Positions 1-64,000 of a stretch of DNA of 64,000 nt are shown here, piece by piece (position 1 is the stretch's first letter; the number at the start of each line of letters is the position of its first letter). Where the stretch lies: sequence record NZ_CP143948.1. The stretch is one strand, 5' to 3'. This DNA comes from a plasmid. A program made the translations under genes and the position numbers. Below the pieces are notes generated by a model that was not told the origin of the DNA, did no database searches, and saw only the letters and a list, made by a program, of their open reading frames with translations.

Positions 1-374
1 ACAAGCGGTGACTGTACACATCTCCGTGTGTGTCCTGTGGACTTTCACACGTTGTTTCTACATTTTGTAGACCATATCTGTTCTGTACAGTGACTTGCCG
101 TCAGTTTCCTAACTTGACATTCGCTCCGCCGAATTCTCTGTCTCATGGACAGTAACTTCAAACTTCATAGCTATCATGCCACAGCAAGTGATATTATACA
201 TGACGTTTACAATAATTGCAATACTTTTTTCAAAAAAAATTTATTTTTTTATTTCGGATAATATTCCATTGAAAAATTACACTTTTGCACGTATATTATT
301 ATAGAAGAAACACGATTAAATGCAAGCAACGTGTAGTTTATTTTTACACGCAGATAAGAAAGGAATATAAACAT

Positions 375-1262
375 ATGTGGTTAGCAGATAGATGGAAAGA
401 TTATGAGGTTATTGACTGCTCATGCGGTGAAAAGCTTGAGCGCTGGTCTAAATATATTTTGCTGCGTCCCGATCCTCAGGTAATTTGGGACACTCCAAAG
501 ACTAATAAGAACTGGAAAAAGCTTAATGGTCACTATCACAGAAGCAAGAAAGGCGGTGGTGAGTGGGAGTTTTTTGATTTGCCGCAGGAGTGGACCATAA
601 ACTACTCTCTTCCTATTAATAAAGAGCTCACATTTCACTTAAAACCATTCAGCTTCAAGCACACCGGTCTGTTTCCTGAGCAGGCTGCCAACTGGGACTG
701 GTTTTCAAAGAAGATTTACGATGCAAAAAAAAGCGGTCGTGATGTAAAGGTATTAAATCTCTTTGCATACACCGGAGGTGCCACTCTTGCTGCCGCTGCC
801 GCAGGCGCCGCTGTCACACATGTGGATGCTTCAAAGGGCATGGTCACATGGGCTAAGGAAAACGCTGTAAGCAGCGGTCTTGGTGACGCACCTATCAGAT
901 GGCTTGTGGATGACTGTGTGAAGTTTGTTGAGCGTGAAATCCGCCGTGGCAATCATTACGATGCCATCATAATGGATCCGCCGTCATACGGCAGAGGTCC
1001 TAAGGGTGAAATTTGGAAAATTGAGGAAAGCGTGTATCCGCTTGTGCAGCTTTGTGCAAAGCTCCTTACCGACAAGCCGCTTTTCTTCCTTATTAATTCC
1101 TATACGACAGGCTTGCAGCCTGCAGTGCTCACCTATATGATAAGCACTGCGCTTAAAAAGTTTGATGGTAAAGTAACCGCAAGCGAAATCGGTCTCCCGG
1201 TTTCTTCAAACGGACTCGTGCTGCCTTGTGGTGCAAGCGGACGCTTTGAAAGTATCTGCTAA
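375..1262 (+). CDS. Class I SAM-dependent (rRNA-type) methyltransferase
   Basis: ORF 285..1262. Likely start is ATG 375 (MWLADRWK...), preceded by AGAAAGGAA RBS. Rossmann motif VLNLFAYTGGATLAAAAAGA and DPPSY motif are typical of Methyltrans_SAM (RlmI/RlmK-like) enzymes. Confidence 0.6.
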   Translation: MWLADRWKDYEVIDCSCGEKLERWSKYILLRPDPQVIWDTPKTNKNWKKLNGHYHRSKKGGGEWEFFDLPQEWTINYSLPINKELTFHLKPFSFKHTGLFPEQAANWDWFSKKIYDAKKSGRDVKVLNLFAYTGGATLAAAAAGAAVTHVDASKGMVTWAKENAVSSGLGDAPIRWLVDDCVKFVEREIRRGNHYDAIIMDPPSYGRGPKGEIWKIEESVYPLVQLCAKLLTDKPLFFLINSYTTGLQPAVLTYMISTALKKFDGKVTASEIGLPVSSNGLVLPCGASGRFESIC

Positions 1263-1342
1263 TCAGTTCTAAAATAAAATCAGCCACAGTATTTCATTAT
1301 TTTCTATGAAACACTGCGGCATTTTAATGAATATGCAATATA

Positions 1343-2284
1343 TTACAATATTCTCTTTTTCTTCAATAAAATCAGTATCAGCACACATATGACAACCATA
1401 ACACCTATTATAATCATAAATCCATGTGCTGTCGTCGCAAGCGGTACCCACTTTGAGCTGACATTCATGCCATAGATTCCTGAGATAACTGTCGGAATAG
1501 CCATGATAAGTGTGATGATTGTGAGCGACTTCATGACATTGTTAAGTCTGTTGTCAATGACCGTGCTCATAAGCTCTCTGGTACCATTTATGATGTCCCT
1601 GTAAATTCCCGTCATCTCAATAGCCTGTTTATTTTCGACAATCACGTCTCCGAGAAGCTCCTTATCCTCCGGATACTGCTCAAGGCGCTTGTATCTGGTC
1701 AGTCTCTCTAACACAACTCCATTGGCACGAAGCGATGTGGCAAAGTATACGAGTGTGGATTCCAGCTCGTGAAGCGCGATCAAATCGTCCTCCTCTGTAT
1801 CCTCTCCGACTCTCTCCTCAATCTCAGTACGCATCTTGTCTATGATGCGCAGATCATTCTGATACAGTACAGATATCCTGTAAAGAATCTGGTATACAAA
1901 GCGCATCTTTTTCTTGGTGGAAAATTCCTTTACACGGTTATTTAAAAATACCTGAAGCACCGGTGTATCCTCTGTACAGACTGTCACTATCTCATCATCT
2001 GTAAGTATGATGCCAAGCGGGATTGTGGTATATGACTCCTTGTCATGCCTAGTCTCTATCGAAGGTATATCCACAAGAATCAACGTATACCCATCCTGCA
2101 GCTCTATACGAGAGCTCTCCTCTTCATCGAGTGCTGCAAGTACGTCCTCAATATCAACATTCAGTTCATCCGCTACCATCTGTCCCTCTGCTACAGAAGG
2201 GTTGACCATCTGTATCCAGGTGCCTCCCTGCAGCGTATCCAGCTCATGTATTAATTTGTCATCTGTCCTGTAAAACTTGACCAT
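1343..2284 (-). CDS. corA: Magnesium/cobalt transporter CorA
   Basis: 313 aa. C-terminal two TM helices carry the YGMNV (GMN) signature. GGGGAGG RBS precedes the ATG. Confidence 0.85.
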   Translation of the reverse strand: MVKFYRTDDKLIHELDTLQGGTWIQMVNPSVAEGQMVADELNVDIEDVLAALDEEESSRIELQDGYTLILVDIPSIETRHDKESYTTIPLGIILTDDEIVTVCTEDTPVLQVFLNNRVKEFSTKKKMRFVYQILYRISVLYQNDLRIIDKMRTEIEERVGEDTEEDDLIALHELESTLVYFATSLRANGVVLERLTRYKRLEQYPEDKELLGDVIVENKQAIEMTGIYRDIINGTRELMSTVIDNRLNNVMKSLTIITLIMAIPTVISGIYGMNVSSKWVPLATTAHGFMIIIGVMVVICVLILILLKKKRIL

Positions 2285-2369
2285 GGTGCCTCCCCGTGGC
2301 TTTTATGACACACATAATGCCACAAAATATTTTGACATCACTAACGTATTGTCTTTGAAATAAAAGATA

Positions 2370-3458
2370 TTACTTCTCAGCGTATTTCTGACTCTGGCTC
2401 TTTATAAGCTCTGCATCCTCAAAGTAATTTATCCTCATGGCGCGCTTGACCTCTGCCATTGTCTGTGCTGCAGCCTCTCTTGCTGTCTCGCTGCCCTTCC
2501 TTAGTATCTCATATACAGCCGGAATATCCTTCTCATACTCTGCTCTTCTTGCGCGGATAGGTGAAAGCTCCTCCTGCATGATGTTGTTGAGGAATTTCTT
2601 AATCTTCACATCACCAAGACCGCCCCTTGTATAGTGATCCTTAAGCTCCTGAAGGTTAGCATACTCCGGCAGATACTCCTCAAAATGTCCCGGCTTAGAG
2701 AAAGCATCAAGATATGTGAATACTGTATTGCCCTCCACGTGTCCCGGATCTGAAATCTGGATATGTGTCGGATCTGTATACATGCTCATGATTTTCTTCT
2801 TTACATCTGCCTCTGTATCTGCCAGATAGATACAGTTGCCTAATGATTTGCTCATCTTCTGTCCACCGTCTGTACCCGGAAGTCTGCAGCATGCCTCATT
2901 CTCAGGTAAAAGCACATCCGGCTCAACGAGCACCTCATCATAGATAGAATTAAACTTTCTGACAATCTCCCTGGTCTGCTCTATCATTGGGAGCTGGTCC
3001 TCTCCAACCGGAACAGTTGTAGCCTTGAAGGCAGTGATATCTGCTGCCTGGCTGATTGGATAATTGAAAAATCCAACCGGTATACTTGCCTCGAAATTTC
3101 TTAGCTTAATCTCATTCTTTACTGTAGGGTTTCTCTGAAGTCTCGATACTGTAACGAGATTTGAGTAGAAAAATGTAAGCTCAGTAAGCTCCGGTATCTG
3201 TGACTGCACAAACAGTGTAGACTTGGCCGGATCGAGTCCTGCTGAGAGGTAATCAAGTGCTACCTCTATGATATTCTGTCTGATTTTCTCAGGGTTGTCA
3301 AAATTGTCTGTGAGTGCCTGTGCATCGGCAATCATGATAAATATTTTGTCATACTCTCCTGAATTCTGAAGCTCAACTCTTCTGCGAAGTGAGCCCACGT
3401 AATGTCCTATATGGAGCCTTCCTGTTGGTCTGTCTCCTGTTAAAATAATTTTTTCCAT
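2370..3458 (-). CDS. trpS: Tryptophan--tRNA ligase
   Basis: Class I aaRS motifs: HIGH-type ([10 protein letters not shown]) and KMSKS. 362 aa. AGAGGAAT RBS. Confidence 0.9.
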
Positions 3459-3550
3459 CTCTATTATTCCTCTGCTTTAGTTCTATTATTACGATTGCAA
3501 TGTAGGTTTATTCGCCAAACCGTCTGTCTTAGCAATCGCCAGCTTTCTTT

Positions 3551-3585
3551 ATTATAACACACTGACGTGTAAAAGCCTAGGAAAA
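3551..3585 (-). promoter_or_regulatory. Candidate extended -10 promoter for trpS
   Basis: On the minus strand, TGTGTTATAAT (TGnTATAAT extended -10) lies ~100 nt upstream of the trpS ATG. The leader is too short for a T-box. Confidence 0.3.
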
Positions 3586-3601
3586 AGAACTCTCATTTTA
3601 A

Positions 3602-4081
3602 TTATTTTATAATATCTACATACTCTGCCTTTGCCGCCCTGCACAAATCATCCGGTGACAGCGTAATCTGAAGCCCAAGCCTGCCTCCGCTGACCGTGAT
3701 TTTGTCCTGCTCCTTAGCTGCCTCATGGATAAATGTAGGATACTGTTTTTTCATTCCGATTGATGTACAGCCGCCCCTTATATAGCCTGTAACCTTTGTC
3801 AAATCCTTGAGATGCAGCATCTCTATGGATTTCTCGCCTGCTGCCTTTGCGGCTTTTTTGAAATCAATTTCGTCATCTATCGGTACCACAAACACATAGT
3901 ATCCACCGCTTTTGCCGACTGTCGTGATAGTCTTGTACATGCCTGCGTGGTCAAGCCCCAGCTTGTCTGCTATCTGAGCTGCATCCACAAAGTCATCGCA
4001 CTCGTATGTGCGTGCCTCATATGGAATCTTCATTGTTTCCAGTATTCTTATTGCATTTGTCTTTGCTTCTTTTTTTCCCAT
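3602..4081 (-). CDS. ybaK: Cys-tRNA(Pro)/Cys-tRNA(Cys) deacylase YbaK/EbsC
   Basis: 159 aa YbaK-family trans-editing domain. GGAGGAAAG RBS. Confidence 0.8.
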   Translation of the reverse strand: MGKKEAKTNAIRILETMKIPYEARTYECDDFVDAAQIADKLGLDHAGMYKTITTVGKSGGYYVFVVPIDDEIDFKKAAKAAGEKSIEMLHLKDLTKVTGYIRGGCTSIGMKKQYPTFIHEAAKEQDKITVSGGRLGLQITLSPDDLCRAAKAEYVDIIK

Positions 4082-4143
4082 TATACTATCTTTCCTCCAA
4101 TAAGCTTAAGATATATTCCATATCTTTATGCAATTACCTCATT

Positions 4144-6225
4144 TTACTGATTGTCCGCACTCTTATCGGCATTTTTGTATGCTTCCTCAAAGAACTGCTC
4201 CTGCGAATCTATCGGTGTGCTGTTTATCTTTCTGTCCACATACTCACCATCGGCGCAAAGCTCCTTGCCCTTCTCGTCATCTGTCATGATTGTATCGAAG
4301 ATATGGCGGATCTTGTCCTTAGCATGTGCATCGTATACCGGTGTTGCAACCTCCACACGTCTTACGGTATTTCTGGTCATAAAATCTGCTGACGCAATGT
4401 AAATCTTCTCATCATCGCCCACACCAAATCTGTATATACGTGAATGCTCAAGATATCTTCCTACAACACTTATTACAGTGATGTTTTCTGTGGCTCCCTC
4501 AACCTGCGGCTTCACACAGCATATTCCTCTGACAATAAGCTCTACCTTCACGCCTGCCTGAGAAGCATCGATAAGCTTGTCTATAAGCACCTTATCAGTG
4601 AGAGAGTTAATCTTAACTCCGATGTATGCCGGTTTTCCTGCATTCTTATTGGCAATCTGCTCATCAATCATGTCAACAATCTTATTCTGCAGGCATTTTG
4701 GGGCAACAAGCAGATGTTTTACATCTCCGTCCGAAACAGTCTCACCTCTCTGAAGCGCCATAAACACCCTTGATGCATCTGCTCCAATCTCCTGATTTGC
4801 AGTGATGAGGGATAAATCTGTATAAAGACGCGAGGTCTTCTCGTTGTAGTTTCCTGTACCAATCTGAGTGATGTACTCAAAGCCATCGCCCTTTTTCTTT
4901 GTGATGAGGCAGAGCTTTGAGTGTACCTTGTAATCACCGAGTCCGTAAAGTATCTGACAGCCTGCGTCCTCAAGGCGGTGTGACATCTCTATGTTGTTAG
5001 CCTCATCAAACCTCGCTCTGAGCTCGACAAGCACGATAACTTCCTTGCCGTTTTCTGCAGCCTCTATAAGTGCATCGATAATCTGGCTCTTGTCTGCCAC
5101 TCTGTATAGTGTCATCTTGATAGAAACTACATCAGGATCCTCTGCTGCATCGTTAAGCATCTTGATAAACGGCTTCATGCTCTCAAACGGATATGAAAGA
5201 AGCACGTCCTTTTTCTCAACCTGTCCAAGTATACTCTCCTTGAGCGAAAGCTCAGGTGTGTCACGCGGTGTACGCTTCTCAAAGAAAAGCTCCTGCTTAT
5301 CCCGCAGATAGTGCTGAAGCTGGAATACGAATGACATATCAAGCGGTGTTTTTACACTGATAAAATGCTTTTTGCCAATCTCAAGGAAGCTCGAGAGCTC
5401 GTCAATCGCCTTGCGGTTGATTTTTCTTGATAGCTCAACTCTTACAGGGTCAAGACGCACTCTCTTCTTGATGAGCTCCTCCATCATGTTACGATAATCC
5501 ATATCCTCATCATACATGCTCTGCGCATCGATATCCGCATTACGTGTCACACGCATGATTGATTTCTCACGGATTACATACTTTGGATAGAGCTTGGATA
5601 CAAAGTGTAAAATAAGCTCCTCTGACAGCATAAATGTGCCCGGTCTTGTAGGTATCTCGATAAGACGTTTGAATACGCTGTTTGAGCATGGCACGATACC
5701 TGTCTTTTTCTTACCCTTCTGCGTGGTTAAAAGCACTACCGCATAGAGCTGTTTATTGGCAAGGAATGGGAACGGCTGCTGCTTTCCTATAATCATCGGA
5801 GAGAGGAAAGGTGCAATGTGTGCATCAAAATATGCCTCCAGCAAATCTCCCTCATCCTTTGACAGCTTGTTGAAATTGATTATGCGCACGCCCTTTGGCT
5901 CAAGCTCACCCATGAGCTGCTCGTAAATCCTTGCTTTTTTCTTCTCAAGCTCGCATACTCTGTCAAGGATTGCCGATACCTGTTCCTCACTCGACATCTT
6001 TGTCTTGTTCTCGAAAATCTTTTCCTTTGAATTCATCTGCATCATGAGTGATCCTACTCTTACCATGAAAAACTCATCCAGATTTGTCTGGTAGATTGAT
6101 GCAAAGGTCAGTCTCTCTGCAAGCGGTACTCTTGGATTGCCCGCCTCATTTAATACTCGCTCATTGAACTGTAACCATGACAGCTCCCTGTTTGTGTAAA
6201 CTTCTTCCAGTTTTTTCATCTGCAT
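4144..6225 (-). CDS. ppk: Polyphosphate kinase 1
   Basis: The ORF track extends to 6429. The conserved PPK1 N-terminus (YTNRELSWLQFNERVL) begins at MQMKK, which follows an AGGAG RBS, so the start is placed at 6225. PPK1 middle and C-terminal domains are present. Confidence 0.88.
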   Translation of the reverse strand: MQMKKLEEVYTNRELSWLQFNERVLNEAGNPRVPLAERLTFASIYQTNLDEFFMVRVGSLMMQMNSKEKIFENKTKMSSEEQVSAILDRVCELEKKKARIYEQLMGELEPKGVRIINFNKLSKDEGDLLEAYFDAHIAPFLSPMIIGKQQPFPFLANKQLYAVVLLTTQKGKKKTGIVPCSNSVFKRLIEIPTRPGTFMLSEELILHFVSKLYPKYVIREKSIMRVTRNADIDAQSMYDEDMDYRNMMEELIKKRVRLDPVRVELSRKINRKAIDELSSFLEIGKKHFISVKTPLDMSFVFQLQHYLRDKQELFFEKRTPRDTPELSLKESILGQVEKKDVLLSYPFESMKPFIKMLNDAAEDPDVVSIKMTLYRVADKSQIIDALIEAAENGKEVIVLVELRARFDEANNIEMSHRLEDAGCQILYGLGDYKVHSKLCLITKKKGDGFEYITQIGTGNYNEKTSRLYTDLSLITANQEIGADASRVFMALQRGETVSDGDVKHLLVAPKCLQNKIVDMIDEQIANKNAGKPAYIGVKINSLTDKVLIDKLIDASQAGVKVELIVRGICCVKPQVEGATENITVISVVGRYLEHSRIYRFGVGDDEKIYIASADFMTRNTVRRVEVATPVYDAHAKDKIRHIFDTIMTDDEKGKELCADGEYVDRKINSTPIDSQEQFFEEAYKNADKSADNQ

Positions 6226-6421
6226 ATATGCTCCTATTCTATATGATATTTTTCCATTCGCATCCGCGTCTTTTAAGTTCGTTTTATTTTGTGCCCGCTG
6301 TATTTCAAGCAGCCTTGCCCGCTCTATCAGTTTATCCTCACGGCGTCTCCTTCTGTCTGCCAGATGAAGCTTTTTTTCCACCCCGACAAGCAGCCTCGCA
6401 AGTGCCTTCAAAACTCTTTCC

Positions 6422-6631
6422 CTATGCAATATTTACCTCTCCGTTGATATCATCTGATAATATTCCAATTCTCGCTATACCGCACAGCACATAATGCTTC
6501 TGCAATGTCCGTGCACTCTTAAGTTCATTTTCGATATTTTTGCCTTTTTTGTCAATACATTCATGCAAATTTACAAACATTTCTTCAACGATATCAGCAC
6601 ATCTGAGTGTTTCCTTTGCAGCAAGCTGCAT
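6422..6631 (-). CDS. Small hypothetical protein upstream of ppk (69 aa)
   Basis: ORF with AAAGAGGTG RBS-like sequence. No recognisable domain. Could be spurious. Confidence 0.2.
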   Translation of the reverse strand: MQLAAKETLRCADIVEEMFVNLHECIDKKGKNIENELKSARTLQKHYVLCGIARIGILSDDINGEVNIA

Positions 6632-6945
6632 TACCACCTCTTTGACGCATTTTTATATGAATTAAGGCCGTCCACATTGGTAGTTTGTACCTCTTGTGAA
6701 CAGCCTGTTATCATCGTTGCCATCATTCCTATGACGACCGCTTTCTTTGGTAATTTCTTTTTCAACATAATTAATCTCTCCATTAGCATGATAAATTATT
6801 AAAATTAATCAATAACTATTCAACAAGTTAATGGTATCAAGCTAATGTAAAGTCCAAAACGCAGTTATGTAAAATCATGGTAAAAACTTTACATTTCTTT
6901 ATTCAGCTTTACATAAATTAATTTTGTGTGCATTTTATATATCTT

Positions 6946-7689
6946 TTAGGCATTTTTAACTATTTCAACAGCAATATCCGGATAATTTGTGATAATTGCA
7001 TCTGCTTCTGCCTTGACAAGTGCCTTCATCTCATGCTTTTCGTTTACAGTCCATACATGAGCTCTAAGTCCTCTTCCGTGCGCCTTGTCAATGTAGTTTT
7101 CATCCTGCATATGGTAGGTTGCCGGATGAAGCGCATCCACATGAAGCTCGCTTGCATACTCTGCCGGATTTACTATAATGTCAGAAAAAAGCAGACCGCA
7201 CCTCATATCGGGGCAAAGCTTTTTCATGCGCACAATCGACTCATGATTGAATGATGAGCACCAGATTCTGTCAAGCATATCATACTCTTCCACGAGCGCC
7301 AGTACCTTTTTCTCCAGATTTTTGTACTGTACGATACCGTTTTTAAGCTCGATATTTATGGTCATCTCTGTGTTTTTGAGCAGGTCAAACACCTCATCGA
7401 GTGTTGGAATGCGAGTCTTCTTGTCATAGGACGGCATGTGCTTTGACACATTGAGGCGCTTTAACTCCTTGAGTGTATAGTCCTTTACAAAGCCTTTCTC
7501 ACCACTCACTCTGTCCACGGTCTCATCGTGTATGACCACAAGCTCTCCATCCTTTGTGAGCTGCACATCAAGCTCCACGCCGTCAGCCTTCATCTTTTCT
7601 GCCTTCTTGAATGCCTCAAGTGTGTTCTCCGGTGCATATCCGGATGCTCCTCTGTGTGCCCAGACCTTTGTTCCCTCTGTGTTTATCAT
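6946..7689 (-). CDS. Glycerophosphodiester phosphodiesterase
   Basis: GDPD motifs VWAHRGASGYAPENTLEAF and ELDVQLTKDGELVVIHDETVDR. Confidence 0.85.
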   Translation of the reverse strand: MINTEGTKVWAHRGASGYAPENTLEAFKKAEKMKADGVELDVQLTKDGELVVIHDETVDRVSGEKGFVKDYTLKELKRLNVSKHMPSYDKKTRIPTLDEVFDLLKNTEMTINIELKNGIVQYKNLEKKVLALVEEYDMLDRIWCSSFNHESIVRMKKLCPDMRCGLLFSDIIVNPAEYASELHVDALHPATYHMQDENYIDKAHGRGLRAHVWTVNEKHEMKALVKAEADAIITNYPDIAVEIVKNA

Positions 7690-7719
7690 GCTTTAAGCCT
7701 TCTTTCGTTACTTTTTATT

Positions 7720-9114
7720 TTAGTTATTTTCATGCCTCGGTGCATCATATCTGTCTGCAAACCTTAAAAATACAAATCCCACTGCAAAGAATATTGCCAT
7801 AGTTGCAACCGCCACATTTATCGTGCCGCCCGCAAGCTTTACTGCTGCTATGACAAGCGAGCCTAAAAACGAAGCTCCCTTTGCAAAAATATCATAGATT
7901 CCGAAATACTCTCCCGAGTTCTCAGGAGGAATAATCTTTGAAAAATATGAGCGTGACAGCGCCTGCAATGAGCCCTGGAAGCAGCCCACACCAAATGCCA
8001 TGATTCCAAAGCCAATCAGATCATGCAGTGTAAGTGCATATAGACAGACTGCAAAATATCCCGCAATGCAGACATACAAAAGCGTTGTAGTTTTGTATGT
8101 CTGTGACAGTCTTCCAAAAACAAGTGAACCGATGCATGCCACTATCTGTGTAAAAAGTAAAAACACTACCTGTCCCACTGAATCGAGCTTTAAATCAGTT
8201 CCTATGTTTATACAATTATCTATTATAGTACCTACACCATCTATGTAAAGGAAAAAAGCAACCAAAAACAGTCCTACTTTTTTATCTTTTGTAGCTATTT
8301 TTTTGATTGTTCCAAAAATCTGTGCAAATGCGTCAGCTATAAGTCTTAGGACTCCCGGATTTTTGTTTGTTTTGTTTTTCTCTTTGATATTGTCTCTTAT
8401 AAATGCATCATTTTCAAAATTCTTATGAATATCTTTGTCTGCTGCATCCGATACATAATTCACCTGTTTATAGCTCTTAAACAATGGAATTGTAACAACA
8501 AACCACCAGATTCCTGTAACCGCAAAGCCTATTATCATCGACAGGCGGTTTGATATATATCCAAGCATATCAGGTCCACAGATATACGCTGCAAGCGAAA
8601 CGAGAAACGGCACACATGAGCCCAGATATCCCCAGGCATAGCCGTAGGAGGACACCTCGTCCATTCTATCCTTTGTCGTCACATCGACAAGCATCGAGTC
8701 ATAAAACACCAGCGATGCATTGTAAAATATCTTTGTAAGCACATATATAACAAGAAACAGTACCCACGTAGGTGTAAAACCGTTAAGTATACATGCCGAC
8801 ACTCCTACAACTACTGTCGTTGAAAAAATGGCCTTTTTGATACGCATATGGTCAGCTATCGCGCCACATACAGGTCCGATAAGTGCTGATACAACCGTCA
8901 TCACAGCTATCGCCACCGCATAATACGCAGTCGCCCTGTCAGATGAAATCTGCCCTACACCATCTCCCACGGCAAGGCTTTTGTACCATATCGGTATGAG
9001 TGCACACGCAAGCAGTGTGTATGCGGAATTTCCCACGTCATATAATACCCATGAGAGCTCCTTTGACGAGAGCTTTTTGCTTTTCTTTTGTGTATTGTCT
9101 TCTTTTGATTTCAT
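7720..9114 (-). CDS. MFS transporter
   Basis: 464 aa with ~12 predicted hydrophobic helices and a central cytoplasmic loop. Sits downstream of the GDPD gene. Confidence 0.7.
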   Translation of the reverse strand: MKSKEDNTQKKSKKLSSKELSWVLYDVGNSAYTLLACALIPIWYKSLAVGDGVGQISSDRATAYYAVAIAVMTVVSALIGPVCGAIADHMRIKKAIFSTTVVVGVSACILNGFTPTWVLFLVIYVLTKIFYNASLVFYDSMLVDVTTKDRMDEVSSYGYAWGYLGSCVPFLVSLAAYICGPDMLGYISNRLSMIIGFAVTGIWWFVVTIPLFKSYKQVNYVSDAADKDIHKNFENDAFIRDNIKEKNKTNKNPGVLRLIADAFAQIFGTIKKIATKDKKVGLFLVAFFLYIDGVGTIIDNCINIGTDLKLDSVGQVVFLLFTQIVACIGSLVFGRLSQTYKTTTLLYVCIAGYFAVCLYALTLHDLIGFGIMAFGVGCFQGSLQALSRSYFSKIIPPENSGEYFGIYDIFAKGASFLGSLVIAAVKLAGGTINVAVATMAIFFAVGFVFLRFADRYDAPRHENN

Positions 9115-9220
9115 AAATTATACCTTCCCTGTTTATATGTCCCAGACTATGATTTTATTTTAAATATGTAAAAACCGCTACCGTCCATTTGTAAAGTTTA
9201 TGTAAGCAATCCGAACAATA

Positions 9221-9685
9221 TTATGCCAGCGACTTTCTCGCAATATCCACATAATGCATGGCGTTTCGATGATTCTCCTCTATCTCCTCAGCACTCAGTG
9301 ACCTGACTACCTTTGCCGGAGAGCCAAATGCAAGGCTTCCGTCAGGAATCTCGGTGCCCTGAGTGACAAGAGCGCCCGCACCTATTATGCAGTTTTTACC
9401 AATCCTTGCTCCATTTAACACGATGGCACCCATGCCGATGAGTGTATTATCACCTATAGTACACCCGTGAACAATTGCGCTGTGTCCTATTGTCACATTA
9501 TCACCGATTCTGACACTGTGGCTTAAGTCCACATGTACCACTGCATTGTCCTGTATATTCGAATTTCTGCCTATTTCTATCGGTTCTGAATCGCCTCTTA
9601 CAGTTGCATTATACCATACGCTTGCTCCGTCAGCCATTGTCACCTGACCCTTAACAACGGCACCTTCTGCTATATAATATGCCAT
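9221..9685 (-). CDS. Gamma carbonic anhydrase family / hexapeptide-repeat (LbH) protein
   Basis: 154 aa with repeated [LIV]G-x4 hexapeptides (YrdA/PaaY/CaiE-like). Its ATG lies 2 nt after the jetC-like TAG stop. The GGAGGG RBS sits inside the upstream gene, so translation is coupled. Confidence 0.8.
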   Translation of the reverse strand: MAYYIAEGAVVKGQVTMADGASVWYNATVRGDSEPIEIGRNSNIQDNAVVHVDLSHSVRIGDNVTIGHSAIVHGCTIGDNTLIGMGAIVLNGARIGKNCIIGAGALVTQGTEIPDGSLAFGSPAKVVRSLSAEEIEENHRNAMHYVDIARKSLA

Positions 9686-9687
9686 AT

Positions 9688-12600
9688 CTATCCCTCCATC
9701 AATTTCAGATAATCGCCCTTGTCTATATGCATCATAGAAATCTGATTATTATGCCGCCTGAAGCCATAGACACAGTCCACATTTCGGATAAGCGACTGCA
9801 GACGTTCATCCGGTACACAGACAATCAGCTGCAAGTCCATCTTCCTTGCATACTTGAGACACACCGCACTTCGCTCCTGATCCATCTTGGAAAATGCCTC
9901 ATCCAGAAGCACCAGCTTAATCTTTGAATCACGATTGCTCTGCTGCATATAAAGCATCGCAAAGCCCGCAAGAAGCGCAACGTACTTAGGGTTCTGTCCC
10001 TCGCCGCCCGAATCACGTCCTGCCATGTCATCTACAAAGTTTTCCCTGATGACACGGCCGTTTTCGTCCGTAACCTGCTCATACATGCTGAATGACAGAT
10101 AATTGCGGTAATCCGCATACTGCTCCATTTCCTTGCGCTTCTGCATTCGCAGATGCTCATCCTCGTCCCTTGGCGGCATGAACTTGTCTGTCAAAAGTTT
10201 AATTTTCTGCTCATATTTCTTATAAAAATCATCCTCACCAAAGCTTATCTGTCCAGCTATTCCGCCATTATCCGGATTTTTACTGTCCAGTTCTTCCGCC
10301 ATAAGCATATCATAGAACTGACCGTTTTCGTTCTTTGCCGGCTCTATCTTAATCTGATAGGTACTGTCTGAGAAATTAGTCTCCCTAAGAAGCCTGTTTA
10401 TCTCATAGGCATGGCGCTTTGCAGCCTTGATATCACCATGAATTGTACCGATGACATTCTCTCTGAGACTTTTGTAAATCACCTTGCACTGCTCCTCAAA
10501 CTCACTCTCATATTCCGGCTCATAATCCTTCTCGTACTTCTCCAGCAGCTCCTCATATGCCTTATTTGACTTCTCGGCTCCGCTGAACTGACCTGACGGA
10601 AACTCCTTTATATACCTGTAGCGGGCAGTCTGCAACGTCTCCACACACGACTGCTGCCTGCCACCATTTCCGTCTGCGCCTTGCAGCTCAATAAGCTTCT
10701 CACGCTGTTTGCTCTTGACCGATGCTCCTGAGCTATGCTGCAGCATATCCTGAACCTGCTTCTCAAGCTCCTCTCTGGCAACATAGCCCTGTAACATATC
10801 TTCCAGCTGTGCTCTTCGCTGTTCGTTTGCACCTATGATTTTCTCATGCTGGCTTATCTTTTCATTTATCTGCTGCTGATTCAGTGAAAAAGCGCTCTTA
10901 AGTGCATCGATGTTTTTCTCAAGAAGCCTCTTTTTCTCCTTTAGCTCCTTGTACTGCCCATTCTCCATTGTCCTAATAATCTCTTCGAGCTCATTTTTCT
11001 GCGAATTAACTGCTTTAAGCTCATCTGACGCCTCAGAAAGGCCCACAAAATACTCCGGCTCCCCCTTTAAGCACTCAAAATCTCTCTGTGCCTTGAGACT
11101 TGAAATAATACCCATAAGCTGTATCTGGTCCTTCTCAAGCCTCTCCACATCTGCCTCATACTCAGCAAGTCTTGCCTTGGATACCCTGCCTCCGATGCAG
11201 GCATTTGTAGTATAATCGCGCTTCTTCAGATGTCTGAAAATAAAGTTGCTGTATGAGTAGCAGTCCGGTGTAACTCCATCTCGTACCTGCTCAAGCTCGT
11301 CAACACTCCGGCACTTTATAATATGTCCCAGATATCTTTTCAGGCAGACATCTACATACTTTTCCTTTGTATCCACCGCCTCATAAAGCGAACCATCCAT
11401 GGCCTTTGGTTCACTGTCCATGATAGCCTTGGAATTGATGAGGTCAACATCCTCAAACTGCTTCATATCCCTGAAAATAACAGCAGCAGTATGCGCATAA
11501 CGCGGCTCTGTGATAAGTGAGAACTTGAGCCTGCCCATACGTCCTTCTATGGCATTCTTCCATTCCTCGTCCTGTACGTCAAACATATCCGCAAATACCT
11601 GTACCTTCACAGGCTCGCCAAATCTATCACTTAAGTCTCTCTGCAGCGTAGCTCTTGCCGAACGCAGGCTCTCACTGTATGACTTGCGGTTGTTCTTCAT
11701 ATCATCGACCAGACGTTTTTTCTCTTTAAGCTCTTTTGTTATCTCATTTTTCTGCGAATTATTGTCCTCGAGCTCATCCTCGATATCCTTCTTTATAGAC
11801 TCAAGCTTTAGATGAAGCTCCTGACATTTTGCCTCTGTGACGTCACCATCCACAATCTCTTCAATAAGGTTTAAAACTGCATTGCTCACATAATCTGTGA
11901 TGACCTCATCCTCATCCCAGGCCTTTAGTCCGTTTGTGATTTTAATCCACTGACGGCTGTTGTCGGTAAGCATGAGACTTCTCTTCTCAAGCTCCCTAAG
12001 CTGATCCTTTTTGCTTCCTAAGTCGCTCGATTTCAAATCTGCACATACCTGGATATACTCCTGCTGCAGATTCGCCTGCTGCCCGGCTATATCATCTGCC
12101 TTTTCTGAAAGCCTGCCCTGTTCTTCTTCGATACGCTTTTTATCATCCTCAGCTGCCTGAATCCTTGCACGCATATCCTCGATATCTATGCACCTGATCA
12201 TTGTCTCTGCCATGACAATATCGCTCTGGATATTTACCAGTTCCTGCCCTGACTCCTTTATTTCCTTAAGAAGCTCAATACGCTTGCGCATATCCTCTAT
12301 TTTTTCCCTGATTTGTCTGTATGCATCAAGCTGCTCACTGATAGTCTCTATCGTGCCCGAGTCACTCTTTGGAAACATATAATCGCGTATAAACTGGCCT
12401 GTTCCATTTGTCATTCTGAGTGCAATAGCACTTTTTTCCATTGTGATAAAACGATTCGGGTCAATATATCCTAAAATCACATCATATAATGTGCCAAGGT
12501 ATGCCTCCTTCGATGCGTAAATACGGTTTACATCCCCTCTGGCGCGTCTGTCAGCTGACTGTGAGCGAGTATTTACAAGCTTTTTAATATCATTATTTGA

Positions 12601-13053
12601 ATAGCAAAAGCCGTCCGCTGTCATATATGAAGGCTCCGGCATCCTGCCCGAATGACTGAAGTACACAAATCTCTTAATCTCAGAATCGTTTTTTCGTACC
12701 TCAAATGCTATTCCTATACATGTAAACGTATGACTGCCTGTATCCTCTATCTCAAGCGCTATGACCGAACAAAAATCACAGTCGCCACGATTTGCGGAGC
12801 CATCCTTCTGCTCACCCCTCAAATAGCTCAGAACACTTCTCCTGTTTTTTGCATCATCTGCAGCCTTGTTCAAAAACGTGGGGCTGAAGCTGCCGTAGAG
12901 GATTACCTGAATCGCATCCATGACGGTTGATTTTCCCGAGCCACTCTTACCACTGAACAAATTGACATACTCATTAAAATGCAAAACCTTGTGATTTATT
13001 CCGCCCCAGTTGTTTAGACACATTCTGGTAAATATCTTCTTAGACTGACTCAA
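9688..13053 (-). CDS. SMC-like ATPase, JetC/MksB family
   Basis: N-terminal Walker A (LFSGKSGSGKSTVMDAIQ), long coiled-coil region, ABC-type signature GRDSGGEGQ and C-terminal Walker B/D-loop LVLLDEAFSKMD. Start chosen at TTG 13053 (MSQSKKIFTRMCLNNW), 8 nt after a GGAGGAG RBS; the ORF track begins at 13092. Confidence 0.75.
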   Translation of the reverse strand: MSQSKKIFTRMCLNNWGGINHKVLHFNEYVNLFSGKSGSGKSTVMDAIQVILYGSFSPTFLNKAADDAKNRRSVLSYLRGEQKDGSANRGDCDFCSVIALEIEDTGSHTFTCIGIAFEVRKNDSEIKRFVYFSHSGRMPEPSYMTADGFCYSNNDIKKLVNTRSQSADRRARGDVNRIYASKEAYLGTLYDVILGYIDPNRFITMEKSAIALRMTNGTGQFIRDYMFPKSDSGTIETISEQLDAYRQIREKIEDMRKRIELLKEIKESGQELVNIQSDIVMAETMIRCIDIEDMRARIQAAEDDKKRIEEEQGRLSEKADDIAGQQANLQQEYIQVCADLKSSDLGSKKDQLRELEKRSLMLTDNSRQWIKITNGLKAWDEDEVITDYVSNAVLNLIEEIVDGDVTEAKCQELHLKLESIKKDIEDELEDNNSQKNEITKELKEKKRLVDDMKNNRKSYSESLRSARATLQRDLSDRFGEPVKVQVFADMFDVQDEEWKNAIEGRMGRLKFSLITEPRYAHTAAVIFRDMKQFEDVDLINSKAIMDSEPKAMDGSLYEAVDTKEKYVDVCLKRYLGHIIKCRSVDELEQVRDGVTPDCYSYSNFIFRHLKKRDYTTNACIGGRVSKARLAEYEADVERLEKDQIQLMGIISSLKAQRDFECLKGEPEYFVGLSEASDELKAVNSQKNELEEIIRTMENGQYKELKEKKRLLEKNIDALKSAFSLNQQQINEKISQHEKIIGANEQRRAQLEDMLQGYVAREELEKQVQDMLQHSSGASVKSKQREKLIELQGADGNGGRQQSCVETLQTARYRYIKEFPSGQFSGAEKSNKAYEELLEKYEKDYEPEYESEFEEQCKVIYKSLRENVIGTIHGDIKAAKRHAYEINRLLRETNFSDSTYQIKIEPAKNENGQFYDMLMAEELDSKNPDNGGIAGQISFGEDDFYKKYEQKIKLLTDKFMPPRDEDEHLRMQKRKEMEQYADYRNYLSFSMYEQVTDENGRVIRENFVDDMAGRDSGGEGQNPKYVALLAGFAMLYMQQSNRDSKIKLVLLDEAFSKMDQERSAVCLKYARKMDLQLIVCVPDERLQSLIRNVDCVYGFRRHNNQISMMHIDKGDYLKLMEG

Positions 13054-13765
13054 TTGGTAACTCCTCCATTTCACTGTTCTTGGCAAATTCATGGGTATGG
13101 TTTACAGAACTGCCTTCTGTATTCAATCCGGCAGCTTCAAGTGTTGCAGCCGACTCGTTATCATACTTAATCAGCTCCACCTCATCACTGTACATGCGCA
13201 CAAGCTCATTTATATCCATGGCTGAGCAGAATATATTTACTGTGCCATAAATATAAATCGGTGTGTTGTCCTCCAGGTTTGCAATAGCCCCCGGCAGTTC
13301 AATCATCTGATGTGTTTTCATAAGCAAAAGAGCGTCTGACCATTCCTGATTAGTGAGCTTTCTGGTAATCAGATTGGTATTTCTGCCATACTCACGAATC
13401 TCCGCCAGATTCGTTGTTGTCGCATTAAGCCCCTCGCCCATGATTTTATCCCTGTATATCATCTTCATTATAATGACAATCCTTGCAGTAAGAAGAGTCA
13501 TCTTCTCGAGCATGACACCATCACCCGTTATCCTGAAAAGATGCTCCTGCTGGTCATGAACCAGCTCACAGTCAAGCACAGCCAGATAATCAGAGATAAA
13601 CTCTCTGTTTCTAAGACACACCTGATACCTTGGATTGTCTCTTTGAATCAATGTAACGGGGTCACACTTCATTTGCAAAATACAGGTCTGCCTCAACAGA
13701 TCCTGAATAGTTTTTCTAATATTTTCTGCCTCATTTGGCGAAACATTCTCCATATATTCAAACAT
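13040..13765 (-). CDS. JetB/MksE-like (KITE-type) subunit
   Basis: 241 aa, acidic. Sits between a kleisin-sized gene and the SMC-like gene and overlaps the downstream gene by 14 nt. Assignment rests on synteny and size; no domain could be confirmed. Confidence 0.5.
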   Translation of the reverse strand: MFEYMENVSPNEAENIRKTIQDLLRQTCILQMKCDPVTLIQRDNPRYQVCLRNREFISDYLAVLDCELVHDQQEHLFRITGDGVMLEKMTLLTARIVIIMKMIYRDKIMGEGLNATTTNLAEIREYGRNTNLITRKLTNQEWSDALLLMKTHQMIELPGAIANLEDNTPIYIYGTVNIFCSAMDINELVRMYSDEVELIKYDNESAATLEAAGLNTEGSSVNHTHEFAKNSEMEELPIESV

Positions 13766-13780
13766 ACATTGCTCTCTTTT

Positions 13781-15280
13781 CTATGCTTCTCGTTTAGAGT
13801 CCGATTTGGATATTACAAGCCTTGAGTAGCTTACACCATCACTCTTTGTTATCTCTCCATCCAGACTCACCGTATCCTCACCCATGCGCTCATTGGTCTC
13901 CTCCTGCCATAAAAACAGAAGCTTTTCCAGATCCTCCATGGATTCTACAGTCTGTTCATCTGTCACAAACATGCCATCACGCATATTTTTATCTCTGAAG
14001 CTTTGAAGCTCCTTTTTGGTATACAATGGCTTTGGCACAAAATCTGCCATATCATCTTCGCCTGCCGAAGCATCGTCAATAACAAACGGAACAAACTCAC
14101 TTCTTCCTCTCTCTCTTCTTCCCGGAAAGCTGTCGTCCGTTACATTGTAAAACTGTCTGGTGAACTTCATTCTGTTTCGAAGAGCCCCAAGTATCTCATC
14201 TGTTTTATCACTCTTATCTATCAGGTTAATGAGCTTTACTATATTATCCTCGTCATCTGCGCCTTCCTGCAGGATATAGTGTATCCTTGCAAGCGCCCTC
14301 TTTGCAAAAATCGTCTTCTGCTCAATAAGCTTGTTGTACTTTCTCTCAATCAGGTCAAACTCATGCTCCACCTTATAAACAAGCTCACTTGCCTTATCAC
14401 AGTACTCCACGCTGTACTCATAGCGTTTTCTCTCAAACGTACCGGGTGTAGTCTGCGAAAGAATTCCCTCAAGCTCAGCCCTTCTGTCATCGTTCTGATT
14501 GAGGATTTTGCTTATAAGCTCCTTTACAGCCTCCTTATAACGATAAAAGCTATCCGTGGTTGTAAGGATGGCATAACGTCTGCTATCACTGTTATTAATT
14601 TCCTTAATCAGTACCTTCTGTATACCGATAAAATCCTTCATACGTGACAGCTCATCAAAATATGCCCTCATGCCATCCTGCATATTTGATAAAAGCTGAC
14701 CAAGATTTTTTGACGTATACAACGCATTTTTCAGAATATCATTATTTTTTTCCGGGTCTGAAAAATATGTAAAAAGCGCACTGTAAACAGCCAAAATACT
14801 CTCACGCTCCCTGCTGTCATCATCCACAAGCAGCTTTTTAAATAGCTCAGCATACATCTGGCTGTACTGAGGAAATGCAATCACATATGTGTTGAGCTTT
14901 TCATCAAAATCACTCCTGATCCAGCCCCAGTTTATAAGCCTGCCCAATATAGCTGATGGTGTCAGGGTGTATGCGAAGCTGGTCTGGTCATATACATCGA
15001 CAATTTCCAGATCAGAATTATAATCATCATGATTATCCATGCTGTCACTATCTTTATTACTCTCATCTTCATTATAATCAGTCTGCCATACAATGCCTGT
15101 TTTTGATATGGTATCCGCTATGATTATCTGACACTCCTCACGTGTCAGTCCCAGTGATGCATAGACCTCGTTATTCTCCTCATATAACGCAACAACTATC
15201 TGCATGTATGCATCCATATTTTTTGTGCGGAATAAGCTATAAAATTCTTTTGGTATTCTATCTTTTAATGTCATACTCAT
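13781..15280 (-). CDS. JetA/MksF-like (kleisin-type) subunit
   Basis: ~500 aa as first gene of the three-gene operon. Start placed at ATG 15280 (MSMTLKD), after the 14-bp inverted repeat. Assignment rests on synteny and size. Confidence 0.45.
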   Translation of the reverse strand: MSMTLKDRIPKEFYSLFRTKNMDAYMQIVVALYEENNEVYASLGLTREECQIIIADTISKTGIVWQTDYNEDESNKDSDSMDNHDDYNSDLEIVDVYDQTSFAYTLTPSAILGRLINWGWIRSDFDEKLNTYVIAFPQYSQMYAELFKKLLVDDDSRERESILAVYSALFTYFSDPEKNNDILKNALYTSKNLGQLLSNMQDGMRAYFDELSRMKDFIGIQKVLIKEINNSDSRRYAILTTTDSFYRYKEAVKELISKILNQNDDRRAELEGILSQTTPGTFERKRYEYSVEYCDKASELVYKVEHEFDLIERKYNKLIEQKTIFAKRALARIHYILQEGADDEDNIVKLINLIDKSDKTDEILGALRNRMKFTRQFYNVTDDSFPGRRERGRSEFVPFVIDDASAGEDDMADFVPKPLYTKKELQSFRDKNMRDGMFVTDEQTVESMEDLEKLLFLWQEETNERMGEDTVSLDGEITKSDGVSYSRLVISKSDSKREA

Positions 15281-15288
15281 ATAATAAC

Positions 15289-15336
15289 ATATCCCCACGT
15301 TTTTCGCCATATACATGGAAATAAACGTGGGGATAT
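15289..15336 (-). terminator. Perfect 14-bp inverted repeat (ATATCCCCACGTTT / AAACGTGGGGATAT), likely MCP terminator or operator ahead of jetA-like gene
   Basis: Perfect palindrome arms separated by 20 nt, followed by a U-rich run on the minus strand. Lies ~100 nt downstream of the MCP stop. Confidence 0.45.
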
Positions 15337-15436
15337 TAATATTGCTGCTTCACATCTCAGTCTTAACAATAACATCCGGTTACCGTCAAATCACTCCTGA
15401 TTGTGACCATCAATAATTCTATTCAATATAATATGC

Positions 15437-16759
15437 TTACTGCTCAGCAACTCTCAGATGACGTATAAGCTCATTTAAGCTCTCTGCCTCACTGCTCATC
15501 TCCTGACTTGCAGCTGCACACTCCTGTGAAGAAGCTGAGTTAGTCTGAACTACATCGTTAATCTGCTCTACGCCATTATTAATCTGCTTGATAGCATCTG
15601 TCTGTGTCTCAAGTGTCTCTGCGATTCCATTAACCTCATCTGTAATAGTCTTGGAATTGCCTGCAACCTCCTCAAGCTGTGATGCTGTCTTGCCTGCAAT
15701 AACCATTCCTTTTTCAACAGCCTTGACTGAAGACTCGATAAGAGCTGCTGACTCCTTAGCAGCATTTGCACTCTGCTCAGCAAGTACAGTAACCTGATCT
15801 GCTACAACTGCAAAGCCTTTTCCTGCCTCTCCTGCTCTGGCTGCCTCGATAGAAGCATTGAGTGCAAGAAGGTTTGTCTGTGATGCAATCTCATTGATTG
15901 TTGCGATGATTTTACCAATCTCCTGAGATGCCTCATTTATCTCATTCATGGATGTAACCATCTCATGCATCTGTCCGTTGCTATCCATAATCTCAGTTCC
16001 GAGTCCATCAACCTTCTGGCTGATTTCCTTTGCATGCTCGGCATTCTCAGCTACCTGATCCGCTACAGAAGCAAGTGTGGCTGTAAGCTCCTCCACAACG
16101 GCGGCCTGGTCTGTTGCGCCCTGCGCCAGATCACTTGAGCTGGCAGCTACCTGCCCAGCACCGTTTGAAACCTCATTTGCCGCTCTCTGGATACCACTTA
16201 CTGTATCTGACATGCTCTCCTCGAAAGCAACAATTGATTCTTTAATTCCTACAAAATCGCCTTTCCACTCCACCTGTGGCTTAAAGTTGAAATTGCCATC
16301 TGCAAACTGTCTCATAGTCTGGTCGATATCATCAATATATGTGCCAAGTGTCCTGATAGACTTTCTAAGGTCATGTGCAAGTTTGCCAACCTCATCATCT
16401 GAATGATACTCCAGATTGCTGTGAAGATTTCCATTAACAAGCTCTCCTGCCACTACCTCAATCTGCTGTAATGGCTCAAGCACAGAATCAATAACCTGGT
16501 CACTGATTTTTTTTGCAATCATTGTGGCTACAATTCCAACTATTATTACATTAGCCAGTCCTATAATCAGGAAAAACGTAGCAACTGTTCCCGACTCGGC
16601 ACCAAAGATATTAGCCTTTGCACCAAAATAAACCAATAAAACTGCAACAATTGATATGCCTCCCGATACAAGCAGCATATCCAATACTTTCTTATAGCCA
16701 TATTTCAATCTCTGCTGAAGTGGCATTTCCATTATTTTGCTTTTAGCTTCCTCACCCAT
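15437..16759 (-). CDS. Methyl-accepting chemotaxis protein
   Basis: Two N-terminal TM helices, a HAMP domain and the MCP signalling domain with highly conserved methylation-helix repeats. Start at MGEEAKS, 8 nt after an AAGGGAG RBS. Confidence 0.85.
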   Translation of the reverse strand: MGEEAKSKIMEMPLQQRLKYGYKKVLDMLLVSGGISIVAVLLVYFGAKANIFGAESGTVATFFLIIGLANVIIVGIVATMIAKKISDQVIDSVLEPLQQIEVVAGELVNGNLHSNLEYHSDDEVGKLAHDLRKSIRTLGTYIDDIDQTMRQFADGNFNFKPQVEWKGDFVGIKESIVAFEESMSDTVSGIQRAANEVSNGAGQVAASSSDLAQGATDQAAVVEELTATLASVADQVAENAEHAKEISQKVDGLGTEIMDSNGQMHEMVTSMNEINEASQEIGKIIATINEIASQTNLLALNASIEAARAGEAGKGFAVVADQVTVLAEQSANAAKESAALIESSVKAVEKGMVIAGKTASQLEEVAGNSKTITDEVNGIAETLETQTDAIKQINNGVEQINDVVQTNSASSQECAAASQEMSSEAESLNELIRHLRVAEQ

Positions 16760-16921
16760 ATGTAATTCTCCCTTTCTCATTTAGGTTTCGTTCTATACAG
16801 TAAGATTATTATATCATTACCATAGTACTATTTCAATGATAATTTGACAATATTCGTCATTTTTGACATATCGCCTAATTTCGGAAATGATTTATAGTCA
16901 AATACACTAATTTCCCGCTTA

Positions 16922-17224
16922 TTACACCTCGAAATCCATACATGCCCTATTTGCAGTAAATGGTCTCACCTTGGTATCCGCCACTGCAACATGCTTAGGA
17001 TTCTTTGCATACGCTGCAAGTGCATCAGCATCCTCAAATGTAGTATCAAGCATCACATCTACGGTAGATGTCGGAAGATAATCTGTGCGAACTGAAATGT
17101 CGATCATTCCCGGAATCTGTCCCTTAAGTCCCTCTAAGCCTTCCTTTATGCCGGCACGTATTTCAGCCTTCTGTGCCTCTGTGTACTCATCCTTGAGTGT
17201 CCATAAAATAATGTGTTTAACCAT
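16922..17224 (-). CDS. Dabb-family stress-responsive protein
   Basis: 100 aa with N-terminus MVKHIILWTLKDE typical of Dabb/stress-responsive alpha-beta barrel proteins. CAGGAGGAA RBS. Confidence 0.7.
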   Translation of the reverse strand: MVKHIILWTLKDEYTEAQKAEIRAGIKEGLEGLKGQIPGMIDISVRTDYLPTSTVDVMLDTTFEDADALAAYAKNPKHVAVADTKVRPFTANRACMDFEV

Positions 17225-17480
17225 TGTGTTCCTCCTGAGTTTATCAGGTCTTTCGACCAGTCCAAACTATAACATAATAATTTCTTTAATGTTCATCTCT
17301 TCTATAGTTCAAAACCATAAGGTGAATGGAGACCTTTGTATGAATAATATGCCATTCAGACCGCTATGTCAATTACATATTCTACCCCATCGCTTCGTTT
17401 CCTACCCCATTTTGCACCTTTTGTGGCAGAAAACATATTAGGTACAGTTTAGAATACATTTATTATTCAAATCATTTAAT

Positions 17481-18005
17481 TTACATTTCTCTTTTAGCTT
17501 CTACCTTTGTTGCATATTTCCACGTCTTTCCGCAATCTTTTGAATAGATACTTTCCCAACTAAATGTATCCTTCTCAATATTTTTGAAATTCCATTGCCA
17601 TATAGTTGTATCATTCGCATCTTTATTAATCCCTGTTTGTATAATATCATTCTCCAATTCTTCGGCGATTAACCTATCAACACTCCATTTGGAAACGTAC
17701 ACTATATTCCACTTTTTTGAATTATCTATCATTGGAACTCGTATTGTTGTTCCATAATCTCCGTATAAAGTATCTTCCTCTGTCCATTCTCCTCTTTTGG
17801 GACAAATGAAGACATCTTGAATTCCATACCCATCCATGACATATGAAAAAAGCCACTCACCTTCTTTTGTATCTTCAATCTTCCCCTCTTCATCATATGT
17901 AGTCATTGTAAACGACCAATTTCCAACAAATCTACTATACAATGATAAATCTGTGTTATTATTCGCATTATTGCTTCCTAATGCTTCTAAAAATTCATTT
18001 TTCAT
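17481..18005 (-). CDS. Hypothetical protein (Trp-rich, AT-rich gene)
   Basis: 174 aa with no recognisable domain. GC content is lower than neighbouring genes. Confidence 0.45.
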   Translation of the reverse strand: MKNEFLEALGSNNANNNTDLSLYSRFVGNWSFTMTTYDEEGKIEDTKEGEWLFSYVMDGYGIQDVFICPKRGEWTEEDTLYGDYGTTIRVPMIDNSKKWNIVYVSKWSVDRLIAEELENDIIQTGINKDANDTTIWQWNFKNIEKDTFSWESIYSKDCGKTWKYATKVEAKREM

Positions 18006-18038
18006 TAGCGTACACTCTCCTCCCGATAAACATGTTGC

Positions 18039-18560
18039 TTATTTATCATTTGTAGTAATTGAATAAACAACCAAATCCCTATATTCCCCTGTGTTTTTAT
18101 CAATTCTTCTTTTTCTTAAAACCCCATCCTTAATAAAACCTACCTTTTCAAGCAGATTAAGCGAAGGTTTATTATCTATATTACATTTTGCCTCAATGAG
18201 ATACAGTCTATCTTTTGACAAGTATTCTGAAATCATCTTTTTTACAGCTTCAGTGCCATAACCTTTACCATGCCACTTTTCACCAATAACATAACCAATT
18301 TCACCAATCCTTAATTCTTGATATGGTATATCAAAAGATATATATCCTATACATGCACCACTTTCTTTTTCAACAATTACCCATGCATTCGTATTTTTCA
18401 CCATAGCATTTACAAAAGAATTCATCTGATCCATATTCATTGGATATCCCATTATAAAATCACCCAAATGCTCATCTGTCCCCCATCCCTCGAAGCATAT
18501 TGAAGCATCTTCATTCACAAAATGGCGGATGTATAATCGCTCTGTTTCTATTTTCATCAT
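18039..18560 (-). CDS. GNAT family N-acetyltransferase
   Basis: 173 aa with acetyl-CoA binding motif (KWHGKGYGTEAVKKMI) typical of the RimJ/RimL-like GNAT fold. Confidence 0.8.
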   Translation of the reverse strand: MMKIETERLYIRHFVNEDASICFEGWGTDEHLGDFIMGYPMNMDQMNSFVNAMVKNTNAWVIVEKESGACIGYISFDIPYQELRIGEIGYVIGEKWHGKGYGTEAVKKMISEYLSKDRLYLIEAKCNIDNKPSLNLLEKVGFIKDGVLRKRRIDKNTGEYRDLVVYSITTNDK

Positions 18561-18637
18561 AAAAATCCTTTTCCATCTACATTATGACTTGGCACCACTA
18601 CATCAATTAATCCTACTATAACATACTTTTAAACTGT

Positions 18638-18672
18638 AAAAAAGGGTTTCCGAGAAATCTCGGAAACCCTTG
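18638..18672 (-). terminator. Rho-independent terminator downstream of the displaced tuf 3-prime fragment
   Basis: GGGTTTCCGAG-aaat-CTCGGAAACCC stem followed by a T6 run on the minus strand. Confidence 0.45.
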
Positions 18673-18705
18673 AATTTACTAGATATTTACACTACTAACA
18701 AGTAA

Positions 18706-18759
18706 TTACTCGATAACTGTAGCAACACGTCCAGAACCTACTGTACGTCCACCCTCACG
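18706..18759 (-). repeat. Direct repeat (left copy): orphan duplicate of the last 17 codons plus stop of tuf
   Basis: 54 bp, 53/54 identical to 22460..22513, same orientation. The single difference (GGA to GGT) is synonymous. Encodes [17 protein letters not shown]. Confidence 0.85.
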
Positions 18760-18862
18760 ATACTTTAATATCATTTTACCTCATATTTTTTATGGTTTTC
18801 TCTCCAAAATACAGTGAAAAACGACTGATTTGTACTATTTATTTTTATTTGCCTGATTTCTT

Positions 18863-18879
18863 GGCACCGTTTTGGCACC
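18863..18879 (+). repeat. GGCACC-N5-GGCACC 17-bp motif (left copy)
   Basis: Exact 17-mer GGCACCGTTTTGGCACC, also present at 22248..22264. Confidence 0.7.
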
Positions 18880-18979
18880 GGAAGCCTCAGTCAAAAAGCT
18901 TCTCTTCTGCTGTTTATACTCTTCTCTATCAGCTTTAATTTATAGCCAAAAAGCAGCCAGTTTTTCATATAAATAATTT

Positions 18980-20239
18980 CTAATAACTTTTATCGCCTTT
19001 CTTCAAAGGAGAAAACGTAATCTTATTTGCCAAAAGAAAAAGAATTATTATTACAATACCAAATCCCACAAAAAGTGAACTTGTATCAACAACAGTAACT
19101 TTGTATATAATACTAATCACAAAAGATACCACTGGCGCGCATGCGTATGTAAGTGAAAATCGAATTGCAGAAACACGTCCTATATATTCTTTAGTAACTT
19201 CTTTTACAAATTTCACTTGTACATAAGTAATCATTAATCCCAATGCTGCACCAATTATTATCGAACCGATTAGCAACAGTAATTTTTGAGTTATAGGATT
19301 TGCAATATATTTTGAAACAAATGCAATAAAAACATAGTATACACCTAAAACAATTCCACAAAATGTAACAAGTGTATTATTTTTTTTCTCCTCTTTCATT
19401 TTTGCAAAAGTCAATGATCCCAAAATAGTACCAATAGTTACGCTTACACTTAGTAATGAAACAATTTTGGCATCTCCACTAAACATTTCTCTTGCAATCG
19501 GGGCGAGCAGTGCATCAAATGGAACCACTGCTGAATTAATTAGAATACATAAAAAACATAGTTTTAATAGCTTCTTATGGTCAAATACATAACTAAATCC
19601 ATCTCTAAGCGAAATTAAATATTCTCTGCCAATTATTCGGTTTGTCTTCTTTTCTTCTTGAACAGAAAATTCTATTTTTACTATAAGCAACGCTGATATT
19701 AAAAATATCAAAGCATCTATCGCTAAAGAAATACCTATTCCAAATGAACTAATCACTATGCCTGACAAGCCAGTTCCAACTAATACTGCTATTTTGGTAC
19801 AAGACACATTGACACTTACACCTTTATCATAATGTTCATTAGGAAGTACATGCTGAATAACTGCTACCCCTGCTGGCATATGAAATGCTTCTATTAATGA
19901 AATGGATATTGTCATAAAAACCAATATTAATGGTGAAAGCATGTTTTGTGTATATACATATAATATATACAAAACTAACAGAACTCGAGCTATATCTGAA
20001 AGTACTAACACTTTCTTTTTATTCATATTCTCGACTAATGGACCTATAAATGGTTGAATAATTACAGAAGTAGCTTGATTAATACCAAAAATAATCGCAG
20101 ACCACCCTGCACTATTTGTAAGTAAATATACCAACCATGTAAAAAGTATTGTATCTAATGAATCACCACAGCGGTTAATAATATTAGAAGTCAGCAGATA
20201 AACATAATTGTGGTTATGATATAACTCATGTTTATTCAT
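18980..20239 (-). CDS. MFS transporter (putative RiPP exporter)
   Basis: ~12 predicted TM helices. Start taken at ATG 20239 (MNKHELYH), after an AGAGAGG RBS. An upstream ATG at 20260 overlaps the rSAM stop (ATGA). Confidence 0.7.
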   Translation of the reverse strand: MNKHELYHNHNYVYLLTSNIINRCGDSLDTILFTWLVYLLTNSAGWSAIIFGINQATSVIIQPFIGPLVENMNKKKVLVLSDIARVLLVLYILYVYTQNMLSPLILVFMTISISLIEAFHMPAGVAVIQHVLPNEHYDKGVSVNVSCTKIAVLVGTGLSGIVISSFGIGISLAIDALIFLISALLIVKIEFSVQEEKKTNRIIGREYLISLRDGFSYVFDHKKLLKLCFLCILINSAVVPFDALLAPIAREMFSGDAKIVSLLSVSVTIGTILGSLTFAKMKEEKKNNTLVTFCGIVLGVYYVFIAFVSKYIANPITQKLLLLIGSIIIGAALGLMITYVQVKFVKEVTKEYIGRVSAIRFSLTYACAPVVSFVISIIYKVTVVDTSSLFVGFGIVIIILFLLANKITFSPLKKGDKSY

Positions 20240-20256
20240 ATTTGTTACCTCTCTAA

Positions 20257-21411
20257 TCATAATTTAGATTGTTTAATTTCGCAAGCTATCTTATAAAGAT
20301 CCTGATGTTTTAAAGCCGCTGCTTTTTCTATAACATTATCAATTTCTGATATATCATTAAGTGATTCCAAATATTTTTTCCATTTTTTCATTTCAACATT
20401 ATATGCACAGTATCTATTTTCACTTTCAAATGAGCCGTTAATGCAATAACGACTATTACTACATCCTCCTAAGCATCGTTCTGTATAACGACATTCTCTG
20501 CAAAATCCTTTTAACTTACTACTATCAAAATTTCTATTCCACTTAAAAGAGTCCGGACTTTCCCAAATCGACTTTAAAGATTTTTCACGAATATTTCCCG
20601 CTACTAATGTTTTATCTCTAATAGAAGTACAAGCAACAATATCTCCATTATGCAGAATACCAATTACATGCTTTCCTGCTCCACAACCTGTCCAAGACCA
20701 ATTATCATTAAGAAAATTCTCATTTACTTTTATATCTTTATTGCTATAATAACCTATGCAATCTGCCAAAACAATTAACAACTTACCTCCAATTTTATTA
20801 TATGCAAAATCAATAATAGAAAGAATATCTTGAGGTTCTATAAGCCATTCTGGGCGTTTTGCAAAATTCCCCATTGGTAATGCAATCTGTAACTGCCAAC
20901 TATTAACTCCCAAATCACTTAATAATTGATATAGTTCTTCCAATTCACATATATTTTCTTTATTTATTGAAGTTATTACTGATGTCGAAATATTATTTTT
21001 TCTTAATTCTTTCAATGCTTTAATACTTTTATTGAATGATCCCGATCTCCGTATAAAATCGTGAGTTTTTTCAAGACCATCAATACTTAAACAGACACTT
21101 CTAATTCCTGATGTTATCGCATTATGAATAAAGTTTTCATCAATCAACCAACCATTTGTAATAATACTTGTTATTATGCCATTATCTACTAATCTTTTCG
21201 CAATAATATGCCAGTCACTACGTGTCGTAGGTTCCCCTCCAGATAATGTAATAACTTTTAATCCCAAATCTTTTAATTGGTCACACACCTCAAGAGCTTC
21301 TGATGTATTCAACTCATCGGGTAGCGCTTCTGCACAACTTGAACCGCAATGTTTACAACGCATATTACAACCCATTGTTATTTCCCATACAGCTGTAGTT
21401 AATTTATTCAT
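20257..21411 (-). CDS. Radical SAM / SPASM-domain peptide-modifying enzyme
   Basis: CNMRCKHCG (CxxxCxxC) cluster, GGEP motif and a C-terminal Cys-rich SPASM region (CGAGKH...CRECRYTERCLGGCSNSRYC). 384 aa. AGGAGAG RBS. Confidence 0.85.
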   Translation of the reverse strand: MNKLTTAVWEITMGCNMRCKHCGSSCAEALPDELNTSEALEVCDQLKDLGLKVITLSGGEPTTRSDWHIIAKRLVDNGIITSIITNGWLIDENFIHNAITSGIRSVCLSIDGLEKTHDFIRRSGSFNKSIKALKELRKNNISTSVITSINKENICELEELYQLLSDLGVNSWQLQIALPMGNFAKRPEWLIEPQDILSIIDFAYNKIGGKLLIVLADCIGYYSNKDIKVNENFLNDNWSWTGCGAGKHVIGILHNGDIVACTSIRDKTLVAGNIREKSLKSIWESPDSFKWNRNFDSSKLKGFCRECRYTERCLGGCSNSRYCINGSFESENRYCAYNVEMKKWKKYLESLNDISEIDNVIEKAAALKHQDLYKIACEIKQSKL

Positions 21412-21492
21412 ATATTCTCTCCTATAATCCTTTTTAAATAAAAAAGACCTACTCTATATTTCTTTTTACATAGAGCAAGTCTTTTCTACAAA

Positions 21493-21600
21493 CTACATTC
21501 TCACACCTGTTCCGTACATAACTGGTCCAAATAAGTTCTTAGAGGTTTTTAATTCAGAAATCTTTACAAACTCCAAGCTCAATTCTTCAAGATTAAACAT
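21493..21600 (-). CDS. Candidate RiPP precursor peptide (35 aa, no Cys): MFNLEELSLEFVKISELKTSKNLFGPVMYGTGVRM
   Basis: Strong GGGAGGTG RBS 7 nt upstream of ATG 21600. A TTGACA-17-TATTCT promoter-like sequence lies inside the longer ORF-track call (21493..21699), so that call is over-extended. Sits immediately upstream of the rSAM gene with a hairpin plus T-run between them. Confidence 0.5.
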   Translation of the reverse strand: MFNLEELSLEFVKISELKTSKNLFGPVMYGTGVRM

Positions 21601-21757
21601 TTTTATCCACCTCCCGTTTATTGAATTTATCTTAAGAATACATCTCTTATTTTCAAATGTCAAGTTATTTTCATTATTTTTCCCAAATTTCGAGTTCAAA
21701 TTCTCGTTTTATTTGTAACATATTTTCCATTTTCTACGCATACATCAGATCTCTTAA

Positions 21758-22201
21758 CCACTTATAAATGTCCGTAAAATTGCAAAAGCAACTGGAATCA
21801 GTGCTACAACCTTATATTCAATCATTCAAAAAGATTCCAATATTCGATTTGATTTTGCTTTAAGACTTGCAAACGAATTGCAAATTGATGTGAATGAGAT
21901 ATGTTCTGCCAGTCCATTTTCTGACACAATTAAGGAAGAAGAGATTTATCCTACACTTCCAGACGGTTTGAACGGAGCCTTAGACGCAAGTCGTGTAAAG
22001 ACTTACTTAAAAAATTCTATGTATCCGTTGATGTATCTTTTTGGCAAAAATAGTATGCCTGATGTAGATAATCTACTTACATCATTCTATCAGCTTGATG
22101 ATGAAGCCAGACAGGAAGTTGTAGAAACAATCCGTCTGAAACTGCAATATCATCGAGATCCGAAACGTGCTGAACAGATCAAGCAGATTAAAGGTTGGTA
22201 A
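21758..22201 (+). CDS. XRE-family HTH regulator (start unresolved; possible N-terminal truncation or frameshift)
   Basis: Clear helix-turn-helix reading IAKATGISATTLYSIIQKDSNIRFDFALRLANEL in frame with ORF 21878..22201. No ATG/GTG/TTG is found between the in-frame stop at 21755 and the TTG at 21878. Divergent from the precursor gene. Confidence 0.4.
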   Translation, partial: PLINVRKIAKATGISATTLYSIIQKDSNIRFDFALRLANELQIDVNEICSASPFSDTIKEEEIYPTLPDGLNGALDASRVKTYLKNSMYPLMYLFGKNSMPDVDNLLTSFYQLDDEARQEVVETIRLKLQYHRDPKRAEQIKQIKGW

Positions 22202-22205
22202 AAAA

Positions 22206-22247
22206 TCACTCCTGTGAATGGCAAACATTCGCAGGAGTTTCTTTTTG
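22206..22247 (+). terminator. Terminator after the HTH gene
   Basis: CTCCTG...GCAGGAG stem followed by TTTCTTTTT. Confidence 0.4.
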
Positions 22248-22264
22248 GGCACCGTTTTGGCACC
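22248..22264 (+). repeat. GGCACC-N5-GGCACC 17-bp motif (right copy)
   Basis: Exact copy of 18863..18879. Confidence 0.7.
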
Positions 22265-22370
22265 ACTGGTCTTATTTTTCAATTTTAAATTTATCTGTAT
22301 TTTATCTTGCTGATAAATATTTCGCTATTTCTCTACTTATAATTTTTCAAATCATTCTCTCTTTAAGATA

Positions 22371-22401
22371 CAGAAAAACCCGTAGAACCGAAGTTCTACG
22401 G
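22371..22401 (-). terminator. tuf rho-independent terminator
   Basis: CCCGTAGAAC-cgaa-GTTCTACGGG stem followed by a U5 run on the minus strand, ~60 nt after the tuf stop. Confidence 0.6.
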
Positions 22402-22459
22402 GTATCTTACGTTTAGACACAACGTTATCTTACGATAACAAATCCATATTAAGATTGTA

Positions 22460-22513
22460 TTACTCGATAACTGTAGCAACACGTCCAGATCCTACTGTAC
22501 GTCCACCCTCACG
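22460..22513 (-). repeat. Direct repeat (right copy) = 3-prime end of intact tuf
   Basis: See 18706..18759. Confidence 0.85.
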
Positions 22514-23647
22514 GATAGCGAATGTAAGACCCTGCTCCATAGCTACTGGATGGATGAGCTCGATTGTCATCTCTACGTTATCACCAGGCATGCACATCTC
22601 TGTTCCTGCTGGAAGCTCGCAAACACCTGTTACGTCTGTTGTTCTGAAGTAGAACTGTGGACGATAGTTGTTGAAGAATGGAGTATGACGTCCACCCTCG
22701 TCCTTTGTAAGAACGTAAACCTGAGCCGTAAACTTATGGTGACATGTTACTGTACCAGGCTTAGCAAGAACCTGTCCACGAACGATCTGGTCACGGTTAA
22801 TACCACGGAGAAGTGCTCCGATGTTATCACCAGCCTGAGCCTCGTCTAACTGCTTACGGAACATCTCGATTCCAGTAACAACAGTCTTCTGAACGTCCTC
22901 TTTAACACCAAGGATCTCTAACTCGTCGTTGAGGTGAAGTGTACCACGCTCTACTCTACCAGTTGCAACAGTACCACGACCTGTGATTGTGAATACGTCC
23001 TCTACTGGCATAAGGAATGGCTTATCTGTATCACGCTGTGGATCTGGGATATAAGAATCAACAGTATCCATAAGCTCCATGATCTTGTCTCCCCAAGGTC
23101 CCATTGGATCCTCAAGAGCCTTAAGAGCTGATCCCTGGATGATTGGGCAATCATTGAATCCGTACTCCTCAAGCTGCTCTGTAACTTCCATCTCTACGAG
23201 CTCGATAAGCTCTGGGTCGTCAACCATATCACACTTGTTAAGGAATACGATGATGTAAGGAACACCTACCTGACGAGAAAGGAGGATGTGCTCCTTTGTC
23301 TGAGCCATAACACCATCAGTAGCAGCAACAACAAGGATAGCACCATCCATCTGAGCTGCACCAGTGATCATGTTCTTTACGTAGTCAGCATGTCCAGGAC
23401 AGTCAACGTGTGCGTAATGTCTCTTTTCTGTCTCATACTCAACGTGAGCTGTAGAAATTGTGATTCCACGCTCTCTCTCCTCTGGAGCCTTATCAATGTT
23501 AGCGAAATCTGTAGCTGTGTTACCAGCGACACGAGCTGCTAATACTGCTGTAATAGCTGCTGTTAAAGTTGTTTTACCATGATCTACGTGACCGATGGTA
23601 CCAATATTACAATGTGGTTTTGTTCTTTCAAATTTAGCCTTTGCCAT
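22460..23647 (-). CDS. tuf: Elongation factor Tu
   Basis: [27 protein letters not shown]. 395 aa, full length. Confidence 0.97.
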
Positions 23648-23857
23648 TTTGAAACGTCCTCCTTAAACTTTTATGCCCCATGGGCTATTTTTATAATCTA
23701 CCGACTGCTTTGATTATACGAAATAATCAAAGTTTTTTCAAGTAAATTTTACGGCAAATCCCCCTTTTTCAAGGGGAAATGCCTTTATTTTTGATTTTTA
23801 TACCATATATAGTATATATTTCATCATTTGTACTATAAATTGTTTGCTAATTTGCAA

Positions 23858-25975
23858 TTATTTTGCGTGGTTAGCAAGCACCTTGTCCTGTACATTCTTT
23901 GGAACCGGCTCATATCTGTCGAAGAACATTGAGTAGTTTCCACGTCCCTGTGTCTTAGAACGAAGGTCTGTAGAGTAACCGAACATCTCTGCAAGTGGTA
24001 CATATGCATGTACAATCTTTCCACCGCCGAGATCGTCCATACCCTCGATACGTCCACGACGAGAGTTAACATCACCGATAACGTCTCCCATGTACTCCTC
24101 AGGCATTGTAACCTCTACCTTCATGATAGGCTCAAGTAATACAGGTGCAGCCTTTGCCATAGCCTCTTTGAAACACATAGATCCGGCAATGTGGAATGCC
24201 ATCTCTGATGAATCGACCTCATGGTAAGATCCATCGTATACTGTTGCATGGATACCAACTACCGGGAATCCACCAAGAGAACCGGCCTTTGTAGCCTCCT
24301 CGATACCTTCGCCGATTGATGGGATGTACTCCTTTGGAATAGCACCACCGACAACCTCTGAATCGAACTTGAAAAGCTCTTCTCCATTGGCATCCATTGG
24401 CTCGAAGCGTACCTTACAGTGTCCGTACTGTCCACGTCCACCTGACTGCTTAGCATATTTGTATTCCTGATCAACAGCCTTTGTAAATGTCTCCTTGTAA
24501 GCAACCTGAGGTGCACCAACGTTTGCCTCAACCTTGAACTCACGGAGAAGACGGTCAACGATGATCTCAAGGTGAAGCTCACCCATACCAGCGATGATTG
24601 TCTGACCTGTTTCCTGATCAGTATGAGCACGGAATGTAGGATCCTCCTCTGCAAGCTTTGCAAGAGCCTCACCTAACTTGCCCTGTCCAGCTTTTGTCTT
24701 AGGCTCGATAGCGAGCTCGATAACTGGCTCTGGGAACTCCATAGACTCAAGGATAACCGGATGCTGCTCATCACAGATTGTATCACCTGTTGTTGTGAAC
24801 TTAAATCCAACAGCAGCAGCGATATCACCTGAGTAAACCTCATCCAACTCCTGTCTCTTATTAGCATGCATCTGAAGAATACGTCCGATACGCTCTTTCT
24901 TATCCTTTGTTGCATTTAATACATATGATCCTGCCTTACATTTTCCTGAGTAAACACGGAAGAATGCAAGCTTTCCTACAAATGGATCTGCCATGATCTT
25001 GAATGCAAGTGCTGAGAATGGCTCATCATCTGATGAATGTCTCTCAATCTCATTTCCCTCAAGATCTGTTCCCTTGATTGAAGGGATATCTGTAGGAGCT
25101 GGCATGTACTCAACGATAGCGTCAAGTAACTTCTGTACACCCTTGTTACGGTATGCAGAACCACAACATACAGGTACTGCTGTACACTCACATGTTGCTT
25201 TACGAAGAACCTTCTTCATATCCTCTACAGATGGCTCCTCACCCTCAAGATACTGCATCATGAGATCGTCATCTAACTCACAGATTTTCTCAATAAGCTC
25301 TGTACGGTACTCTGCAGCCTGATCAGCCATATCTCCAAGATCATCAGTAACTGTGATATCGTCACCCTTCTCATCATTGTAGATATATGCCTTCATCTCG
25401 AAAAGGTCGATAATTCCTTTGAAATCGTCCTCTTTACCGATTGGTAACTGAAGTACGATAGCATTTTTTCCTAATCTTGTACGGATCTGGTCAACAGCTC
25501 CGTAGAAGTTTGCACCTAAGATATCCATCTTATTGATGAATGCCATACGAGGTACATTGTATGTGTCAGCCTGACGCCAAACGTTCTCTGACTGAGGCTC
25601 AACACCACCCTTTGCACAGAACACACCAACTGCGCCATCAAGTACACGGAGTGAACGCTCAACTTCTACTGTGAAGTCAACGTGGCCCGGTGTATCGATG
25701 ATGTTGATACGATGCTCAAGTGCTCCTGGCTTTGGTTTAGTGAACTCTTCAAGTGTCCAGTGACATGTTGTAGCGGCAGAAGTAATTGTAATACCTCTTT
25801 CCTGCTCCTGCTCCATCCAGTCCATGGTAGCAGTACCTTCATGAGTATCACCGATTTTATAGTTAATACCAGTATAATAAAGAATACGCTCTGTCAGTGT
25901 TGTTTTACCAGCATCGATATGAGCCATGATTCCAATATTTCTGGTTCTCTCAAGTGGATATTCTCTTCCAGCCAA
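23858..25975 (-). CDS. fusA: Elongation factor G
   Basis: 705 aa. N-terminus [14 protein letters not shown] and full EF-G domain order. Confidence 0.97.
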
Positions 25976-26078
25976 GGTTTTTTCCTCCTATATTTAGTGT
26001 CCTATGCACAACCGGACTCTGTTACAAATCCGGTCCGCTGCATGAATCAAAAGCAAAGCTGTAAGCTTCTTACAGAAA

Positions 26079-26549
26079 CTAGAATCTGTAATGTGCGAAT
26101 GCCTTGTTTGCCTCTGCCATCTTGTGCATATCTTCTTTTCTCTTAACAGATGCGCCTGTGTTGTTAGCTGCATCCATGATCTCGTTAGCTAATCTCTCAG
26201 CCTGAGTTTTCTCTCCTCTGGCACGTGAGAATGCTGTTAACCAACGAAGGCCTAAAGCCTGACGACGATCAGGGCGAACCTCGATTGGTACCTGATATGT
26301 GGCACCACCGATACGTCTTGCTTTTACTTCGAGAGCTGGCATTACATTGTTCATAGCCTCTTCGAATACTTCAAGAGCTGGTCTTCCTGTCTTCTCTTCT
26401 ACTGTAGCAAATGCTCCGTATACAATCTTCTGAGCTACGCCTTTCTTACCGTCTAACATAATGCTGTTAACAAGCTTTGTAACTACTTTGCTGTTGTACA
26501 TTGGATCTGCTAATACGTCTCTTTTCTGAGTATGTCCTTTACGTGGCAC
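26079..26549 (-). CDS. rpsG: 30S ribosomal protein S7
   Basis: Conserved S7 sequence. GTG start at 26549 (VPRKGH...), 7 nt after an AAGGAGGG RBS. The ORF-track start at 26570 is over-extended. Confidence 0.9.
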
Positions 26550-26720
26550 GTTACTTCCCTCCTTAATCATGATATTTGTGGATTAATTCATCGGTACTCA
26601 CATGTGTCTCTCTAATGTGTTCGTGCGGAATTGTATTCATAAAGTGAAATCCTGCATCTGCAGGTCTAATCCCAACACTAACCTACTTTAGTTCTGTTTG
26701 TGATACACAATGTTGCTAAA

Positions 26721-27140
26721 TTATTTAGCAGCTTTTGGTCTCTTTGCGCCGTACTTAGAGCGGGCCTGTTTTCTGTTTGCAACACCTGCAGTATCTAATG
26801 TACCACGGATGATATGATAACGTGTACCTGGTAAATCCTTAACACGGCCACCACGAATCAGAACAACGCTATGCTCCTGTAAGTTGTGTCCCTCACCAGG
26901 AATGTATGAAGTTACTTCGATTCCGTTTGAAAGACGAACTCTGGCGATCTTTCTAAGAGCTGAGTTAGGCTTCTTAGGAGTAGCTGTCTTAACAGCTGTA
27001 CATACACCACGCTTCTGTGGAGAAGAAGTGTTGATTGGCTTCTTCTGGAGAGAATTAAAGCTTCTCTGAAGAGCTGGTGCTGTAGACTTCTTTACAGATG
27101 TCTGACGTCCTTTTCTTACTAACTGGTTAAATGTTGGCAT
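26721..27140 (-). CDS. rpsL: 30S ribosomal protein S12
   Basis: [12 protein letters not shown]... start at 27140, after an AGGAGGTG RBS. The ORF track is over-extended to 27185. Confidence 0.92.
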
Positions 27141-27250
27141 TATTTTCACCTCCTGTTTTATTTTAAGCAGTGCAATCTTATGCACGCTAAAATATTATAC
27201 AAATCCTTGTCTGTTTTGTCAAGGCCAATTTTGTTTTCAATATAATACAA

Positions 27251-27282
27251 GAAAGAAGTCCGGTTTCCCGGACTTCTTTGTT
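27251..27282. terminator. Hairpin terminator between rpoC and rpsL
   Basis: AAGAAGTCCGG-tttc-CCGGACTTCTT stem with T-runs on both strands. Confidence 0.45.
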
Positions 27283-27327
27283 TTTGGTTTGTAACAGCTT
27301 CTGTAGCTTAAGTACAAACATCAGTAA

Positions 27328-30300
27328 TTATTCTTCATCAACTGATTCAGCATCTGTATCAATGACTCCGACTGCCTCTTTCTCTGCGAAATCCGCAAAA
27401 TCATCATCATCAAAATCAAGTGTATCGTCATCGTTTACATCGCTGTCAAGCTTGATATTACGATAAATCTTCATACCTGTTCCTGCCGGGATGAGCTTAC
27501 CGATGATTACGTTCTCCTTCATACCGATAAGCGGATCAACCTTGCCCTTGATTGCTGCCTCAGTAAGAACCTTTGTGGTCTCCTGGAATGAAGCTGCTGA
27601 CAGGAATGAGTTGGTTGCAAGAGATGCCTTTGTGATTCCAAGTAATACCTGTGAGCCAACTGCAAGCTCCTTGCCCTCTTCCTCGAGCTTCTCGTTGAGC
27701 TCTAAGAAGTCAAGGGCATCAACCATGCTGCCCGGAAGTAAATCTGAATCTCCCGGCTCCTCTACGCGGATCTTCTGTAAGCACTGACGAACTATAACCT
27801 CGACATGCTTATCGTTAATCTCAACACCCTGTAAACGGTAAACACGCTGTACCTCGCGGAGCATATAATCCTGAACCGCACGAACGCCCTTAATCTTGAG
27901 GATATCGTGTGGATTTACAGAACCCTCTGTAAGCTCGTCGCCGGCCTCAAGCTCCTGTCCGTCTACAACCTTGATACGTGAGCCGTAAGGAATGAGGTAA
28001 GCCTTTGTCTCGCCTGTCTCGTTGTTTGTAACGATAACCTCACGTTTCTTCTTTGTATCCTTGATTGTGGCAGTTCCGCCGAACTCTGTGATAATAGCGA
28101 GTCCCTTAGGCTTACGTGCCTCGAAAATCTCCTCTACTCGAGGAAGACCCTGTGTGATATCTCCACCGGCAACACCACCTGTATGGAAGGTTCTCATGGT
28201 AAGCTGTGTACCAGGCTCACCGATTGACTGTGCTGCGATGATACCGATTGCTTCACCAACCTGTACTGCCTGACCTGTTGCAAGGTTTGAACCGTAACAC
28301 TTAGCACATACTCCCATGTGTGAACGGCAGGTAAGCACTGTACGGATCTTAACCTGTGTGATTGGATTACCATTCTCGTCAACACCCTCTGCCATAACCT
28401 TTGCTGCACGCTTTGGTGTAATCATATGGTTGGCCTTAACGATTACATTGCCATCCTTATCGCAGATTGTATTGCAAGAGAAACGACCTGTAATTCTCTC
28501 CTGAAGGCTCTCGATTTCCTCTCGACCCTCCATGAATGCCTTTACAACCATTCCCGGAATCTCACGTCCTGTGCCTGCACAGCAGTCTGTCTCACGAACG
28601 ATCATATGCTGTGAAACATCTACGAGACGTCTTGTAAGGTATCCTGAATCGGCTGTACGAAGCGCTGTATCTGAAAGTCCCTTACGAGCTCCATGTGCTG
28701 ACATGAAGTACTCGAGTACGTCAAGACCCTCACGGAAGCATGACTTGATAGGAAGCTCGATTGTACGACCTGTTGTATCAGCCATGAGTCCTCGCATACC
28801 TGCAAGCTGTTTGATCTGCTTATCAGATCCACGGGCTCCGGAATCTGCCATCATGAAGATGTTGTTGTACTTATCAAGACCTGTAAGAAGTGCCTTTGTA
28901 AGGGCATCATCTGTATCCTTCCATGTCTCGATAACCTCTTTGTAACGCTCCTCATCAGTGATAAGTCCACGCTTGTACTGTCTTGTAATCTTATCTACAG
29001 TGTCCTGTGCATCAGCGATCATCTGTGGCTTCTGTGGTGGCACTGTCATATCTGAAATTGAAACTGTCATGGCAGCCTGGGTTGAATACTTGTATCCCAT
29101 AGCCTTGACATTATCAAGAACCTCTGCTGTTGTTGTAGCTCCGTGTGTGTTGATAACCTTCTCAAGGATCTGCTTGATCTGTTTCTTACCAACGTGGAAC
29201 TCAACCTCAAACTTGAGTGCATTCTCAGCCTTTGATCTGTCTATAAAACCAAGATCCTGTGGAATGTTCTCATTGAATATCAAAAGTCCTACTGTTGTCT
29301 CTGTAAAACCTGAAACCTCTGTGCCGTCAGGAAGCTTTACTGTACGGTGTACAAAGATATTCTGGTGAAGAGTAATCTCCTTGTTCTCGTAAGCGAGCAT
29401 TGCAAGATTAACACTTCCATAGTAACGGCCGAGAAGATCTATCGGTCTGCAAAGCACACGACGGTTTCCGTCTGTAACATCCTCAAACCAGATGAGGTCA
29501 TATAAGCCAAGCTCAGCCTTTCCTGTATTTTCATCAGGAGTTGTGAGCTTTCTAAGCTCCTCAATATCATTGTATACAGTGTCTGATGACACCTGTGCAA
29601 CCATCTTTGGATCATCCTTGTAATCAGCGAGCTTTCTCATTGTGAGGTAGTAAACTCCAAGGATCATATCCTGTGAAGGAACGGCTACAAGTCCACCATC
29701 AGAAGGCTTAAGCAGGTTGTTAGGTGACAGAAGCATGAATCTGCACTCAGCCTGTGCCTCAGCAGTCAGTGGAAGATGTACAGCCATCTGGTCTCCATCG
29801 AAGTCGGCGTTGAACGCTGTACATACGAGTGGATGAAGCTTGATTGCCTTACCCTCTACAAGGATTGGCTCGAAAGCCTGGATTCCAAGTCTGTGGAGTG
29901 TAGGAGCTCGGTTAAGCATAACCGGATGCTCTTTGATGACATCCTCAAGGACATCCCATACCTCCGGCTGAAGTCTCTCAACCATCTTCTTTGCACTCTT
30001 TATGTTGTGTGCGGTTCCGTTAGCGGCAAGCTCCTTCATAACGAATGGCTTGAAAAGCTCGATAGCCATCTCCTTTGGAAGACCACACTGATAAATCTTA
30101 AGCTTTGGCTCTACACAGATAACTGAACGTCCCGAGTAGTCAACTCGCTTTCCGAGAAGGTTCTGACGGAAACGTCCTCCCTTTCCCTTGAGCATGTCTG
30201 AAAGAGACTTAAGAGCTCTGTTTCCGGGACCGGTAACAGGACGGCCACGACGGCCATTGTCGATAAGTGCATCGACAGCCTCCTGAAGCATACGTTTCTC

Positions 30301-31176
30301 GTTACGAACGATAATATCCGGAGCTCCAAGATCAAGAAGTCTTCTAAGACGGTTGTTACGGTTGATAATTCGTCTGTAAAGGTCGTTAAGATCACTTGTT
30401 GCAAAACGTCCTCCATCGAGCTGAACCATTGGACGAAGATCCGGCGGGATAACAGGAATAACTGTCATAATCATCCACTCAGGCTTGTTTCCTGACTCAC
30501 GGAAAGCCTCTACAACCTCAAGTCTCTTGATGATACGTGCACGCTTCTGGCCTGTAGCATTCTCAAGCTCTGCCTTAAGCTCTGCCGAATCCTTCTCGAG
30601 ATCGATTGCTGCTAAAAGCTCACGGATAGACTCAGCACCCATTCCTACACGGAATGCTGAGCGGCCATAAGTATCGCATGCCTCCTGGTACTCTGACTCA
30701 TTGAGAATCTGCTTGTATGCAAGCTTTGTCTCGCCTGGGTCAAGCACAATATATGAAGCAAAGTACAGTACTCTCTCAAGTACACGTGGAGATAAGTCAA
30801 GGATGAGTCCCATACGTGATGGGATACCCTTGAAATACCAGATATGAGATACAGGAGCAGCAAGCTCGATGTGTCCCATACGCTCTCTACGAACGCTTGA
30901 CTTTGTGATTTCTACGCCACATCGGTCGCAGACAACACCCTTATAACGTATCTTCTTGTATTTACCACAATGACACTCCCAGTCCTTCGTTGGTCCGAAA
31001 ATCTTCTCGCAGAAAAGACCGTCTTTTTCAGGCTTTAATGTTCTATAGTTAATAGTCTCAGGCTTTTTAACCTCGCCATGTGACCACTCTCTGATCTTTT
31101 CAGGAGATGCTAATCCAATCTGAATCGCATCAAACTGCATTGCCTGATTATTTTCTATATTATTTGTTTCTGGCAT
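27328..31176 (-). CDS. rpoC: DNA-directed RNA polymerase subunit beta-prime
   Basis: 1282 aa, includes the NADFDGD catalytic motif. Confidence 0.97.
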
Positions 31177-31194
31177 TTTGGCACTCCCTTCTAA

Positions 31195-34100
31195 TTATTC
31201 TTCGTCATCAAGAACTTCATCAGCAAAAATATCGTCATCCGCTGTCTCAGGAGACTCTTCCTCTTCTATGTCAACAAGCTCTTCGTTGTCATCAAATTCT
31301 TTCTTTGAGAAACCATGCTCTGCGAATGACTCACTGTCCTCGAATGCATAGTCCTTATCGTTTCCGATAATTGAGTTGATATCTGTATTACCGTACTCAC
31401 TTGTCTCGATAAGCTCAACCTCTTCTCTGTTCTCATCAAGTACCTTGACATCCAGACCAAGTGCCTGAAGCTCTTTGAGAAGTACCTTGAATGACTCTGG
31501 AATACCAGGCTCAGGGATATTCTCACCCTTGATGATAGCCTCGTAGGTCTTGACACGGCCAACAACATCATCGGACTTCATTGTAAGGATCTCCTGGAGT
31601 GTATATGCAGCACCATATGCCTCAAGAGCCCAAACCTCCATCTCTCCGAAACGCTGTCCACCGAACTGTGCCTTACCACCGAGTGGCTGCTGTGTAACTA
31701 ATGAGTAAGGACCTGTTGAACGTGCATGAATCTTATCGTCAACAAGATGATGCAGCTTAAGGTAATGCATGTGTCCGATAGTTGTCTTTCCATCGAAGCA
31801 CTCACCTGTTCTACCATCACGAAGCTGTACCTTTCCATCCTTTGAAATCGGAACGCCCTTCCATAAGCTTCTGTGAGCTCTGTTTGTTGAAAGGTATTCC
31901 ATAACGTCCTCACGGAGTGTATCAACATATTTATCATAGAAGATTTCAGCATCTGCGCTCCAGTATGGATGCTCAGCCTGTAAATCCTTTTCAAGCTCTT
32001 CCTTATCGAACGGAAGATTTACGTAATCATTTGCAAGCTCAAGTGTATCCTCGATATCTACCTCGTTTGCTCCGTCAAATACAGGAGTTGAGATATTGAA
32101 GCCAAGTGCCTTTGCAGCGAGACTCAGGTGAATCTCAAGGACCTGACCGATGTTCATTCGTGAAGGAACACCGAGTGGGTTAAGTACGATATCCAGTGGA
32201 CGTCCGTTTGGAAGGAATGGCATATCCTCAACAGGAAGCACACGGGAAACGACACCCTTGTTACCGTGACGTCCGGCCATCTTATCACCGACAGAAATCT
32301 TTCTCTTCTGTGCAATGTAGATACGTACTGACTGGTTTACTCCCGGAGAAAGCTCATCGCCGTTCTCTCTTGTAAATACCTTGGCATCAACAATGATACC
32401 GTAAGCACCATGAGGTACCTTAAGTGATGTATCACGAACCTCTCTTGCCTTCTCACCAAAGATGGCACGAAGAAGTCTCTCCTCTGCTGTAAGCTCTGTC
32501 TCACCCTTTGGTGTAACCTTTCCTACAAGGATATCACCGGCACGAACCTCTGCACCTACACGGATGATACCTCTCTCATCAAGGTCCTTGAGTGCGTCGT
32601 CGCCGACACCAGGGACATCACGTGTAATCTCCTCAGGTCCGAGCTTTGTATCACGTGACTCTACCTCATACTCCTCGATATGAACTGATGTATACACATC
32701 ATACTCTACGAGACGCTCTGAAAGAAGAACGGCATCCTCGTAGTTGTATCCTTCCCATGTCATGAATCCGATAAGCGGGTTCTTTCCAAGAGCAAGCTCT
32801 CCCTGACTTGTTGAAGGACCGTCTGCGATAACATCGCCTGCCTTAACCTTGTCACCCTTAAATACGATAGGTCTCTGGTTGTAGCAGTTTGACTGGTTAG
32901 AACGAGAGAACTTTGTAAGGATATACTCTCTCTTGTTTCCGTCAGTCTCTTTTATGATAATGCGGTTTGACTCTGAAGATAATACCTCTCCGTCTGCCTT
33001 TGCAACTACGCAGACACCTGAGTCAACTGCGGCCTTTGTCTCAATACCTGTACCAACTACAGGAGCCTCTGTGGTCAGAAGCGGAACGGCCTGACGCTGC
33101 ATGTTTGATCCCATGAGGGCACGTGTAGGGTCATCGTTCTGCAAGAACGGAATCAGCGCTGTAGCTACTGAGAATACCATCTTTGGAGATACATCCATAT
33201 AATCAAATGCTGACTTATCGTACTCCTGAGTTTCCTCTCTGTAACGACCTGAAACTGAGTTACGTATGAAATGTCCTTCGGCATCAAGCTTCTCATTAGC
33301 CTGTGCTACGTGGTAGTTGTCCTCCTCGTCGGCTGTCATGTATACAACCTCTTCTGTGACTACCGGGTTCTTAGGATCAGTCTTGTCAATCTTACGGTAT
33401 GGAGCCTCTACGAAGCCATACTCATTGATTCTCGCATAGCATGCAAGTGAGTTGATAAGACCGATGTTTGGTCCCTCAGGAGTCTCTACAGGACACATAC
33501 GGCCGTAGTGAGTGTAATGTACATCTCGAACCTCGAATCCGGCACGGTCTCTTGAAAGACCACCAGGTCCAAGTGCTGATAAACGTCTCTTGTGAGTAAG
33601 CTCTCCAAGAGGGTTATTCTGATCCATGAACTGTGAAAGCTGTGAAGAACCGAAGAATTCTTTAACAGCGGCAGTTACAGGCTTTATATTGATAAGTGAC
33701 TGAGGTGAAATTCCCTCTAAGTCCTGTGTAGTCATTCTTTCACGAACAACACGCTCCAGTCTTGAGAGACCGATACGGTACTGGTTCTGTAACAGTTCTC
33801 CAACCGCACGAATACGTCTGTTTCCAAGATGATCGATATCGTCATCTGTTCCTGCGCCCCACTCTAAGTGCATATTGTAGTTGATAGTTGCGAAGATATC
33901 CTCTTTAGTAATATGCTTTGGAATAAGGTCAGATATATCTCTCTTTATAGCCTCGATTCTGTCCTCAAGAGAATCATACTCCTCGAGAATCTGAGCGAGT
34001 ACCGGATAGTAAACAAGCTCAGTAACACCGATAGACTTAGGATCCTCAAGCTCAGGAATCCAGCTTCTGATGTCAACCATCATAGAAGAAAGAATCTTGA

Positions 34101-35136
34101 CATTTCTTGTCTCTGTCTGAATCCATAAAGCAGGAACGGCAGCGTTCTGGATCTGTGTGGCAAGCGCACGGTCAACAACAGTACCTGCCTCAGCGATAAC
34201 CTCACCTGTAGAAGGATCAACTACGTCCTCAGCTAAAACCTGTCCACTGATACGGTTCTTTAAAGCAAGCTTCTTATTAAACTTATAACGTCCTACCTTG
34301 GCAAGGTCATATCTTCTAGGATCGAAGAACATTGCTGTGATAAGGCTCTCTGCACTCTCAACCGAAAGTGGCTCGCCCGGACGAATCTTCTTATATAACT
34401 CTAATAAACCAGCCTCATAGCTTCCCTGTGGCTCACGCTCTGTGATTGCAGGGTCCTTGCTGAATGATGCCTGGATCTTTGGCTCATCTCCGAACATATC
34501 GAGAATAGCCTGGTTTGTACCTACTCCAAGTGCACGTAAAAGTACTGTGATAGGTACCTTACGTGTTCTGTCTACTCTTACATAAAAAACGTCGTTAGAG
34601 TCTGTCTCATACTCAAGCCATGCACCACGGTTTGGAATAACAGTACAAGAATACAGGGTCTTTCCGAGCTTATCATGAGCAATTCCGTAATAAATACCAG
34701 GAGAACGAACTAACTGACTGACAATAACTCGCTCTGCACCGTTGATTACGAATGTACCGGTCTCTGTCATTAAAGGCAGATCACCCATGAAAATTTCATG
34801 CTCATTAATCTCATCTGTCTCTTTGTTGTGAAGTCTGACTTTAACCTTTAAAGGAGCTGCGTATGTTGCATCTCTTTCCTTGCACTCAGGAATTGTATAC
34901 TTTACATCATCTTCGCATAATGTAAAATCTACAAAATCAAGACTAAGCTTTCCGCTGTAATCTGTGATTGGAGAGATATCCGCAAAAGCTTCCTTGAGAC
35001 CTTCGTCTAAGAACCACTGATAAGAATCCTTCTGGACCTCAATCAGATTTGGCATCTGCAGAACCTCTTTTTGTCTTGAGTAACTCATACGCATGCTTTT
35101 TCCGGATGTGACCGGACGTATTCTGTTTTTCTCCAT
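31195..35136 (-). CDS. rpoB: DNA-directed RNA polymerase subunit beta
   Basis: 1313 aa. GAGAGGTGA RBS. Confidence 0.97.
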
Positions 35137-35410
35137 TGACGTTTCACCTCTCGTTTTTATTTTAATCTAGCAAATATCTAGATAATGATTCAAAAACCAC
35201 CCCAGTTACTATATCTTGTGGTTTTTCTCTTGTGCACATATTTGCGAATGCATTTTAGTGTAATTTACCTATTGACAAATTTGCATCATTTAAAAAATTG
35301 CATAAAAATGCCACTGCACCACAATAGTGCAACGTATACTATACAACAAATCACCGACAATTGCAAGTACTTTTTTATTTTTTTCACTGTCGCGCAATAA
35401 AAACATAAAA

Positions 35411-35452
35411 AAGAGCCGAGGCGCAAATAAAATTTGTCCTCGACTCTTTTTA
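35411..35452 (-). terminator. Rho-independent terminator after rplL
   Basis: GAGTCGAGG...CCTCGGCTC stem followed by a U6 run on the minus strand. Confidence 0.55.
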
Positions 35453-35481
35453 TATTTTTAATTAGCTCGTAACCTATCAGA

Positions 35482-35856
35482 CTACTTAAGAGTAACCTTA
35501 GCACCCTCTGCCTCAAGTTTAGCCTTAGCATCCTCTGCTGAAGCCTTGTCAAGCTGCTCTTTGATAACCTTTGGTGCGCCATCAACAGCGTCCTTAGCCT
35601 CTTTAAGTCCAAGACCTGTGATCTCACGAACAACCTTGATAACCTTAACCTTGTTTGGTCCAACTTCTGTAAGCTCTACGTCGAACTCAGTCTTCTCCTC
35701 AGCTGCTGCTCCGTCAGCTCCTGCTGCTGCAACTACAACACCTGCTGCTGCAGAAACACCGAACTCTTCTTCACAAGCTTTTACTAAATCATTTAACTCT
35801 AATACGCTTAACTCTTTGATAGCATCAATAAACTCTGCTGTTGTTAACTTTGCCAT
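35482..35856 (-). CDS. rplL: 50S ribosomal protein L7/L12
   Basis: [24 protein letters not shown]... start at 35856, after a GGAGGAA RBS. Confidence 0.93.
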
Positions 35857-35916
35857 TATAATTTCCTCCATTTAAAAATTTAATTATGATAATAAGGTTC
35901 AAATATAATATTTGAA

Positions 35917-36468
35917 TTATTCTGCTGCTGGAGCTTCCTCTGCAGCATCCTCTGCTGGTGCTGCCTCTACGGCTGCATCTGCAGCGCCACCCTGCTCTGC
36001 GATCTGATTGAGTACACGAGCAAGATTTGTGATAGGTGACTGAATGCTTCCAAGTAATTTTCCAAGAAGCTCATCTCTGCTAGGTACAGCGGCGATTGCC
36101 TTCATACCCTCAGCATCATAAAATGTTCCCTCAACTACGCCTGCTTTAATCTCTAAAGCCGGAGCTGTTTTAGCGAACTTAGCTAAGATTCTGGCTGGTG
36201 CTGTTGCATCCTCTGTTGATACAGCGAATGCGCTTGGTCCTTCAAGTACATCCTTTAATCCCTCGAACTCTGTTCCCTGGATTGCACGGTTTACTAAAGT
36301 ATTCTTGTATACCTTGTAAGTTACACCGGCTTCTCTTAACTGTTTACGTAACTGAGTATCCTCTGCTACTGTGAGTCCTAAGTAATCAACAACTACTACT
36401 GACTGTGCACCATTGATAACACCGGAAATCTCATCTACGATTGGCTGTTTAAGTTCTACCTTTGCCAC
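35917..36468 (-). CDS. rplJ: 50S ribosomal protein L10
   Basis: Conserved L10 N-terminus with an Ala/Glu-rich C-terminal tail. Confidence 0.9.
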   Translation of the reverse strand: MAKVELKQPIVDEISGVINGAQSVVVVDYLGLTVAEDTQLRKQLREAGVTYKVYKNTLVNRAIQGTEFEGLKDVLEGPSAFAVSTEDATAPARILAKFAKTAPALEIKAGVVEGTFYDAEGMKAIAAVPSRDELLGKLLGSIQSPITNLARVLNQIAEQGGAADAAVEAAPAEDAAEEAPAAE

Positions 36469-36700
36469 GATTCATTTACCTCCTTTTAGATTTTCGCATA
36501 AAAGACATGAGGTATTTGATTTATTAATCAAAGAAACCCTCCTGCCTGTCGACAGAAGGGTACAAGTCAAAATTCAAGATAAATCTCGAAAATTCCCTCG
36601 GTAGGTTCTACGTTTACGCCTTGCGGCACCTACTGTCTTCGGCAATATGCATTGCAATTATATCAAACTATATTACGGATGTCAATTACTTTCCGCAAAA
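36469..36700 (-). promoter_or_regulatory. Probable L10 (rplJ) autoregulatory leader region
   Basis: ~290-nt untranslated region upstream of rplJ within the rplKAJL cluster. Position matches the known L10-leader, but the structure was not verified. Confidence 0.3.
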
Positions 36701-36758
36701 CTTTTGCTTGGCGTTTGATAGGTCTTGTAAATTGTTTTACTGTAACTGTTTAACTATC

Positions 36759-37454
36759 TTACTGTGTAATCTTAACCACGTTTAACTTAACGCCAGGTCC
36801 CATTGTAGATGTAAGAGTTGCGCTCTTAATGTACTGACCCTTTAAGCTAGCAGGTTTTGCTTTATTAATTGCACCCATAAGAGACTGGAAGTTGTCGTTT
36901 AACTGCTCGTCTGTGAAAGATGCTTTTCCAACTGGCACATGGATAATGTTTGTCTTGTCCAATCTGTACTCAATCTTACCGGCTTTGATATCGTTAACAG
37001 CTTTTGTTACATCCATAGTAACTGTTCCTGCCTTTGGGTTTGGCATTAAGCCCTTTGGTCCAAGGACACGTCCTAAACGACCAACAACACCCATCATATC
37101 AGGTGTAGCAACTACAACGTCGAAGTCTAACCATCCCTCGTTCTGGATCTTTGGAATTAACTCCTCGCCTCCAACGAAGTCAGCTCCTGCTGCCTGTGCC
37201 TCGTCAACCTTAGTTCCCTTAGCGAAAACTAAAACCTTAACTGTTTTTCCTGTTCCGTGTGGTAATACAACCGCACCACGGATCTGCTGCTCTGCGTGAC
37301 GTCCGTCGCAGCCTGTTCTAAGATGAAGCTCGATTGTCTCGTCAAATTTAGCTGTAGCATTTTTCTTTACGATAGAGATAGCGTCAGCAACATCGTACTG
37401 CTCTTTCTTATCAAATGCCTTAACAGCGTCTTGATACTTCTTTCCTCTTTTCAT
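36759..37454 (-). CDS. rplA: 50S ribosomal protein L1
   Basis: [15 protein letters not shown]... start at 37454, after a CCAGGAGG RBS. The ORF track is over-extended to 37502. Confidence 0.92.
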
Positions 37455-37576
37455 GAAAAAATAACCTCCTGGTGGTAATATCGGGAGAGGGCCCTCCCAC
37501 ATTTACGTTTCTTTGTTATTATTTTGAGCTGCATAAATTTGCAACTATTTTAGGGGTATGTTGGCTTCGCTAAGTG

Positions 37577-38002
37577 TTAGTCAACCACTTCAACACCCAT
37601 TGATCTTGCTGTACCAGCGATCATGCTCATTGCAGACTCAAGTGAAGCTGCGTTTAAGTCAGGCATCTTAAGCTCAGCGATTTCCTGAACCTGTGCCTTT
37701 GTGATCTTAGCAACCTTCTTCTTGTTTGGCTCGCCTGAACCAGACTGAATCTTGCAAGCTTTCTTGATTAATACCGGAGCAGGTGGAGTCTTAGTAATGA
37801 AACTGAAACTTCTGTCTGCATATACAGTAATAACTACAGGGATAATTAAGTCGCCCTGATCGGCTGTCTTTGCATTAAACTGCTTTGTGAACTCTACGAT
37901 GTTTACACCGTGCTGTCCAAGTGCAGGTCCAACTGGAGGAGCTGGAGTTGCCTTTCCAGCAGGGATCTGCAATTTAATGTATCCTTCTACTTTCTTTGCC
38001 AT
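37577..38002 (-). CDS. rplK: 50S ribosomal protein L11
   Basis: 141 aa conserved L11 sequence. Confidence 0.95.
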
Positions 38003-38016
38003 TTGGAATTGCCTCC

Positions 38017-38535
38017 TTAATTTGTTTTCTTAACATCTGCGAAACTTACTTCTACCGGTGTCTCGCGACCGAACAGCTCTACATTAATTGTAACTGTCTG
38101 CTTGTGATAATTCATAGCTGTGATAACACCGACTGTATCCTTCCAGACACCGCCGATAACGACTATCATGTCACCCTCAGCAAAATCAACTACCACGTTT
38201 TCCGTCTTAATACCCAAAGGTCTCATCTCGGCTTCTGTGAGAGGAACCGGTTTGCTTCCCGGACCTACAAATCCAGTTACGCCTCTGGTATTTCGCACAA
38301 CGTACCATGTATCATCATTCATAATCATATGAATAAGAACATAGCCCGGAAACATCTTCTTGGAAACCTGTTTACGAACACCGTTCTTCACCTCTGTGAC
38401 GTCCTCCAATGGAACACGCACTTCAAGGATCTGGTCCTCAAGATGTCTGTTTTCGATTGTTTTGTCAATATTAGCTTTGACTTTGTTTTCATAACCTGAA
38501 TAGGTATGAACTACATACCAGTTCGCTTCTGTCAT
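38017..38535 (-). CDS. nusG: Transcription termination/antitermination factor NusG
   Basis: NGN and KOW domains. Start at MTEANWYVV, after a GGAGGC RBS. Confidence 0.9.
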
Positions 38536-38553
38536 AATCACTTTGCCTCCGTT

Positions 38554-38769
38554 TTAAAAATGTAAACCAATAAGGAAATCTACGCCCTGCTGGATACCCC
38601 AGTCAAGAAGCGCAATAATAAGACCGGTAACTACTGAAACCGCCAGCACTGCAATGGTCTGTCTGATGACCGATTGCTTCTCAGGCCAGATAATCTTCTG
38701 AAATTCAGCTTTCAGACCTGAAAACCAGCTTGTTTTTGGAGCCTTTTCGACTTTTTCATTCTGTCCCAT
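38554..38769 (-). CDS. secE: Preprotein translocase subunit SecE
   Basis: Single C-terminal TM helix. Start at MGQNEK..., after an AAGGAG RBS. Confidence 0.85.
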   Translation of the reverse strand: MGQNEKVEKAPKTSWFSGLKAEFQKIIWPEKQSVIRQTIAVLAVSVVTGLIIALLDWGIQQGVDFLIGLHF

Positions 38770-38796
38770 AATGTACTCCTTCACTCAGTTCCTAGA

Positions 38797-38946
38797 CTAT
38801 TTTGTTTCCTTGTGCATTGTATGAGTTCTGCAGAATCTACAATACTTCTTGGTTTCCATTCTGTCCGGATGAGTTTTTTTGTCCTTTGTCATGTTGTAAT
38901 TACGACGCTGACATTCTGTGCACGCTAATGTAATCTTTGTACGCAC
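38797..38946 (-). CDS. rpmG: 50S ribosomal protein L33
   Basis: Not in the ORF track because it is under 60 aa. GTG start at 38946 after a CGGAGGTGGA RBS. Translation is [49 protein letters not shown], showing the L33 zinc-ribbon Cys pairs. Confidence 0.85.
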
Positions 38947-39388
38947 GACTTCCACCTCCGTTTAAATTCTTTGTTGTTTGTACCCTTAAAAAAAGGCATA
39001 AAAAAAAGACCTATTTCCAAGCCTGTATACTATATCACAGTTGAGCCGTAACCGTCAATAGCTATTTTAAAATTTATTGCAAATTCTTTTGAACAGTGCC
39101 GCTGTCTGTACCTTTTTGTATGTCCGGCAGCAATTAATTTTTATAAATCTTACAGATACATAACTAAATATAGTACATTTATCTGAATTTTTCAAGTATT
39201 TTGTTGTTGTAAATCCTCAATTATGACGATATAATATATGTGTATAAGTAGGATTTGATAATTAAAAATTTTACATAGCTTATTATAGCTGCAGTTAAGC
39301 ATTAGTAATCGCAGCTATACAATATAATATTTAAAGGATTACCATTTAACGGATTAAACGATTTTCACGGATGAAAGGAGGGGTCTTT

Positions 39389-40690
39389 ATGGCAAAGATA
39401 GACAGTGCCTACGCTTACTATGCCAGCACTTATGCCAATAAAGAGGTATCGCGCTATGATTCGCACAAGAAAAGCGATCTGCGCAAGATATACAACAGAA
39501 TAATAAAGACAAATAAAGAGTCCCCTCTGTACAAGATTTCCAATATGTCCGAGGCCAAGAAATATGCTATCGATATAAAGGAAAGCTCTAAGGCCATCTT
39601 AAATGCCGTGGATTCGCTTTCCGATAAATACGCAGGCTCCTCTGACTCCTTCCAGAAGAAGGTTGCGGAGTCATCTAATGAGGATGCTGTAGGCGTGCGC
39701 TACGTGGGTGACGGCTCAGAGAATAAAGGAGCAGACGGCTTTGATATAGAGGTCAGGCAGCTCGCCGCACCACAGGTCAATACCGGCAGCTACTTAGACA
39801 GCAAGGCTCTGTCCTTTATACCGGGCAGCTATTCTTTTGACATAAATACCAATGCATCATCCTATGAGTTCCAGTTCGGAGTGAGCACCGGTGAAACAAA
39901 CGGCGAGGTGCAGGACAAGCTCAAGAGGCTCATAAACGCATCCGGTCTTGGCATCGAGGCAGACATAGTCCATGATGACTCAGGCAAGGCAGCGCTTCAG
40001 CTTACATCAATGCAGACAGGTCTCAGCGAAACTGAGGATTCTCTCTTTAGTGTGGCTCCGTCAGCTAACGCAGAGTCCATAAGCATGATGAAGCAACTGG
40101 GTATTGATAAGGTATCATCCCCTGCCCACAACTCTGACTTTTCGCTGAATGGCACCGCGCACTCATCCTTGTCCAACACCTTTACCATCAATAATACCTT
40201 TGAGCTCACGCTCAAAAAGCCGACCACAGATACAGGTGCCGCAGCCATCGGTTTTAAGACCAATTCCGATGCAGTTGCCGACAATGTGCAGACTCTGGTT
40301 GACGCATACAATAAGATGATAGACGTGGCAGATGATTATTCAGTGAACGACTCTGCAGATGCCACAAGGCTGCTTCGTGATATACGCTCCATCACAAAGG
40401 GCTCACAGTCAAAGCTTTCCTACATCGGTCTCATGACAGACGATAACGGCAAGCTCACTATTGACCGCGATATCCTCGCCGGTGCACTTAGTCCGGACAG
40501 AGCTGATGACACCTTCAACACTCTTACAGCACTAAAGGATGCAATAGGTGACAAAGCAAACTCTGTGACAGTCAACCCTATGAACTATGTGCAGAAGGTT
40601 GTTGTGGCATATAAGAATCCCGGGCACAATTTCAACACACCATATATTTCGTCAATTTATTCAGGCATGATGCTTGACAGCTACGCATAA
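39389..40690 (+). CDS. Hypothetical protein (Ser/Asp/Asn-rich, 433 aa)
   Basis: AAGGAGGGG RBS before ATG 39389. No recognisable domain. Confidence 0.55.
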   Translation: MAKIDSAYAYYASTYANKEVSRYDSHKKSDLRKIYNRIIKTNKESPLYKISNMSEAKKYAIDIKESSKAILNAVDSLSDKYAGSSDSFQKKVAESSNEDAVGVRYVGDGSENKGADGFDIEVRQLAAPQVNTGSYLDSKALSFIPGSYSFDINTNASSYEFQFGVSTGETNGEVQDKLKRLINASGLGIEADIVHDDSGKAALQLTSMQTGLSETEDSLFSVAPSANAESISMMKQLGIDKVSSPAHNSDFSLNGTAHSSLSNTFTINNTFELTLKKPTTDTGAAAIGFKTNSDAVADNVQTLVDAYNKMIDVADDYSVNDSADATRLLRDIRSITKGSQSKLSYIGLMTDDNGKLTIDRDILAGALSPDRADDTFNTLTALKDAIGDKANSVTVNPMNYVQKVVVAYKNPGHNFNTPYISSIYSGMMLDSYA

Positions 40691-40736
40691 ACGGCTGTTG
40701 TACCAAATCAGTACAACAGCCGTTATTTTATATTTT

Positions 40737-41183
40737 TTATAATAGTGGCTGCAAATCTCCCACCATTTTTTCCTCAAGCGTCCTGAGCCTCTCTGCAATT
40801 GCCACACTCTTTGAATCAGCATCGCGATATTCATTGAGACTGCCGCTGATTGTCTCTATGCCCATATTACAGCCCTCCGTCAGTAGCTTTGCTGCCTGAG
40901 ACTGATCATCATTCACTGCCATCTTCATTGCTGTCTGCAGCTTCGCAGCCATCTTTGCAAACACACCCGGTTCCTTAATATCTGCACCTGCTTTGTCAAG
41001 CATATCCCTGCAATCCACTGACAGCCCGGTGTGCTCATCATAGTACTTGTCTATCAGCTCACGAAGCTGCTTGTCATCTGTGTGTTCTCTTATATCATCC
41101 ATGCTCTCAAGCGCCATCTTACAGCCCGCTATGCAATCCTGAAGCAAGAGCACCGAATCATGATTCTCTATATTTTTGCTCAT
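40737..41183 (-). CDS. Hypothetical Cys-containing protein (148 aa)
   Basis: GGAGG RBS. The first four ORF-track codons are themselves the RBS. Sits just downstream of the HK gene. Confidence 0.5.
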   Translation of the reverse strand: MSKNIENHDSVLLLQDCIAGCKMALESMDDIREHTDDKQLRELIDKYYDEHTGLSVDCRDMLDKAGADIKEPGVFAKMAAKLQTAMKMAVNDDQSQAAKLLTEGCNMGIETISGSLNEYRDADSKSVAIAERLRTLEEKMVGDLQPLL

Positions 41184-41237
41184 AAAAACCTCCATACTTC
41201 TTTTCTATTTAGTATGGAGGTTTTCATGAAAAAATAT

Positions 41238-42482
41238 TCACTTCACAATCGGAAACTCAAGCTTCACCCAAAACTTCCCATGTTCCCTTTTAAAGCTCAT
41301 GCTTCCATTCATGCGCTGCATCATCGCATCTACGCTCTTAAGCCCTATCCCGGCACTTTTAAGAAGTGTTTTATTGTCACATACACCATTGCCAATTTCA
41401 ACGCTAAAAATTTTTTTCGTAAAAGCTGTTTTCATAACAACAGGCTTCTTATTGTCCGCATATTTATATATATTATCCGTCAGATTGGAAAATATTCTGG
41501 TCAAAAATGCCATATTAACAGCAACCTTTACCTGCTTAAAGCTTATTCCTTCTGCATCAACCTCATAATTGCTTTTCATAAGCTGAGCACACACATCTGA
41601 GAGGTAATCTCCAAATATATACTCAACATCCATTGATGCATCCAATTCAACAGGTCTTTGTGAACCGGCAATTGAAAAATCCAGCAGATTATCTACCTGA
41701 GACCTGATATCCAACACCTTTTCACTTATAAAATTAAGATTTTTCATATTCTCGGCATATGCTTCATTCTCCAGCTTCATTACATCAACATATGTCATAA
41801 CACCGGTCAACGGCGTACGCAGGTCATGAGCCATATTACGCATCAGTTCATCCTTTTCCTGTCGCGCTTTTTTCTCCTGTTCCTGTGATGCTTCAAGCTC
41901 TGTTTGATAGCCCGCTATAATTTTTCTGATGCGTAGATACACAAATACAATTCCCATCATAAGAGAAAATCCCACATCAAAAATCATTAAAGCTATATAA
42001 TATTTTATCGTAAATCCTGTATATATAAATACTTTCGCTTCTATATCGGCGAACTGAACAGGCAGCTCATAGCTTCCTGTAAATCGGTAATCATACATAT
42101 TTTTAGCTGGAGAGATAAGCTTATCTACATTTGATTTATTGTATATTACCTTCCCCCTTTCCTGAACACTATAAAACGCAACATCATGATCAGTCATCCA
42201 TTCATCATATTGCTCGACATCTGTAGTACTTATATCATTATCAGTCACATATTGTTGAAACTCGTCTATATATGGCTTTTCATTATCGTATATTAAATGA
42301 GATGTACCTTCAATATAATTGTTCAGTAAATCAATTCCCAGATAATATAATAGTCCAAAAACAACACATGTCCCTATAATCGCAATTGCAAATGTCAAAG
42401 ACAGCTTTTTCTTTACCCTCTTTAAATCATCTCTCAAAACGGTATCCTCTTCCCCATTCTGTGTGTACGCATGCATCACCAC
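41238..42482 (-). CDS. Sensor histidine kinase
   Basis: Two TM helices flank a ~130-aa extracellular domain. H-box (MAHDLRTPLTG) and HATPase_c domain. Confidence 0.85.
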   Translation of the reverse strand: MVMHAYTQNGEEDTVLRDDLKRVKKKLSLTFAIAIIGTCVVFGLLYYLGIDLLNNYIEGTSHLIYDNEKPYIDEFQQYVTDNDISTTDVEQYDEWMTDHDVAFYSVQERGKVIYNKSNVDKLISPAKNMYDYRFTGSYELPVQFADIEAKVFIYTGFTIKYYIALMIFDVGFSLMMGIVFVYLRIRKIIAGYQTELEASQEQEKKARQEKDELMRNMAHDLRTPLTGVMTYVDVMKLENEAYAENMKNLNFISEKVLDIRSQVDNLLDFSIAGSQRPVELDASMDVEYIFGDYLSDVCAQLMKSNYEVDAEGISFKQVKVAVNMAFLTRIFSNLTDNIYKYADNKKPVVMKTAFTKKIFSVEIGNGVCDNKTLLKSAGIGLKSVDAMMQRMNGSMSFKREHGKFWVKLEFPIVK

Positions 42483-43122
42483 ATGCTTTTATAAGTTTAT
42501 TCCTAAGATTTTTAATGTGTACCATAACAGTATTCTTTGCATTATATGTAAAAACCTCATCCCACACCATCTCGTATATCATCTCAATCGTATATATCCG
42601 GTCAGGATTTTTCATCAGCAATTTTAATATCTCATATTCTTTTCCTGTTAATTTTATCTCATTATCATTAAACTCAACCTTGTTTCGATTCGTAAACAGT
42701 TTAAGTCCATCTGTCTCTATAGATTCATCCTTGTTTGTGCGATTTGCACTTCCACTGTCATATACCCGATATCGTCTGATAAGAGCTTTAACCTTTGAAA
42801 TAAGCTCCATGTTTGAAAATGGCTTAGTCATGTAATCGTCACCGCCCACTTCAAGCCCTTCCAGCTTATCCAGCTCTTCCGATTTTGCTGATAAAAACAA
42901 TATCGGAACACTGTGTCTTTCACGCATTCTCCTGCAGGTTTCAATGCCGTCCAACTGCGGCATCATTATATCCATTATTACAAGGCTGAACGATTCATCT
43001 ATTTTTTCCAAAGCCTCCATACCGTTTTGTGCAATTACCACACTATAATGCTGCAATTCGAGAAGCTTTTTTATGCCACTGTATACTGTTTTATCATCCT
43101 CAACAACAAGAATTTTGTCCAT
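42427..43122 (-). CDS. OmpR-family response regulator
   Basis: Receiver domain (VVEDDK...DIMMP) and winged-helix C-terminus (GYRFER). Confidence 0.88.
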   Translation of the reverse strand: MDKILVVEDDKTVYSGIKKLLELQHYSVVIAQNGMEALEKIDESFSLVIMDIMMPQLDGIETCRRMRERHSVPILFLSAKSEELDKLEGLEVGGDDYMTKPFSNMELISKVKALIRRYRVYDSGSANRTNKDESIETDGLKLFTNRNKVEFNDNEIKLTGKEYEILKLLMKNPDRIYTIEMIYEMVWDEVFTYNAKNTVMVHIKNLRNKLIKACGDACVHTEWGRGYRFER

Positions 43123-43185
43123 TATATGCTCCTATCATATTATACATGTTTATTACATCAAAAAGATTATACCACATAACCGCTC

Positions 43186-44460
43186 CTAATTATTCCTTAA
43201 TGTGCGCAAACCCTTATTAGCATAAATACAGCTTCCAATCATAGTTATTAAAATAACGCTAATTTCCAAAAACCCGATTCTATACACAAATTGCCAGATA
43301 TTCATTTCAAAGTTCCATATATCAAGTGAAAAGCTTTTTTGAAAATTTGAAATCTCACAAAATTCAACAAAATATTTAAAAATATTGACAGAAAATCTAT
43401 TAAGCAGTCCCAATGTCAATATTCCTGCGCCCACAATTGCCGGAACAGTTATCATCAAAATCTCATATAACAGAATTTGAATTGTCCTAGATTTCTTCTG
43501 TCCAAGTGTATTGTATATTGCAATCATTTTTGAGTGTCCTTTAAGCCATAAAACGGTCAGTAACGACATAACCACAACACATACAATATACATAACACTC
43601 AATGTCACACTTGTCATACTTTTTAACATTGATATTACATCTGTCATTTGCAGTTCCTCATTCAAAACCTGATTGACAACTGCCGAATTCGGAACATTTT
43701 GAAACATTTTACTCATATCATCATATAAAAGTGATGTGCTTTTATAGTCTGAGCTGAAAAAATTTATCCCATAACAGCTTGCTTCATTGTTTAATTCTAC
43801 ATATGAATTATAATCAGTGAATACTATACTGTTAGCTACTTCTTTATAGTAGCCATCGCTCACCTGTGTCTTTGGAGTATTTATTGCAGTATAAATCCCA
43901 ATTACCTTAATACTGATTGTATTATTTTCATACTGTATAGATACATTACTGCCAATTGACAGGTTATTTTCAGAAGCGAGCTTATCGGATATCATTGCCC
44001 CTTTATCACCTGACATCGGATATTTTCCTTTTGAAATCTTAAAGATACCACTACTGAAATATTCATTGTAAGAAGTATTTATGTTTCCACTGACATATAT
44101 TTTATTTTTCTCAAAATCACTTTGTTTTTCTGTATATGGTACATTTTCAAAATCTGCCGCTTCACATATAATATCACTTGTAAATGCATTATTATATCCT
44201 ACAACATTTTTATTATTATCTGCATATTCTAAAATATCTTTCCAATCATCTAAAGTAGAAAAATCGTCTGATTCAACAAGAACACAACACCCTGCCATAT
44301 CTGCAAAAGATTTGTAAAAGCTCTCTATTGCCGAATCTAAAAATGTTGCAATTCCGCAAAACAGTGTCAGTACAAATATGCAAATAGCAATTAGTATATT
44401 CCGCCCCGGTCTCCCTAATAATTCTTTGCATGCCTGCCACCATTTATTCCTCATCGTCAT
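43186..44460 (-). CDS. ABC transporter permease (FtsX/MacB-like)
   Basis: N-terminal TM helix, large extracytoplasmic domain, three C-terminal TM helices. Overlaps the ATPase stop. Confidence 0.7.
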   Translation of the reverse strand: MTMRNKWWQACKELLGRPGRNILIAICIFVLTLFCGIATFLDSAIESFYKSFADMAGCCVLVESDDFSTLDDWKDILEYADNNKNVVGYNNAFTSDIICEAADFENVPYTEKQSDFEKNKIYVSGNINTSYNEYFSSGIFKISKGKYPMSGDKGAMISDKLASENNLSIGSNVSIQYENNTISIKVIGIYTAINTPKTQVSDGYYKEVANSIVFTDYNSYVELNNEASCYGINFFSSDYKSTSLLYDDMSKMFQNVPNSAVVNQVLNEELQMTDVISMLKSMTSVTLSVMYIVCVVVMSLLTVLWLKGHSKMIAIYNTLGQKKSRTIQILLYEILMITVPAIVGAGILTLGLLNRFSVNIFKYFVEFCEISNFQKSFSLDIWNFEMNIWQFVYRIGFLEISVILITMIGSCIYANKGLRTLRNN

Positions 44461-45106
44461 CTCCCATATCATAGCAAATATCACATTTTTTCTTTACATA
44501 ATCCGAGTGGGTTACTACTATAACACATCTGTCCTGTTCATGAGCTATCTGCTGTAACAATTCGACAATTTTTCTTCGATTTTCTTTATCCAGATTACCT
44601 GTAGGCTCATCTGCCAGAATATATTTTGCATCTGTTATCAACGCCCTCGCTATTGCAACTCTTTGCTGCTGTCCACCTGACAATTCCGTAACCTTTCTGG
44701 TTATCTGACTATCATCAAGTCCAACCATCACTAGGCTGTCTCTACACATTTTTATCAATTCTTTTTTGGGTACATCAGGTAAGCTTATCTGGGCTGCAAC
44801 CATTACATTTTCAAGAGAAGTCATATAATCAAATAACTGATAATCCTGAAAAACCAATGATATACTATTTTGGCGCAGTTTTCTTCCACCAATGTCTTGT
44901 ATATTTTCTCCATCCAGCAAAATTTCCCCTTCATCCGGTTTTTCTAAACCGGCAAGTAACGATAAGCACGTTGTCTTTCCTGAACCTGACGGACCAAATA
45001 TTCCATACATTTCTCCTATTTCAAATCTGTATGTAACTTTATCCAGTACATGCACAATTTCCTTCTTTGATTTATATGCATACGATACATTAATCATTTC
45101 CAACAT
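44444..45106 (-). CDS. ABC transporter ATP-binding protein
   Basis: Walker A (GPSGSGKTT), signature ([15 protein letters not shown]) and Walker B ([11 protein letters not shown]). Confidence 0.88.
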
Positions 45107-45114
45107 ATTTACCA

Positions 45115-46440
45115 CTATCCCTTCGAATTTAACAGTTTCTTTGCATTTTCTTCAACAGTTGTTACAACAGGCAGTACCATAAATGCAATCCAATTAACCA
45201 ACGAAATTATTAATAGAATTATAATGTTTTTCAGAGTAAAAAAAGCACTCATTTCTATACGTACCTCAAAGCCTTGAAATATTCCTGGTATATCATATCC
45301 ACCTATAGCTCTGTCTGTACTATTAATTATGACATTCTTACCTATACCACTTATAATGCTACATATTAAATCGCCAAGCACACAGTATAATAGCGCACCC
45401 AAAAGTAATCCACTAATTGCATATATCATTCCTATAAATGCAAATCTACCTATACACCATTTTCTTGACCTTCCGAGTACCATAAAAAGTCCTGTATCTT
45501 TTTGGTATTGGATAGTATAAAACGAGAAAACGATTAACAAAATAATTTCACCCATTATAATTATCATCCAGCAAATTATTTTTGATGTTTTTCCCATCAA
45601 TCCTACGACTTTACATTCTGAATCGAGATAATTAGAAGTATTATCATATATCTCCACATTATCTCCATACATTTTCTTTAATTGTTTTTTTACTGCATCT
45701 ATATGCTCTATCTTATCAATATACACTTCGCTTCCCGTTGACGCTGTGTACTCTAACCCTAGTAACTCTACAATATAATCATAATCTACATATATAGAAT
45801 TATATGGACTATGTATGTATACCGAGGTTCCCTCTTCATTTGAATCATATATTTCGAAATCACTGTCCACTTTATAAATTCCGCATATTTGTAAAGACGT
45901 TGCCTCCGATTGGTCTCCTATAGTATATTTAACTTCATCCCCTACCTTAAGGTTATTTTTTTTCGCATATCGCTGTTCTACAATAATTCCTTTATTTTCA
46001 TATGTTGGAAATTCCCCTTCAATAAGAGATACATTTTTTTCCCATGAAAACAGGCTATATTGCTGCACATCCATATTTGCAACAATCACCATTTTGTCAG
46101 CCCGATTGCGCACATCTTTATTCTCCGGATCTATTCCTTTATGTTCCTTTACATTCTCTGTATCCACCGGATCTGCAATCAGCTCTCTCCACGCCCCCAG
46201 TCCTGTTACATATTTCACTTTTCTGATTTCATCATAATCACTCTTGGTAAATCCTCCATTATCATCCTCAATTACTAATGCAGCCCCATTATATAAATAT
46301 GCATCTCTCTCAGATTTTTCTGAGGCATTGTTTAATAGCAGACCAATAATTTCACCCAGGATTATTGTCGCGATGATTAGTATAATAATCAAAGATTTTA
46401 TTTTATTTCTTTTTATATATATAATAGCTGTTTCTATCAT
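45115..46440 (-). CDS. ABC transporter permease (FtsX/MacB-like), second copy
   Basis: Same architecture as 43186..44460. Start at MIETAII..., after a GAGGAG RBS. Confidence 0.7.
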   Translation of the reverse strand: MIETAIIYIKRNKIKSLIIILIIATIILGEIIGLLLNNASEKSERDAYLYNGAALVIEDDNGGFTKSDYDEIRKVKYVTGLGAWRELIADPVDTENVKEHKGIDPENKDVRNRADKMVIVANMDVQQYSLFSWEKNVSLIEGEFPTYENKGIIVEQRYAKKNNLKVGDEVKYTIGDQSEATSLQICGIYKVDSDFEIYDSNEEGTSVYIHSPYNSIYVDYDYIVELLGLEYTASTGSEVYIDKIEHIDAVKKQLKKMYGDNVEIYDNTSNYLDSECKVVGLMGKTSKIICWMIIIMGEIILLIVFSFYTIQYQKDTGLFMVLGRSRKWCIGRFAFIGMIYAISGLLLGALLYCVLGDLICSIISGIGKNVIINSTDRAIGGYDIPGIFQGFEVRIEMSAFFTLKNIIILLIISLVNWIAFMVLPVVTTVEENAKKLLNSKG

Positions 46441-46470
46441 ATCCCATCTCCTCAATACTACCAAACATTA

Positions 46471-46497
46471 AAAAAGCCATAGACATCTATGGCTTTA
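46471..46497 (-). terminator. Hairpin plus T-run downstream of the int gene
   Basis: GCCATAG-acatc-TATGGC stem followed by T6 on the minus strand. Confidence 0.4.
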
Positions 46498-46719
46498 CAA
46501 TACTATATACATATAAAGAATAACCTGAAAAATCATTTAAGAATTATAAATAAATTATATATGTCTTTTTGACTATCTTTTTATATCTTCTTAAATGTCC
46601 GCAAAGCCTTATTTTATCGGCTCTACGGGCATTTTGCTTTTGTGGTAAACCTCACATATCTAGGTCTATCTTCTTATATTTTCGCTATCAAGCGTGGTTA
46701 AAATCGTGGTAAATACTTT

Positions 46720-47913
46720 TTATGCAATTAGACGCTGAACCTCTGATTTTGCAGTATCTATGGACGCATGAGCATACCAGTTCATTGTGATACTGATATT
46801 TGAATGCCCCATGATATACTGTAAATCTTTCGGGTTCATGTTCTTGCTTGCCAGCCTTGTGCAGAACGTATGACGTAGCGTATGCGGTGTGATATGTGGC
46901 AAGGGGTTATCCTTATGGTGCTTGTTGTATTTCCTTACCATACGGACAAATAAAGTGCTGTAATCAATCGCAACTTTGGGCTTGCCCTTATGATTGACAA
47001 ATAGAAAGTTGCTCCGTCCGTCTATCACAAATGGTTCTGCCTTTGGGCGTTTCTTCATAACCCGTTGAAATGCTTGTATCGTTTCCTTGCTTAATGGCAC
47101 TTGCCTTGTTCCGCTCTTTGTCTTAGGCGTTTCAATATAGTAGCCCTGTTCCTTGCTCTTTAATAACTGGTGGTCGATAATCACAACTTCATTCTTGAAA
47201 TCAATATCGGCTACTGTCAGTCCGCACAGTTCCGAGATACGAAGTCCAGTCTTTAACAGTATCAGCACATCATCATAATACTTGTGATACACATTGTCCG
47301 TCTTGATGAATGAGAGTAGGGCTTGTTCTTGCTCCTCTGTCAATGCCACTTTCTCTTTGGTATCATTTTCTAGGACTTCACTTAACTTGAAATCAAAGGG
47401 ATTTTTCCTTACATAATCGTCTTGTATGGCGATATAGAATGACGCTTTTAACGAGCGTTTATGGTTGTTAATGGTATTGTAGGAAAAGCCTTTGTCTTTC
47501 ATGCGTAACGCCCATTCCTTAGCGTCAGAGGGTTTTATCATATCAATGCTCCTAGCACCTAACTTATCCTCTTTCAATAACCGCATGAGTTGTTCCCGTT
47601 GTTTTATTGTGCTTTTCTTCACGTTTGCCCTCTGTGCGTTCTGTTTGGCGTAGAGTTGGCAAAGCGTCATTTTCTTGCCTGTGCTGTCGATACCGTCCTC
47701 AATATCCCGTCTTATCTGCTGTTCCAGTTCACGAAGTGAGGGTTTTTCCCGTTTTCCCTTTGGTGTCGGGTCTGTGGGTGTCAATCTCCAAGCATACACA
47801 TATTTTGTGTTTCCAAATGCGTCTACATATTTATATAAGTATTTTCCGTCTGTTCGTTGGCTCTCTCCAGTATGCAGGATACGTCCTTTGCTATCCCGTC
47901 TTTTTTCTTTCAT
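46720..47913 (-). CDS. int: Tyrosine site-specific integrase, Tn916 Int-Tn family
   Basis: 397 aa. Strikingly similar end to end to Tn916 Int (MKEKRRDSKGRILHTGESQR...HTLRHTFCT...YIMGHSNISITMNWYAH). Confidence 0.92.
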   Translation of the reverse strand: MKEKRRDSKGRILHTGESQRTDGKYLYKYVDAFGNTKYVYAWRLTPTDPTPKGKREKPSLRELEQQIRRDIEDGIDSTGKKMTLCQLYAKQNAQRANVKKSTIKQREQLMRLLKEDKLGARSIDMIKPSDAKEWALRMKDKGFSYNTINNHKRSLKASFYIAIQDDYVRKNPFDFKLSEVLENDTKEKVALTEEQEQALLSFIKTDNVYHKYYDDVLILLKTGLRISELCGLTVADIDFKNEVVIIDHQLLKSKEQGYYIETPKTKSGTRQVPLSKETIQAFQRVMKKRPKAEPFVIDGRSNFLFVNHKGKPKVAIDYSTLFVRMVRKYNKHHKDNPLPHITPHTLRHTFCTRLASKNMNPKDLQYIMGHSNISITMNWYAHASIDTAKSEVQRLIA

Positions 47914-47991
47914 GGTGTCTGCTCCTTTCCTTGTTGGAAAGAGCCTTGATATGACTTGTGTTCATCATAACACATACAAGGCTCATTTGCA

Positions 47992-48195
47992 TTAGATTGC
48001 GTCCAATTTATCAATAACCTTTTCAAATTGTCGGCGTTTAATCTGTATGCGGTTGCCATTCATAATGAGCCAGCCAGCGTCCTTGTTTTCCTCTGCCAAG
48101 CGTCTTAACTTGTTTTCTCCGATACGGAAATACTTTGACGCTTCTTCAATGGTAAGGGTGTATTTTTCCCATACAGGAATATCGTTGTTATTCAT
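47992..48195 (-). CDS. xis: Excisionase, Tn916 Xis-Tn family
   Basis: 67 aa, near-identical in pattern to Tn916 Xis ([34 protein letters not shown]...[13 protein letters not shown]). Confidence 0.9.
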
Positions 48196-49205
48196 CAGAT
48201 ACCCCCTTTCCCATGTTTCGTGTCATACTGGATATAGGGGATAAGGTCGGTGCGGTCTATCCTCTGTAAGTGGGCGGTTAGTTTGCTGGAAAGGGAATTG
48301 CTGTATCTTGCCTTATCAAGCATAGTTCCCACTTTTTCCAGTCCACCTAATGCGTCATGTTCTTCTAAGAAGTAAAAACTTTTGACAGCGGAAATGACGC
48401 CACCCTCTGTGAGCCATTGCTGTGTTTCTTCAAGAGAATTATGTAGTTTCGGTACTTGCAGTTTCAAGACTTCCACAGCCCCTAAAAAGCGTTCCCAAAA
48501 CCGACACGTTTTCCATCTGCTCTTATTACTTTCATTTCTGTTTGGCACGACAAAGCGTAGGTTGTTTGCCAATAGCCCGAAAGCCAGTTTCCCAAGTTCC
48601 AGCGGTCTGTTTTTGAATGTCATGGCAAAAGCATGAGCCTTATCATCACGCAGTTGCATTTCTGTCCGTTTCCAACTGCCGACTTCATCAAGTGTCTTAT
48701 TATGTTTTGAACAGACTTCCTTATCTTTATCATAAAAGCGGTAGGACAATCCCGATTTACCAGCACCGATATAAACGGTCTTTGCGGTGTCGAAATCATC
48801 AAACTTGCTTTCGTCAAAGTGGTAGCCCTCACTATTCGAGATAAATTCCTCTTTTTCGCATTTCTTCTTTATCTGCTCTATGGTAAAGAATGGCTTTTCG
48901 TTCTTATCATCAATGGCAATATCAAGTCTTGTGAAATGGAAGTTATCCAGTCCGTATCTTCGCTCACAGCGTCGGAACATATCCCCAAAGGTATAATTCC
49001 TACTGTCGAGAATACGGAAAATATCATCACAACCTCTGCCAGTCATAACAAGATAACAGCCTAGTCCTTGTGGGTTGTCCTCTGTCTTTTTTGCGTCCCC
49101 CGATACATAAATATCTCCAATCTGCCAGCGTGCTTGATAAGTCTTGAATTTTATCGTTGCTGGATAAACATTGAAAATGTCAGTCGGTAAACCTAAAATG
49201 TGCAT
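48195..49205 (-). CDS. Putative replication-initiator / Rep_trans-type relaxase of the IME
   Basis: 336 aa immediately upstream of xis, the position held by Rep_trans relaxases in many IMEs. The domain call rests on size and position and is not verified. Confidence 0.35.
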
Positions 49206-49209
49206 GATT

Positions 49210-49560
49210 ACATCTTCAGCGGTTGCCGTTTCAAATACAATGCTGATGTAATCAATCTTAACGGATAAATTTTTGTGTGTAGTTATAGTGCATTTCTCCT
49301 TTCGTATGCCCCGTTTTTTTGCGGGGTAAAAATTGTGTTTTTTCCTTTATTTATCACAGTTTCTAGGTACTATGACATGTATACGCAGGGCGGTGTTACA
49401 TATACGCCCTTTATGAACGCCTAAAGGCGTTCCCTTTCTTCCTGTGTCTGATCCGTTCTTAACGCTCACGAGCCTTGTAAGGCTCGTGGCTAAACGGAAC
49501 AGCCCCAGTCAGAAACCTTATTTTCGGTCTGATAGTCCATGCTTATTCATGCTATCAAAG
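49210..49560. promoter_or_regulatory. Cluster of inverted repeats, oriT candidate
   Basis: Multiple hairpins: CCCCG-T7-CGGGG, GAACGCC-taaa-GGCGTTC, CACGAGCC-ttgtaa-GGCTCGTG. They lie between the Rep-like gene and the XRE gene. Confidence 0.3.
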
Positions 49561-49752
49561 TGAAAATATATCTTTTCTATGCTTACTCAAGCGTGTGATT
49601 AACCCTAGCGTGCTTAATCACTCTATCTAACACGATAATAACGCCATTAGAATTACTTGTCAAGAAGTTTTTGTTGACTTTTAGATATATATTAAGTATG
49701 ATATGCTTATAAATACCAATAAAAGCAATGAAAGGAGTGTTTATACTAAGTC

Positions 49753-50388
49753 ATGGAGCATTACGAAAAGAAAATCAGTTTCTTAGGAGAGAACATACAG
49801 ACCATAAGAAAACACAGAGGAATGAAACAACAAGAACTTGCGGACAAAATCGGTATCAATATGCAGAGCCTTTCCAAGATTGAACGAGGTGTGAATTATC
49901 CTACCTTTGATACATTAGAAAAGATAATGGACGTGCTGGGTGTAACGCCCAATGAATTATTATCGGGAGAATGGAAGTATGTTAATCAAGCCGAAAAGGA
50001 AGTCTGTCAGTTTTTAAGAATTGAAGAAAGACTAAATGCAGAACTGAAACATGGGCATTATGACAATTTCTTTGACAGCGAGGAAGAATGGCTGGAATAT
50101 GAGTTAGAGAAGTTACGGGAATATATTACCGACTACATCAACGGGAAAAGCATTGTAGCGTCCGACCTTTACCCAATCAAAGAATTTATCCAGCATTTGA
50201 AATTTCAAAAACTGTTAGACCGCTATGATGATTTATACAGCATGGATATGTTCGGGGAAAGCATAGAGGGGCATAAATATAGGACACCATATCAAGTCGT
50301 AAAAATGATAAACCCCAATTCAAAAGAAGATATGGAATTATTACGGGAAGTATTGAAAAATAACCATTTTGATGATGAGGACGAATAG
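49753..50388 (+). CDS. XRE-family transcriptional regulator
   Basis: N-terminal HTH (IRKHRGMKQQELADKIGINMQSLSKIERG) plus ~140-aa C-terminal domain. AAAGGAG RBS. Confidence 0.85.
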   Translation: MEHYEKKISFLGENIQTIRKHRGMKQQELADKIGINMQSLSKIERGVNYPTFDTLEKIMDVLGVTPNELLSGEWKYVNQAEKEVCQFLRIEERLNAELKHGHYDNFFDSEEEWLEYELEKLREYITDYINGKSIVASDLYPIKEFIQHLKFQKLLDRYDDLYSMDMFGESIEGHKYRTPYQVVKMINPNSKEDMELLREVLKNNHFDDEDE

Positions 50389-50420
50389 CTTTTTTCCTCT
50401 TTGTAGAAGATACAGCAAAC

Positions 50421-50486
50421 AAAAAGCCCAGTAAAGAGTGCAAAGCACCACCAATGGTGGCAAGGCTCTTGACAGGGCTTTTTCTT
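50421..50486 (+). terminator. Bidirectional hairpin terminator after the XRE gene
   Basis: AAAAAGCCC...GGGCTTTTT long stem-loop. Confidence 0.5.
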
Positions 50487-50762
50487 TTCTGTTTCTGGCA
50501 GACAAGAGGAAACAAGGTGTAGTGTCATGAGTTTATCGACAATCAGACAAAGGCGACGCAAGTATCACAGTATGAGCTTATGCTCCATAAGGATAGTAAC
50601 TGGAAAATTGTAACATAATTATTGACGGCGTATAATCTCATGGAAAAAAATACGCCGTCATAAAATAATAAGAAAACAGTATAAAAACATTGACTTTTAG
50701 AGATTGAGTATTATAATAAAAATGACAAGTATACTTGGTATTTTTGGAAAGGGGTAATATAA

Positions 50763-51077
50763 ATGGATAAAGAAAAAATACTGTCACAAAACAAAAAAGA
50801 TAACTTATATCTTGATGAGTATGAAAAACACATTAAACTTAAAGGGAAATCTTTTGGGCTAATGTTTGTGTTGCTTGTCTGCATTTTAATCTTTGTTATT
50901 AAGGTTATTTGTAAAGAACCTTACAATGACATAATGACAATTATTTGGTCGGTAGCATTTGGATATATGAGTTATGAAGCATATCTTTCAAGAAGTAAAC
51001 CTAAATTTGTTACTGCCCTATTCTTTGTCCTATTTATGTTGTATTACTTTTATAAATTTTTGACAGCAGGTTTGTAA
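50763..51077 (+). CDS. Small membrane protein (2 TM)
   Basis: Preceded by a TTGACT-16-TATAAT promoter (50688-50715) and a GGAAAGGGG RBS. Confidence 0.6.
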   Translation: MDKEKILSQNKKDNLYLDEYEKHIKLKGKSFGLMFVLLVCILIFVIKVICKEPYNDIMTIIWSVAFGYMSYEAYLSRSKPKFVTALFFVLFMLYYFYKFLTAGL

Positions 51078-51078
51078 T

Positions 51079-51288
51079 ATGAACGAACATTTAATTTTAA
51101 AAAATAGATTAAAAGAGGTGCGAAAAGAAAAAAAATTATCGCAAACGGAATTAGCAGAAATGGTTGGAGTTTCCCGTAACACAATAAGTTCTATTGAAAC
51201 AGGACAGTTCAATCCAACAGCAAAATTAGCATTAGTGCTTTGTATAGCTTTAGATAAAAAATTTGAGGAATTATTTTATTTTGATTAA
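51079..51288 (+). CDS. Short XRE-family HTH regulator
   Basis: 69 aa, carrying the HTH motif LSQTELAEMVGVSRNTISSIETGQFNPT. Confidence 0.85.
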   Translation: MNEHLILKNRLKEVRKEKKLSQTELAEMVGVSRNTISSIETGQFNPTAKLALVLCIALDKKFEELFYFD

Positions 51289-51301
51289 GGAGTGTATGAT
51301 T

Positions 51302-51631
51302 ATGGAAATAGAAGAAGTGGTTGTTGAAATAGTTATGGGATTGTTTTTATTATTTTTATCTTATCAAGTGGGTATAAAAGAAAATATTACTTTCTTACAT
51401 AGTTATCATTATACACATCTCAACCCAAAAGATAAAAAAGCGTTTACAAAAAGAATAGGAATAGGTTCTCTGCTGGTTAGCATTGGCGTTATTGCTATGC
51501 CGATTATCAATTTAATCTCTCATTCTGAATTAGGCTACTACATAGGGCTTACTTTGATTGTTGTAGGAGTGTTTTATATCATATTCATCATTGTAAAATA
51601 CAACGGAAAACTTATTAGCTTTAAAAAGTAG
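51302..51631 (+). CDS. Small membrane protein (3 TM)
   Basis: Start at MEIEEV..., after an AAGGAG RBS. Hydrophobic. Confidence 0.6.
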   Translation: MEIEEVVVEIVMGLFLLFLSYQVGIKENITFLHSYHYTHLNPKDKKAFTKRIGIGSLLVSIGVIAMPIINLISHSELGYYIGLTLIVVGVFYIIFIIVKYNGKLISFKK

Positions 51632-51967
51632 AATTGAGGTATGAATATAATAGGAATAAAAAAACGAGATATAAAAAGGCGTTAAAGTTTGAAATCAAAT
51701 GAAGTAATCAACGGAATAAACAAAGAAAATATAGGGAGAGGCACAGTTATTTGTGCTATCTCCCTTAGTCGTTTTATCATCATATCAAGGCTCATTCAAT
51801 CGTGGTAAATTCGTGGTAAAATGAATGGTTTTCTATACTTCAAAATACTTGAAAGTATAGTGTTTATGCGGATAATCGAAAATTAGATATAAAATTTATT
51901 ATATTTTTTGTATATCTTTTCAAAAGCAGGCATAGAGCGCTTTATCATTTCCCACAAAATCTATCAG

Positions 51968-52000
51968 AGCTGTTTTGGAAATTTTCCCTCATAATAATAT
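51968..52000 (-). repeat. Orphan 3-prime remnant of an immunity-like gene (matches 61720..61752)
   Basis: 33-bp identity with the C-terminal coding region (YYYEGKFPKQ) of the family A immunity-like gene at 61677..62060. Confidence 0.7.
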
Positions 52001-52146
52001 TCTTCATTTTTTCTACATTAGCTTTAATGTTTTTTATAATTCCATACGTTCTACACCTATATAACTCTCACCGTAATTTCTATTGCAACTCTAACATTAT
52101 CGTTATCATTACTGCCCCTTCACTATGAGGTGCTAATATACCGTAT

Positions 52147-55100
52147 TTAATCTGAAACCAGTGGTATCCTTACCTTGCTGACTTCATCCCCGAATATATA
52201 ATATGCATCACCCGGTTCGATTTTCTTTTGATTCTTTCTCTTTATAGCCAGCGGTATATCCACTATCTTGCAATTATCCAGGTTATCAAAAAACAGTATG
52301 CTTTTAGTCTCCTTCATCATTTTATATATATCAGGCGAACCATATGCTATCTGCGCATTTGGTACTGCCCCAAACAGGAGATACACATTTAATACCTTAT
52401 ATTTGCCCATAATATTTTTAAGAGCATTAAGAGCATCCTTGCTATCTGATATCGCTGTATATACCTCCTGACTGTTTATTATGATCAGGGTGTTTTCTTT
52501 TTCCGGATTTTCCTGATGGATGAGTCTCTTATATTTTTCCTCTAAGAGAACCTCTATCATTATTATTTTCTGTATAAATTCATCCGGATCCAGATCATAG
52601 CTTACATTTTCCTGACCGATATCAGACAGCTTGCGCCTGAAATCATCAGCTATATATATATGAGTATCTATTTCGCTGTTTAACATCTGCAACGCAAAAT
52701 ATTTTATAAAATTTGTTCTGCCCATATTATCAGCTCCGGAGATAGTTATGATATTGCATTTATTATGATCTGTGTAAACCGGGGCGACTGTGTCGTATGC
52801 AATTCCTATAATATTCTCATCAATTTTTCTTCTGAATGTGTGATCCACATAGTCCGGTGTGAGCAATTCAGGAATTTCCGGTATCTTGTCAGCAGTGATA
52901 TCCCCATATACAGCATTTATCTGATCTACAAATGCATGCATATTATTAACACGTTCAATTTCCTTAGTTCCCTCAAACGCTAAAAATGTCTGGCACTCGT
53001 ATATTTCCCCATCAATTTCTGTCAGGCACCTGCCAGCAGTCTCATCCGGTCTGAGTTTACAGCTTCCATAAAGAGTCATATACTCACTTGATTCATTACA
53101 AAACATAGCTATTCTGCCGGAAAAGTTTGCCAGATACTTATATCCCAGTCCTGTTGTCTGTAAATTTGAAATAATGAAACTTATTCCTACAGAGCCACCT
53201 TCTCTGCACAGATTGAGCAGTATGTCACTATCCTGCAGATACAGTTCTTTTAATGCAGTATAATTGTCTATGAGTACCACTATCTGAGGTATATCTGTAA
53301 ATCCCGCCTCGCGATATGATGTGTATGAGCTTACTCCCGCTTCAAGCAGTCTTTCACGCCTTTCTTCTATCTGTTCACTCAGATATTTAAACAGATTCTT
53401 CAACCTTTCATCGTCAGAGGGGCATACTACACCTCCTACATGAGCCAGCTTCTCAAAATTTTTAAGTACCATTGATGCAAAATCAATAATATATATGCTA
53501 AGCTCTTCCGGTGAATAGTTTTCTGCCAGATTCCTCACTATCAATTCGAGAAGATTGGTCTTGCCAAACTGCGATGCTCCTATGATAATAGTATTTTTGT
53601 TACCTATCTCTATTACTGTCCGCCCCTGTCTCTGCCTGTCCGGATCGTCGTATATTCCTATTACAGCAGTCGTGGAAAGAGGGGTATCATTATGTGCCAG
53701 TTCGGCATCATATACTATCACTTCTTCCAGCGCAGGCAGACATATATCCGGCAGTTTTTTTACTCCATCGGCTTTACAGTATTTATCTACATATTCGACA
53801 ACTGCCTCCAATTGTGACCTTGACTGCTCTGAATTCTCGAGCTTATGCTTATATACCAAATTCTTTTTTCCCGAAAAATCAAGTTCATATATATCAAACG
53901 GTGTATCATCTTCACCATTTATGCTCTCGGGGCTGCCGGAATATCCCGACTGGAACAATTCAAATATCTCATTATTTCCGACCTGCAAATAAGCCCGGCC
54001 CGGTTCTTTTATTTCTGCGGCTAAAGGAGATTTCAAGACTTCATTACTATCCTCCTGCGTCTGTACTTTAAGACACAATTTAAACTTTGAATTACTCCAA
54101 ATCTGGTCATTAACCTGTCCTGCCGGTTTTTGTGTTGCCAGTATCAGGTGAACTCCCAGGCTTCGTCCTATTCTGGCTGCACTAATCAGCTCCTTCATAA
54201 ATTCCGGCTGCTCTGCCTTTAACTCAGCAAACTCATCTACAATAATGACAAGGTGTGGTAATGCCACTTTTGCTTGTCCCTCTTTATATGCCTTTATGTA
54301 TTTATCTATATGATTAACATTGAGCTGTGCAAACAGATTCTGTCTTTTCAGCAGTTCAGCCTTTATTGACCTGAGTGATCTGTCTATTGCCTTTCCATCA
54401 ATGTTTGTTATGGCACCAATCAAATGAGGCAGCTTTCTAAACTGATTAACCATTCCTCCACCCTTAAAATCAATTATGACAAAACCTATTTCATACGGAT
54501 GAAATAACGTTGCTGCCCCAAGTATAAACGTCTGCAAAATCTCACTTTTTCCTGAGCCTGTTGTTCCGGCCACAAGTCCATGCGGACCGTGAAATTTCTC
54601 ATGCAGATTTAGATAAACAATCTCATCCTTCACATTTACTCCCAACGGAACTGCCATTGTTTCATATATTTTTGATGAATTCCATCTCTCCTTCAAATTC
54701 AATGCCTGCACCGAGTTGATTCCAAGCAGCTCAAACAAAGATATGTTCTTACGCAAAGAGCCTGCCAGGCTTATTTCTTCACACTCCACCGGTTCCAAAA
54801 TGCTGACCGCCTTCTGTACACGCCAATCAGGTATATTCTCATACTCAAAATATTTCTTTTGCGTCTTATTGACCGAATCATATATCATAGCACTCTCATT
54901 GTCGAATATATCAATTATTCTGCTACAATATAATGGCAGCAAAGACGGCTTTGATTCAAAAAATATAAAGACAGTATCGAGCTCTGATGCATGCTCTATA
55001 AATTTTGAAATAGGATGACTCTTTATGCCATAGTCCTGCATTACAATTATTATATTAAATCTGCCATGTACTTTTTCATCTTTTCGTATAGAAAGCTCTT

Positions 55101-55497
55101 TATACAAATTTTCAAATACTCTGTTTTTGCTTTCCTGATCGCAAACTATATTTCTATTGCCATTCGAGCTATTCAAAGCTTTTATTCCCCTAAGCCAATT
55201 ATACTTTCCGATATTATCATCAAGTAATGCATATATACAGATATCACCATAATACTGTCTGCTGATAATATCCATAATCATATTCTTCATAATCGAATAC
55301 AACGAATCCGCATCTCCGACAACCCCCACCGCATTAGCATCCTTCAGACTCATCACAACCGGCGCCTTTTCAATATCCATATATTCTCCTGCCACATGCT
55401 CAGGCAGACTGCTAAGATCATCTCCAACCTCAAGTTTCTCTTGTTTCTTATAGTCTACCTGCCGCAATGACTCAACGTTTCCCCTCCCCAGATACAC
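52147..55497 (-). CDS. essC: Type VII secretion FtsK/SpoIIIE-family ATPase EssC (YukB), ATPase portion; reading frame continues upstream to 55656
   Basis: Multiple FtsK-type P-loops (GTTGSGKSEILQTF..., VIIVDEFAELK...) closely resembling B. subtilis YukB D1. GTG start is ORF-finder derived. The open frame continues to 55656 (IHSKKRNEIEAARRE...). Confidence 0.85.
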   Translation of the reverse strand: MYLGRGNVESLRQVDYKKQEKLEVGDDLSSLPEHVAGEYMDIEKAPVVMSLKDANAVGVVGDADSLYSIMKNMIMDIISRQYYGDICIYALLDDNIGKYNWLRGIKALNSSNGNRNIVCDQESKNRVFENLYKELSIRKDEKVHGRFNIIIVMQDYGIKSHPISKFIEHASELDTVFIFFESKPSLLPLYCSRIIDIFDNESAMIYDSVNKTQKKYFEYENIPDWRVQKAVSILEPVECEEISLAGSLRKNISLFELLGINSVQALNLKERWNSSKIYETMAVPLGVNVKDEIVYLNLHEKFHGPHGLVAGTTGSGKSEILQTFILGAATLFHPYEIGFVIIDFKGGGMVNQFRKLPHLIGAITNIDGKAIDRSLRSIKAELLKRQNLFAQLNVNHIDKYIKAYKEGQAKVALPHLVIIVDEFAELKAEQPEFMKELISAARIGRSLGVHLILATQKPAGQVNDQIWSNSKFKLCLKVQTQEDSNEVLKSPLAAEIKEPGRAYLQVGNNEIFELFQSGYSGSPESINGEDDTPFDIYELDFSGKKNLVYKHKLENSEQSRSQLEAVVEYVDKYCKADGVKKLPDICLPALEEVIVYDAELAHNDTPLSTTAVIGIYDDPDRQRQGRTVIEIGNKNTIIIGASQFGKTNLLELIVRNLAENYSPEELSIYIIDFASMVLKNFEKLAHVGGVVCPSDDERLKNLFKYLSEQIEERRERLLEAGVSSYTSYREAGFTDIPQIVVLIDNYTALKELYLQDSDILLNLCREGGSVGISFIISNLQTTGLGYKYLANFSGRIAMFCNESSEYMTLYGSCKLRPDETAGRCLTEIDGEIYECQTFLAFEGTKEIERVNNMHAFVDQINAVYGDITADKIPEIPELLTPDYVDHTFRRKIDENIIGIAYDTVAPVYTDHNKCNIITISGADNMGRTNFIKYFALQMLNSEIDTHIYIADDFRRKLSDIGQENVSYDLDPDEFIQKIIMIEVLLEEKYKRLIHQENPEKENTLIIINSQEVYTAISDSKDALNALKNIMGKYKVLNVYLLFGAVPNAQIAYGSPDIYKMMKETKSILFFDNLDNCKIVDIPLAIKRKNQKKIEPGDAYYIFGDEVSKVRIPLVSD

Positions 55498-55628
55498 CTC
55501 AAGGAAATCTTCATCTGTAGATATACGATCAAATAATACCGGGTCAAAATTCTCTATATGTTCAATATCCTGCTCTATGCTATAATACTGAGCGTTTAGA
55601 CAATCTAACTCCTCTCTTCTTGCAGCTT

Positions 55629-56318
55629 CTATCTCATTACGTTTTTTGCTATGTATTCAAGATATGTGTCTCTTCGTTTTACAAGGTCTTTCTTATACTT
55701 CTTTTGTTTATTTATAATACCAAATATGGATGTAAAGACTCCAACACCCATGGAACATATACTAAATGCAACAAAAGCTCCATTTGACTTGCTCATCACT
55801 CCTCTAAGCAGCACTACCAGAGCAAACATAATAATCGAAGGCATCAATGAAGTAACCAGATTGAGTTCCGGTTTTGTCGGAATAGTACCCGGATCTAATA
55901 TTTCTATTGGAGTTTTATCTCTTTTTGCCTGTATTCGCGTATTACGAATAAAGACAGGATATGTTGTATGTATATCCAAGCTCTCCGGTCTGACCTCAAC
56001 TCCATTTGTTCTGATAGCTCCATAATCAAAGAAAATTTTTCCATTATTGTAATATGCAGTAAAATCTCCTATTGATATGAAATCATGATTTTTTACTGTT
56101 GCAATCCTTTGAATACTTTTTCCATTTACTAATGTGTTGTATGACGAACTATATTCCGATAACATAGCACATGATATATCATCTTTCACCTGCAATCCTA
56201 CTCTCACAGCTCTACCATATGCACTGTCAAGCTGTATATGTGCATCAGGTGCATTCCCTATTATCAGAACATATCCCGGATTTAATTCTATTGACCATCC
56301 ATAATTTTCCATTTTCAT
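55629..56318 (-). CDS. essC: EssC N-terminal fragment (FHA domains plus TM helices), separated from the ATPase portion by a -1 frameshift
   Basis: FHA-like YGWSIELNPGYVLIIGN... followed by two TM helices. Ends 11 codons after an A6 tract (minus-strand GCAAAAAACG, plus-strand T6 at 55644-55649). A7 there would fuse the two frames seamlessly (YLEYIAKKRNEIE). Confidence 0.75.
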   Translation of the reverse strand: MKMENYGWSIELNPGYVLIIGNAPDAHIQLDSAYGRAVRVGLQVKDDISCAMLSEYSSSYNTLVNGKSIQRIATVKNHDFISIGDFTAYYNNGKIFFDYGAIRTNGVEVRPESLDIHTTYPVFIRNTRIQAKRDKTPIEILDPGTIPTKPELNLVTSLMPSIIMFALVVLLRGVMSKSNGAFVAFSICSMGVGVFTSIFGIINKQKKYKKDLVKRRDTYLEYIAKNVMR

Positions 56319-56575
56319 TTTCTCCCAAATATAATTGTCGAACCATTCCTAACACCAAAATCCTCAAGCATCCTGTTTCCTTTCAAAAATGCAATTGGCT
56401 GCTCACAGGCCATATAACATTCATTCTCATTGGCTTCATCAATTTGCAGATTATATGCTTTGTTTAATGCAGTCACCAGAGCTTTGGCTGTTATATTCAA
56501 GGGGATTTCCAATTCATGTCTTTTTCCATTATTTTCATTCACAAAATTTACAATAACCTTTTCACTATCTTCCAT
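56315..56575 (-). CDS. esaB: EsaB/YukD ubiquitin-like T7SS protein
   Basis: 86 aa, beta-grasp-like. 4-nt overlap with the essC N-terminal ORF. GAGGAG RBS. Confidence 0.65.
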   Translation of the reverse strand: MEDSEKVIVNFVNENNGKRHELEIPLNITAKALVTALNKAYNLQIDEANENECYMACEQPIAFLKGNRMLEDFGVRNGSTIIFGRK

Positions 56576-56598
56576 TACGATGCTCCTCTTTACATTAT

Positions 56599-56642
56599 TA
56601 CGTCAATTTTTAGGTTGGTAATGTTAAAAGCACATTGCGTGT
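56599..56642 (-). repeat. Partial copy of the promoter-leader repeat (upstream half only)
   Basis: TCAATTTTTAGGTTGGTAATGTTAAAAGCACATTGCGTGTA matches 57250..57289. Confidence 0.7.
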
Positions 56643-56677
56643 AACAACATTTTTCAATTATGTAAATACTATTTCTT

Positions 56678-56926
56678 TTACAACTCGCATAGTACTTTAT
56701 CTGCCCGCAACCTTTCTATAAAATCCTCTATTGCTTCCGTTTCCGTATTATACTTATCAACTGAGTTAGTAATTTTACTAGCACGTTCATCCGTCACATA
56801 TACTATCCATTTTTCATTTTCTTTCTTAAGCACTACTTCATTTTCTCTATTTTCTCGTTCTTCGCATAAATTGTAACCTTGAAGACTTTCCTCTTGTATT
56901 ATTTTTCTTGCATCCTCTATTTTCAT
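56678..56926 (-). CDS. Small acidic protein, paralog of 57353..57613
   Basis: 82 aa sharing motifs with its paralog (IIQEESL, WxVYxTDERASKIT, FIxRLRA). GGAGGTCAGAAG RBS. Confidence 0.55.
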   Translation of the reverse strand: MKIEDARKIIQEESLQGYNLCEERENRENEVVLKKENEKWIVYVTDERASKITNSVDKYNTETEAIEDFIERLRADKVLCEL

Positions 56927-56941
56927 CTTCTGACCTCCATA

Positions 56942-57061
56942 CTAGTTTATTTCTCTTAATAATCCTAATCTTTCTAATTCTACCGTTGACGAAAGTTCAT
57001 ACTGTATTGCTCCTCCTTTCCCCCATCCTTCAACTGCTGCTTTTCCTTTATATGAAGCCAA
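56942..57061 (-). CDS. 39-aa small ORF after repeat copy 1 (TTG start; contains EGWGKGG)
   Basis: AAAAGGAG RBS 10 nt before the TTG. Its stop abuts the RBS of the next gene. Could be a gene remnant. Confidence 0.2.
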   Translation of the reverse strand: MASYKGKAAVEGWGKGGAIQYELSSTVELERLGLLREIN

Positions 57062-57075
57062 TCTACTATAATCTC

Positions 57076-57289
57076 CTTTTAGTAAAATTTTATATACAAA
57101 AAGGCTGCAGCGTCCGATATTACCGGATGTTGCAGCCGATCTGTCATTACATAAATGTTACTCCGTGTTAGACTCTAGCTTTGCGACCTTACGTTTCCAT
57201 AAGTGTGCCCTTTTATACGCAAAATTTTATCGTATTTGCATTTTTATGTCAATTTTTAAGTTGGTAATGTTAAAAGCACATTGCGTGTA
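57076..57289 (-). repeat. Promoter-leader repeat copy 1
   Basis: ~200 bp, ~95% identical to copies at 59400..59595 and 61458..61654. In gene orientation it reads TTGACA-17-TAAAAT promoter, ~110-nt conserved leader, then a GGCTGCA...TGCAGCC hairpin followed by TTTTTGTATAT. Confidence 0.85.
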
Positions 57290-57352
57290 TAAAGCGTAAT
57301 TTTTCTTCCGTAGATAACTGAACCATTAAACGTATTACTTCCGTAAATTACC

Positions 57353-57613
57353 TCAGTTTTTTAATACATTTAATGCCCTTAATCTTGTAATAAAATTATC
57401 TAATGCCTCTTCCTCTGTTTTAAACTTTTTTTCTGAACCTGTTATTTTACTTGCTCTCTCATCAGTTGCATATACCAACCATTGCTCTGCAACATTCATA
57501 ATTACCATTTCATTCTCTTTATTTTCCCTTTTTTCAAACAGATTTCCTCCTTTTAAACTCTCTTCATCAATAATCTTTTTCACTTCTTCTACTGTCATTA
57601 TACTTTCCTCCAC
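57353..57613 (-). CDS. Small acidic protein, paralog of 56678..56926
   Basis: 86 aa, same family. Confidence 0.55.
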   Translation of the reverse strand: MEESIMTVEEVKKIIDEESLKGGNLFEKRENKENEMVIMNVAEQWLVYATDERASKITGSEKKFKTEEEALDNFITRLRALNVLKN

Positions 57614-57688
57614 TATTTCCTATTTCTGCATTTTTTAAGTTTTTTCTGAACCTCCTATGTCACTTGTTCTCATCAATTACGACACACT

Positions 57689-58288
57689 TTACTTAATAAT
57701 ATCATATATCTCTTTTTCACTTAATGTTTCTTCAAATATTGCTTCATACCCTCTAACTCGTTCTAATATCACTTTTAAATACACCGCTTCATTATAAAAC
57801 CTTTCAAACACAAACGGAGCTTCTTCATTTTCTTCGATATACTCACATTCACCATTTGGTCCAAGCAAATAAATATTATATTTATTTGACCCTTTTTCCT
57901 CTAAATTAATTTTTAATTTTTGTGGATTCATAATTGAGTAATAACTTTCACCAATATGTAACTTCATTATTTCATTAACATCTGAAAGTTTTACCACACC
58001 TTCTATTTTCTCTAAACCACTGTAATCTATTCCTTCACTAAAAAAAACTTTTATTGCAATTGCAAAATTTGTTTCCATTTCTTTTTCTGAATAATATTCA
58101 GCTATTTTTATGCGCTCATTCCTTTGTATGCAATAAAAATAAAATATTTCTTTTTCTTCTTGCAAGACATAAGATGTCTCAACATCATATATAATTCTTA
58201 TTTCATTTTCATTTGAAACAATATTTATTTTTTTTCCAACATATTTTTCCAACTTTTTAAAATATGCTTTTTCTAAATCGATACTCAT
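57689..58288 (-). CDS. Immunity-like protein (199 aa), tandem paralog of 58304..58897
   Basis: Shared motifs with its paralog (LxKxxxYVGKxIxxV, NPFVFxRFYNEV). Soluble, acidic, T7SS-adjacent. Confidence 0.5.
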   Translation of the reverse strand: MSIDLEKAYFKKLEKYVGKKINIVSNENEIRIIYDVETSYVLQEEKEIFYFYCIQRNERIKIAEYYSEKEMETNFAIAIKVFFSEGIDYSGLEKIEGVVKLSDVNEIMKLHIGESYYSIMNPQKLKINLEEKGSNKYNIYLLGPNGECEYIEENEEAPFVFERFYNEAVYLKVILERVRGYEAIFEETLSEKEIYDIIK

Positions 58289-58303
58289 TTTCCCTCTTTC
58301 ATT

Positions 58304-58897
58304 TTAGTAGCCTAACAGCTGTATTTTCACATCATCTTCTAACTTATCTTCAAAAACTTCCTCATACTCTCTAATTTGTCTCATCGTTTCACCATAATAA
58401 GTTACTTCGTTATAAAATCTTTTGAACACAAATGGATTTTCTGTCTCTTGTTCTAATATGTATTTCTTACCGTTTTTATCCAAAAAGAAAATACTATACT
58501 GACCATCTTCACTTTTCAATATATTAATTTTCTCTTCTTTTGGGTCATTTATGGAATACGTCTTTTCGTCTGCATATTGCTGCATCAATATTCTTAGTTC
58601 TTCTACACTGGTAACTTCTCTAAATTTTCCTGAAAATGGATATTTAATATTTTCACTAAAATTACTCTTTACCCATAATGCAAAATTTCTTTTCATATCC
58701 ACTTCTGATGTATATCTTTTTTCTTCCGTTTCCTTTCCTCTTTCACTAACATACAATATATACTTTTGTTCCTTTTTTCTTAAAAAATATTGAATTTCAG
58801 AATCCAAATAGATATGGACTTCATTGTCACTCTCTACCAACTGAATATCTTTACCTACATACTGCTTTAATTTTTCTAAATAATCACGATTAAACAT
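58304..58897 (-). CDS. Immunity-like protein (197 aa), tandem paralog
   Basis: See 57689..58288. Confidence 0.5.
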   Translation of the reverse strand: MFNRDYLEKLKQYVGKDIQLVESDNEVHIYLDSEIQYFLRKKEQKYILYVSERGKETEEKRYTSEVDMKRNFALWVKSNFSENIKYPFSGKFREVTSVEELRILMQQYADEKTYSINDPKEEKINILKSEDGQYSIFFLDKNGKKYILEQETENPFVFKRFYNEVTYYGETMRQIREYEEVFEDKLEDDVKIQLLGY

Positions 58898-59012
58898 TTA
58901 TTCTTTTCTCCTATACTTTTTCATATTCATTCACACCCTCCTGTTAATGTATAAAATTATGGTCTTATTTTAAAAGCAGCTCTGCTGCTCTTGAAATAAA
59001 GCCACAATATAA

Positions 59013-59043
59013 CTACAATACAAATACAATACAATACAATACA
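59013..59043. repeat. (TACAA)n pentanucleotide microsatellite, ~6 units
   Basis: Reads tacaa tacaaa tacaa tacaa tacaa tacaa. Lies immediately downstream of the esxA terminator hairpin. Confidence 0.8.
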
Positions 59044-59045
59044 AT

Positions 59046-59068
59046 TCCACACCACAGCCTGTGGTGTG
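59046..59068 (-). terminator. Hairpin after esxA
   Basis: CCACACCACAG / CTGTGGTGTGG near-perfect inverted repeat, 22 nt after the esxA stop. Confidence 0.5.
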
Positions 59069-59089
59069 GAATCCGGCATTGAATGAATT

Positions 59090-59386
59090 TTACATGCTGA
59101 ACTGATTTGCTATCTGTGTATCGGTTGCCTCTACTGCCTCTGCAGTCTTGTCAAGTGCCATTGCGATATCATCGATCAGCTCTTTTCCTTTTACAAATGA
59201 AGGTCTGAGCTCTGCAAACTTGTTGGCATATGCCTCTGATGCTGCACCTTCCCACTCTGTGAGCAGTGTGTCCAGTAATCTGTCCATCTTGTCGATTACA
59301 TTCTGTACATTCTCTGCTTCTGTCCTGTACTCTCCAGCCCTTTCTCTCATTGTGTCAGGTGTCATTCTGATCTGTCCTGATGCCAT
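59090..59386 (-). CDS. esxA: WXG100 family secreted protein EsxA
   Basis: ~98 aa with WXG motif (LLTEWEGAAS) and helical hairpin. Start at MASGQIR, 9 nt after an AAAGGAGG RBS. Confidence 0.85.
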   Translation of the reverse strand: MASGQIRMTPDTMRERAGEYRTEAENVQNVIDKMDRLLDTLLTEWEGAASEAYANKFAELRPSFVKGKELIDDIAMALDKTAEAVEATDTQIANQFSM

Positions 59387-59399
59387 TTTCATGTTCCTC

Positions 59400-59595
59400 C
59401 TTTAGGTAAAATTTTATATACAAAAAGGCTGCAGCGTCCGATATTACCGGATGTTGCAGCCGATCTGTCATTACATAAATGTTACTCCGTGTTAGACTCT
59501 AGCTTTGCGACCTTACGTTTCCATAAGTGTGCCCTTTTATACACAATATTTTATCGTATTTGCATTTTTATGTCAATTTTTAGGTTAGTAATGTT
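59400..59595 (-). repeat. Promoter-leader repeat copy 2 (directly upstream of esxA)
   Basis: -35 TTGACA (plus 59571-59576), 17-nt spacer, -10 TAAAAT (plus 59548-59553). Terminator-like hairpin at 59427-59461 followed by a U-run, then the esxA RBS. Confidence 0.85.
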
Positions 59596-59758
59596 TTATC
59601 ATATATTTTCCTTATATGGTGTCCACTTCTGAACAATACAATCTACATCTTTTAATTCTACATACTTATATTGCTATTTTTCCTAATGTTTTCATTTTAT
59701 TACCTTCTATTCATCATTTTTCAAGTTTTCCCGTGCAGTATGCATTATTTTGATTCAA

Positions 59759-60142
59759 TCATACTTCTATTTTCTTTTTTTCTTGAACTACTTCTATTTT
59801 ATCCTTGGCAATTTCTTTCTCATACAAGTACTTATCTGTTCTATTCAATCCAAGTATATCAGCAATTTTTCTATCACCTGTACCTACAAAAAAAGTATCT
59901 TTCAACTCTTTCCTAATACTAACCTTATAACCATTAATCAAACCATAAGTTCTACACTCATATGCTTCTTGAATTTCATTTGGCGAAATTATTTTACTAT
60001 ATACTCCGCTATTATATTCATCAACAAACGTTGCATCTATTATTTCGCGATTTGTTGTAATTATTATTAAGTTTCCATCATTATCCTCATTTAATTCGTA
60101 CTCATTTCCATTATATACACAAAATTCACCATTTTTTATCAT
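59759..60142 (-). CDS. Immunity-like protein, family A (127 aa)
   Basis: Paralog of 60731..61045 and 61677..62060 (MIKNGEFCxYNGNEYELNEDxDGN...YYFVGT). Immediately follows the toxin-domain ORF. Confidence 0.55.
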   Translation of the reverse strand: MIKNGEFCVYNGNEYELNEDNDGNLIIITTNREIIDATFVDEYNSGVYSKIISPNEIQEAYECRTYGLINGYKVSIRKELKDTFFVGTGDRKIADILGLNRTDKYLYEKEIAKDKIEVVQEKKKIEV

Positions 60143-60145
60143 TTT

Positions 60146-60697
60146 CTATTTTCCTTTCACTTCTACAAAATGTTTACCATCAAATATTGCAACAACAGTA
60201 TCTTTTCCATTAACAACTTTATGTAATTCCGCACCTTTCTTAGGTTTTACATATTCACCACTTAAAGACCACTCGGGTATAATTTGCCCATTCCTTGCAC
60301 CTGTAAATCCATTTAATGTACAAGGAGGACCATCTGTATTTGTTCCACCGAATATTTCCCCATATGGTGTCTTTATTTTTTCTGCATCTGTTGTCTTGAA
60401 TTTAATATATGCATAAGTATCTCCACCTTCCGGATACGGTCTTACTCCATCACCTGTTACATAATCAAGTCGCGACGACTCCACAACATTATCATATCCT
60501 TTTATGTGTGATACATCATCATATCTTGCCACATAACCGCCAATTGTAGACCAGCCATCTTCTCCTATATACTTGTCTATATCCGAAGCCGGTATTGTCT
60601 TTTGAATATAAGTGTTAGCATCTATCTTTGGAACTGCCTCGCGTATTGCCTTCATCTGTGCGATTTGCTCCTTTGTTAAATCCTTTACATCCGTCAA
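60146..60697 (-). CDS. Putative stand-alone toxin-domain protein (183 aa)
   Basis: Gly/Tyr-rich soluble protein directly upstream of an immunity-like gene. Its last ~50 bp are duplicated at 62061..62110. Confidence 0.4.
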   Translation of the reverse strand: MTDVKDLTKEQIAQMKAIREAVPKIDANTYIQKTIPASDIDKYIGEDGWSTIGGYVARYDDVSHIKGYDNVVESSRLDYVTGDGVRPYPEGGDTYAYIKFKTTDAEKIKTPYGEIFGGTNTDGPPCTLNGFTGARNGQIIPEWSLSGEYVKPKKGAELHKVVNGKDTVVAIFDGKHFVEVKGK

Positions 60698-60730
60698 TCT
60701 TAACTTATTAATTTCCCGTGAATGGTGGTG

Positions 60731-61045
60731 TCATCTTTGTAACCCCAAGGCTCCTGCTACTTTACAATCTGCTGTTCCCACAAAATAATATTCTTGATTT
60801 TCTTTTTCTACATTAACTTTATAATTGTTTATTACTGCATATGTTGCATATCTGTACAACTCTTCTATTTCTTCTAATGAAACTTTTTTACTATAAACAC
60901 CACTTCCGTATTTATCTATAAATGTTGAGTCGATTATTTTATCATTTTTAGTAAGGATAATTGTATTTCCATCACTATCCTTATTTACCTTAAATTCATT
61001 TCCATTATATATACAAAATCTACCGTTTTTTATCGTTCTTCCCAT
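60731..61045 (-). CDS. Immunity-like protein, family A (104 aa)
   Basis: Family A paralog. Confidence 0.55.
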   Translation of the reverse strand: MGRTIKNGRFCIYNGNEFKVNKDSDGNTIILTKNDKIIDSTFIDKYGSGVYSKKVSLEEIEELYRYATYAVINNYKVNVEKENQEYYFVGTADCKVAGALGLQR

Positions 61046-61061
61046 AATTACAATACACTTA

Positions 61062-61448
61062 TTATATTTTTTCTTTTAATACTTCAATTTCCGCCTCATT
61101 TTTATTAATCCATTTTTGATACATCCCCTTATCTATGCACTCCATCCCTAAACGAATCCACTCTTGGTAATCACCCTTCATTGTTAATATTAAAATTTGT
61201 TTTTCCGTTTCATCAACTACTATAAACTTATATCCTTCATAAACAGCATATGTTTTTTTATCATATATTTCCTCAATTTCATCTTTTTGAACATACTTTA
61301 TATATATTCTATTATTTCCAATCTCTTTTTCTACAAACCCCTCTTTTTTACTAGCATCATCCTCTGACCGCAAAACAATTCTACCATCTTTTTTAATTCC
61401 AGCAGAGTATTCGATTCCTTTGTAAATTGCAAAAGTAATATTTCTCAT
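61062..61448 (-). CDS. Immunity-like protein, distant family A relative (128 aa)
   Basis: Start at MRNITFAIYKG (61448), after an AGGGAGGAAAA RBS contributed by repeat copy 3. The ORF track is over-extended to 61529. Confidence 0.5.
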   Translation of the reverse strand: MRNITFAIYKGIEYSAGIKKDGRIVLRSEDDASKKEGFVEKEIGNNRIYIKYVQKDEIEEIYDKKTYAVYEGYKFIVVDETEKQILILTMKGDYQEWIRLGMECIDKGMYQKWINKNEAEIEVLKEKI

Positions 61449-61457
61449 TTTTCCTCC

Positions 61458-61654
61458 CTTTAGGTAAAATTTTATATACAAAAAGGCTGCAGCGTCCGAT
61501 ATTACCGGATGTTGCAGCCGATCTGTCATTACATAAATGTTACTCCGTGTTAGACTCTAGCTTTGCGACCTTACGTTTCCATAAGTGTGCCCTTTTATAT
61601 GCAAAATTTTATCGTATTTGCATTTTTATGTCAATTTTTAGGTTGGTAATGTTT
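61458..61654 (-). repeat. Promoter-leader repeat copy 3
   Basis: Same as copy 2, with hairpin at 61485-61519. Confidence 0.85.
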
Positions 61655-61676
61655 TATTACAATTTAATTGTTCACG

Positions 61677-62060
61677 TTATAATTCTATCTTCTCTTTTTT
61701 CTCTATAATCTCCACATCTTGTTTTGGAAATTTTCCCTCATAATAATATTTGTCACATCTTTGTAACCCTAGAGCTTCTGCTACTTTACAATCTGCTGTT
61801 CCAACAAAATAATATTCTTCATTTTCTTTTTCTACATTAACTCTACTCCCCTTTATAACTCCATAAGTTTGACAATCATATGCCTTTCCAATTTCATTTG
61901 GCAAAATCACCTTACTATACACTCCACTATTATATTTATCAACAAATGTTTCATCAATTATTGCTCGATTTGTTGTAATTATAATTAAGTTTCCATCGCT
62001 ATCCTCATTTAATTCGTACTCATTATCATTATATATACAAAATTCACCATTTTTTATCAT
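61677..62060 (-). CDS. Immunity-like protein, family A (127 aa)
   Basis: Family A paralog. Its 3-prime end sequence recurs as an orphan at 51968..52000. Confidence 0.55.
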   Translation of the reverse strand: MIKNGEFCIYNDNEYELNEDSDGNLIIITTNRAIIDETFVDKYNSGVYSKVILPNEIGKAYDCQTYGVIKGSRVNVEKENEEYYFVGTADCKVAEALGLQRCDKYYYEGKFPKQDVEIIEKKEKIEL

Positions 62061-62091
62061 TTTCTATTTTCCTTTCACTTCTTTAAAATGT

Positions 62092-62535
62092 TTACCATCG
62101 AATATTGCAACAACAGAATGTTAATCTCTGCTGTTTTAACACTTCTCCCAAATTTTTATTTGCAAAGCTAGAATTTGTTGTTTCATCCAACACATCCCCG
62201 ATTTTTTTACCCTCAGCATCGCTCAGCGTCTTCGACCCAATCTCTATTCCATCTGCATTTTTAAATAACAGCTTATTTCCCGAAATACTTACCGTGATTC
62301 CTGCTGCAAGACTCAACATCATTGTTACAGGCACCGGCCAGTCAAAGGTTTCTCCCAGTGCTCCCACACCACAGGCTGCTGTATTTCCCGCAAAGTCTAT
62401 CAGGGCTGTTTTTCCAAATACCTTAAGTCCTTCTTTTAATCCCATTTCCGAGAACTTTGTTGCTGCAATGGCTCCTCCAAGCGTAACCAAATCCACCACT
62501 GCAAAATTCTCTACACTTCCATTGGTATATGCCAT
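62092..62535 (-). pseudogene. Toxin-gene fragment / recombination junction
   Basis: The ORF is cut by in-frame stops 24 codons upstream of its ATG, and upstream sequence shows further frame-shifted coding remnants to ~62760. Its 3-prime flank (62061-62110) is a copy of the 3-prime end of the 60146..60697 gene (SVVAIFDGKHFKEVKGK*). Confidence 0.4.
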
Positions 62536-63006
62536 ATGAAGCCCATTTCCGTCCGCCTTTCCGTCAGAAGTTCCAATAAGATCTGCAAAAGTCAGCTTTG
62601 CTTTTCCCTAGATGTATAGTCAATTCCCAGGTCAATTTCATCTAAAATAGTATCACAGGTCTGCAGTGCCTCGTCCACATCCATCATTATATCATACACA
62701 TACATACAATTTAAATAGCTTACACCTTTTTCACTCCAATCCATGTATGCTTTTTTATTTCTTCTTCCATACTCATAAATCTGATACTTTAGATAAACAC
62801 TGGGGTTGTAGAGGGTTTTACCCCACCATTACCCTTGAAGAGCCATTATAATCTACTTTTTACTTGCGTTAGTACGCTCCAATACACTTCCATATCACTA
62901 TCCTCAAGATTATTTACGCTATCTTCTCCTCCTAGAAACAACGGAACTTTATAACCAGCACATGCAAAAGTTTTAGCTTATCGTGATTCCAAAAGAATAA
63001 TCTTAA

Positions 63007-63390
63007 TTAAAAATACATAATATCAATACTGCTTACATTGCTTCTAGCATCATAATCTGATGATATTTTTCCCCAGCTATATTCCATCTGCTGATTAATA
63101 CCTAATTCATTTAATATATCATCGTGTAATATTTTTCTTTTATCCTCATCTTTTTCCGAAAACTCTTTATCACAACATATCAAAGACATCATATATATCT
63201 TCCCATTCCTAAAGAATAAACTTACAATATATTTCCTATTATCAATGATTTGTTGTTCATCTAAATAAAAAATTCTCAACCCATCTTGATTCTTATAGAA
63301 TCTTGTGTTTTTAAACTGTTCAAATGAAAAGCCAGGAAAAATTATTAGCTTATCTGATATTTTAAAAAATCCATTGCTGATATCTAGCAT
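63007..63390 (-). CDS. Immunity-like protein (127 aa)
   Basis: Small soluble protein 16 bp downstream of a putative toxin-domain gene. Confidence 0.45.
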   Translation of the reverse strand: MLDISNGFFKISDKLIIFPGFSFEQFKNTRFYKNQDGLRIFYLDEQQIIDNRKYIVSLFFRNGKIYMMSLICCDKEFSEKDEDKRKILHDDILNELGINQQMEYSWGKISSDYDARSNVSSIDIMYF

Positions 63391-63405
63391 TATTAGCTTC
63401 CTCCC

Positions 63406-63840
63406 TTACTTATTTAATTTAATATTACCAACAGGAGGTAATATCCCTTTATCAATCAAATCTTGAACATCAGGAACATAATATTGTGGCAATCCTCCTT
63501 TTCCAAATTGCGGATTTGCGTTTGTTATTCCATATGCACTCGCAACATCCTCATTAAATATATAGCCTTGCATTTCTCCTCTATAGCCATGTATAGGATT
63601 TTTCTCCACCTGCAACCCTTCAAATAATTTCGTTGCATCTCTGCCAGACTGTTCAATTGCATCTAAAGTTGTAAAATACTCCGTTCCATTCGGTTCTCCT
63701 CGATATAAAACAGTACCCTTTTCAACGGTAATATCAACATAGTCATCTATACCTGGATATTTTCCTGTTCCTTGCCAACTCCTTGCAATTTCAGAAGGTG
63801 TCTTACTACCAATCTGGTATGCTAAACACATAGGAATCAA
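63406..63840 (-). CDS. Putative toxin-domain protein (144 aa)
   Basis: Gly/Tyr-rich soluble protein with an in-frame stop 4 codons upstream of its ATG. Upstream of an immunity-like gene. Confidence 0.4.
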   Translation of the reverse strand: MIPMCLAYQIGSKTPSEIARSWQGTGKYPGIDDYVDITVEKGTVLYRGEPNGTEYFTTLDAIEQSGRDATKLFEGLQVEKNPIHGYRGEMQGYIFNEDVASAYGITNANPQFGKGGLPQYYVPDVQDLIDKGILPPVGNIKLNK

Positions 63841-64000
63841 AGCAGTCTTTTTCTATCTATTGCTTTTCTTTTATTCCTATTTCACAATTATCCTGTAATA
63901 GATAGAGGTGTGCGTCACCACTCTTGAAGCACTTGTGACTTCGTTCATTGAGACTGCTCCCTCTGCTTTGCAGGATTTTGCGTATTAGCTGGATGTTGGC

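Follow-up and report, generated by a model that had tools for sequence, protein, structure and literature searches.

A definition of cis-mobilizable elements (CIMEs) and an accretion model are available from earlier work (PMC5704250), and ICEs and IMEs of Firmicutes commonly integrate at the 3′ ends of housekeeping protein genes (PMC5704250). The closest described systems are the CIMEs of Streptococcus thermophilus, which are related to ICESt1/ICESt3 and lie at the 3′ end of fda (Pavlovic 2004, Bellanger 2011, summarised in PMC5704250). Their attL and attR contain the 3′ end of the housekeeping gene, and both att sites are kept although integrase, excisionase and transfer genes have been lost. 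They are found in tandem (accretion) with intact relatives, and deletions across internal att sites fuse neighbours. Streptococcal IMEs with a single tyrosine integrase target the 3′ ends of ribosomal or housekeeping genes, such as IMESag-rpsI (PMC5090054; surveys PMC5357655, PMC5704250).

Here we describe an island of ~3.7 kb that lies directly 3′ of tuf, between two copies of a core, in a 64-kb stretch of record NZ_CP143948.1 (the window). Our comparisons suggest, with a probability of roughly 0.85, that it is a CIME, a non-autonomous remnant of a fam1-type IME. It resembles the S. thermophilus CIMEs in its att sites, gene losses and tandem arrangements. It differs in its target (tuf rather than fda), in its probable progenitor (a Mob_Pre-relaxase IME rather than a self-transmissible ICE), in its Lachnospiraceae (Agathobacter) host and in its radical-SAM peptide cargo. 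The streptococcal CIMEs have been shown to excise and to be mobilised in cis; for the tuf island both steps are predicted from sequence. CIMEs and 3′-end targets are already known in Firmicutes, and the tuf island adds another case; only tuf as the target appears to be unreported, the word being absent from the main text of the ICE/IME reviews and surveys found by our literature search. The preliminary description had considered a protein-coding target unusual, a view that does not hold because such targets are common among Firmicute ICEs and IMEs (PMC5704250). Islands and prophages at tRNA/tmRNA 3′ ends also bring a copy of the gene end, and the target gene is thereby restored on integration; unlike theirs, the target here is protein-coding, and ARAGORN found no tRNA or tmRNA in the window.

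The target gene and the island comprise the following features.

22460..23647, minus strand: tuf (EF-Tu, 395 aa; Pfam GTP_EFTU, GTP_EFTU_D2, GTP_EFTU_D3), the target and final gene of the rpsL-rpsG-fusA-tuf operon
22459..22513, minus strand: tuf-proximal att core (attL, B-O-P′), completing tuf; from repeat search and translation
22365..22458, minus strand: element-supplied tuf 3′ UTR, the 'type A' left end, with a GNRA-loop hairpin and an intrinsic terminator (stem 22378-22403)
22245..22264, minus strand: left arm-type motif GGTGCCAAAACGGTGCC(C), presumed site of the integrase N-terminal domain; from repeat and motif search
21767..22201, plus strand: 5′-truncated XRE/cI-like repressor pseudogene (HTH′), lacking the first 16 codons and a start codon
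21635..21663, minus strand: sigma-70-like promoter (TTGACA-17-TATTCT) upstream of the precursor gene; a consensus match only (10/12)
21493..21600, minus strand: ORF for a putative precursor peptide, MFNLEELSLEFVKISELKTSKNLFGPVMYGTGVRM (35 aa, no Cys)
20257..21411, minus strand: radical SAM/SPASM peptide maturase, 384 aa (Pfam Radical_SAM, SPASM)
18980..20260, minus strand: MFS transporter, 426 aa by ORF and 419 aa as called (Pfam MFS_1, MFS_3)
18860..18879, minus strand: right arm-type motif GGTGCCAAAACGGTGCCAAG, ~101 nt before the distal core
18705..18759, minus strand: distal att core (attR, P-O-B′), an orphan tuf 3′ fragment; from repeat search and translation

Upstream of tuf lie fusA, rpsG, rpsL and rpoC. 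A repeat search of the window returned a single 55-nt direct repeat, at 18705-18759 and 22459-22513 (54/55 identical, start-to-start spacing 3754 nt), which consists of the final 17 codons of tuf, the stop codon and one further base. The preliminary description had reported a 54-bp duplication in the same orientation; the duplication and its orientation are real, and the repeat is one base longer because the T after the stop codon is also common to both copies. Translated on the minus strand, both give the same 17 residues of the tuf C-terminus, and the sole mismatch (GGA versus GGT) encodes glycine in either copy and is synonymous, as previously stated. A near-perfect repeat of 55 nt within 64 kb far exceeds what chance would produce. 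Repeat search and locus comparison found no tuf similarity outside the 55 nt at 18705-18759, and this copy is thus an orphan fragment. The other copy completes an intact gene for a 395-aa EF-Tu with three Pfam domains. A distinct strong intrinsic terminator follows each core on the minus strand (−26.8 kcal/mol, z = −6.5 after the orphan; −31.3 kcal/mol, z = −4.7 after tuf), and the earlier account of an orphan and an intact gene with different terminators is borne out. The 'type A' flank also opens other elements in many species. There were no Rfam matches in 17000-24000.

A second repeat, GGCACCGTTTTGGCACC, absent from the preliminary description, has just two copies in the window, one close to either end of the island (0 expected). 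Within the 64 kb, GGTGCCAAAACGGTGCC is found at the two island ends only (chance expectation 0), and the four exact TTGGCACC octamers of the window all lie in the region downstream of tuf. The right motif keeps its position and sequence in fam1 right ends (L004, L048, L077, L115, L075), and in several species the left ends of fam1 IMEs keep the left motif at ~86 nt from the core. On the island the left motif stands 195 nt from the core versus 86 nt in the intact fam1 IMEs, a displacement that might impair assembly of the recombination complex. Position and conservation suggest that the integrase would bind at these arm motifs. Lambda-type tyrosine integrases have separate arm-type and core-type binding sites. 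Similarly, the intact relatives of the island encode an N-terminal Arm-DNA-bind_4 domain, and each of their arms carries a short direct-repeat motif whose distance to the core is fixed. Unlike in the lambda-type systems, the identity block of the tuf core is long (55 bp) and lies inside a coding region, and the arm sites are putative.

Pfam and NCBIfam scans of all island ORFs revealed no integrase, excisionase, replication or relaxase genes in 18705-22513, and tblastn with IME proteins recovered only the repressor fragment, in agreement with the earlier statement that no integrase lies between the copies. The only integrase in the 64-kb window is of Tn916 type (26% identical) and not cognate. 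The repressor fragment HTH′, which has its own terminator at 22208-22238, matches Pfam HTH_3 at profile positions 13-54 only and shares 90% amino-acid identity with residues 17-160 of the IME repressor HTH160. It is 95.5% identical at the nucleotide level to a closer IME fragment (L151, MT839806.1), and this homology ends at 21766.

The place of the lost IME genes is occupied by a 2.9-kb module of precursor, radical-SAM/SPASM and MFS genes. The 35-aa precursor is annotated as a gene in many assemblies and has no Pfam or NCBIfam match. The top NCBIfam matches of the maturase are all RiPP maturases under their cut-offs (best TIGR04103, 235 bits versus a cut-off of 725), and the transporter, a probable exporter judging by its sequence, matches an H+ antiporter subfamily below cut-off. 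Sactipeptide, ranthipeptide, nif11-class, GDL-motif, WgkB and darobactin/dynobactin assignments were rejected, with the maturase below all cut-offs and the precursor carrying no class motif or family match. The lack of cysteine in the precursor means that its product is neither a sactipeptide nor a ranthipeptide. We infer that the cargo yields a secreted modified peptide. The module is decaying in some strains, with a deletion in the radical-SAM gene in L009 and 336-aa forms of the protein elsewhere.

In other Agathobacter strains, the interval from tuf to the island is occupied by intact IMEs, which form tandems with the island and have ends homologous to its ends. At this site, L004, L008, L015, L029, L127 and L150 have elements that encode tyrosine integrase, excisionase and Mob_Pre relaxase. 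The gene order of the fam1 IME is repressor, excisionase, integrase with arm-binding domain, AAA_25 replication protein, Mob_Pre relaxase, TnpV and cargo. The L004 and L008 integrases have Phage_int_SAM_3 and Phage_integrase domains (L008 additionally Arm-DNA-bind_4), and both elements also contain Mob_Pre and TnpV genes; the fam1 integrase has no NCBIfam equivalog match. Between the L004 IME (~7.6 kb core-to-core) and the island lies a middle att copy. The island matches IME ends at 77% over 507 nt on the repressor side and 81% over 178 nt at the right end. These observations support the earlier proposal that an element integrated at the gene's 3′ end and brought a replacement end, and they give a positive answer to the question, also raised there, of whether the island occurs with an integrase elsewhere. 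The IMEs of L004, L008 and L015 resemble the streptococcal IMEs in being small, in encoding tyrosine integrase, excisionase and relaxase, and in integrating at the 3′ end of a gene with a role in translation, which stays intact; one of the flanking repeats contains the gene end. The island in the window has none of the genes that define them.

An IME has its own integrase and a relaxase or oriT, which the neighbours in other strains possess and the island lacks. Expected of a CIME are att repeats, absence of mobility genes, derivation from an IME by deletion and tandem occurrence with an intact element, all of which were found; the tandems occur in other strains (L008 and L020 included), and the window itself has none. 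A decayed remnant and an element mobilised in trans had been offered as alternatives, but the CIME definition covers both. In L022, a deletion across an internal att fuses the adjoining elements.

Past the distal core, outside the att-flanked island and in the same array, lies a second segment.

17443..18704, minus strand: second remnant of variable DNA
about 18634-18671: terminator within this segment
18589-18596: lone GGTGCCAA motif, reading TTGGCACC on the plus strand
18039..18560, minus strand: GNAT gene within this segment
17481..18005, minus strand: 174-aa ORF within this segment

Homology between the window and L001 and L005 is lost precisely at 18705 and picks up again at 17442. The first ~110 nt of the segment resemble the fam1 IME left end, its GC content is low (0.33), and differences between strains start at the first base past the core. 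In three different arrays (L140, L020, L072), the last core is followed by the same ~430 nt into a Dabb gene. The sequences thus indicate that the ancestral order is tuf, terminator, Dabb gene. GNAT, previously taken as the native neighbour, is part of variable DNA whose start coincides exactly with the att boundary. Two contigs from this species or a close relative, L026 and L027, carry only one tuf end and lack the island. Island-free sites, which the preliminary description had proposed to look for, do exist, but the ancestral order has Dabb and not GNAT after the terminator. No occupied/empty pair with the distal flank of the window was found, and the flank past the distal core varies by strain.

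We propose the following account of the origin and movement of the island. Sequence comparison shows that a fam1-type IME, whose tyrosine integrase would recombine a 55-bp core identical to the end of the gene, inserted at the tuf 3′ end. Insertion kept tuf intact with the element's 3′ UTR and terminator and displaced the second core to the far end. An internal rearrangement then deleted the DNA from repressor codon 16 (breakpoint 21766/21767) through ~176 nt before the right end (~18880), leaving both att cores, both arm-type motifs and the 2.9-kb module. Int and Xis of a related IME could still excise and integrate the island, which would travel as an IME-CIME composite, excised as a unit and mobilised by the relaxase of the IME through a conjugation pore supplied by a helper. 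The predicted junction of the excised circle is …GATATTAAAGTAT-core-TACAATCTTAATATGG…. The island may be mobile at present. Island-core-island junctions are present in two metagenome contigs, L143 (0.39x coverage) and L130 (joining two core variants). Both may have arisen during assembly: a k-mer of 55, commonly used by assemblers, is as long as the core, the coverage of L143 is low and the cores of L130 are mixed.

The island is 99.2% identical in Gallintestinimicrobium propionicum, where the flanking DNA has ~52% GC and the island does not adjoin tuf but is embedded in a composite with both att copies. In Blautia caecimuris DSM 29492, it is 99.6% identical. Core variants differ by host. Recent movement between genera is the likely reading of these sequences. 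Among 93 matching stretches from Lachnospiraceae species representatives there were 28 orphan att copies, with recurrent right-end types, probably left by at least five integrase lineages; integrase or excisionase genes adjoin tuf in at least ten species, and a single scaffold of Roseburia sp. AM59-24XD carries three cores. The island was found in 10/10 contexts sampled via identical EF-Tu protein, in a strain sample that is skewed to long contigs and from which the island frequency is not derivable. The exact radical-SAM protein occurs in more than 44,000 indexed blocks of the assembly collection, and the cassette is therefore very widespread.

The island might instead be a dead fossil of site-specific origin, no longer excisable and spread within larger segments or by homologous recombination rather than through recognition of its own att sites. 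The window has no cognate integrase, the left arm motif is displaced, the 10/10 occurrence resembles near-fixation, some strains have a decaying cargo, and the G. propionicum copy sits away from tuf inside a composite. However, the cores have been kept at 54/55 and both arm motifs are exact although the remaining ancestral element is lost. The identity across three genera, the host-specific core variants, the island-free contigs in the same species or a close relative and the compatible IMEs in tandem also argue against a fossil, which we consider unlikely, if far from negligible. Remains of a prophage or a PICI-like phage satellite, rather than of a conjugatively mobilised element, are much less probable. 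The cI-like repressor fragment, the excisionase and the tyrosine integrase do make up a module that temperate phages share, and MT839806.1, the nearest public fragment, bears the label 'Bacteriophage sp.'. This entry has an UNVERIFIED flag and no annotation; it codes for an integrase, a replication protein and the first part of a Mob_Pre relaxase, and no phage structural or packaging genes occur in the available sequence. Full relatives contain Mob_Pre and TnpV but lack capsid, terminase and primase-packaging genes; the right-end-plus-core pattern of the island is absent from the viral contig collection, and the phage-database match is limited to the MT839806.1 fragment.

Many Clostridia have two tuf genes, and the orphan fragment is in frame and in the orientation of tuf. 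These points would fit a second, decayed tuf (tufA/tufB paralogy, raised in the preliminary description) with ordinary chromosomal genes in between. Similarity, however, ends abruptly at exactly 55 nt, and core boundaries are identical in every locus and element compared, including orphans in 27 stretches of other genomes, where the element ends that precede them are of at least five unrelated kinds. The region between the copies has IME-derived ends and is missing from L026 and L027. The boundary data refute a decayed paralog, whose probability we put near zero. Equally implausible is a duplication created by assembly or by a transposon. The repeat does match a common assembler k-mer, but over 20 independent assemblies, some of them with multi-megabase contigs, show the two-copy arrangement, as do isolate genomes. 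Its 55 bp far exceed any transposase target duplication, and the island ends have neither a transposase nor inverted terminal repeats.

The tuf island leaves the concept of how such elements work unchanged. If the CIME explanation holds, it would account for a biosynthetic cluster free of mobility genes that is 99% identical in three genera, and tuf would join the housekeeping docking sites of Firmicute mobile elements. Orphan CGTGARGGTGGACGTACAGTAGG…ATCGAGTAA copies would then be a marker delimiting IMEs, CIMEs and arrays in poorly annotated Lachnospiraceae. Few bacteria of the human gut are as abundant as Agathobacter (the Eubacterium rectale group). As a tentative joint reading, which we regard as possible though rather doubtful, the last 55 bp of tuf may be a Lachnospiraceae-wide hotspot for at least five diverged integrase lineages, with the cassette hitch-hiking between gut genera beside docked IMEs. 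If so, the elements would swap the 3′ UTR and terminator of an essential gene that ranks among the most highly expressed in the cell, their conserved 'type A' hairpin behind the tuf stop could affect the EF-Tu mRNA as well, and the cassette, hitch-hiking among Agathobacter, Blautia and Gallintestinimicrobium, would be a selfish minimal vehicle for a secreted modified peptide.

The end of tuf is present twice in the window. A repeat search returned a 55-nt direct repeat (18705-18759 and 22459-22513, starts 3754 nt apart, 54 of 55 positions identical), both copies of which translate on the minus strand into the same 17 terminal tuf residues; the sole mismatch is GGA versus GGT, a glycine codon in either case. 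The preliminary description of a duplicated tuf end with one synonymous change is right, except that the repeat is one base longer than the 54 bp it gave. An intact tuf (22460..23647, minus strand, encoding a 395-aa EF-Tu) ends in the right copy and is preceded by fusA, rpsG, rpsL and rpoC. A strong terminator hairpin follows each copy, and the two hairpins are not alike, as had been described. No tuf similarity runs past the left copy, which is therefore an orphan, and a decayed tuf paralog is rejected on the same ground. A target-site duplication was also considered for the repeat and rejected. Variants within the repeat (positions 6, 13, 24 and 48) do not consistently distinguish proximal from distal copies, so they are uninformative on the crossover point and crossover mapping from them was dropped.

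The repeat, referred to here as the core, bounds an island with the following contents.

Features between the two cores
22365-22458, after the tuf stop codon: structured tuf 3' UTR (~95 nt) and terminator
22245-22264, next in the direction of tuf transcription: motif GGTGCCAAAACGGTGCC, left copy
Opposite strand to tuf: XRE/cI-type repressor gene without start codon and without the first HTH helix
Downstream of the repressor remnant in the tuf direction: promoter-like site, then a 35-aa ORF, MFNLEELSLEFVKISELKTSKNLFGPVMYGTGVRM
After the 35-aa ORF: 384-aa radical-SAM/SPASM enzyme, then an MFS transporter
18860-18879, with the orphan core 101 nt further on: motif GGTGCCAAAACGGTGCC, right copy

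The 17-mer motif occurs exactly twice in the 64 kb, with none expected by chance, and the window's four exact TTGGCACC octamers are all in the region downstream of tuf. These GGTGCC repeats may be arm-type sites bound by the N-terminal domain of an integrase. The GC content is 0.30-0.33 in the island region versus 0.42-0.48 in the flanking operon. The Pfam HTH_3 match of the repressor remnant is restricted to profile positions 13-54. As cargo, the island carries an uncharacterised radical-SAM peptide cluster, whose 35-aa precursor is Cys-free and whose maturase scores far under all curated NCBIfam family cut-offs. Pfam and NCBIfam scans, together with homology searches using proteins of integrative mobilizable elements (IMEs), found no integrase in the island, as previously noted, and likewise no excisionase or relaxase.

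The sequence right after the tuf stop codon (22365-22459, minus strand) is conserved and structured, with a GTTATC-GYAA-GATAAC hairpin followed by the terminator. The same flank is found in other compared loci (L051, L052, L055, L070, L095, L104, L108 and others), where it starts many different elements, and in several genera it lies directly behind tuf. The GNRA hairpin has a single compensatory change and the terminator stem has several; in an RNAalifold analysis of 13 variants, covariation was weak outside that stem. An Rfam scan of 17000-24000 at E<=1 gave no match, and the flank is therefore not a described RNA family.

To trace the origin of the island, we compared 30 loci of related strains, found as contigs encoding identical EF-Tu, radical-SAM and Dabb proteins. 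Among species-representative genomes, the closest bear the label Agathobacter (99.2% and 98.5% identity). A complete small element lies between tuf and the island in loci L004, L008 (whose contig continues in L020), L015 and L029. Its gene order in L004 and L008 is that of an IME: a 160-aa repressor, a 64-aa excisionase, a tyrosine integrase, an AAA_25 replication protein, a Mob_Pre relaxase, TnpV and cargo. The excisionase resembles that of ICEBs1 below the family cut-off, and the L008 integrase (360 aa) carries an Arm-DNA-bind_4 domain. In L004, the core is found at the tuf end and again between the IME and the island, and the GGTGCC motif lies 86 nt past the left core and 101 nt before the right core of the IME.

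The ends of the island are those of such an IME. Its repressor side is 77% identical to the IME over 507 nt, its last 176 nt match the IME right end at 81% identity, and its repressor fragment shares 90% amino-acid identity with residues 17-160 of the IME repressor. A closer relative is MT839806.1, a human-faeces scaffold with the GenBank label unverified 'Bacteriophage sp.'; it shares 95.5% DNA identity with the repressor fragment, and this homology ends at 21766, exactly where the island reading frame starts. The IME-like ends and this breakpoint indicate that the island is an IME backbone with internal loss. Everything from repressor codon 16 to ~176 nt before the right end has been lost, and the 2.9-kb peptide module now occupies its place. 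The alignments thus demonstrate the loss of mobility genes from within an element that retained both cores and both arm motifs.

MT839806.1 encodes a repressor, an excisionase, an integrase (81% identical to that of L008), a replication protein and the start of a relaxase; although deposited as a phage, it is a fragment of a tuf-targeting IME and not recognisable as a phage. A 201-nt stretch of it was the sole match in a megablast of the island against phage records. The same search against PLSDB plasmids gave no match, and a scan of IMG/VR viral contigs for the island right end plus core found none. The window also contains an unrelated mobile element at 43186-50388, which includes ABC/FtsX transporter genes and the genes listed here.

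Genes of the second mobile element
46720..47913, minus strand: Tn916-type tyrosine integrase with Integrase_DNA and Phage_integrase domains
48195..49205: Rep_trans rolling-circle protein
49753..50388: XRE regulator

The integrase of this element shares only 26% identity with the one that targets tuf.

An islandless site, proposed earlier as a check, was found in two contigs (L026 and L027), which have a single tuf end with a different terminator, no island and no orphan copy; the flanking DNA of L027 is 96-99.5% identical to that of locus L001. In three independent contigs (L140, L020 and L072), different element ends lead up to the last core of the array, after which the same ~430 nt of terminator and intergenic sequence runs straight into the Dabb gene. 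As judged from this shared stretch, the ancestral order is tuf, terminator, Dabb. The GNAT gene, which had been taken for the native neighbour, is not: it belongs to a 1.26-kb segment (17443-18704) that is replaced by different DNA in other strains, beginning at the first base past the core. The start of this segment resembles the left end of the IME type described here (the same terminator, a single GGTGCCAA motif), and the segment is therefore a further remnant in the same array; no degenerate third att copy was found at its far end, around 17442. Taken together, the sequence comparisons demonstrate integration at the 55-bp core, with the tuf terminator supplied by the element.

A Wadjet-type defence operon (JetA, JetB and a JetC-like SMC ATPase; ~13781-15316 and below) lies just past the Dabb and chemotaxis-receptor genes, in a region collinear with locus L002 from 18368 onward. 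The variable array downstream of tuf therefore adjoins a defence locus. The variable segment of L027 contains a GmrSD gene.

Copies of the island were also found outside this lineage. Two Gallintestinimicrobium propionicum-type assemblies (L118, which carries the name, and L017, which has the same left flank) contain it at 99.2% identity over 3.8 kb, in flanking DNA of ~52% GC. Both cores there differ from the window core at 8 positions, and no tuf gene was found within 8.9 kb upstream. In L017 (8897-15836) and L118, the island is followed by a 3.1-kb remnant with the element-supplied tuf 3' UTR and terminator as its left end, an rve transposase and the right end of another element type (fam2). 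The array ends at …GGTCTGATATC/AATAGAATGC next to a tRNA gene, where no core is present. It could reflect secondary-site integration of a composite, in which case strands would be exchanged at the core's 5' edge. A further copy, in Blautia caecimuris DSM 29492, shares 99.6% identity with the island over the available 1.7 kb. The comparisons thus document tandem accretion with intact IMEs, presence/absence polymorphism and near-identical copies in three genera.

Several arrays are rearranged in ways typical of such arrays. In L022 (1-2854), an IME (Mob_Pre, TnpV, truncated epimerase) is fused to the island MFS gene by a deletion that removed the internal core and the radical-SAM gene; L020 has an IS91-family (Y2_Tnp) transposase gene and an adjacent integrase gene at the expected position of the internal core. 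L003 carries a 1.9-kb group II intron (RVT_1, GIIM; 15016-16922) immediately 3' of the distal terminator hairpin (window 18632), and L009 a 940-bp deletion at 12426 within the radical-SAM gene (window 20282-21221). The radical-SAM protein is 336 aa long in several strains, and the radical-SAM genes of L004, L023 and L030 are also among the decay and fusion variants.

For an excised circle (junction …AAAATGATATTAAAGTAT-core-TACAATCTTAATATGG…), metagenome contigs were scanned for the order right end, core, left end. Nearly all of the 27 contigs returned have the island with a further element behind it whose left end is similar. Just two, both from human gut metagenomes, join island to island: L143 (2707 nt, coverage 0.39x) and L130 (6776 nt, two such junctions 3754 nt apart with different core variants). 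These may be circles or tandem copies, or misjoins via the 55-nt repeat; they carry no weight, because the core is as long as the usual assembly k-mer, L143 has only that low coverage and L130 joins two different core variants.

With a degenerate pattern for the core, 93 matching stretches were found in species-representative genomes; almost all are from Lachnospiraceae (Agathobacter, Roseburia, Lachnospira, Dorea, Sellimonas, Blautia, Anaerostipes and others). The core copies comprise 64 that end a tuf gene, 28 orphans in 27 stretches and 2 that are not assignable. A few right-end types recur in front of the orphans, all meeting the core at the same nucleotide, and one scaffold of Roseburia sp. 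AM59-24XD carries three cores (~30.8, 40.7 and 48.9 kb). At least 10 species carry integrase or excisionase homologues immediately downstream of tuf; the tuf-adjacent integrase lineages are 38-99% identical to that of the IME type described here, and some are oppositely oriented. Thus, the tuf end is a much-used docking site in Lachnospiraceae. Core matches also occur in bins labelled Bacteroidaceae, Bacteroidales, Treponemataceae and Senegalimassilia (L039, L047, L049, L053, L091 and L103). Because several of these encode Lachnospiraceae-like EF-Tu, up to 99% identical to that of the window, they are probably binning contaminants and not inter-phylum transfers.

We propose a model for the island. 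It may still be excised by the integrase and excisionase of a neighbouring IME, and would spread within the composite via the IME relaxase and a helper conjugation system. A review of IMEs (PMC5704250) describes exactly the series of events matched here: an element integrates at the 3' end of a housekeeping gene, decays to a cis-mobilizable element (CIME) with attL and attR retained, and is then joined by an incoming element (accretion). The review also cites a demonstration of cis-mobilisation in Streptococcus thermophilus. Judged by its sequence, the island has every sequence-level hallmark of a CIME. We found no report of tuf or EF-Tu as an integration site in a full-text literature search whose coverage leaves out most subscription journals. 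Since the series of events is known and this target was not found reported, the island is a new example and not a new mechanism: a well-documented CIME at an apparently unreported target in an abundant gut bacterium.

Follow-up and report, generated by a model that had tools for sequence, protein, structure and literature searches.

The window, i.e., the whole 64,000-nucleotide stretch of NZ_CP143948.1 that was analyzed, carries on its minus strand a three-gene cassette for a 35-aa peptide, a 384-aa radical SAM (rSAM)/SPASM enzyme and an MFS exporter (Table 1). The cassette is real and conserved, and the RiPP-type organization put forward in a preliminary description (precursor, rSAM/SPASM maturase and MFS exporter) was supported.

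Table 1. Coordinates of the features of the cassette and of the insert that carries it (positions are those of the window).
Feature	Position	Strand	Basis
Orphan tuf 3' fragment, direct repeat copy 2 (54/55 identical); other insert boundary	18705-18759		
MFS transporter, 426 aa, MFS_3/H+ antiporter-2 type	18980-20260	-	Pfam MFS_1/MFS_3
Radical SAM/SPASM enzyme, 384 aa, predicted tyramine splicease	20257-21411	-	Pfam, NCBIfam, alignment
Intrinsic-terminator-like hairpin and U-run between precursor and rSAM genes	21438-21489	-	Fold energy, shuffles
Precursor gene, 35 aa, MFNLEELSLEFVKISELKTSKNLFGPVMYGTGVRM	21493-21600	-	ORF; conserved core in orthologues
Ribosome-binding site GGGAGGTG, 7 nt upstream of the precursor ATG	21608-21615	-	Read from sequence
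Sigma-70-like promoter TTGACA-17-TATTCT, putative role	21635-21663	-	10/12 match
Divergent ORF with 5'-truncated XRE-type HTH	21758-22201	+	HTH_3 profile
Direct repeat copy 1, last 17 tuf codons and stop; one insert boundary	22459-22513		

Both the ribosome-binding site with its 7-nt spacing and the TTGACA-17-TATTCT promoter that had been described ahead of the 35-aa ORF were present. The latter was the top promoter-like site within positions 18700-22500, while promoter-like sites overall were not enriched (15 observed vs. 19.7 expected). Its location downstream of an alternative TTG start at 21699 favors the 35-aa reading of the precursor ORF. A search with the 68-aa extended ORF retrieved nothing but near-identical copies whose ORFs had been called too long.

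The hairpin and T-run previously noted between precursor and maturase were also found, 3' of the precursor stop codon: the hairpin folds at -28.8 kcal/mol (z = -8.4; none of 200 shuffled sequences folded as well) and is followed by UUUUUUAUUU. Two other loci, L001 and L014, have a hairpin and a U-run at the matching position, with unrelated sequence. These results support a read-through hairpin, which is probably an attenuator setting a high peptide-to-enzyme ratio. Further along the cassette, the first 4 nt of the MFS gene coincide with the last 4 nt of the rSAM gene (ATGA), as expected from the coupling of the genes claimed earlier, and no small ORF was found between or after these two genes.

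Conservation of the precursor and its neighbors

The predicted peptide contains neither Cys nor Trp, which confirms the initial reading of the ORF. Its leader comprises approximately residues 1-23, with the pattern EEL-x-x-EFV-x-ISELK, and is followed by the core F24-G-P-V-M28-Y29-G30-T-G-V-R-M35, in which the Tyr lies seven residues from the C-terminus. No match was obtained in a Pfam/NCBIfam profile search of the 35-aa precursor, and neither a GDL motif nor a Gly-Gly site was found in it.

Diverged precursors were obtained via look-ups around homologues of the enzyme. Seven diverged cassettes, including that of the window (rSAM approximately 60% identical), all retain the peptide, rSAM and MFS genes in differing genomic contexts; the six others each have, ahead of the orthologous rSAM and MFS genes, an ORF of 30-35 aa that shares this core. 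The core FGPVMYG-x-x-x-R-x is invariant in all seven precursors, with codons that vary synonymously and leaders that diverge. The Arg at position -2 is likewise kept despite differing codons, and none of the seven peptides contains Cys. Comparison of the precursors shows that the core is under purifying selection, and since it is conserved with synonymous codon changes across seven diverged cassettes, the 35-aa ORF is, on this comparative basis, a genuine gene, far beyond chance. Conservation of the small ORF beside homologous rSAM genes, which the preliminary description had singled out as a check, was thus found.

An MFS orthologue (45-52% identity) lies 3' of the rSAM gene in all six other short-clade cassettes, and the transporter is predicted to export the product. 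The other ORFs identified in the neighborhood encode a GNAT acetyltransferase, a 174-aa protein without Pfam match, tuf and fusA; no leader protease was found in the cassette. The divergently transcribed regulator proposed earlier was not upheld. The divergent ORF matches HTH_3 over profile positions 13-54 of 55 (22 bits, cut-off 23), has no in-frame ATG, GTG or TTG ahead of the HTH, and is started after the HTH by gene callers (103-107 aa). As judged from these features, it is a 5'-truncated HTH remnant and not an evident intact regulator.

Genomic setting and distribution

Repeats of the tuf 3' end, 55 bp long, bound the 3.75-kb low-GC insert in which the cassette sits, and the orphan tuf fragment has a terminator of its own behind it (stem 18644-18669). 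The same insert unit occurs in G. propionicum between perfect 144-bp repeats, where the flanking context differs from that of the window and a nonsense codon is present. Copies of the cassette with 99% identity occur in Blautia and Gallintestinimicrobium; the match to the Blautia copy begins at 21771, at the 5' end of the divergent HTH ORF. The cassette is also present in Blautia caecimuris DSM 29492. At least 1000 contigs carry the exact rSAM sequence, whose 90% cluster comprises 2132 members. No match was found when the cassette DNA was compared with plasmid sequences, nor did Rfam and tRNA scans of the insert return anything.

In Agathobacter rectalis, the cassette thus described resides on a small mobile element inserted at the tuf 3' end. 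In other strains it is often mutationally inactivated, which, together with its mobility, points to an accessory trait, variable among strains, for which correlations with phenotypes could be sought in metagenomes.

The radical SAM/SPASM enzyme and its predicted reaction

All motifs previously listed for the 384-aa enzyme were present: the CxxxCxxC motif (C15-x3-C19-x2-C22), GGEP at residues 58-61 and a C-terminal SPASM cluster of seven cysteines (C243, C261, C304, C307, C313, C317 and C335). Pfam assigned the Radical_SAM (9e-28) and SPASM (3.5e-11) domains. There is neither an N-terminal extension, the SAM-cluster motif starting at residue 15, nor a C-terminal TPR domain.

The best NCBIfam match was TIGR04103 (nif11-class peptide rSAM maturase 3; 1.2e-69 over nearly the full length, 235 bits, far short of the equivalog cut-off at 725), which we take to be the PlpX splicease family and identical to IPR026482; on this reading of the model, the match makes the enzyme a homologue of PlpX-type spliceases. 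TIGR03913 ranked second (225 bits, again far short of its cut-off of 591.75). The same two models were, in this order, the top matches of four other clade members (219-249 bits for TIGR04103). Annotated TIGR04103 and TIGR03913 members on plasmids, employed as stand-ins for verified spliceases, were 32-35% identical to the enzyme (32.5% for the TIGR04103 member of Nostoc). The latter adjoins a Nif11 precursor ending in AGG|RGSIALYGLPPELF and a small downstream protein, which, by gene content, is a type-I A/X/Y layout, while the TIGR03913 member adjoins peptides with an N-terminal LYG or PYG. Our equating of IPR026482 with TIGR04103 draws in part on this Nostoc context. PlpX itself has been assigned to IPR026482, with Nif11/NHLP substrates (PMC11002830).

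Known rSAM spliceases excise tyramine at an XYG motif, and the characterized ones act natively on MYG and LYG: PlpXY (PMC10533398), PcpA (PMC11414181) and RcsA/RasA (PMC11626197). An X-Tyr-Gly motif is present in the adjacent precursor core, where M28-Y29-G30, invariant in the seven orthologues, is the predicted splice site. Neighboring peptides across the clade of the enzyme (221 genome loci) were also strongly enriched in X-Tyr-Gly/Ala. In 80 of these loci, Tyr was followed by Gly or Ala in 26.9% of cases in nearby same-strand small ORFs vs. 8.7% in control ORFs (Fisher p = 8e-30), and 61 of the 80 had such a small ORF nearby. The clade peptides often carry PLYG repeats or NHLP leaders; examples are five copies of PLYGI in P. 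cellulosolvens, seven of KYG, and NHLP-leader precursors with a single AYGV site in Syntrophomonas, Pelotomaculum and Desulforamulus. Some members have Y-A, Y-S or Y-D in place of Y-G, variants not documented as splice sites in the literature examined, and the residue following Y-G/A is often β-branched (T, I or V). As summarized in PMC10849128, Scott et al. 2022 mined genomes by YG-rich peptides beside the enzyme; such peptides were found beside the relatives analyzed here.

Several named assignments were rejected. The mycofactocin maturase MftC model TIGR03962 scored 136 bits against a cut-off of 265, and the precursor lacks the terminal Val-Tyr; PQQ, haem (AhbD/NirJ) and WgkB/DynA assignments fell far under their curated cut-offs, with substrate requirements unmet. 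A GDL-motif peptide-associated maturase (TIGR03913), which would be expected beside a DUF1843/GDL peptide, was dismissed on the score and the missing motif. In line with the preliminary description, a sactipeptide or ranthipeptide maturase was discarded on the Cys-free precursor and the StsB score (143 bits, cut-off 625), and streptide or darobactin on the lack of Trp. The AF2 model of the enzyme (pLDDT 83.7) had PqqE, SkfB, anSME and SuiB as its nearest solved folds in a PDB search (16-22% identity); these are generic SPASM/twitch neighbors and do not discriminate between reactions.

With moderate confidence, we favor reading the locus as a compact, TPR-less, MFS-linked spliceotide-type RiPP cassette, its chemistry being deduced from homology and motif; a known kind of modified peptide, a ketoamide-bearing spliceotide, is the most likely product rather than a new crosslinked one. 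The latter had been the initial proposal, namely a novel class in which Tyr would be crosslinked by different chemistry. That the enzyme installs some other core modification, such as a Tyr C-C or C-O crosslink (e.g., a Y-G-T cyclophane) or an Arg link, and so defines a new RaS-RiPP class, would fit the β-branched residue found two positions after the invariant aromatic in many clade members (YGT, YGI, YAV), as in a three-residue cyclophane, the Y-A and Y-S sites of relatives, the score below the curated NCBIfam cut-off of every named family, and the presence of the crosslinking enzymes SuiB and PqqE among the nearest folds. We nevertheless regard it as rather unlikely: the core MYG is exactly the X-Y-G motif of spliceases, and occurs in tandem in relatives (PLYG five times) as in YG-rich spliceotide precursors, whose clusters are also matched by the NHLP and Nif11 leaders of relatives; crosslinking-enzyme models scored far below TIGR04103 and TIGR03913 (WgkB 122 bits, DynA 77, PqqE 98); and the enzyme lacks the N-terminal extension where SuiB has its leader-binding domain. 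The Y-G/A enrichment and the XYG peptides adjoining TIGR04103 and TIGR03913 members also disfavor a Tyr crosslink. There is a correspondingly small chance that the FGPVMYG clade, or perhaps the whole TPR-bearing clade, which accepts Y-A, performs an undescribed Tyr-centered radical chemistry and not tyramine excision; this may be a cyclophane between Tyr and the β-branched residue or a Tyr-Arg link, and would, if true, represent a new RaS-RiPP class from an abundant human gut commensal.

A modification that is subtle or leaves the mass unaltered, for instance L-to-D epimerization yielding an envelope-stress or signaling peptide, appears improbable. YydG/EpeE are SPASM-type rSAM enzymes acting on short peptides, and the short precursor, the arrangement of a small rSAM with a transporter and the occurrence of EpeE among the structural neighbors (ranks 28-49) are in keeping with such an activity, but PqqE, SkfB, anSME and SuiB all match the structure better than EpeE does, the top NCBIfam matches include no epimerase family, and epimerization leaves the clade-wide Y-G/A enrichment unexplained. 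Most remote is the possibility that the small ORF is incidental and the enzyme an anaerobic sulfatase-maturase, YdeM-like or cofactor-maturing enzyme. Although the UniRef name of an identical protein is 'anaerobic sulfatase-maturating enzyme homolog YdeM' and the AhbD and NirJ models reach E-values of 1e-52, the anSME model TIGR03942 scored 78 bits against 349 and AhbD 179 against 500, and neither sulfatase nor haem genes lie nearby, so the sulfatase-maturase alternative that the preliminary description had named as refuting its proposal found no support. Moreover, the small ORF is kept with synonymous variation in seven cassettes, and relatives adjoin C39-peptidase ABC exporters and double-glycine leaders.

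For the favored spliceotide-type cassette, we infer the following scheme. The promoter would drive transcription of the 35-aa precursor, and the hairpin and U-run would let only a fraction of the transcripts extend into the rSAM and MFS genes, whose translation is coupled. The enzyme would bind the short acidic helical leader (EEL..EFV.ISELK) directly, with no separate RRE or 'Y' protein; its lack of an N-terminal extension fits binary, Y-less spliceases, in which the leader helix binds the enzyme directly (PMC11414181). A 5'-deoxyadenosyl radical would then initiate excision of a tyramine equivalent (C8H9NO, -135.07 Da) from Tyr29 of M28-Y29-G30, and the Met28 carbonyl would be joined to the former Tyr carbonyl to give an α-keto-β-methionine (ketoamide) residue (...FGPV-[akbM]-GTGVRM). 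The masses computed for this splicing (-135.068 Da) change from 4007.061 to 3871.993 for the full precursor and from 1409.713 to 1274.644 for the tryptic peptide NLFGPVMYGTGVR. After leader removal by a protease, the small product would be exported by the MFS pump and, by analogy with tested spliceotides, might act as a covalent-reversible serine/cysteine protease inhibitor.

With one 35-aa peptide, one enzyme and one pump, the cassette is near minimal for such systems, and its host, Agathobacter rectalis, is a cultivable bacterium among the most abundant human gut commensals. If an α-keto-β-methionine peptide were secreted, a gene-encoded ketoamide protease inhibitor would be released in the gut, and the system would lend itself to finding the native product, its leader protease and its target. 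That the 7-residue core is strictly invariant speaks for a single, specific molecular target. To our knowledge, no member of this particular clade has been characterized, and a search of the literature collection covered here for rectale/rectalis rSAM RiPPs or gut spliceotides returned nothing relevant.

Comparison with known systems

The case for the streptide-type architecture under a divergent regulator that had been suggested for this locus is weak. Like StrA/StrB/StrC, the cassette combines a short precursor, an rSAM/SPASM enzyme and a transporter in a Firmicute. In contrast, the HTH is truncated, there is no Rgg/SHP-type regulator, and the N-terminal region in which SuiB (5v1q; a weak match, with E = 8e-8 by sequence and 18-20% identity by fold) carries its RRE has no counterpart in the enzyme. 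A Lys-Trp crosslink is impossible, since the precursor has no Trp.

Binary spliceotide systems of Rheinheimera were reportedly described by Scott et al. in Chem in 2022. These systems (RhaX/RhaA, RcsX/RcsA and RasX/RasA; PMC11414181, PMC11626197) likewise comprise one rSAM/SPASM enzyme and one XYG precursor, the RcsA site being MYG, as in the FGPVMYG core of the window. Neither they nor the cassette have a separate RRE protein, and a helical leader presumably binds the enzyme. Compared by description, the precursor of the window differs in being only 35 aa long, in having one site only and in lacking a Cys pair; further, the host is a Gram-positive gut anaerobe, and the cassette is mobile, with MFS export and no protease.

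The type I systems of Pleurocapsa (PlpX/PlpY/PlpA and PcpXYA; TIGR04103/IPR026482) belong to the best-scoring curated family for the enzyme. Their native splice sites include MYG, as in the core described here, and their enzymes are similarly of SPASM type with no N-terminal extension. Unlike them, the cassette has no Y protein, no Nif11/NHLP leader and no co-clustered epimerase.

Within its own clade, the enzyme has relatives of approximately 500 aa, rSAM/SPASM-TPR proteins from Clostridia and other anaerobes, which share with it 45-57% identity in the catalytic and SPASM domains as well as the same invariant residues (e.g., in Pseudobacteroides cellulosolvens, [Clostridium] polysaccharolyticum and Syntrophomonas). 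Their leaders share an EF-x-x-VSE-like motif with that of the 35-aa precursor and their cores carry X-Y-G/A. However, the precursors of these TPR-bearing relatives have 45-130 aa, Gly-Gly or NHLP leaders and often 2-7 repeated sites, and are exported via a C39-peptidase ABC, whereas in the subclade of the window the TPR has been lost, export relies on an MFS pump and there is one fixed FGPVMYG core.

The cassette and its precursor peptide

All of the elements listed in the preliminary description (promoter-like site, ribosome-binding site, 35-aa ORF, hairpin, radical SAM (rSAM) enzyme and MFS transporter) were present on the minus strand. Promoter-like sites of this kind were overall not enriched in the region scanned. 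The ORF listing also gives a 68-aa, TTG-started form of the small ORF; the 35-aa reading was kept because the predicted promoter is situated downstream of the TTG and because the orthologues have 30–35 aa. When the hairpin between the precursor and rSAM genes was folded against shuffled sequence, a z of -8.4 was obtained, with 0/200 shuffles as stable.

Features of the cassette and of the insert that carries it
Feature	Position	Strand	Remarks
Promoter-like site TTGACA-17-TATTCT	21635-21663	minus	10/12 match, best in the region
Ribosome-binding site GGGAGGTG	7 nt ahead of ATG	minus	read from sequence
Precursor ORF, 35 aa, MFNLEELSLEFVKISELKTSKNLFGPVMYGTGVRM	21493-21600	minus	ORF listing
Hairpin, then UUUUUUAUUU	directly 3' of precursor stop codon	minus	-28.8 kcal/mol
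rSAM/SPASM enzyme, 384 aa	20257-21411	minus	C15-x3-C19-x2-C22, GGEP, full seven-Cys SPASM pattern; Pfam Radical_SAM 9e-28, SPASM 3.5e-11
MFS transporter, 426 aa	18980-20260	minus	starts 4 nt inside rSAM stop
Repeat copy 1, 55 bp	22459-22513		completes tuf gene
Repeat copy 2, 55 bp	18705-18759		orphan
Insert, 3.75 kb	18760-22458		low GC

Conservation of the small ORF beside homologous rSAM genes had been proposed as a check, and an ORF with the same core was indeed found in six other diverged cassettes (loci L001, a metagenome scaffold, L014 and L091–L094). Their rSAM homologues are 59–64% identical to the enzyme in the window, and each has a 30–35-aa ORF before it and an orthologous MFS gene after it (45–52% identity; 6/6 for both).

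Precursors of the seven cassettes
Locus	Sequence
Window	MFNLEELSLEFVKISELKTSKNLFGPVMYGTGVRM
L001	MERFDMEFEEFVNVEELKNSEDAFGPVMYGTGVRV
L014	MEVQNIFDEYVPVEALEKPVTSFGPVMYGTATRD
L091	MKELKNFVESFVSLSDLKKSKNSFGPVMYGIITRL
L092	MEIEQFVSVEDLKDSTESFGPVMYGTGVRA
L094	MDFEEFVDVEELKTSQTSFGPVMYGTGMRV
L093	MAFEEFVDVEELKTSQNSFGPVMYGTGMRL

FGPVMYG and an Arg at position -2 are invariant in 7/7 precursors, and the core codons differ synonymously (TTT/TTC, GGA/GGT/GGC, CCA/CCC/CCT, GTT/GTA/GTG, TAC/TAT, AGA/AGG/CGT). The leaders have diverged, with an acidic pattern, E-F-V-x-[VIL]-[SE]-[EDA]-L-[KE], being kept. Judged by this conservation, the small ORF is a real gene under selection. In L001 and L014, the peptide–enzyme spacer also holds a hairpin and U-run at the same spot with unrelated sequence, and conservation of the attenuator-like element is therefore one of function, not of sequence. 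At L091, a divergent 95-aa Nif11-domain peptide (1993-2280, minus strand) with a GG cleavage motif (…ETVSGG followed by YNPRSSSGAYMTMAE…) adjoins the FGPVMYG cassette. This peptide could serve as a second substrate, or it could be an unrelated precursor of a RiPP.

Relatives of the enzyme and their neighbouring peptides

None of the NCBIfam profiles attained its curated cut-off with the rSAM enzyme of the window. The top match was TIGR04103 ('nif11-class peptide radical SAM maturase 3', 235 bits vs. a cut-off of 725), followed by TIGR03913 ('GDL motif peptide-associated maturase', 225 bits vs. 592) and, in third rank, TIGR04133 and AhbD (~180 bits). Models of crosslinking or thioether RiPP maturases all stayed at or below 143 bits and the anSME model at 78 bits, and the same ranking was obtained with four other clade members. 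Database searches with the enzyme showed this clade to be large, with 1161 proteins (E <= 1e-10) and loci in genomes numbering 221. The majority of its members have ~500 aa, a C-terminal TPR domain and 45–57% identity to the window enzyme, with which they have many invariant residues in common; the window enzyme and six orthologues form a short subclade without TPR. The AF2 model of the enzyme (pLDDT 83.7) comprises a partial TIM barrel, a SPASM domain and three C-terminal helices, with no N-terminal domain before the SAM-cluster motif. Its PDB neighbours (PqqE, SkfB, anSME, SuiB) are only 16–22% identical and do not tell the reactions apart.

X-Tyr-Gly or X-Tyr-Ala abounds in the peptides encoded next to clade members. 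In P. cellulosolvens, PLYGI occurs five times in one 85-mer, and a second locus has seven KYG/MYG units; several Bacillota MAGs have 3–5 PLYG or KYG units, and [C.] polysaccharolyticum has four AYA peptides next to a C39-peptidase ABC exporter. In Syntrophomonas, Pelotomaculum and Desulforamulus, NHLP-type leaders of ~110 aa ending in GG precede one AYGV, AYAV or MYAV site, with Nif11-type peptides alongside. Across 80 clade loci, the share of Tyr residues with Gly or Ala next in sequence was 26.9% in nearby same-strand small ORFs vs. 8.7% in control ORFs from those same loci (Fisher p = 8e-30), and 61/80 loci had such an ORF. At L016/L007 ([Clostridium] polysaccharolyticum), L047, L053 and L089, the conserved Tyr of the precursors has Ala, Ser or Asp after it in place of Gly (AYA, RYA, LYS, LYD); the enzymes there either accept non-Gly sites or perform another reaction.

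Host, mobility and natural inactivation

The organism is Agathobacter rectalis (Eubacterium rectale). Exact-sequence look-ups matched the EF-Tu of the window to 'MULTISPECIES Agathobacter', RpoC to A. rectalis WP_306785057.1 and the MFS protein to WP_012741308.1 of strain ATCC 33656. The identical rSAM protein is recorded as 'MULTISPECIES [Bacillota]' on at least 1000 contigs, under the UniRef name 'anaerobic sulfatase-maturating enzyme homolog YdeM'.

The divergently transcribed regulator under which the cassette had been placed turned out to be a 5'-truncated HTH remnant, matching HTH_3 from profile position 13 onward only (22 bits); its frame is closed by a stop 11 codons before the match, and it lacks an in-frame start. 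On either side of remnant and cassette lies one copy of a 55-bp direct repeat made up of the last 17 codons and stop of tuf; the copies agree at 54/55 positions, and their starts are 3754 bp apart. Copy 1 forms the end of the real tuf gene, with one terminator behind it, and the terminator behind copy 2 is a different one; the insert contains no integrase. In Gallintestinimicrobium propionicum (L011), this unit is located elsewhere, at a locus that has no tuf gene, where perfect repeats of 144 bp (tuf fragment and first terminator) enclose it. The pattern is consistent with Campbell-type integration, at the tuf 3' end, of a small circle by way of its tuf-like segment. A Blautia caecimuris copy is 99.3% identical over 3072 bp, the identity starting at 21771, the truncated 5' end of the HTH gene. 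In that strain (L013; DSM 29492, NZ_JANJZT010000047.1, 163-6800), the cassette directly follows Mob_Pre relaxase and AAA_25/RepA-like genes and terminates in a tuf-3'-like fragment, an arrangement suggestive of a recent exchange between genera of Lachnospiraceae by way of a mobilisable element.

GC content is 30–33% over 17.2–22.2 kb vs. 40–48% in the flanks, and the sequence past repeat copy 2 varies by strain; downstream of tuf there appears to be a hotspot for insertions, whose content differs from strain to strain. The segment 17380-18704 (GC ~33%), with a GNAT acetyltransferase (18039-18560) and a 174-aa protein without Pfam match (17481-18005), is swapped for other genes in the closely related contigs L005, L011 and L012. 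The window cassette follows fusA-tuf, downstream of rpoB-rpoC, and the 61%-identical cassette of L001 (2936-9847) lies between two PGA_cap paralogues, adjoining rplJ-rplL-rpoB; both are therefore situated by ribosomal/RNA-polymerase gene clusters, at different sites.

Codon 41 of the rSAM gene is GAG (Glu) in the window, GGG in B. caecimuris and a TAG stop in G. propionicum (4121-4123). Further lesions were found at 99–100% identity, compared with 2132 members of the cluster to which the intact, identical enzyme belongs: an in-frame deletion of residues 163–210 (window 20782-20906) in 464 sequences (144 bp between 19-bp repeats; invariant WQxQ..PMG lost), one of residues 51–168 in 260 (118 residues; GGEP lost) and truncation near residue 257 in 60. 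Proteins P0004, P0009 and P0010 are such inactivated forms, and frameshifted precursor variants are present too. The cassette is mobile and dispensable, an accessory trait.

Predicted reaction and relation to known spliceotides

Spliceotides are RiPPs from which an rSAM splicease excises tyramine at X-Tyr-Gly, leaving a ketoamide. Annotated members of TIGR04103, which we take to be the PlpX splicease family, and of TIGR03913 served as stand-ins for verified spliceases. On a Nostoc plasmid, the neighbours of a TIGR04103 gene are a Nif11 precursor, which ends in …IAGG followed by RGSIALYGLPPELF, and a 71-aa protein downstream; the set has the A/X/Y layout. In Azospirillum, three DUF1843 peptides precede the TIGR03913 gene, with …RMLYGG and …IKPYGV as the beginnings of two of them. 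Thus, all three related clades, including that of the window enzyme, neighbour XYG peptides.

The preliminary description read the operon as a RiPP cassette, rightly and with little room for doubt; its new class of Tyr crosslink is probably wrong, since the enzyme's best family matches and the clade peptides point to XYG splicing. The most economical reading is a splicease acting on M28-Y29-G30, and tyramine excision is rather likely. A different Tyr-centred radical reaction appears unlikely, though it draws on the identity of just 32–35% to annotated splicease-family members, on Y-A, Y-S or Y-D in some relatives and on the beta-branched residue often found two positions after Tyr. Epimerisation is poorly supported and quite improbable, and a non-RiPP role, poorly supported as well, is more improbable still.

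With splicing at M28-Y29-G30, the product would be …FGPV-[alpha-keto-beta-Met]-GTGVRM, which would then be freed of its leader and exported; neither a protease gene nor a GG site is found in the cassette. Those spliceotide ketoamides that have been assayed act as inhibitors of serine and cysteine proteases (PMC11626197; PMC9811515), and such inhibition is therefore the default guess for the product's activity. The cassette is of moderate interest, chiefly for its dominant gut commensal host, minimal architecture, invariant core and the chance of a native spliceotide product.

PlpX and its known splicease relatives belong to the rSAM/SPASM enzymes; they remove a tyramine equivalent (C8H9NO) from the Tyr of XYG motifs, with MYG and LYG as native splice sites (PMC10533398; PMC11414181; PMC11626197). 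PlpX itself, an IPR026482 member, acts on Nif11/NHLP precursors together with a small Y protein (PMC11002830). In later studies, PlpX-like enzymes were seen to have YG-rich neighbours in 189 genera, and most of the 27 verified enzyme–substrate pairs are binary, without Y, the enzyme being bound by a leader helix (PMC10849128; PMC11414181). Alongside these systems, the cassette is best placed with the spliceotides, as a new and compact member linked to an MFS gene.

What the first reader, a model, noticed from the sequence alone, without database searches (positions are those of the whole stretch)
56599..61654. ~200-bp promoter-leader repeat (3 full copies plus 1 partial): consensus sigma-70 promoter followed by a leader ending in a terminator-like hairpin, candidate attenuator/riboswitch or sRNA
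Copies at 57076-57289, 59400-59595 and 61458-61654 are ~95% identical. In gene orientation each contains an AT-rich UP region and a TTGACA-17-TAAAAT promoter. A ~110-nt conserved leader follows (AAAAGGGCACACTTATGGAAACGTAAGGTCGCAAAGCTAGAGTCTAACACGGAGTAACATTTATGTAATGACAGATC). Then a 13-bp GGCTGCA..TGCAGCC hairpin and TTTTTGTATAT sit immediately before the RBS of esxA (copy 2), of a toxin/immunity gene set (copy 3) and of the small-ORF/esaB/essC unit (copy 1). An intrinsic-terminator-like structure inside a 5-prime leader repeated before three T7SS transcription units implies conditional read-through (riboswitch, protein-mediated antitermination) or a repeated sRNA gene. The repeats would also provide homology for cassette shuffling of toxin/immunity modules.
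Basis: seen in the sequence. Interest (0 to 1): 0.7.

Follow-up and report, generated by a model that had tools for sequence, protein, structure and literature searches.

The report
c-di-GMP riboswitches gating T7SS genes
The repeated ~200-bp unit is a promoter plus a standard cyclic-di-GMP class I riboswitch with a built-in terminator, present three times in front of type VII secretion, toxin and immunity genes of a human-gut Agathobacter (Eubacterium) rectalis-like bacterium, which suggests that this second messenger switches on the bacterium's contact-dependent weaponry.

Summary
In detail: three ~200-nt copies (96-98% identical) plus one promoter-only fragment lie at the stated coordinates. 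The conserved "leader" is a known RNA class. Each copy scores 57-58 bits against Rfam c-di-GMP-I (RF01051, threshold 35). Each copy also has a TTGACA-17-TAAAAT promoter and an intrinsic terminator. The terminator's 5' arm (GGCUGCA) is also the 3' strand of aptamer helix P2 and includes the putative ligand-pairing C. Aptamer and terminator are therefore mutually exclusive, which predicts an ON switch: c-di-GMP gives read-through, as in Bc2 and pilM. The host is A. rectalis-like (EsxA 95% identical; DNA ~99% identical to strain contigs). In 10 of 10 strain contigs the riboswitch precedes esxA, and a second copy precedes Imm59-YukD-EssC. Two paralogous riboswitch families from gut metagenomes precede DUF4176/YwqH/LXG-toxin and Rhs-type toxin operons. 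The terminator covaries across paralogues. Other species' esxA loci lack the element (only one close relative, L001, carries a copy elsewhere in its locus). No paper found links c-di-GMP riboswitches to T7SS. Verdict: a new member of a known riboswitch class with an apparently unreported regulon. ON/OFF polarity and ligand binding remain untested.

The parts
61606..61634 (-). Copy 3 promoter, TTGACA-17-TAAAAT
   Evidence: 11/12 match; alignment
61510..61601 (-). Copy 3 c-di-GMP-I aptamer
   Evidence: RF01051, 58.5 bits (gathering score 35), full-length model match
61480..61519 (-). Copy 3 intrinsic terminator (35-nt hairpin 61519-61485 plus U5). Its first 9 nt (GGCUGCAAC, containing the 7-nt 5' arm GGCUGCA) lie inside the aptamer match.
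   Evidence: coordinates by offset from copy 2; sequence identical; fold; covariation
59759..61448 (-). Copy 3 transcription unit: 128-aa and 104-aa immunity-like genes (61062-61448, 60731-61045), an orphan toxin C-terminal domain (60146-60697) and its 127-aa immunity gene (59759-60142)
   Evidence: ORFs; homologous genes in L080 carry PF27768/UCP033725; the toxin tip matches the C-terminus of full-length toxins in L081 and L128
59548..59576 (-). Copy 2 promoter, TTGACA-17-TAAAAT
59452..59543 (-). Copy 2 c-di-GMP-I aptamer
   Evidence: 57.8 bits
59422..59461 (-). Copy 2 terminator hairpin (59461-59427) plus U-tract (59426-59422). GGCU at 59461-59458 is also the aptamer P2 3' strand.
59090..59392 (-). 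esxA (WXG100), with RBS GGAGG at 59396-59400
   Evidence: Pfam PF06013, E 1e-19, 95% identical to the [Eubacterium] rectale WXG100 protein
57353..58897 (-). Rest of the esxA unit: two paralogous ~198-aa genes of unknown function (58304-58897, 57689-58288) and an Imm59 immunity gene (57353-57613)
   Evidence: same order in L080-L089
57224..57252 (-). Copy 1 promoter, TTGACA-17-TAAAAT
57128..57219 (-). Copy 1 c-di-GMP-I aptamer
   Evidence: 57.4 bits
57098..57137 (-). Copy 1 terminator hairpin plus U-tract
   Evidence: by offset from copy 2; identical sequence
56942..57061 (-). 39-codon remnant of the 3' end of a TNT-type toxin gene, directly after copy 1
   Evidence: window 57084-56620 is 96% identical to L085 9320-9791, which is the end of a PT-TG/TNT toxin plus Imm59
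56678..56926 (-). Imm59 immunity gene
   Evidence: PF15597, E 9e-8
56584..56643 (-). Partial repeat copy: upstream flank and -35 box only, with no -10 box, aptamer or terminator. Probably the truncated 5' end of a former cassette.
   Evidence: only a weak promoter-like hit here (9/12)
52147..56575 (-). YukD/EsaB-like gene (56315-56575) and EssC ATPase. In this window EssC is split into 229-aa and 1116-aa ORFs by a 1-nt deletion in a poly-A run near 55647.
   Evidence: YukD, FtsK_SpoIIIE; single 1390-aa gene in L080-L083

Best explanation
Each repeat is a self-contained regulatory cassette: a strong sigma-70-type promoter, a class I cyclic-di-GMP riboswitch aptamer that starts a few nucleotides after the predicted transcription start, and an intrinsic terminator that begins inside the aptamer. 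At low c-di-GMP the terminator forms and transcripts should end at about 120 nt. At high c-di-GMP the ligand-locked aptamer holds GGCU (the P2 3' strand) and the ligand-pairing C, so the terminator loses its four basal pairs and its contact with the U-tract. RNA polymerase then reads into esxA, into YukD-EssC, and into the toxin/immunity modules. This would be an ON switch. The cassette can also stop read-through from the module upstream of it. Shown here: the RNA class, the promoter match, the strand overlap, terminator covariation, and conservation of the gene association within the lineage. Inferred: ligand binding, ON polarity, and the physiological logic that high c-di-GMP (sessile, crowded cells) turns on contact-dependent T7SS antagonism.
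For: Rfam RF01051 hits of 57.4-58.5 bits against a gathering score of 35, full-length, for all three copies. Paralogues from other contigs score 59-62.5 bits. At Rfam consensus positions 11, 38 and 83, which I map to Vc2 G20, A47 and C92, the sequence has G, A and C (alignment; residue roles from PMC6140456). The terminator is -20.3 kcal/mol and falls to -9.9 without the shared GGCU. In all three paralogue types the unconstrained ensemble forms the terminator (P 0.92-1.00), and locking the aptamer costs 5.1-8.7 kcal/mol. That is less than a pM-nM ligand can supply (Kd values from PMC6140456). Across 52 non-redundant leaders the terminator is 91% paired, against 8-42% in slid controls, and 4 of 15 pairs change on both sides. 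Mutual exclusivity of aptamer and terminator is the published hallmark of the ON design (pilM), whereas in the OFF design (Cd1) the two folds coexist (PMC9262584). Bc2 is a class I ON switch that works by read-through (PMC4933901). The riboswitch lies upstream of esxA in 10 of 10 strain contigs, and a second copy lies upstream of Imm59-YukD-EssC. Paralogue B precedes DUF4176, YwqH-like, DUF5344 and LXG genes, and paralogue C1 precedes a DUF6531/Rhs-type toxin. All three types carry TTGACA-17-TAAAAT at the same distance from the aptamer.
Against: There is no experimental evidence of binding or termination. The aptamer shows no compensatory double changes within this close family, so its identity rests on the Rfam score. 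All seven functional class I riboswitches of C. difficile, another member of Clostridia, are OFF switches (PMC6366702), and that paper warns that polarity cannot be extrapolated. The simple terminator scanner did not flag these hairpins because of their internal mismatches. The U-tract is short and interrupted (UUUUUGUAU). A motif scan found no c-di-GMP synthase or phosphodiesterase gene in the window, so the host's c-di-GMP metabolism was not verified here. My mapping of Rfam columns to Vc2 numbering is my own inference.
Confidence: 0.78

Rival explanations
1. It is a c-di-GMP-I riboswitch but an OFF switch: ligand binding favours termination, so T7SS genes are expressed at low c-di-GMP, in motile cells.
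For: All functional class I riboswitches in C. difficile are OFF switches (PMC6366702).
Against: OFF designs need the aptamer and terminator to coexist, with a separate antiterminator competing (PMC9262584). Here the terminator's 5' arm lies inside the aptamer, there is no spacer that could hold an antiterminator, and the ligand-free ensemble already forms the terminator with P 0.92-1.00.
Confidence: 0.12
2. The aptamer senses another cyclic dinucleotide, such as 3',3'-cGAMP (GEMM-Ib type), rather than c-di-GMP.
For: GEMM-I and GEMM-Ib aptamers are nearly indistinguishable by a covariance model. A rare type B allele (L127, L132, L169) has A at the position I map to G20.
Against: All window copies and the large majority of paralogues have G at the position I map to G20. 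Wild-type Vc2 with G20 binds cGAMP only at about 10 uM, against pM for c-di-GMP (PMC6140456).
Confidence: 0.04
3. The abundant ~120-nt terminated leaders, made from three or more identical strong promoters, also act in trans as an sRNA or as a c-di-GMP sponge. This is not exclusive of cis regulation.
For: There are several identical copies with near-consensus promoters. Type C2 copies have no intact downstream gene yet keep promoter, aptamer and terminator.
Against: No target complementarity was sought or found. Every window copy has an RBS and an ORF 20-25 nt after the U-tract. C2 copies are followed by what looks like a decayed LXG-like gene, which fits a relic better than a dedicated sRNA.
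Confidence: 0.08
4. The repeats are non-functional hitch-hikers spread by toxin-cassette recombination. Only the promoter matters and the riboswitch is decaying.
For: The locus is highly recombinogenic, with remnants and orphan modules.
Against: The aptamer and terminator are 100% identical among the copies while the flanks differ. Substitutions across strains and paralogues preserve pairing. Rfam scores stay at 57-62 bits in all three paralogue types.
Confidence: 0.04

Closest known systems
Bc2 c-di-GMP-I riboswitch of Bacillus thuringiensis (cap gene)
   Same: It is a class I aptamer followed directly by an intrinsic terminator next to the ORF. It acts as an ON switch by read-through, with a terminated product of ~121 nt (PMC4933901). 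The length predicted here is about 120 nt.
   Different: Bc2 is a single copy that controls an adhesin. Here the unit is dispersed in three or more copies and controls T7SS genes. ON behaviour here is only predicted.
Cd1 (Cdi-1-3) c-di-GMP-I riboswitch of Clostridioides difficile (flgB operon)
   Same: It belongs to the same Rfam family, its host is also in Clostridia, and it acts on transcription (PMC6366702, PMC9262584).
   Different: Cd1 is an OFF switch with a long expression platform in which aptamer and terminator coexist. Here the two overlap and exclude each other. The target is flagella rather than secretion and toxins.
pilM GEMM-Ib (cGAMP) riboswitch of Geobacter
   Same: It has a compact ON architecture in which the aptamer and terminator folds are mutually exclusive (PMC9262584).
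   Different: Its ligand is cGAMP, with A at the G20 position. Here that position is G.
Triple-tandem Bc3-5 c-di-GMP riboswitch (B. thuringiensis)
   Same: It also involves several c-di-GMP-I aptamers acting on one locus (PMC4759541).
   Different: Bc3-5 are three aptamers in series within one 5'-UTR. Here each copy has its own promoter and terminator and heads its own transcription unit.
Vc2 riboswitch upstream of tfoY in Vibrio cholerae
   Same: It is a class I c-di-GMP aptamer and the structural reference for residues G20, A47 and C92 (PMC6140456). From my own knowledge, not checked here, TfoY activates type VI secretion, which would be a functional parallel between c-di-GMP and a contact-dependent weapon.
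   Different: Its link to secretion is indirect, through a regulator protein, and it does not work by termination (PMC6366702). Here the riboswitch sits directly on the apparatus and toxin genes of a T7SS.

Membership tests
c-di-GMP-I riboswitch (GEMM-I, Rfam RF01051) | Covariance-model score at or above the curated gathering score, over the full model | tested here: met
   57.4, 57.8 and 58.5 bits against 35, model positions 1-87 of 87
c-di-GMP-I riboswitch (GEMM-I, Rfam RF01051) | Two adjacent hairpins, the first capped by a GNRA (GAAA) tetraloop, the second carrying the conserved CUAA...A-UGAC receptor-like internal loop | tested here: met
   The alignment shows CUUAUG-GAAA-CGUAAG, GUCUAA and UAAUGAC matching the upper-case consensus columns. 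97% of cells are paired across 52 leaders.
c-di-GMP-I riboswitch (GEMM-I, Rfam RF01051) | Ligand-contact nucleotides G20, A47 and C92 (Vc2 numbering); G rather than A at position 20 separates c-di-GMP sensors from cGAMP sensors | tested here: met
   G, A and C at Rfam consensus positions 11, 38 and 83. Residue roles come from PMC6140456. The mapping from Rfam columns to Vc2 numbers is my inference.
c-di-GMP-I riboswitch (GEMM-I, Rfam RF01051) | Compensatory base changes in the aptamer helices within this lineage | tested here: inconclusive
   Only one-sided changes (U-A to U-G, C-G to U-G) and no double changes. The sequences are too close to one another.
c-di-GMP-I riboswitch (GEMM-I, Rfam RF01051) | Specific high-affinity binding of c-di-GMP | not testable with these tools
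   Needs in-line probing, ITC or equilibrium dialysis
Transcriptional ON riboswitch (Bc2 / pilM type) | An intrinsic terminator (GC-rich hairpin plus U-tract) between the aptamer and the ORF | tested here: met
   -20.3 kcal/mol hairpin plus U5. 4 of 15 pairs covary, and 91% are paired against 8-42% in slid controls. The simple scanner missed it because of internal mismatches.
Transcriptional ON riboswitch (Bc2 / pilM type) | The aptamer and terminator folds share nucleotides and are mutually exclusive | tested here: met
   GGCU is both the P2 3' strand and the start of the terminator 5' arm, and the C92 equivalent is also in that arm. The same overlap occurs in paralogues B and C.
Transcriptional ON riboswitch (Bc2 / pilM type) | The ligand increases read-through in vitro or in vivo | not testable with these tools
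   Needs termination assays or reporter fusions
Firmicutes-type T7SS locus | A WXG100 substrate, an FtsK/SpoIIIE-type EssC ATPase and a YukD/EsaB ubiquitin-like protein encoded together | tested here: met
   Pfam PF06013, PF01580 and PF08817. The subtype (T7SSb or a newer variant, PMC11217815) was not resolved.
Stand-alone sRNA gene | Own promoter and terminator with no co-oriented ORF directly downstream | tested here: not met
   All three window copies have an RBS and an ORF 20-25 nt after the U-tract.

The most novel reading that the evidence does not exclude
In one of the most abundant human gut commensals, c-di-GMP is the direct, protein-free master signal for type VII secretion. A portable promoter-riboswitch-terminator cassette heads the apparatus genes (esxA, essC) and nearly every effector module (LXG, Rhs-type, TNT toxins and orphan immunity genes). 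The same cassette serves as the homology tract through which toxin/immunity modules are swapped, so newly acquired modules are wired into the regulon automatically.
Probability: 0.45. Interest if true: 0.68.

Novelty: new member of a known kind. Interest (0 to 1): 0.5.

Why it matters
Regulation of Firmicutes T7SS is poorly understood. A 2024 survey of T7SS variants mentions neither riboswitches nor c-di-GMP (PMC11217815). If confirmed, this would be a direct second-messenger switch on both a T7SS apparatus and its antibacterial toxins, in a dominant butyrate-producing gut species. It would give a simple, testable handle on when these bacteria attack their neighbours, through reporter fusions and termination assays. 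It would also add a new target class to the c-di-GMP riboswitch regulon, which so far covers motility, pili, adhesins and proteases. Finally, it offers a worked example of a regulatory cassette that travels with polymorphic-toxin modules.

Tried and rejected
- The exact-sequence look-up of the window's EsxA found nothing, so I used the 95%-identical P0005 instead.
- A covariance model built from the window aptamer alone, a core-motif pattern and full Rfam scans of 15 loci found no c-di-GMP-I element near esxA in 78 other species. The hoped-for cross-species covariation at orthologous positions was therefore not available. Paralogues from metagenomes were used instead.
- The simple terminator scanner did not flag the riboswitch hairpins, so I relied on ViennaRNA folding and pair counts.
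- The aptamer pair counts gave no double changes.
- Five literature searches for a link between c-di-GMP riboswitches and T7SS, WXG100 or E. rectale returned nothing relevant.
- A motif scan of the window for GGDEF, EAL, HD-GYP and PilZ ORFs found none.
- A long-range helix in the MFE between the A-rich 5' end and the U-tract was judged a by-product of A-tract/U-tract composition and was not pursued.
- Protein-mediated antitermination and the cGAMP reading were considered and set aside, on the strength of the Rfam match and the G at the position equivalent to G20.


Full report
**1. Observation**

The repeat is real and sits at the stated place. The repeat finder reports one family of three 201-nt direct copies at 57075-57275, 59399-59599 and 61457-61657 (96-98% identity). 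A fourth, 60-nt partial member lies at 56584-56643. All genes in this region are on the minus strand.

Read in gene orientation and aligned, the three copies are 100% identical from the start of the conserved leader through the hairpin and U-tract. They differ only in the few bases between the -10 box and the leader, and downstream of the U-tract. The partial copy shares only the upstream flank and the -35 hexamer.

The TTGACA-17-TAAAAT promoters are the three best sigma-70 matches (11 of 12) in the 12 kb scanned.

**2. What the leader is**

An Rfam scan of the whole window at gathering thresholds places a full-length c-di-GMP-I riboswitch aptamer (RF01051) in each copy:

| Copy | Coordinates (minus strand) | Bits (gathering score 35) |
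|---|---|---|
| 1 | 57128-57219 | 57.4 |
| 2 | 59452-59543 | 57.8 |
| 3 | 61510-61601 | 58.5 |

The alignment to the family consensus shows the GAAA-capped first hairpin, the GACGCAAAGC-type junction (here GUCGCAAAGC), and the CUAA / A-UGAC internal loop of the second hairpin.

At the consensus columns that I map to Vc2 residues G20, A47 and C92, the sequence has G, A and C. G20 and C92 are the bases that read the two guanines of c-di-GMP, and cGAMP-sensing relatives carry A at position 20 (PMC6140456). The column-to-residue mapping is my inference. The "candidate riboswitch" is therefore a member of a well-known class, and its likely ligand is c-di-GMP.

**3. Expression platform and polarity**

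Its first four bases, GGCU, are also the 3' strand of aptamer helix P2 (pairs A40-U, G41-C, C42-G, U43-G in the Rfam alignment). The C92-equivalent also lies in the same arm. Without GGCU the hairpin drops to -9.9 kcal/mol and ends 4 nt short of the U-tract.

For the window type and for two paralogous types found elsewhere, the ligand-free ensemble forms the terminator (probability 0.92-1.00 for its seven basal pairs). Enforcing the aptamer helices costs 5.1-8.7 kcal/mol. That is less than the binding energy implied by pM-nM dissociation constants (PMC6140456).

A published side-by-side study states the design rule. In the ON switch pilM the aptamer and terminator folds are mutually exclusive. 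In the OFF switch Cd1 they coexist, and a separate antiterminator competes with the terminator (PMC9262584). The leaders here follow the first pattern and have no room for an antiterminator.

The class I riboswitch Bc2 of B. thuringiensis works this way, with a ~121-nt terminated product (PMC4933901). The predicted terminated species here is about 120 nt.

I therefore predict an ON switch. This is an inference. All functional class I switches of C. difficile are OFF, and the authors of that review warn against extrapolating polarity (PMC6366702).

**4. Host and gene context**

The window also contains the L10 leader and the Clostridia-type S10 leader. EsxA is 95% identical to the WXG100 protein of [Eubacterium] rectale, now Agathobacter rectalis. 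The DNA is about 99% identical to contigs carrying that protein.

Pfam assigns WXG100 to the gene after copy 2. It assigns Imm59, YukD and FtsK/SpoIIIE (EssC) to genes after copy 1, and Imm59 to the last gene of the esxA unit. The genes after copy 3 are immunity-like (their L080 homologues carry PF27768/UCP033725), together with an orphan toxin C-terminal domain and its immunity gene.

**5. Conservation**

*Within the lineage.* In ten strain-level contigs encoding the 95%-identical EsxA, a riboswitch lies about 60 nt upstream of esxA in all ten. A second copy lies upstream of the remnant-Imm59-YukD-EssC unit in every contig that extends that far. One contig (L080) has the third copy, like the window.

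*Across species.* An EsxA-profile scan of one genome per species returned 79 loci. My covariance model, a core-motif pattern and full Rfam scans of 15 of these loci found a c-di-GMP-I element in only one, L001. L001 is a close relative with 94% EsxA identity. Its element sits about 7.5 kb downstream of esxA, beyond essC, and esxA itself has no leader. Among the genomes sampled, the wiring is therefore specific to the A. rectalis lineage.

**6. Paralogues**

A metagenome scan used a pattern that excludes the main window allele. It returned 119 human-gut contigs carrying two further families of the same riboswitch. These score 59-62.5 bits in Rfam.

| Type | What follows it |
|---|---|
| A (window type) | esxA in 11 loci; toxin remnant + Imm59, then YukD/EssC, in 6; immunity/orphan-toxin cassette in 2 |
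| B | DUF4176, a YwqH-like protein, DUF5344 and an LXG toxin; 62 of 78 loci with enough sequence start with DUF4176 |
| C1 | The N-terminus of a DUF6531/Rhs-type toxin, in 14 of 15 loci |
| C2 (the L001 type) | What looks like a frameshifted LXG-like remnant |

All types carry TTGACA-17-TAAAAT at the same distance from the aptamer, with different spacer sequences. All keep the CGGCUGCA aptamer/terminator overlap, while the distal terminator stem differs in sequence.

On 52 non-redundant leaders the terminator is 91% paired, against 8-42% when the partner columns are slid. Four of its 15 pairs change on both sides: AU/UA, CG/UA, GC/AU and GC/CG. These represent few independent events. The aptamer is 97% paired but shows only one-sided changes.

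**7. Recombination**

Relative to L081 and L083, the window and L080 carry an extra module between the toxin's N-terminal region and its C-terminal tip. This module includes riboswitch copy 3, and it leaves the old tip and its immunity gene as downstream orphans.

The 39-codon ORF after copy 1 is the 3' end of a TNT-type toxin gene. In L085 that gene is intact and lies, with its Imm59 gene, just upstream of the esxA riboswitch. The partial repeat at 56584-56643 is best read as the truncated start of such a cassette.

Several contigs carry hybrid leaders with the 5' half of type C and the 3' half of type B. This shows recombination within the riboswitch itself.

**8. Comparison with what is known, and novelty**

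The RNA class, its ligand and the ON-by-read-through mechanism are all known, so this is a new member of a known kind.

What appears to be new is the target. Five full-text searches found no paper linking c-di-GMP riboswitches to T7SS, WXG100 or E. rectale. A 2024 survey of T7SS variants mentions neither riboswitches nor c-di-GMP. The library does not cover all journals, and automated genome annotation probably already labels these riboswitches.

The physiological reading is that crowded, sessile cells with high c-di-GMP arm a contact-dependent weapon. This is plausible but is an inference.

**9. Limits**

There are no binding or termination data. Polarity is predicted only. The host's c-di-GMP enzymes were not examined, and none is encoded in the window by motif scan. 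The paralogue contigs are assumed, from sequence similarity, to come from the same lineage. The T7SS subtype was not resolved.

Noticed in passing
window 52147-56318 (about 55647): EssC is split into 229-aa and 1116-aa ORFs by a 1-nt deletion in a poly-A run (A6 here, A7 in L081, where the gene is a single 1390-aa ORF). L086 also has a split EssC. This could be a sequencing error, a pseudogene or homopolymer phase variation.
   Followed up: partly
window 59018-59073 (minus strand, just after esxA): A 14-bp hairpin (GAUUCCACACCACAGGCUGUGGUGUGGAAUU) is followed by about six tandem UUGUA-like pentamers. It looks like an esxA-proximal terminator or attenuator separating esxA from the downstream genes.
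   Followed up: no
window 36521-36660 and 95-176 (minus strand): A ribosomal protein L10 leader (78 bits) and an S10-Clostridia leader (72 bits) are present. The T7SS island therefore lies within about 20 kb of core ribosomal-protein operons.
   Followed up: no
window 56942-57061: A 39-codon ORF directly after riboswitch copy 1 is the 3' end of a PT-TG/TNT toxin gene that is intact in L085 and L088. It is a toxin remnant left by cassette recombination.
   Followed up: yes
window 60146-60697 and 59759-60142: An orphan toxin C-terminal domain and its immunity gene sit here. The same tip ends full-length toxins in L081 (7514-9247) and appears in an Rhs-type gene in L128.
   Followed up: partly
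window 63007-63840: Another toxin C-terminal domain (ending ...GKGGLPQYYVPDVQDLIDKGIL..., similar to the remnant after copy 1) is followed by a 127-aa probable immunity gene. The 62-64 kb stretch looks like an array of toxin and immunity fragments.
   Followed up: no
L127:1832-1977, also L132 and L169: A type B riboswitch allele reads AAGAGCAC instead of AAGGGCAC, which puts A at the position I map to Vc2 G20, the change that gives cGAMP or dual specificity. In these loci the downstream DUF4176 start is fused to the C-terminal part of an LXG toxin, so the locus is rearranged.
   Followed up: partly
L098, L124, L153, L206, L207: These contigs carry hybrid riboswitch leaders, with a type C promoter and 5' aptamer joined to a type B 3' aptamer and terminator. 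This is evidence for recombination inside the riboswitch.
   Followed up: partly
L001:9526-10392, and L163, L175: Type C2 leaders keep an intact promoter, aptamer and terminator but have no intact downstream gene. An LXG-like ORF is interrupted at a T6 run, and a tRNA gene follows about 700 nt later. L163 and L175 carry two type C copies 4 kb apart.
   Followed up: partly
window 59380-59552 (copy 2 leader): In the full-leader MFE, the A-rich 5' end (UAUAAAAGG, which includes conserved aptamer bases) pairs with the U-tract and the following UUUUUGUAUAUA, enclosing the whole riboswitch. This is probably a composition effect, but it could influence the read-through mRNA.
   Followed up: no
L053 and L010: esxA-bearing contigs are filed under Escherichia coli and Bacteroides MAG or isolate bins. 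This is almost certainly binning contamination in the public records.
   Followed up: no
window 58304-58897 and 57689-58288: Two paralogous ~198-aa genes between esxA and Imm59 have no significant Pfam hit. They are conserved in this position in all the strain contigs that extend that far downstream of esxA.
   Followed up: no
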